This document shows positions 1-18,657 of a DNA stretch of 18,657 nt, piece after piece; position 1 is the first letter of the stretch, and the number at the start of each line of letters is the position of its first letter. A model generated the notes under the pieces. The model searched no databases. It was given only the letters and a program-made list of their open reading frames with translations, and was not told where the DNA came from. The stretch spans positions 1 to 18,657 of the forward strand of contig JAYUUO010000019.1 of the NCBI GenBank assembly GCA_043754515.1. Direction: 5' to 3'. The DNA comes from Armatimonadota bacterium (GTDB lineage Bacteria; Armatimonadota; Armatimonadia; Armatimonadales; Armatimonadaceae). The translations under genes were made by a program, and so were the position numbers.

Positions 1-97
1 GCTCCTCGATTTCAAAGAGGGTCCGGGGATTTTCGCCGGTTGTGTCGAGAAGTTGCTTGAAGCGGTCTTGAAGGCGTTGTTTAGTTTCTTCGGTCAT
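1..97 (-). CDS. 5' part of a probable ISKra4-family transposase (runs off the window)
   Basis: Minus-strand reading from ATG at 97 gives MTEETKQRLQDRFKQLLDTTGENPRTLFEIEE, open to base 1. It resembles the recalled N-terminus of ISKra4-type transposases (MT.E...RLQ...TL..IEE). A CATAAT -10 box lies 6 nt upstream. Not in the supplied ORF track. Confidence 0.5.
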   Translation of the reverse strand, partial: MTEETKQRLQDRFKQLLDTTGENPRTLFEIEE

Positions 98-103
98 GAC
101 CTT

Positions 104-109
104 ATTATG
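104..109 (-). promoter_or_regulatory. -10 box for a leaderless transcript of the transposase-like ORF
   Basis: Minus strand reads CATAAT-aaggtc-ATG. Confidence 0.5.
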
Positions 110-158
110 ACCAAAGGCGAGCACTCAAACTAAATCCTTTCCTCACCACTTTCATGAA

Positions 159-177
159 TTGCACCCATCTGGTGCAA
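159..177. promoter_or_regulatory. Inverted repeat, candidate operator of the sugar operon
   Basis: Perfect TTGCACC-N5-GGTGCAA. ATTGCAC.CAT occurs at both 158-168 and 181-191. It lies just upstream of the operon -35 box and overlaps the putative IS end. Confidence 0.35.
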
Positions 178-213
178 AAGATTGCACACATTGTAAAAAT
201 CCTAAAGAATACC

Positions 214-242
214 TTGACAACATGACTATTTTTCGTTATACA
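214..242 (+). promoter_or_regulatory. Sigma70-type promoter of the sugar operon
   Basis: TTGACA (214-219), 17-bp spacer, TATACA (237-242) in an AT-rich tract. The -10 box is imperfect. Confidence 0.6.
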
Positions 243-297
243 TTAGGGGATTTCATGCCATCGCAAAGTGCTACGACACACAGGAAACCCATCAACG

Positions 298-999
298 ATG
301 AAACGCTCACAAATCAATGCCATTATGCGCGACGCCTTAACTTTTCTATCGGCGAATCGCTTTTATCTACCACCGTTCGCGCACTGGACGCCGACCGATT
401 GGCAGGGTAAAGGCGTGGAATGCATCGACATCGTGTCGCAACAACTCGGTTGGGACATCACCGACTTCGGGAGCGGCGACTACGAGCGGTGCGGCTTGTT
501 TTTATTTACGATTCGCAACGGAACCATGGCTGACCTTGCGCTACCGGGCGGCAAGGTATACGGGGAAAAGGTTCTAGTGGTCGGCGACAACCAGATAACG
601 CCAACGCATTACCATTACCAAAAAATGGAAGATATTATCAACCGGGGCGGCGGCAAGCTGGTGCTAAGGCTTTGGAATAGCACCGAGAGCGGTGACGCGC
701 TCGCGCAAACCCCGGTTACGGTCGCCGTAGACGGTGTGCAAGTCACGCTTGGGGCGGGCGATGAACTTGTGCTTGCGCCGGGAGAATCGGTTTGTTTGCC
801 GCAACGGTTGTGGCACACGTTCTGGGCGCGGCGCGGCACGGTGCTGGTCGGCGAAGTCAGCCGGGTCAACGACGATCAGACCGATAACCGCTTCTTGGAT
901 CCGGTCGGACGCTTCCCCAAAATTGTCGAGGACGAACCGCCGCTCCATCTTCTCTACAACGATTACGCCCGGTTTTATTTGTTTGCCGCGTCCCGATAA
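298..999 (+). CDS. D-lyxose/D-mannose family sugar isomerase (cupin)
   Basis: Family-typical N-terminus MKRSQIN...LPPFAHWTP, then LGWDITDFGSG, LFTIRNG, metal motif TPTHYH..KMEDIINRGGG, H.FW and GEVS.VNDD.TDN.F. The start is placed at ATG 298 rather than at 268. Confidence 0.93.
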   Translation: MKRSQINAIMRDALTFLSANRFYLPPFAHWTPTDWQGKGVECIDIVSQQLGWDITDFGSGDYERCGLFLFTIRNGTMADLALPGGKVYGEKVLVVGDNQITPTHYHYQKMEDIINRGGGKLVLRLWNSTESGDALAQTPVTVAVDGVQVTLGAGDELVLAPGESVCLPQRLWHTFWARRGTVLVGEVSRVNDDQTDNRFLDPVGRFPKIVEDEPPLHLLYNDYARFYLFAASR

Positions 1000-1022
1000 A
1001 CGAACCCTGAAAGGAAATAGAC

Positions 1023-2687
1023 ATGATTTCGCTTGACAAAGATGGGTACTTTCGGCGCGACGCGGGCGTTTTCGTGCCGTTTGGCGTGAACTACTGGCCC
1101 GGTTCGACCGGCACGGCATTGTGGCGCGAATGGCCCGCCGAAGAAATACAGCGCGACCTTGACACCGTGGTTCGCCTCGGCATGAACACGGTGCGCTTTT
1201 TCCTGCTTTGGCAGGATTTTGAACCGGAAATCGGGCAGTATGATCCGGTCTGCTTCGACCGCTTGACAACGTTTGTCGGGTGGTGCGCGGAACGGAACAT
1301 TCTCGCGCACCCAGCCGTTTTTGTCGGGTGGATGAGTGCTTCAACATTCTTTCCCGCGTGGAAAGAGGGGCGCAATTTGTACACCGACCCCGTTGTGCGC
1401 GAGCGGTCGGTGCTGTTCGCGTCCCGCGTCGCGGAGGTTCTGTCGCCCCAACAATCACACCTGCTTGCCATAGACATCGGCAACGAAATCGGTTGCATTG
1501 GCGACAGTCACAGAGCCGCTTCATCTGCCGTTGCCGAATGGTGTGCAGATATTTGCGCCGTATTGAAGGCGGCGTGTCCCGATACGCTGGTCATATCGGG
1601 ACTGGACAGTACGCCGATACACACGAATACCGGCTGGCGTTTAACCGATCAGCCGGGGTGTGACTTATATTCCGCACACGGCTATCCGGTTCCCAATTGG
1701 AATGTGGTGCGCTTTGACGGCATGAGCGACCCGCTCGCTCAAGCGATTTTGCCTGCCTATGCCCGGATATTGCGAGCCTACGGTCCGACGTTCGCGCAAG
1801 AGTTCGGCACTATCGCTACCGGCAGTGTGGTGCAACAGGAAACCTATCTGCGCGGTCTGCTTCCGGCGTTGTGGGATGCGGGCGCGAACGGCTTTTTGTG
1901 GTGGTGCTTGAAAGATATGTCCGAAACCGCCCCGCCCTACGACCTCGTTCCGTTCGAGTGTCGTCTAGGTTTAGTGAACGACGATGGCGAGGTCAAGCCG
2001 GGTCTCGGTTACCTACTTGAGTTTGGACATAGCCTTACGACTCGTCCTCCGGCATCGCCGTCTGGCAAACCGATGATTGGAATCTATATCCCAAATGACT
2101 ACTATGGTAGTAAAAGTAAACCGGCTGTACTCGCGCCCCGGTTTATTATCGCGGATTACCTTCTTCGGCGTGCGGGCTACGATACCCGTTTTGTGCGGGG
2201 TGATTCCCCGATGCAGAACCATCTCGCTTCGGTGGATGCCTTACTTGTCGTCGGGGCATCTTTGCCGCCTGTCGAAGTGGCGTATCTTGCTGAATGGGTA
2301 CAAACCGGTGGAAAACTTTTATGGCACGGCATTGAGGCAACCCGTTGGGGACCGACGGTTTCGCGCCTTATCGGGGCAGACATGGCAGACCTTCGCACCG
2401 GACGCTCGTTATTGGCTGACGTTTTCGGAGAGAATTGGGAGTTCACCGCGTGGCACGATGGGACATGGGTTGTTCCCGAAGCGACGACCGCGACGGTCTT
2501 AGCACACGATAGCGAGCAAGGAACCCCGCTCGTTTTGCACAATCGGCTGGGGTGCGGTTCCGTTGTTTGCACGATGCCGCTTATCGAGGATGGTATTCTC
2601 GCTATCGCGGAAAACCGGGCGGCACGTGACCGATGGGCGCAATGGTACGACGGGGTATTGCGCGTGGCTCTCGCACCTACTGCTTAA
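1023..2687 (+). CDS. Clan GH-A glycoside hydrolase (GH5-like, probable beta-mannosidase) with C-terminal GH42-like trimerisation domain
   Basis: GVNYWP, MNTVRFFLLWQDFEP, acid/base motif DIGNE, HGYP, nucleophile motif QEFG, WWC and E..LGL. The C-terminal part has LAEWVQTGGKLL and LG.GSVV. SD GAAAGGA upstream; no signal peptide seen. Confidence 0.82.
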   Translation: MISLDKDGYFRRDAGVFVPFGVNYWPGSTGTALWREWPAEEIQRDLDTVVRLGMNTVRFFLLWQDFEPEIGQYDPVCFDRLTTFVGWCAERNILAHPAVFVGWMSASTFFPAWKEGRNLYTDPVVRERSVLFASRVAEVLSPQQSHLLAIDIGNEIGCIGDSHRAASSAVAEWCADICAVLKAACPDTLVISGLDSTPIHTNTGWRLTDQPGCDLYSAHGYPVPNWNVVRFDGMSDPLAQAILPAYARILRAYGPTFAQEFGTIATGSVVQQETYLRGLLPALWDAGANGFLWWCLKDMSETAPPYDLVPFECRLGLVNDDGEVKPGLGYLLEFGHSLTTRPPASPSGKPMIGIYIPNDYYGSKSKPAVLAPRFIIADYLLRRAGYDTRFVRGDSPMQNHLASVDALLVVGASLPPVEVAYLAEWVQTGGKLLWHGIEATRWGPTVSRLIGADMADLRTGRSLLADVFGENWEFTAWHDGTWVVPEATTATVLAHDSEQGTPLVLHNRLGCGSVVCTMPLIEDGILAIAENRAARDRWAQWYDGVLRVALAPTA

Positions 2688-2703
2688 CAGAGAAAAACGG
2701 TTT

Positions 2704-3747
2704 ATGGCTATCATCACACAAAAAAGCGCGGTTTCCGCGGTTTATGCCGACGCCGCTCGCCGGGGCTGGGTGCTGCCTGCGTTCGGCACGGAAAACTCGA
2801 CCACCACGGAAGCGATTCTGGCGGGAACCGCGATGCACGCCGCCACCCTCGGCGAGCCGGAGTTGCCGGTGATTCTGGCAATCACCAACCTGTACGATGA
2901 GCGGCAACAAAGCGTCAACTATACTCACACTGGGCGTTGGGATGTCGGCATGAAACGCTTTTTGACCGACGTGCAAATCTTAGCTGGGGAGCCGGATAGC
3001 CCGTTCGCCAATTTGCGCGTCATGATTCATCTCGATCATATACGTCCTGAGGTAGACGCAGAACTGCTGGCGTGGGACATGGGCGCGTTTTCGTCTATTT
3101 TGTTTGATGCGTCCGCGTTCGCGCCGGAAGAAAATATCCGTCTGACACGGGCGTTTGTAAAGGCGCAAGGTGAAAACGTGCTGATTGAAGGTGCGTTTGA
3201 AGGCATCGTATCCGCCGGAAAATCCGCCACGCCATCTCCAAGCGCGAAGCCGTCACTTGACTCTATCGCGGATGCGGCGCAGGCGTATGTGCAGGAAACC
3301 GACGTTGACCTCGTGGTCGCCGACCTCGGCACCGAACACCGTGCCGGAGCCGCGCAACTGTTTTACCGGCAGGACACGGCGCGGGCTATCGCGGAGAGAA
3401 TCGGAGCGCGGCTCGTGCTACATGGCACGTCGTCCGTGCCGGAAGAAAGCCTCGGCGGCTTGTTCGCCGACGGCATCAGCAAGGTGAACCTGTGGACGGC
3501 GCTGGAGCGCGACAGTTCGGTACTGCTTTTCGCCGACATGGTACGAAACGCTGCAAGGGTGGTTGGGGCGAAAGAAGCAACGCGCTTATTTGAGCAAGGG
3601 CTTCTCGGCGCGGCGGCGGATCGCGTGAGCCGTCCCGATCTCGCTTTTTTCACCACGGCGTACCGTCAGTCGCACGTTTTCGAGGCGATGCGCGATCTGG
3701 TAACGCGCTATCTCGTTCGCTGGTACACACCGCGAAAGGATGCTTGA
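2704..3747 (+). CDS. Class II (metal-dependent) ketose-phosphate aldolase, divergent
   Basis: HLDH, FDAS, EENIRLT, DLGTEH, LVLHGTS and KVN motifs of the fructose/tagatose-bisphosphate aldolase II fold. ATG 2704 follows the upstream stop codon. Confidence 0.85.
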   Translation: MAIITQKSAVSAVYADAARRGWVLPAFGTENSTTTEAILAGTAMHAATLGEPELPVILAITNLYDERQQSVNYTHTGRWDVGMKRFLTDVQILAGEPDSPFANLRVMIHLDHIRPEVDAELLAWDMGAFSSILFDASAFAPEENIRLTRAFVKAQGENVLIEGAFEGIVSAGKSATPSPSAKPSLDSIADAAQAYVQETDVDLVVADLGTEHRAGAAQLFYRQDTARAIAERIGARLVLHGTSSVPEESLGGLFADGISKVNLWTALERDSSVLLFADMVRNAARVVGAKEATRLFEQGLLGAAADRVSRPDLAFFTTAYRQSHVFEAMRDLVTRYLVRWYTPRKDA

Positions 3748-3755
3748 AGTCGCGC

Positions 3756-5261
3756 ATGAGTTACCTCGGCTTAGACATCGGAACCACCGGTTGCAAAGCG
3801 TTGGCGTTTGGCGCGGATGGCTCGCCTTATGCGCTTGCGTACCGCGAATATGCCACCCACTTCGGCGCGGACGGCTCCGCCGAACTGGATGTGGCGGTTG
3901 TGGTTAAAAATTGTCGCGCCGTTATCCGCGAAGCCGCCGCCGCGTGTGCAGAAAATGACCCGGTGCAGGCTTTAGCCGTGTCAAGTCAGGGTGAAGCAGT
4001 GACGCCGGTCGGCGCGAACGGCGCGTTTCTCGCGCCTGCTATGATCTCGTCCGATGCTCGCCCCGCCCCGACCGTGATGCGATACGCGAGCGAGGCAGGG
4101 CACTTGTACGACGTGACCGGACACACCGCGCACCCGATGTTTACGCTATTCAAATTTGCCTATCTGCGCGAAGCGTCGCCGGATATGTGGCGTCAAGCCG
4201 CGCACTTTTTCTGCTTTGAAGACTTGCTTCACTACGTTTTAGGTGTCGAGAAGCCGACAATCAGTTGGTCGCTTGCGGGGCGAACGATGCTGTTTGATGT
4301 GCGCCGCCACGAGTGGGATGCCGAACTTTTGCGCGGCGCGGATGTGTCGGGGCGTTTGGCACGTCCCCTGCCGTCCGGAGTTGTGGCGGGCGTGGTGTCG
4401 GACGCGGCGGCGGCGCGGTGCGGCTTGCCAACGGGCGTCAAAGTCGTAACCGGGGGGCATGATCAGGTGTGCGCCGCGCTCGGTTGCGGAGCGGTCGCGC
4501 CGGGAACCGCGACGTACGCGCTTGGCACGGTGGAGTGTTTGACCGCGACGCTGGAGGGGGCCGTTTTCGCCGACGCGATGCGAAGCGGCAACCTTTGCAC
4601 CTACGACCACTGTGTTCCGGGCAGGTACGCGACTATCGCCTACACGCTGACAGGGGGCAATTTGTTTCGCTGGTTCCGCGACGAATGGGGGCAAGTCGAA
4701 GCGGCGCAAGCGGAGCGCGACGGCGAGAACGTTTTCGACAAACTGTTCGCACTGATGCCGCCCACGCCGACCACGCTCATTGCCCTGCCGTACTTCACGC
4801 CGACCGGAACCCCGTTTTTCGATGTCGAGGCGACTGGCGCGATTCTCGGATTACGCCTGTCCACCAAGCGAGGCGAGGTGTTGCGGGCGTTGTTGGAAGG
4901 ATTAGCGTTCGAGATGCGCCGCAACCTGACGATTCTGGAGGGCGCGGGGATTTCAGTGGAAGAACTGCGCGTCACCGGGGGCGGCTCCCTTCACCGCGAC
5001 GTGCTACAAATCCGCGCCGATGTGCTGGGGCGCGATGTTGTACGTGTCGAAACCGCGCAAGCCGGATGCCTCGGCGCGGCACTGCTCGCCTGCGCCGCGC
5101 ACACGCGAACCCCGGTGGAATTGCTCGCGGCGCAGTGGGTGAGAACCGGCGAGCGCGTTTCGCCCAACCCGCAAAACGCCGCTTTTTATAGCGACCGCTT
5201 CGCCGCGTACCTCAAACTGTACCCCGCCCTGCGCGACCTTGCCCCAAGTCGGGCGTTATAA
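3756..5261 (+). CDS. FGGY-family carbohydrate kinase (xylulokinase-like)
   Basis: YLGLDIGTTGCKA, SSQGE, GGHDQ, LPYF..TGTP, LEGLAFE, TGGGS and LGAALLA. An alternative TTG start at 3744 overlaps the aldolase stop. Confidence 0.92.
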   Translation: MSYLGLDIGTTGCKALAFGADGSPYALAYREYATHFGADGSAELDVAVVVKNCRAVIREAAAACAENDPVQALAVSSQGEAVTPVGANGAFLAPAMISSDARPAPTVMRYASEAGHLYDVTGHTAHPMFTLFKFAYLREASPDMWRQAAHFFCFEDLLHYVLGVEKPTISWSLAGRTMLFDVRRHEWDAELLRGADVSGRLARPLPSGVVAGVVSDAAAARCGLPTGVKVVTGGHDQVCAALGCGAVAPGTATYALGTVECLTATLEGAVFADAMRSGNLCTYDHCVPGRYATIAYTLTGGNLFRWFRDEWGQVEAAQAERDGENVFDKLFALMPPTPTTLIALPYFTPTGTPFFDVEATGAILGLRLSTKRGEVLRALLEGLAFEMRRNLTILEGAGISVEELRVTGGGSLHRDVLQIRADVLGRDVVRVETAQAGCLGAALLACAAHTRTPVELLAAQWVRTGERVSPNPQNAAFYSDRFAAYLKLYPALRDLAPSRAL

Positions 5262-5278
5262 AGAAAGCCGATATACCT

Positions 5279-7801
5279 ATGATTCCTGATCACACATTGC
5301 CGCTAAATGGCCAATGGCAACTCGCCCACTCCGAGGACTTTCCCGACGACATCGTTGCCGTCTCCGATCAGTCCCGCGAGTTCTACCCGGCGCACGTGCC
5401 GGTTGGAGCGCATACCGCATTGCTTGCGGCGGGCGTGATCGCCGACCCCAGAAACGGCATGAACTCGCTATCGGCTCGCTGGGTGGAGGAACAGCACTGG
5501 GTGTACCGACGCACATTTGCCACGCCGCCGACCCTTGCCCCCGGCACGCCCGCCGCTATCGCTTTCACGATTTTGGAAGGATGCGCCGATGTTTTCGTGA
5601 ATGGCAACCTTGTCGGGCGGCACGAAAACGCGCACCGCCCCGCCTACTTCGCCGTGACTAAACACCTTGCCGCGCCGGGAGAAACGAACACCGTGATTGT
5701 GCGGATCGAAGCCGGTCTGCACGCGACGCGCGACAAACCGCCGTACCCGAATATGGGCCCCGGACAACTGACCAACCGCTCATGGCTTCGCAAAATGCAG
5801 CACCAGTGTGGTTGGGACTCGCAGGTGCGCCTACAAAACGTCGGCATTTTGGGGGATGTGACGCTCGAATGGCGTCCAGGCGGGGTGCGTGTGGAAACGG
5901 TTTCCGTGTTTGCGGTGGCGAGCGACGACCTGACCCGCGCCACGGTTCACGCCCGCGTTTATGCCGAAAACAGTACGGAGGACGCCGTTCCCGGCACGGT
6001 GCGCCTCCGTATCGTCGAAACGGGGCAAAGTGTCGAAGTTACGGCGACCTTCGCACCCGGCAAAAGCGAAACCGAAGCAACCATTACGTTGGATACGCCG
6101 CGCCTGTGGTGTCCGGTCGGACACGGCGAGCCGTTCCGATACAGCGCGACGTGTGACGTATCGGTGAACGGCGACACGGAGGCGTTCGAGCGCCGGTTTG
6201 GTGTTCGCAAAGTTGCCTTTGACCAAACGCCGCACCCGCAGGGCGGACGCTATTTTACGCTCACCATCAACAACCGACCAATTTTCGCCAAAGGAGCCAA
6301 CTGGATTCCCGGCGATATGCTGTACGCCGAGATGACCCCGGAGCGGTTCCGCGCTTTTGGGCAACAAGCCCTTGATGCCCACTTCAACATTTTGCGAATC
6401 TGGGGCGGCGGGCTGTACGCTGACGCCGCGTTGCTCGACTTTTGCGACGAAACCGGGCTACTCGTTTGGCACGATTTCGCGTTCGCGTGCGCCAACTATC
6501 CGGGCGACGTGCGAGCGTTCGTGCAGGAAGTGCGCCTCGAAGCCGCGCACGTCGTGCGGGAACGGGCGCATCATCCATGCCTCGTGGTCTGGTGCGGCAA
6601 CAATGAGGTAGAAATGTTCGACGGCGGCAACGGCTGGACTAAGACCGGTCCTATACACTCGCATTACGCCCTGTTTCATCGTGATTTACCACGAATCGTG
6701 CAACGTGATGCCCCGCACACGTTCCACTGGACAAGTTCGCCGTTTTCGCCCGATTTGCTTGCGCCTAACGACCCCACAGCGGGCGATCAGCACCAATGGG
6801 GACAAGGCTTCGATCAGGACGGCTGGCGGTTTCGCACACTCACCGACCGGTTCGCCTCTGAAGGTGGGTTCTTCGGATGCGCCCCGGCGAAAAGTTTGCG
6901 TCAGTTTCTCGCGCCGGGGGATCAGCACGTTTTGTCGCCCGCATGGTATCACCACGACAACACATTCGCGCATTCCGCCGATGTGTGCGGCGAAATTGGA
7001 CGCGCCTACGCGATGATAACACTGTTCACCGGGCGCGACTCAAAGAATATGAGCATGGACGACTTCGCCGCGTTGAGCGGGCTTTTGCAGGGCGAATGCT
7101 ACGGGGAAATGATCTCAAACTATCGCCGCCGGATGTATGACAGTGCCGCTACGATTTTCTGGATGTTCAACGATTCGTGGCCGACGACGAACAGCTGGTC
7201 AACCGTGGACTACTACAACCGGCGCAAACCCGGCTTCTACGCGGTGCGCCGTGCTTTCGCACCAGTGTCGGTGGTGGTGGAGGAGGACGGCGACGGGTAC
7301 GCAGTGGTCGGTGTAAACGACACACTCGCCCCATGGTCAGGTATTCTGCAAGCCGGGATTTTCAGCGCAAGCGGCGCGGTGCGGCGCGACGAACCTGGCT
7401 TTGGCATGGTCACACTCGCGCCGAACAGCCGCACCCAATTGGGTGCCATCGCGCCGCCCACCGGCACGGAGCGCGACGTTCCGGTCGCCGGGTACGCGGT
7501 ACTGTCGGGCGCGGACGGCGCACACGTGGCCGCGCACCGAGTTTGGAACCGGCGTTTCCACGAAATCGGCTTATCTGGGAACCTGACGATTTCCGTGGAG
7601 CACAACGGCGACACGCTGACGCTGACAAGCGACATGTTTGTGTGGGGGTGCTTGCTCGATGTGGACGGCGAGGCTGTTCTTTCCGACAACGGTTTCGACC
7701 TATATCCGGGCATACCCCGCGTCCTCACCGGTTGGCGCGACCAGCAAACCGCTTCGGTGATAACTACCGGCAACCGGCTTGTCGCCGGATGGTCCGCATA
7801 G
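5279..7801 (+). CDS. GH2 beta-mannosidase
   Basis: LRK.Q...GWD, KGANWIP.D, N.LRIWGGG.Y, CDE.GLLVWHDF.FAC, WCGNNE (acid/base), RFASE.G (nucleophile), W.FND.WP..SWS.VDY and SDN.FDL.PG. No signal peptide seen. Confidence 0.92.
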   Translation: MIPDHTLPLNGQWQLAHSEDFPDDIVAVSDQSREFYPAHVPVGAHTALLAAGVIADPRNGMNSLSARWVEEQHWVYRRTFATPPTLAPGTPAAIAFTILEGCADVFVNGNLVGRHENAHRPAYFAVTKHLAAPGETNTVIVRIEAGLHATRDKPPYPNMGPGQLTNRSWLRKMQHQCGWDSQVRLQNVGILGDVTLEWRPGGVRVETVSVFAVASDDLTRATVHARVYAENSTEDAVPGTVRLRIVETGQSVEVTATFAPGKSETEATITLDTPRLWCPVGHGEPFRYSATCDVSVNGDTEAFERRFGVRKVAFDQTPHPQGGRYFTLTINNRPIFAKGANWIPGDMLYAEMTPERFRAFGQQALDAHFNILRIWGGGLYADAALLDFCDETGLLVWHDFAFACANYPGDVRAFVQEVRLEAAHVVRERAHHPCLVVWCGNNEVEMFDGGNGWTKTGPIHSHYALFHRDLPRIVQRDAPHTFHWTSSPFSPDLLAPNDPTAGDQHQWGQGFDQDGWRFRTLTDRFASEGGFFGCAPAKSLRQFLAPGDQHVLSPAWYHHDNTFAHSADVCGEIGRAYAMITLFTGRDSKNMSMDDFAALSGLLQGECYGEMISNYRRRMYDSAATIFWMFNDSWPTTNSWSTVDYYNRRKPGFYAVRRAFAPVSVVVEEDGDGYAVVGVNDTLAPWSGILQAGIFSASGAVRRDEPGFGMVTLAPNSRTQLGAIAPPTGTERDVPVAGYAVLSGADGAHVAAHRVWNRRFHEIGLSGNLTISVEHNGDTLTLTSDMFVWGCLLDVDGEAVLSDNGFDLYPGIPRVLTGWRDQQTASVITTGNRLVAGWSA

Positions 7802-7815
7802 CACCGGACGCGATA

Positions 7816-7858
7816 TGACCACTGTGATTCAAAAAGTTTTCACAGTGGTCACTTTTTT
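7816..7858 (+). terminator. Intrinsic terminator of the sugar operon
   Basis: Perfect 12-bp stem TGACCACTGTGA (7816-7827) / TCACAGTGGTCA (7840-7851), followed by cTTTTTT, 15 nt after the GH2 stop codon. Confidence 0.8.
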
Positions 7859-7860
7859 GC

Positions 7861-7889
7861 TTGACAACGAATCGAAGAGCGTGTATTAT
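7861..7889 (+). promoter_or_regulatory. Sigma70-type promoter of the regulator gene
   Basis: TTGACA (7861-7866), 17-bp spacer, TATTAT (7884-7889). Confidence 0.75.
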
Positions 7890-7991
7890 AAAATCAATTC
7901 ATCTACGAAGCCGTAGAAATCAGTGCCGCAGTGCGAGAAAGTTCTCGAAACGTTTTTCATCACTTGCCCAGACAGAGCCGGATTATGTGTT

Positions 7992-9194
7992 ATGCCGAAA
8001 ACCCGACCGATCCTTGCGCCCGCAAAAAAGAGTTACATTTCGCGTGCTGCGACAATAGGGCGCATTCAATCGGACTTGCGCCAGCGCGTTGGCGATGGTG
8101 TGTGGGAACCCGGCACACTGATTCCCAGTCGCCGCGTACTTGCCGAAGAGTTTGGCGTAGATTTAAGCACGGTTCGCCGTGCCACGTTGCCCTTGATTGA
8201 CGAGGGGATGTTGCGGGTGGATCGCCGGGGAACATTTGTGCCGGTCGGAACCGGGGGAACCGTTGAAAGAAGCCCGATGGCGGGCTTGATGAATCACACG
8301 GTCGCGGTGCTGACTCCGTTCAGCGCAATGCCGATGCAAACCATTTCGGCGAACGGTTGGGGCATTACGCTCACTAACGCGACTCTGCAAGCCGTTTACG
8401 ACGCGGGTTTGCACGCGATTGTTTTGCACCCCGACCGGTTGCAAAACGACAGCATGGCGCAACTTGTCGCCAACTGCCCGTATGGCATTATTTGCGGCGA
8501 ACTCAGTCACGACTTACAACACTTATACGAACTACTCGCGGCGGCAAGAGACGCTTCCGTGCCGGTGGTGGTGTACGGCGACGGTGTCGAACTCGCGTTC
8601 TACGACCGTGTGGTGTCGGATCATGTCGAGGGCGCGTATCAGTTGACAAAGTGGCTGATTGGAACCGGGAGAAAACGCCTTTTGAATGTTTGGCCCGCAC
8701 CGAGCCAAGGCTACTGGTTCGGGATGCGCGAGGCGGGAACACGCCGCGCTATCGCGGAAGCCGGTTTGGAGTTTTCGGAGCCGATAACTGTACCGAACCT
8801 GTATGAGTTTAATACAGAGCGCGAAGGGTTCGCGGCAAAGGTGCGCGTCTACGCCGGGTATCTCGCCGAGTATCTTGTCGGGCGGCACGATCCGTGCGAT
8901 GCCCTGATGGTGTCTACCGACGGCGATGTTTACATAGTTGCCGCCGCGTGCCGGATGCTGGGCAAGGAACCCGGCGTGGATGTTGTCATTGCTGGCTACG
9001 ACAACTACTGGGCGGATGTCACGGACAAGGACTACGAGCGAAGTCGCCCGGTAGCGACGGTGGACAAGCAGAACGCCAAAATCGGCGCGGCACTGGCACA
9101 ATTGCTGTTTGAGCGGATTCACAACAATGGTGACGCCGCGCCGCGCGTGGTTTCGATTACACCGGAACTGGTGGTAACCGCCTCCGATCCATAA
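7992..9194 (+). CDS. AraR-like regulator: GntR winged-HTH plus LacI-type sugar-binding domain
   Basis: G.WEPGTLIPSRRVLAEEFGV..STVRRA...L..EG (GntR HTH), then V.SDH.EGAY.LT..LI..G, R.AG, PG.DV.IAGYDN and TVD.....IG..LA.LL.ERI (LacI effector domain). The start is uncertain (7992 or 7923). Confidence 0.9.
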   Translation: MPKTRPILAPAKKSYISRAATIGRIQSDLRQRVGDGVWEPGTLIPSRRVLAEEFGVDLSTVRRATLPLIDEGMLRVDRRGTFVPVGTGGTVERSPMAGLMNHTVAVLTPFSAMPMQTISANGWGITLTNATLQAVYDAGLHAIVLHPDRLQNDSMAQLVANCPYGIICGELSHDLQHLYELLAAARDASVPVVVYGDGVELAFYDRVVSDHVEGAYQLTKWLIGTGRKRLLNVWPAPSQGYWFGMREAGTRRAIAEAGLEFSEPITVPNLYEFNTEREGFAAKVRVYAGYLAEYLVGRHDPCDALMVSTDGDVYIVAAACRMLGKEPGVDVVIAGYDNYWADVTDKDYERSRPVATVDKQNAKIGAALAQLLFERIHNNGDAAPRVVSITPELVVTASDP

Positions 9195-9300
9195 AGATTT
9201 AACTCTTCCTAATGACCCTGAATAACGAGCGAATACATTTGTTTCACGGGATTGACAAAAGCTCGCTATCCCGACCGTAACCCGACAAGAAAGAACAACA

Positions 9301-9528
9301 ATGCTGTCTAACAACAAAGGATTGACAACCTACAAATGCCGCTCGTCACGAACTGTCGGTTCTCCCTGCAAACGCGAAGCGTTTACGCTGATTGAACTGC
9401 TCATGGTTATCGCTATTATCGCCATTCTTGCTGCGATCCTGTTCCCGGTGTTCGCACAAGCCCGCGACAAAGCGCGGCGTCTCGCGATAGGCCACATCCA
9501 CGTTTCCGACCCACGCCGGGTACAATAG
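9301..9528 (+). pseudogene. Truncated prepilin-type N-terminal cleavage/methylation (DUF1559-type) gene
   Basis: [34 protein letters not shown] is the canonical start. The expected Q..C.SN.KQ continuation is missing. After about 9478 the frame reads unrelated sequence and stops inside the next gene's -10 box. Confidence 0.85.
9521..9526 (+). promoter_or_regulatory. -10 box for a leaderless transcript
   Basis: gggTACAAT-agccgc-ATG(9533), with no Shine-Dalgarno sequence. Confidence 0.6.
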
Positions 9529-9532
9529 CCGC

Positions 9533-10015
9533 ATGCCGATATACGATGAATCCGATGGCAACGATTTCGTGGAGTTCGAGGAGCGTTTCGCCTGGGTGCC
9601 GAATGTGCTCGCCGTGGAGTATGGCGAGTGGGAGACGGAAGCGACCGCGCCGCTGGAGCTGAACTGGCTGATGCTCCTGCCGGAAGACCCGCGCTACGAT
9701 CTGGAGTCAGTCGAGTGTAGCATCGCTTATGAGAACGACGCGACGGGCTACGCGGCGACCGTTTGGGATGCGTCGGGCGAGGACGACCTACCGTGGGCGG
9801 TGGTGCTCGTAGACGATTTCGGGGCGCGACTCCTGTCCGAATATAGTCTGCTCGATGAGGACGCGGACGAGGAGACGCTCGAAGCACTGCTCGCGAAGGC
9901 GGCAGTGGAGCTACCGAAGCGGTTGCTGGCGGGCGAGTTCGACCGTGAAGGCACGCCGCTTGAGATCCCCGAATGGCTCGCGGTCGCGCCTGCTCTAACC
10001 GACGGGGAAGAGTAA
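9533..10015 (+). CDS. Hypothetical, strongly acidic protein
   Basis: 160-aa ORF with G/C-ending codon bias. My hand count is 42 D/E versus 7 K/R. It ends 4 nt before the GH38 gene. Confidence 0.8.
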   Translation: MPIYDESDGNDFVEFEERFAWVPNVLAVEYGEWETEATAPLELNWLMLLPEDPRYDLESVECSIAYENDATGYAATVWDASGEDDLPWAVVLVDDFGARLLSEYSLLDEDADEETLEALLAKAAVELPKRLLAGEFDREGTPLEIPEWLAVAPALTDGEE

Positions 10016-10019
10016 AGCC

Positions 10020-13000
10020 TTGCCCTCGCTCGTCCCCGCATCCGAATCCGACTTACCGCTTATTGCCCGGTTGCGCGACGCCGTTTATCGCGAGCGGCTG
10101 GCGGTCGCGCTGTTCGCGAACGGCGTGCCGGTCAGCCCCGGTTACACCTACTACGACCGGGAAGCCGCGCGCTGGTTTTCCGCCTCCGTCACCGTGCCGA
10201 CGGAGTGGGCGGGGGAGCGGGTCGGGCTGTGTATCAAGATCGCGGGGGGAGAACCGCTTCTGTTCGTGGATAGCAAGCCGTACCAGGCACTCGACTATTA
10301 TCACGAAACGGCGTTGCTTCACGACCCGGCGTTGGGCGGCGAAACGCATGAGTTGGGCATCGAAGTGTACGCCCGAACCGTAGGCGTTGACGTGGTTTTT
10401 GAATCTGCCGAGCTGGTTCTCATGGACCGGGAGGCGTCGCGGTTGCTGTACGACACCCGCGTCCTACAACAAATGGCCTACTCCACCCGTGGCCCCCTTT
10501 ATGAGCACGGCCTCAGCCCGTTGCAACAACTTAGCGACAGAGTGGACGCTTCCAGTTCGGCATCCATCCGCGACAGCTTCCCGAAAATCAACGACAGTCT
10601 CCAACTCGCGCGAAGAGTCATGGCGATGTTGTTCAAGCCCGAGACGACAACGCGACCGGTCGAACCGCGCGTCGTGACCTGCGTCGGGCATTCGCACCTC
10701 GATCTCGCGTACCTGTGGGCGTTGCCGAACACGCGCAAGAAGGTGGGGCGGACGTGGGCGAGTATGCTCCGGCTGATGGACGAGTACGCCGAGTTCCAAT
10801 TCACGCAGTCGCAACCATTCCTGTATGACGTCTGCAAGGCCGATTACCCCGACCTCTGGGAGTGGGTGAAGGCGCGGGTCGCCGAAGGACGCTGGGAGCC
10901 GACCGGCGCGATGTGGGTCGAGCCGGACGCCAACATTCCTTCGGGCGAGTCGCTAATCCGGCAGATACTTCACGGACAGGCCTTCTACAAGCGCGAGTTC
11001 GGTGCCGTCTCACGGGTGGCCTGGCTTCCGGACACGTTCGGCTTCCCCGCGAGTCTGCCGCAAATCCTCGCCGGTTGCGGCGTCCGGTACCTGCTGACCT
11101 CGAAACTTTCCTGGAACGACACGAACCCTTTCCCGCACGACACGTTCCGCTGGCGCGGTAACGACAGTGCTTCCGAGGTGCTAACCCACTTCCTGACCGC
11201 CCCCGAATCCCATCCTCAGCTCGGACGCGAGGTCGCCACGTACAACGGAACCGCGACGGCGGGGCAGATTGACGACGCGTGGGAGCGGTACGCGCAGAAG
11301 AACGTAAACAATGACATTCTGTACTGCGTCGGCTATGGCGACGGCGGCGGGGGCACTACGCGCGAGATGGTGGAGATGATCCGCCTCTTCGCCGACATGC
11401 CGGGGATCCCGTGCGCCACGTTCGGGCGCGCCGACGCCTTCTTCGACCGGCTTGACGAGAAGCGGGGCGAGTTCCCGCTCTGGCAGAGCGAATTGTATCT
11501 AGAGAATCACCGGGGGACGCTGACGTCGCAGGCGTGGATCAAACGCGCCAACCGGTACGCGGAGACGTTGCTACGGAACGCCGAGATATTCTCCGTGCTT
11601 GCCGAGACCGAGACCGGCACCGCCTACCCCGCGTACGAGTTGCGCGGCGCGTGGCAGACCCTTCTCACGAACCAGTTCCACGACATCCTCGCCGGAACCG
11701 TGGTCCCGCAAGCCGTCGCCGACGCCCGCCGCGACTTCGCCCGCATCACGGAGATCGGCACGCTACTTCTGGAGAACGCGCTCGCCGCCATCGCGGAGCG
11801 GGTGCTGCTCAAAGACGACTCGTTCGTGATATTCAATCCCACCGACACCCTGCGCCCGTCCGACACGGTGCGCGTCACCGTGCCCGCGACCGTGATCAAG
11901 GCGGTCGAGTTCGCGGACGCGGGCGACGCCCTGCTACCGTCCCAGTTCCTCTCGGTGGACAAGAAAGGCAACCGGGACTACCTGGTGCTACTCGGCGAGG
12001 TCGGCGCGCTCGGCTACCAGACGATCACCGCGTACAAGTCGGCGGGTCCACAGGAGGAGAGCACGGTTTTCGCGGCGGACGGCGTGTTGGAAAACGACTT
12101 CGCCCGCGTGACGCTGAACGAGTCCGGCGAGATCACGTCGTTCGTCCACAAGATCCCGGCGGACACCGACGAGGAACCGGACGCCGTGCAGGAGCGGGAG
12201 GTGATCGCGGGCGGGTGGCGCGGGAACGTGCTCGCCCTATACGACGACAAGCCGTCAGCGTATGACGCCTGGAACATTGACCGCGAGGCGTTCGACACGG
12301 GCGTCGAACTTTCCGCCGAAAGCAGCGTGGAGCGGTTCGCGGTGATCGAAGAAGGCCCCGTGCGCGCTGGGTACGAGATCACGCACCGGTTCCGCGCGTC
12401 CACGATCACCCAGCGCATCTTCCTGTACGCGCACTCGCCCCGACTCGAAGTACAAACCACGGCGGACTGGCACGAGCATCAGATCCTGTTGTGCGTGCAT
12501 TTCCCGGTCGCGATCAACGCGCCGACGGCGACGTACGAGATCCAGCATGGCTACATCGAACGTCCGACGCGTGAGAACACATCGTGGGACGCGGCCCGCT
12601 TCGAGGTCTGCCACCATCGCTTCATGGATCTGTCGGAGGGGGATTACGGCGTCTCGCTCCTGAACGATTGCAAGTACGGCGGTTGTGTCCGCGACAACGA
12701 CCTGCGCCTGACGCTGATCAAATCCGGCATTTATCCCGACCCGGAGGCCGATCAGGGGGAGCATATATTCACCTACGCGCTGCTCCCGCACACCGGCAGT
12801 TTCCGCAACGAGACGGTGGACGAGGCGCACGCGCTGAACTACCCGCTCCTGTCCGCCTTCGCCCGCAAGCGCGAGCCCCGCAAGACGCCCGCGTTGCCCC
12901 GCGCCTTCGCGCTTGCGTCCGTGAACGATCAGGGCCTGGTGATTGACGCGATCAAGCGGGCGGAGGACGGGAACGGCTACATCGTCCGCCTATACGAAGC

Positions 13001-13178
13001 GTTCAACACGCGCGGCTCGGCGACCCTGACGCTCGGTTTCGACGTCGCGGAGGCGTTCGCCACGAACCTGCTTGAGGAGGACCCCGAGCCGGTGGCGGTG
13101 ACCGGCGGGGGCGACATCGCGTTCTCCTACCGCCCGCACGAGATCAAGACCTTCCGAGTCGTGCCCGCCGCCCGTTGA
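10020..13178 (+). CDS. GH38 alpha-mannosidase
   Basis: GHSHLD.A.LW (Zn ligands), WVEPD.NIPSGESLIRQ, WLPDTFG (nucleophile), GYGDGGGG, ELYLE.HRGT.TSQ, NQFHDIL.G, LLND.KYG, LTL.KS...PDP.ADQG.H and RLYE. TTG start with upstream GGGGAAG. Confidence 0.95.
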   Translation: MPSLVPASESDLPLIARLRDAVYRERLAVALFANGVPVSPGYTYYDREAARWFSASVTVPTEWAGERVGLCIKIAGGEPLLFVDSKPYQALDYYHETALLHDPALGGETHELGIEVYARTVGVDVVFESAELVLMDREASRLLYDTRVLQQMAYSTRGPLYEHGLSPLQQLSDRVDASSSASIRDSFPKINDSLQLARRVMAMLFKPETTTRPVEPRVVTCVGHSHLDLAYLWALPNTRKKVGRTWASMLRLMDEYAEFQFTQSQPFLYDVCKADYPDLWEWVKARVAEGRWEPTGAMWVEPDANIPSGESLIRQILHGQAFYKREFGAVSRVAWLPDTFGFPASLPQILAGCGVRYLLTSKLSWNDTNPFPHDTFRWRGNDSASEVLTHFLTAPESHPQLGREVATYNGTATAGQIDDAWERYAQKNVNNDILYCVGYGDGGGGTTREMVEMIRLFADMPGIPCATFGRADAFFDRLDEKRGEFPLWQSELYLENHRGTLTSQAWIKRANRYAETLLRNAEIFSVLAETETGTAYPAYELRGAWQTLLTNQFHDILAGTVVPQAVADARRDFARITEIGTLLLENALAAIAERVLLKDDSFVIFNPTDTLRPSDTVRVTVPATVIKAVEFADAGDALLPSQFLSVDKKGNRDYLVLLGEVGALGYQTITAYKSAGPQEESTVFAADGVLENDFARVTLNESGEITSFVHKIPADTDEEPDAVQEREVIAGGWRGNVLALYDDKPSAYDAWNIDREAFDTGVELSAESSVERFAVIEEGPVRAGYEITHRFRASTITQRIFLYAHSPRLEVQTTADWHEHQILLCVHFPVAINAPTATYEIQHGYIERPTRENTSWDAARFEVCHHRFMDLSEGDYGVSLLNDCKYGGCVRDNDLRLTLIKSGIYPDPEADQGEHIFTYALLPHTGSFRNETVDEAHALNYPLLSAFARKREPRKTPALPRAFALASVNDQGLVIDAIKRAEDGNGYIVRLYEAFNTRGSATLTLGFDVAEAFATNLLEEDPEPVAVTGGGDIAFSYRPHEIKTFRVVPAAR

Positions 13179-13239
13179 CACGCTAGCGAGAGACGCGGGC
13201 TGCAAACCGCGTTTTCGGCGAAAGACACAAACCGCGGCG

Positions 13240-13343
13240 GTCCTGAAGTTCTCGCGACGATCACGGCTTCCGCCCGCGAGGAGACCATCGGCATCGCGCA
13301 TGTCGCTGAGGCGGTGCAGCACCATAAGGCGATTGCACCATAG
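13240..13343 (+). pseudogene. comM: Decayed 3'-end fragment of comM/yifB (Mg-chelatase-like ATPase)
   Basis: Reads VLKFSR, then a -1 frameshift near 13257, then TITASAREETIGIAHVAEAVQHH. This matches the recalled ComM/YifB C-terminus ILK.ARTIADL...E.I...HVAEAVQYR. Confidence 0.65.
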
Positions 13344-13567
13344 ACTAGTTGCTATTCGGGTGAACGTCTCCGATGCGCGATGTCGCGAGTTTGCACGGTA
13401 ATAGTCACGAAAGCAACCCGCGCCCTATCTCATCGCGCTGGCGCGGTCACGGGGCGTCTCGTTGCCCGAGTTAGTCCGTCATTTGGGATTGCGCCCGGCG
13501 TCCGTGTCCGCATGACGGAGGCCAGCCGTCTGGTAGGTTTGCACTACTGGTGGGGCGATTGCATCAT
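13328..13567 (+). repeat. 14-bp direct repeat pair with one mismatch
   Basis: GGCGATTGCACCAT (13328-13341) and GGCGATTGCATCAT (13554-13567). Confidence 0.55.
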
Positions 13568-13607
13568 TGTCGTCTTGATTTCACATCAATAATTTACGCG
13601 AGGTGTG

Positions 13608-13688
13608 CGCGGGGCGTGCGTCCGCGCGGGTCGCGCCCCGCGTTGGCACGCGGGTCTTCGACCCACGTCTATAGGCTCCTTCGGAGCC
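13608..13688 (-). repeat. REP-like palindrome cluster
   Basis: Three adjacent hairpins: 13608-13618/13632-13642; ACGTGGGTC-GAA-GACCCGCGT (minus strand, 13648-13668); GGCTCC-GAA-GGAGCC (minus strand, 13674-13688). Confidence 0.5.
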
Positions 13689-13827
13689 GGCCGTCCTTCA
13701 GACGCTAGAAGAAACATTTGATTCCTAGCGTGCGCCAACATCTGCTCCCGCGCGGAGGACGGCCAGGTGACTACCAGGCCGGTACCCGGGCAATGCCAGT
13801 ACCCATTAAATCTCGATCCGCCCCCGA

Positions 13828-14394
13828 CTACGCTTCGGGGGTGAGGCGAGGCTCATCCAGAAGGATAGATTTGTCATTCTTCGATAAGGTTTCCCACAAC
13901 TTTCTTCCGCCATGCTGAAGAGCAAAACCAAGTTCTGATTCGCTAATGCCGATACATTGAACCAGCAAAATGACAGGCGTATCAGGCGATTTTGAAAAGG
14001 GGTAGGGTCCGTAACTGGTTTCGCTAAGGGGTACAAACATCAACGCCACATACCCCAAACTCTTTAGATTATCACCGAGTTGCAGAGTGTCGTAGGCAGT
14101 GAACGCAGTGTCGTACTGCGCCGGGTAGAGGCAAAGTGCTTGCATCATAGACAACACCCAGTCTCCAGGCGACGCTACGACAACACAAAGTTGGCTTTGT
14201 TGTGCTGGATTAATATTTCGCTGGCTTAATCCGTTAGTCGCGTATATGTATCCACCACGGTCACCTTTCAGCGCGAACCGCATGATTGCGATCTCTGCTG
14301 TTTCACAACTTTCGGTGACGGGATGTATCTGCTGTGGCACCCCCCAAAGCGTTATGTACCCGCGAGTTATCTGCTTGAGTATTCCACTCCTCAT
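13828..14394 (-). CDS. Suppressor-of-fused (SUFU) domain protein, probable toxin immunity protein
   Basis: YIYATNGLS, W...MMQ.L..YP, F..YDT, LLVQCIGISESEL.FA...GG..L...L and terminal D..R match the bacterial SUFU pattern. SD AAAGGT upstream; visibly more AT-rich than its neighbours. Confidence 0.75.
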   Translation of the reverse strand: MRSGILKQITRGYITLWGVPQQIHPVTESCETAEIAIMRFALKGDRGGYIYATNGLSQRNINPAQQSQLCVVVASPGDWVLSMMQALCLYPAQYDTAFTAYDTLQLGDNLKSLGYVALMFVPLSETSYGPYPFSKSPDTPVILLVQCIGISESELGFALQHGGRKLWETLSKNDKSILLDEPRLTPEA

Positions 14395-14477
14395 ATCATT
14401 GACCTTTTTTCGCGCTTGATCCGTCGCTCGGAGTCGAGGGCGGAGTATCTGCTTTTGCGCATCTCATCACGCGCCCC

Positions 14478-15587
14478 TTACGCGGGGGGCGCGGCGGCTT
14501 CGGGAGGACCCTGTATATGCCCCGCGATCACGGCGAGTAGGGCGAGAAAAAGGCGCTGGTTCGGGAACTCGAAGGACTTGCCCGGGAACTTGTACACTCC
14601 CTCTGCCCCGACGCCCAGAAACCCGCCTTTCGCGCCCTGCCGCTTGATGACGAGTTCGCCTTTTCGGGTAGGGAGCAGGCCGTATTGCGTCCCGGCACCC
14701 ATGGTCGGGGGCTTGGAGAGTTCCACCGCGATATTCTCGAGCGCGTCGAGCGGCACCGTCTCGCTCTTCTTGCCGTTCTCGATCACCATCCCGGCGGACG
14801 ACACGCCGACCATGCCCCGGCCCTTGATCGGGAAGCGCACCGTCTCGCCGTGCCGCACCCGCGCGATTAGTTCGGGCAGTTGCGCCCCGACCCAGGCGTT
14901 CTCGGTGGCGACGGCGTACCAGAACTCGTGGTCGGGCGGCGGCATTTTGTCCTTGTGCTTGTGGGAGCCTTTGATCGTGTGAAGCGGCTTCCCCGCCGCG
15001 TCCCGCCATGTGAAGTTGTAAGATGTAGTGAGATACATGTAGTTATAGTGTTGGTTGGTTTGCTTCGTCACTAAAGCGTCGGCGCGGTCGAACTGTAGTT
15101 GCTCTGCCTTGCCTATGGGATTATTTTTGCCGCCGTAGTGGTAAACCACAGCGCCCCCCTCGCCGACGTAGGATGTCCTGTACTTCGGCTTCGCCGTGAA
15201 AAAGCCGACGACTCCGCCAACGATCCCGGCGAGCGCGTAGGACACGAAAGCACTAAGCGTGCTGAACGGGATGTTTGCCCGATACGTTATGTACAGAAGT
15301 AGAAGCATGCCCACGATGAAGCCGCCGGCCGCGCCCAGTAGCCGCTTGCCGATCTGCCCCTGCGCGCCCTTATCAGCATCCAGGTTAGAGAAGACGGACA
15401 GTACTCTCCCGATCTCGGGTGGGGGCGCGGCGAGATAGAGAAGACCCGATTTCACCGGCTCGCCCGCGTGCGTGACGAACGCGGACGATTCGGCGGCGGA
15501 CGGGTCCCAGCGCGATTGCAGATGTCCCAGCACCGGGAGCGGGGCGGTAGTCGGGTACGGGGGATCGGGTGGGGGCGAGATTGACAT
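14478..15587 (-). CDS. Hypothetical membrane protein with two TM helices
   Basis: 369-aa ORF with SD AAGGTG and a Pro-rich N-terminus. PPPEIG.V.S precedes two hydrophobic helices, then SYVG.GG and T.Y.F.W.D. It resembles an uncharacterised family I recall from cyanobacteria and planctomycetes. Confidence 0.8.
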   Translation of the reverse strand: MSISPPPDPPYPTTAPLPVLGHLQSRWDPSAAESSAFVTHAGEPVKSGLLYLAAPPPEIGRVLSVFSNLDADKGAQGQIGKRLLGAAGGFIVGMLLLLYITYRANIPFSTLSAFVSYALAGIVGGVVGFFTAKPKYRTSYVGEGGAVVYHYGGKNNPIGKAEQLQFDRADALVTKQTNQHYNYMYLTTSYNFTWRDAAGKPLHTIKGSHKHKDKMPPPDHEFWYAVATENAWVGAQLPELIARVRHGETVRFPIKGRGMVGVSSAGMVIENGKKSETVPLDALENIAVELSKPPTMGAGTQYGLLPTRKGELVIKRQGAKGGFLGVGAEGVYKFPGKSFEFPNQRLFLALLAVIAGHIQGPPEAAAPPA

Positions 15588-15793
15588 TTAAGAGCACCTT
15601 TCGCGGCACGAACGCCGGCACGCTTCGTTTTACCGTAACACCCGCCGATTCCTGCCCGGCACCACATAAAATCCCTGTATTCGCGCCCCCCGCCTGGCAT
15701 TAAAAATAATAAGCGTATTCTTTTTTCGTTCGCCCGACTTTCCGGGTCCTTACCGCGATAGCACTATGCAACGGTGGGGGGAGGGGAACGGGC

Positions 15794-16378
15794 GTGCCAA
15801 AAAACGAGCGGGAAGAGATTTCGGGCAAAGGGGAGACGGTTCTGGTCGGACGTGCCCGCGCCGGGGATCGTTCCGCCTTCGATCATCTGTACTCGATGTG
15901 GATGACCCCGCTCCGTAACTTCCTGCGCCACCGCGTCGCGCAACAATCCGTTGACGATGTAATGCAGGAAACGTTGATCGCCGCGTGGGCCGGTCTGCCG
16001 CGCTACGTGCCGCGCCCCCAGGCGACATTGTCCACGTGGATGTACCAGATCGCGCGGTATAAGGCGGCGGATTGGGCACGCGGCAACGCAAAGCAGGCCG
16101 CCCGCGAGACGCCAATCACGCCCGCCGACGAGGAGCGGATCGCCGCCCCGGACACGGCGTCGAGTATCGAGCAGGATACCGAAATCGCCGCGCTATTAAA
16201 AACGCTGTCGCCGGAACAGCACGAATTATTGGAGCTTCATTACGCGCACGGTCTGACGCTCGCGCAGATCGCCGAGCGACAGGGGCGCAACCTTAGCACC
16301 GTCAAATATCACTTTTACCGCGCCCAGAACGCGCTGTCCCTTGCGCGAATCGCCCGCGAGAAAGAGGCTAACCTATGA
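15794..16378 (+). CDS. ECF-type RNA polymerase sigma-70 factor
   Basis: Region 2: LV.RA..GD..AF..LY, DDVMQET.I.AW, TWMYQIAR.K..D..R. Region 4: LS.EQ.ELLEL.Y..GLTL.QIA...G....TVK...YRA. GTG start after GGGGAGG. Confidence 0.93.
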   Translation: MPKNEREEISGKGETVLVGRARAGDRSAFDHLYSMWMTPLRNFLRHRVAQQSVDDVMQETLIAAWAGLPRYVPRPQATLSTWMYQIARYKAADWARGNAKQAARETPITPADEERIAAPDTASSIEQDTEIAALLKTLSPEQHELLELHYAHGLTLAQIAERQGRNLSTVKYHFYRAQNALSLARIAREKEANL

Positions 16379-16806
16379 ACGAAACGGACCGCCTCGAACT
16401 CCTGCGCTACCTACATGAGCGCGGCACCATGACATGGGCCGAGCAGTTTGCTACCCGGTGGGGGCTACTCGTCAGCGCGTCCCGGCGCCGCGAATATGCG
16501 CGGATGACGTGGCTACACCGCTCCCTCGCGGTACATTTCGCGCCGGGGTTCTTGTTCCCGCGCCCCGCGCTGCCGTGGGGCAGTCTCGGGGTGTTCGGTT
16601 TGCTGGTAATCGCCCTCATCGTCGGGCTGCTGTTGCACACGGGACAGGCGCGGCGCGAATCGCCCGCGTCGGTTACGCCGTCCGCTGCTCTGACGTGTCC
16701 CTCCCACCCGCGAAGCCCCGGCGAGCGCACGCCGCGCCGCACGCCCTTCGCGAGCGTCGCGCCGCGCGGCGTTCGGGCACCGGGCGACGATTGTCCCTTT
16801 CACTAA
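16375..16806 (+). CDS. Putative membrane-anchored anti-sigma factor
   Basis: ATGA overlap with the sigma stop codon. The N-terminal helical region aligns with the ZAS pattern but lacks its His/Cys ligands. One TM helix (LGVFGLLVIALIVGLLL) is followed by a short tail with CPSH and a terminal CPFH. Confidence 0.72.
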   Translation: MNETDRLELLRYLHERGTMTWAEQFATRWGLLVSASRRREYARMTWLHRSLAVHFAPGFLFPRPALPWGSLGVFGLLVIALIVGLLLHTGQARRESPASVTPSAALTCPSHPRSPGERTPRRTPFASVAPRGVRAPGDDCPFH

Positions 16807-16853
16807 CCGGTACGCGCCGCCGCATCCATGGCGCGAGAATAGGTTTGCTCACT

Positions 16854-17504
16854 ATGTCACGTATTCGCATCATCGCGCCAGTCGTTCTGGCCGCGCTGTC
16901 TCTCTGTGCTTTCTCCGCCGCGGCTCACGCTGTTGTCCTCGACGCCGCCAATGATTTCGTCAGCACCTACACCGGCGCGAAAGGCGGCGACCTGGACGTT
17001 CTATCCACCGACGTTGTCTATGACGGCACGAACATCTCGTTGACCGCGACGATGAATGGGGCCATAGGCACCACGCAGGGTGCCATCTATGTTTGGGGCC
17101 TCGACCGGGGCAAAGGCGCGACCACCGCCAACTTCGCGTCCATCGGTTTGCCGAACGTGATCTTCGATTCGGTCGTTGTACTGCGCCCGGACACAACCGT
17201 TAGCGTGTTCCGGATCGCGGGCGGTGGTTCCGCGACCGGAACGGCGGTCATTTCCGGCAACACGATCAGCGCGAGTATTCCCGCCTCTACGCTACCGACG
17301 CAGGGCTTCGCCGTGAGTGACTACACGTGGAACCTGTGGCCACGTATTTCCGGCGGCTCGGACGCGAACGTCTCGGACTTCGCGCCGAACGCGAACAACG
17401 CCGCGATCACCGTGGTGCCCGAAGTGGGCTCCGCCACGCTACTGATGCCCGCGATTCTTACCGCGCTCGGGGTCGTCGTGGTGCGGCGGCGCAAGTCCGT
17501 TTAG
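16854..17504 (+). CDS. Secreted PEP-CTERM-type (exosortase-target) surface protein
   Basis: Signal peptide MSRIRIIAPVVLAALSLCAFSAAAHA and a Thr/Ser/Gly-rich beta-type body (D..NDF..TYTG...DLD, YVWG.DRG, WNLWPR, SDFAP). The C-terminus is VPE, a hydrophobic helix and RRRK. Confidence 0.88.
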   Translation: MSRIRIIAPVVLAALSLCAFSAAAHAVVLDAANDFVSTYTGAKGGDLDVLSTDVVYDGTNISLTATMNGAIGTTQGAIYVWGLDRGKGATTANFASIGLPNVIFDSVVVLRPDTTVSVFRIAGGGSATGTAVISGNTISASIPASTLPTQGFAVSDYTWNLWPRISGGSDANVSDFAPNANNAAITVVPEVGSATLLMPAILTALGVVVVRRRKSV

Positions 17505-17585
17505 TCTGGGGAGGGTTACAGGGGGTAGCGCGGAGGGAACCGCGCATACGGGGAGCCGCGCGGTCAACCAAACCAGGACGCAATC

Positions 17586-17620
17586 ACCCGCCGCCATTCA
17601 TCAGGCGCGGCGGGTTTTTT
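17586..17620 (+). terminator. Intrinsic terminator after the PEP-CTERM gene
   Basis: ACCCGCCGC (17586-17594) / GCGGCGGGT (17607-17615) stem followed by a T-run, between convergent genes. Confidence 0.75.
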
Positions 17621-17634
17621 GTTACAGTAGCAAA

Positions 17635-18042
17635 CTAATCAGGCGTTGTACCATTCGCCGCGCCCCTTGGCGGAACGCCGTCCTCTTCTATGATCTCGAC
17701 ATCGCCCGCGCGTAGGGCGGCGCGGGCACCCGCCATCCACGGCTTCGCGGGCATTTCGCGGAGCCAGTCCGACAGCGACGGGATGCACCCCAGATCCTCC
17801 AGCACGTGCTGCTCGGCGACATCGCGCGTGTGAACCTCGCGCCGGTCTTTGTTTATGAGCGTGCGCCCGAAGATCTCCTCAATCAGGAAAATCCCGTACG
17901 CCGAGTGGAAGACACAGCGGTGCGTGACTTCGGCGTGCGCGGCTTTGGTGGAATCCATCTTCTCGTGGATCGGCAGGTAATCGTCCGGCACCCCGCCCCA
18001 GCGTTTTGCCGACGAGCGGGCGTGAATCAGTGCTTTTGCCAT
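17635..18042 (-). CDS. DUF6915-like His-rich protein of unknown function
   Basis: HA.SS.K.WGG..DDYL.IH...D..K......HR...H...GIF..E.IFG, R.VAEQHV.EDLG.IPS..DW and PWM match my recollection of DUF6915. Confidence 0.8.
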   Translation of the reverse strand: MAKALIHARSSAKRWGGVPDDYLPIHEKMDSTKAAHAEVTHRCVFHSAYGIFLIEEIFGRTLINKDRREVHTRDVAEQHVLEDLGCIPSLSDWLREMPAKPWMAGARAALRAGDVEIIEEDGVPPRGAANGTTPD

Positions 18043-18048
18043 GGGTTT

Positions 18049-18054
18049 ATTCTA
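18049..18054 (-). promoter_or_regulatory. -10 box for a leaderless transcript
   Basis: Minus strand reads cggTAGAAT-aaaccc-ATG(18042), with no Shine-Dalgarno sequence. Confidence 0.6.
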
Positions 18055-18449
18055 CCGCCGTTGAGATTGTGGTCGGCGTCTACCGGGGCCAACCGACCAG
18101 GGCGATTGCGCTACAGTCCAGTTGCTTCTGCGGCTCGTGCTACGCAAGCCCGGGGCGCGAACGTTTCGGCAGGCTGAATTAGGAGTAAATGTACCCCGCA
18201 CCGCCGTGGATCCCGAACGCACAGAACGGGTACGCGCCGCGCCAATATACCTGGAAGTAGCAATACGGCTACAATGCGATCACCCCGGGTCACCGACCGG
18301 CTTTTAGTAGACTACGCAAATCCTGCGATACAGTCACGTAATGGATTTGAAAGCGGAAGAGAGCATGGCAGAGCCGGTACAACGGCTTACGACTACACCA
18401 GGAATGCGATTATATACCGTGAGCGGAGAGAGTATAAAAAAGGAGCTTT

Positions 18450-18657
18450 GTGGCAACACGTTTGTCTGACGCGGCCTCCAAAGGCCAACTTCCCAGGGTG
18501 GCGTCCGAGGTGAGCGCGGGTGCCGTTCTGGATGACACTGATCCGCAAGGGAGAACCGCGTTGATGCTCGCCGCGCGGGCGGGGCACGAGAATGTCGTCC
18601 GCCTCCTGCTCGAAGCGGGCGCGGCGGTGAATCTTCAGGCGACCTACTACGGGTGGA
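18450..18657 (+). CDS. Ankyrin-repeat protein, 5' part (runs off the window)
   Basis: AAGGAG-cttt-GTG start. Reads MATRLSDAASKGQLPRVASEVSAGAVLDDTDPQGRTALMLAARAGHENVVRLLLEAGAAVNLQATYYGW, with the canonical G.TAL..AA..GH..VV.LLL..GA.VN repeat. Not in the supplied ORF track. Confidence 0.88.
   Translation, partial: MATRLSDAASKGQLPRVASEVSAGAVLDDTDPQGRTALMLAARAGHENVVRLLLEAGAAVNLQATYYGW

Follow-up and report, generated by a model that had tools for sequence, protein, structure and literature searches.

A conserved aldolase–FGGY kinase–isomerase module in an Armatimonadota operon and its candidate ketose-1-phosphate pathway

Isomerase, kinase and aldolase acting in that order is a known logic, represented by the L-rhamnose and L-fucose routes and by LmuKAI of EHEC. 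FucK and RhaB are carbon-1 kinases, whereas XylB and LyxK phosphorylate the distal end. The FucA/RhaD aldolase fold differs from the TIM barrel of class II aldolases, which, like the cupin lyxose isomerases, handle 3S-ketoses. The available text of PMC10128022 already describes an isomerase–kinase–class II aldolase layout for lmuKAI in EHEC OI-167, overexpression of which results in ManA-independent growth on mannose.

Here, we analysed a window of 18,657 nt from an Armatimonadota bacterium (GCA_043754515.1, contig JAYUUO010000019.1, positions 1-18,657, forward strand). A first-pass annotation had proposed a tightly spaced operon with a cupin isomerase, an FGGY kinase, a class II aldolase and two glycosidases, and all five genes were confirmed between positions 298 and 7801, close-packed and in the same orientation. 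They follow the order isomerase, GH5, aldolase, kinase and GH2, with intergenic gaps of 23, 16, at most 8 and 17 nt (Table 1). The candidate operon promoter was missed by our consensus scan, which requires a final T, and the stem of the likely terminator is a perfect 12-bp inverted repeat (7816-7827/7840-7851). Compared with the nearest relative (L001), dN/dS was 0.10 for the isomerase, 0.11 for the aldolase, 0.17 for the kinase and 0.12 for the GH2 gene, showing that these four genes are under purifying selection.

Table 1. Coordinates of the operon and flanking features within the window
Feature	Position	Strand	Basis
Candidate operon promoter, TTGACA-17-TATACA	214..242	+	read off the sequence; tentative
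D-lyxose/D-mannose isomerase family cupin (LYX), 233 aa	298..999	+	PF07385 E 1.8e-95
GH5 exo-beta-mannosidase-like enzyme, Op5Man5 relative, accessory	1023..2687	+	PDB 7BOB E 3e-127
Divergent class II (zinc, TIM-barrel) aldolase (ALD), 347 aa	2704..3747	+	PF01116 95.6 bits
FGGY sugar kinase (KIN), own clade	3756..5261, alternative TTG start 3744	+	PF00370/PF02782
GH2 beta-mannosidase-like enzyme, altered active-site motifs, accessory	5279..7801	+	5N6U E 3.3e-91
Likely intrinsic terminator closing the operon	7816..7860	+	inverted repeat, then T run
Regulator's own promoter	7861-7889	+	11/12 consensus match
GntR-LacI hybrid regulator	ATG 7992 or GTG 7923 to 9194	+	PF00392 + PF13377
GH38 alpha-mannosidase-like enzyme near the operon	10020..13178	+	PF01074, PF09261, PF07748, PF17677

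LYX matches PDB 3KMH over its full length (E 4.5e-63), meets PF07385 at 318.8 bits, aligns with the lmuI product of O157 and shares with 3KMH the H-x-H, K-x-E and H metal motifs; on NF051472 it scores 262 bits, under the cut-off of 350. Other loci carry in its place either of two enzymes of the L-fucose/L-arabinose isomerase fold, ISOa and ISOb. Across 38 non-redundant ALD-family loci, each with at least 3 kb of flank on both sides, an FGGY kinase lies within 6.5 kb of the aldolase in 36 (at L068, both kinases fall outside the KIN clade). An isomerase is present in 34, and the predicted conservation of the trio was borne out, with kinase and isomerase found at 34 of the 38 loci. ISOa occurs at 13, ISOb at 15 and LYX at 7, with two types together once, and LYX loci occupy three separate positions in the kinase tree, implying that the isomerase slot was refilled repeatedly. 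The manno-configured sugar of the first-pass annotation can therefore hold at most for the window variant, LYX being the rarest of the three isomerases filling the slot.

The glycosidases show a different distribution, contrary to the expected association of GH2 and GH5 with the trio: GH2 is found at 4 of the 38 loci and the window-type GH5 at none. The sister genome carries a GH31 gene within its operon and the GH5 orthologue on another contig. GH2 relatives are encoded in 55 of 251 genomes of the phylum, mostly away from the module. Thus, the conserved unit is the aldolase, the FGGY kinase and the isomerase, a module that recurs in many unrelated bacteria, and GH5 and GH2 are local add-ons outside it that would supply the sugar as cargo.

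The ALD family comprises at least 1132 clusters with a typical length of about 334 aa; we computed residue conservation over 290 sequences, and residue roles rest on alignments. ALD passes the PF01116 cut-off and has an FBA-type barrel, placing it in the class II TIM-barrel superfamily. It reaches no NCBIfam cut-off (TIGR01859, 71.6 of 343 bits; LmuA-type NF005284, 51 of 406 bits), and a canonical FBA is encoded elsewhere, on contig C80. The zinc ligands D111, H112, H212 and H240 are each present in 100% of the 290 sequences. In GatY numbering, the ALD family replaces E134 by A, loop E142 by G or T, G181 by R, K184 by A, D232 by W and distal R236 by E, while the genome's own FBA keeps all six. 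We accordingly set ALD apart, by sequence, from ordinary fructose-1,6-bisphosphate aldolases, on its NCBIfam scores and the replacement of these six residues. The carbon-1-phosphate pocket of SqiA, given in the available text of PMC10665668 as S211, T233 and the backbone of G181, corresponds to S243 (100%), T265 (98%) and R213 (100% of 290). The aspartate contacting the C5 hydroxyl is replaced by W264 and the same-chain distal-phosphate arginine by E268, each in 100% of the 290 sequences.

KIN carries FGGY_N and FGGY_C domains and the catalytic Asp (GHDQ at 234), and scores 250 of the 380 bits needed for XylB (TIGR01312) and 113 of 471 for FucK. Its clade is separate from six E. coli reference kinases, and its signature is G-E-M-D-C, in which G-E replaces the M-H pair of XylB. 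At the substrate-site positions defined in the available text of PMC3245297, KIN has in common with FucK and RhaB a G at GlpK position 83, H-D at 244-245, GT-x-E and TL[FY]KL. Of 40 sampled kinase loci, 12 have a second, unrelated class II aldolase (ALD2) beside the kinase, seven of them with ISOa, and eight ALD2-adjacent kinases nest inside the clade of the window kinase (support 100). E134 is present in all 11 aligned ALD2 sequences and E142 of the catalytic loop in 10 of them. ALD2 retains the carbon-1 pocket, but neither the distal Ser/Thr nor the arginine of DPR, a residue pattern that fits a true ketose-1-phosphate lyase.

These sequence signatures favour carbon-1 phosphorylation and cleavage, and on balance we lean towards a pathway, each reaction of which we infer, leading from aldose to ketose, ketose-1-phosphate, and DHAP plus an aldehyde. 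In the window, the cupin isomerase would convert a manno- or talo-configured aldose into a 3S-ketose, a step probably taken elsewhere by ISOa or ISOb; the FGGY kinase would then produce the ketose-1-phosphate, which the zinc aldolase (D111, H112, H212, H240) would cut between C3 and C4. Several observations count against this reading. By whole-sequence score KIN is nearer XylB and LyxK than FucK and RhaB; in neither of two trees does it group with the latter two, and it stays below the cut-offs of both. ALD2 retains one distal arginine, and most of the 40 sampled kinase loci lack an adjacent aldolase. At L211, the neighbour of a more distantly related clade member is a transketolase, an enzyme that requires a free carbon 1. 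In addition, the ALD family is without the E134 zinc ligand and without the loop glutamate at its usual place.

Carbon-1 phosphorylation makes the best sense for a sugar whose far end is unable to feed central metabolism, and we ranked candidate sugars accordingly. D-series 6-deoxyhexoses such as D-rhamnose or 6-deoxy-D-talose, mirror-series counterparts of the L-rhamnose and L-fucose routes, are possible substrates, as, to a similar degree, are other sugars altered at C5-C7 (L-gulose, a 6-O-methyl hexose or a heptose, for example). Plain D-mannose or D-lyxose is somewhat less probable, with plain mannose not favoured, and any other sugar is unlikely.

An improbable alternative is a second route for plain D-mannose (or D-lyxose) resembling EHEC lmuKAI, in which mannose would be isomerised to fructose and the fructose phosphorylated; the aldolase would then take either fructose-1-phosphate or the bisphosphate that a housekeeping phosphofructokinase supplies. 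The GH2 in the operon and the GH38 enzyme nearby are in keeping with it, as are GH2 enzymes at three of the seven LYX loci and canonical-motif ones at L026 and L203. The window GH2 itself departs from BtMan2A-type motifs (GWDWG, NNE, SEFG, WQ-ND), whose residues we take to have functional roles: GWDS, EGG and FWMFND replace GWDWG, EFG and WQ-ND (W to S, F to G, Q to M), while NNE and the nucleophile Glu are retained. GH5 has both catalytic Glu and the -1 subsite residues of an Op5Man5-type exo-beta-mannosidase as named in the available text of PMC8233224 (GNE 153, HGYP 219, QEFG 259, LWWC 292, FEC 311); Op5Man5 was active only on pNP-beta-mannoside among the aryl glycosides tested there, and GH5 thus looks like a true beta-mannosidase, which favours mannose as the sugar and counts against our reading. 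LmuI makes fructose from mannose and LmuK phosphorylates fructose, according to the available text of PMC10128022. However, mannose-6-phosphate isomerase (ManA), which the first-pass annotation had called missing and which is indeed absent from the window, is present in the genome (G000:C140), which also encodes the canonical FBA, a GH2 with canonical motifs and another copy of LYX. With ManA and FBA already available, ordinary mannose use would not need the operon, and a dedicated, heavily remodelled aldolase with a private kinase clade would be superfluous. Furthermore, LYX is missing from the neighbourhood at 27 of the 34 loci that carry an isomerase.

Somewhat less credible in our estimate, although the main rival to carbon-1 cleavage, is a kinase that phosphorylates the far end of the ketose, followed by an aldolase-like protein acting as a C4-epimerase (retro-aldol, rotation, re-ligation) to yield fructose-6-P, xylulose-5-P or sedoheptulose-7-P, like AraD or GatZ. 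The missing loop glutamate would suit such an enzyme, as would the change of Asn24 to Cys or Gly in most of the ALD family, Asn-to-Cys being a GatZ trait in the available text of PMC11907403; E. coli FbaA has a fructose-6-phosphate 4-epimerase side activity (PMC5434028, available text). T61, R67 and R321 are invariant in the ALD family and could still bind a distal phosphate, and the best kinase score is to XylB. An MtlD-like (mannitol-1-phosphate dehydrogenase-like) gene lies nearby at 8 of the 38 loci, mostly directly after the kinase, and the known substrate of mannitol-1-phosphate dehydrogenase carries a distal phosphate. Across the module neighbourhoods examined, we saw no recurrent gene for handling the aldehyde product. 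The last two observations, and the three invariant residues T61, R67 and R321, also count against ketose-1-phosphate cleavage. The genome (92.7% complete) does encode aldehyde dehydrogenases, and we found in it no glycerol kinase above cut-off and no Dak1 match.

A route for sulfoquinovose or a uronate, both anionic at C6, that would vary on sulfo-EMP2 or on the ydj pathway of E. coli is very improbable. SqiA is the top PDB sequence and Foldseek match of ALD, the model for sulfoquinovose isomerase gives weak scores for ISOa and ISOb, and two invariant arginines lie close to the distal site, but identity to SqiA is just 19-22% and the isomerases reach only 97 and 70 bits against a cut-off of 700. 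ALD has W264 for D232 and A164 for E134 of SqiA, the invariant E30 and E268 lie at its distal site, and no sulfolactaldehyde reductase or dehydrogenase and no sulfoquinovosidase recurs in the neighbourhoods. That the family pathway is real and the window aldolase has shifted substrate or lost activity is hardly credible. Among the sequences examined, EGAFEG replaces the family EGACDE only in the window and sister genome, and the pair sits on a long branch in the kinase tree. E167 and D170 are gone from the window copy too, and it deviates from the family at 17 of 120 conserved columns, against a median of 2; these changes also count against our reading. However, dN/dS against the sister is 0.11 and all metal ligands and an acid at 166 are kept, making activity loss unlikely, while a substrate shift is compatible with ketose-1-phosphate cleavage.

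The name fructose-bisphosphate aldolase is probably wrong for more than 1000 protein clusters, from Armatimonadota, Bacteroidota, Bacillota, Lentisphaerota and other groups, that mark another sugar pathway. If the substrate is a D-deoxyhexose or a heptose, the module would account for the recycling of sugars from bacterial cell surfaces, for which our literature search found no described route. We tentatively suggest that the module may supply the phosphorylative route so far missing for 6-deoxyhexoses of the D series (D-rhamnose, quinovose, D-fucose, 6-deoxy-D-talose) or for cell-envelope heptoses, with a new class II aldolase family in which an acidic residue where strand 5 ends stands in for the mobile-loop glutamate, and with three isomerases and two aldolases independently recruited around one kinase clade. 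Being small and soluble, the kinase, both aldolases and the three isomerases lend themselves to direct assay, and a remodelled aldehyde site could make a DHAP aldolase useful in rare-sugar synthesis.

Finally, we compared the module with described systems; the literature searched held no description of these kinase and aldolase families. E. coli YdjH/YdjI, annotated as an octuluronate kinase and a 1-phosphate aldolase, differ in their 18-22% identity and in having dehydrogenases upstream and no isomerase, and YdjH is a PfkB-type kinase. GatZ/KbaZ and the UxaE 4-epimerases are likewise TIM-barrel aldolase relatives with remodelled active sites (PMC11907403, available text), but show no sequence link (hhalign probability 0.5% for GatZ/KbaZ) and a lower structural score, and ALD keeps three histidines rather than a two-His-plus-Glu zinc site. 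This failed kinship lowers the case for ALD membership of that group, not the chance of its working as an epimerase. Sulfo-EMP2 (SqvB-SqvD-SqiK-SqiA), as set out in the available text of PMC10665668, shares the layout of ISOa/ISOb loci, with a mutarotase, a fucose-isomerase-fold isomerase, a kinase and a class II ketose-1-phosphate aldolase, but at about 20% identity, with another kinase family and with no sulfoquinovosidase or sulfolactaldehyde enzyme recurring at module loci. The L-fucose and L-rhamnose routes (FucI/FucK/FucA, RhaA/RhaB/RhaD) have in common with the module an isomerase, an FGGY kinase, a metal aldolase and several kinase substrate-site motifs, although KIN scores far under the FucK and RhaB cut-offs and belongs to another clade. 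In EHEC lmuKAI the isomerase (LmuI, PDB 3KMH) comes from the same family as LYX and is joined by a kinase and a TIM-barrel aldolase of class II; as in ALD, the distal Ser and Arg are missing from LmuA and D232 is replaced by an aromatic residue. The first-pass annotation had proposed an undescribed pathway, but the layout with this isomerase family is already published (PMC10128022, available text); what sets the window operon apart is its FGGY kinase where LmuK is a PfkB kinase, its glycosidases where lmuKAI has an ABC importer, and a different aldolase, LmuA being a PRK06801 member (580 bits) that scores just 63 bits on the ALD profile.

We confirmed from coordinates and domain matches that the window, which is the whole of the 18,657-base contig C19 from a 5.13 Mb source genome (92.7% complete), carries the proposed co-oriented operon of isomerase, GH5, aldolase, kinase and GH2. 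A GntR-LacI regulator follows the operon hairpin under its own promoter, and dN/dS against the sister operon at L001, the nearest fetched relative, is 0.10-0.17 for the four genes common to both. The secreted protein further downstream has a C-terminal tail that we take to be PEP-CTERM-like.

Features in the window, on source-genome contigs C156 and C239, and at comparison loci (L)
Feature	Position	Orientation	Basis or remark
Lyxose-isomerase cupin (LYX)	298-999	same as other four	domain match
GH5	1023-2687	same as other four	domain match
Class II aldolase (ALD)	2704-3747	same as other four	domain match
FGGY kinase (KIN)	3756-5261	same as other four	domain match
GH2	5279-7801	same as other four	domain match
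12-bp hairpin and T run	7816-7851		operon end
Inverted repeat TGCACC-N5-GGTGCA	160-176		5' of operon; possible operator
SUFU-domain protein	13828-14394	-	unrelated to operon
ECF sigma factor	15794-16375	+	unrelated to operon
Secreted protein	16434-17504	+	unrelated to operon
DUF6915	17635-18042	-	unrelated to operon
Second lyxose-isomerase copy, 202 aa	C156:3837-4445	-	lacks family's C-terminal end; possibly truncated
MtlD-like dehydrogenase	C239:21628-22854	-	
Fucose-isomerase-fold gene beside ribulokinase-like gene and araD	L205:1079-5634; L213:1861-5852		KIN and ALD2 downstream
Transketolase, fucose-isomerase-fold gene, distant KIN, DUF4432, Gfo oxidoreductase	L211:4299-9290		another sugar operon
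O157 aldolase	L120:3903-4763		annotated fructose-bisphosphate aldolase

With 8000 scored candidates in each case, a single-query search with ALD gave 476 clusters and a profile search at least 1132 at E<=1e-40, with named members in Armatimonadota, Clostridia, Bacteroidales and Lentisphaerae. Of 251 phylum genomes sampled, 26 carry the family; none of the 11 same-family and none of the 14 same-order genomes does, and a sample of 401 genomes around comparison locus L002 gave three carriers. From 423 metagenome matches we retrieved the 80 best, and for 20 genome matches longer regions. The 109 loci compared fell to 90 on collapse at 95% identity; 38 core-family loci had the required 3 kb on both sides, a rule that leaves out the window with its 2.7 kb upstream. 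Of the co-occurrence that the first-pass annotation proposed to search for, a kinase and an isomerase of some type beside the aldolase held and the glycosidases did not: within 6.5 kb of ALD, an FGGY kinase was present at 36/38 loci and an isomerase at 34/38, whereas GH2 was present at four and the window-type GH5 at none. The isomerase was ISOa (13 loci) or ISOb (15), both of the L-fucose/L-arabinose-isomerase fold, or LYX (7), with two types at one locus. Over the same distance we found an amidohydrolase at 12 loci, each with ISOb, a mutarotase-like gene at nine and an MtlD-like gene at eight. Four of 11 additional loci with lower ALD profile scores had both kinase and isomerase. In the sister operon GH31 separates aldolase and kinase, and the sister's GH5 orthologue (80%) lies on a different contig. 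Given this tally and the sister operon, the conserved unit is the aldolase, the kinase and an isomerase slot, and the glycosidases are cargo.

Elsewhere, two short-chain dehydrogenases adjoin the C156 isomerase copy in divergent orientation, MtlD-like dehydrogenases are common in the phylum (141/251 genomes), and no PTS EIIC match was found in the source genome. A GH2 subfamily at L158-L177 has FWM[YF]ND and often EWG replacing beta-mannosidase motifs, with relatives in 55/251 phylum genomes.

ALD reached no NCBIfam cut-off and a separate canonical FBA is encoded on contig C80, which counts against the refuting case named in the first-pass annotation, ALD as an ordinary fructose-1,6-bisphosphate aldolase. 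Its predicted model (pLDDT 91.9, loop 170-179 disordered) is an FBA-type barrel, at 14-24% identity to structural matches. D111, H112, H212, H240, N262 and S243 are invariant in 290 family sequences, as are T61, Y64, R67, Q69, E30 and R321, and T265 is present in 98%; R321 is a possible counterpart of the arginine supplied by the partner subunit, at a point where the alignment is unreliable. With residue roles transferred from SqiA/FBA, as described in PMC10665668, and alignments to E. coli references, the family retains the carbon-1-phosphate pocket, while R213 replaces G181, W264 the C5-OH aspartate, E268 the same-chain distal arginine and A164 the E134 zinc ligand; the loop glutamate is absent from its usual place and an acid at 166 is invariant. 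The window copy is atypical, reading EGAFEG against EGACDE, with 17 changes in 120 conserved columns (family median 2).

KIN likewise scored below every NCBIfam cut-off, and in a quick tree with six E. coli references it branches as a separate clade (support 98). It reads G-E-M-D-C at the five specificity positions of PMC3245297 and has G83, H-D, GT-x-E and TL[FY]KL in common with FucK/RhaB, although its overall scores are higher for XylB and LyxK. A search with the clade profile found 89 sequences scoring over 415 bits, spread across 87/251 phylum genomes. At 12 of 40 fetched KIN loci (L185, L188, L190, L191, L193, L202-L205, L207, L209 and L213) the kinase adjoins ALD2, a class II aldolase of another family that also has no name, seven also having ISOa. 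A transketolase accompanies the kinase at one locus and ISOb, with no aldolase, at another; most of the 40 lack a recognisable partner. Eight ALD2-linked kinases nest with the window KIN (support 100, FastTree). ALD2, marked by FN[VI][PA]YLP and ARLE/ARPD, reached no NCBIfam cut-off in the 3/12 copies run. By alignment it retains E134, G181, S/T211, T233 and, in 10/11, E142; residue 232 is A or G, and of the distal groups R236 is kept while the Ser/Thr and the DPR arginine are missing. At L205 and L213 the gene context suggests that the fucose-isomerase-fold gene serves as L-arabinose isomerase.

Two unrelated aldolases beside one kinase clade, with the carbon-1 pocket intact and the distal pocket partly dismantled, suggest that the module would use its class II aldolase to split a ketose-1-phosphate into DHAP and an aldehyde, a reading we hold slightly more likely than not. 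Cupin lyxose isomerases produce 3S ketoses, TIM-barrel class II aldolases take 3S ketoses, and this series mirrors the L-rhamnose/L-fucose routes; in a sugar without a hydroxyl on C6, phosphorylation at carbon-1 is forced. For these reasons a D-series 6-deoxyhexose ranks first among candidate sugars, itself at low odds. Plain mannose seems an unlikely substrate: it stays in consideration because the window GH5 resembles Op5Man5, an assayed exo-beta-mannosidase (PMC8233224), and GH2 genes occur at 3/7 LYX loci, but ManA is already encoded on contig C140, so that the first-pass remark that mannose-6-phosphate isomerase is absent holds for the window only, and a canonical-motif GH2 lies on C218. 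We give slightly less credence to ALD being a 4-epimerase rather than a lyase, for which PMC11907403 and PMC5434028 offer precedents. It stays viable because of several findings that count against cleavage: no recurring aldehyde-handling gene was found in module neighbourhoods and no glycerol kinase or Dak1 in the incomplete source genome, MtlD follows the kinase at some loci, a distant KIN-clade member pairs with transketolase at L211, and the proton donor usual in such aldolases is missing from the ALD family.

The layout of the module has a known counterpart. In EHEC, overexpressed lmuKAI allows ManA-independent growth on mannose, according to PMC10128022, and there too an isomerase of this family stands with a kinase and with an aldolase of class II, so the isomerase-kinase-aldolase layout is not new. 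The O157 aldolase, lacking the distal Ser and Arg and with Tyr at D232, may also not be an FBA. The earlier description of the pathway as undescribed therefore fails for the layout; the ALD, ALD2 and KIN families and the module we did not find described in the literature covered (few subscription journals). Unlike the window module, lmuKAI has a PfkB kinase and an aldolase of another family, and the module is a real, widespread, apparently undescribed form of an already known pathway type.
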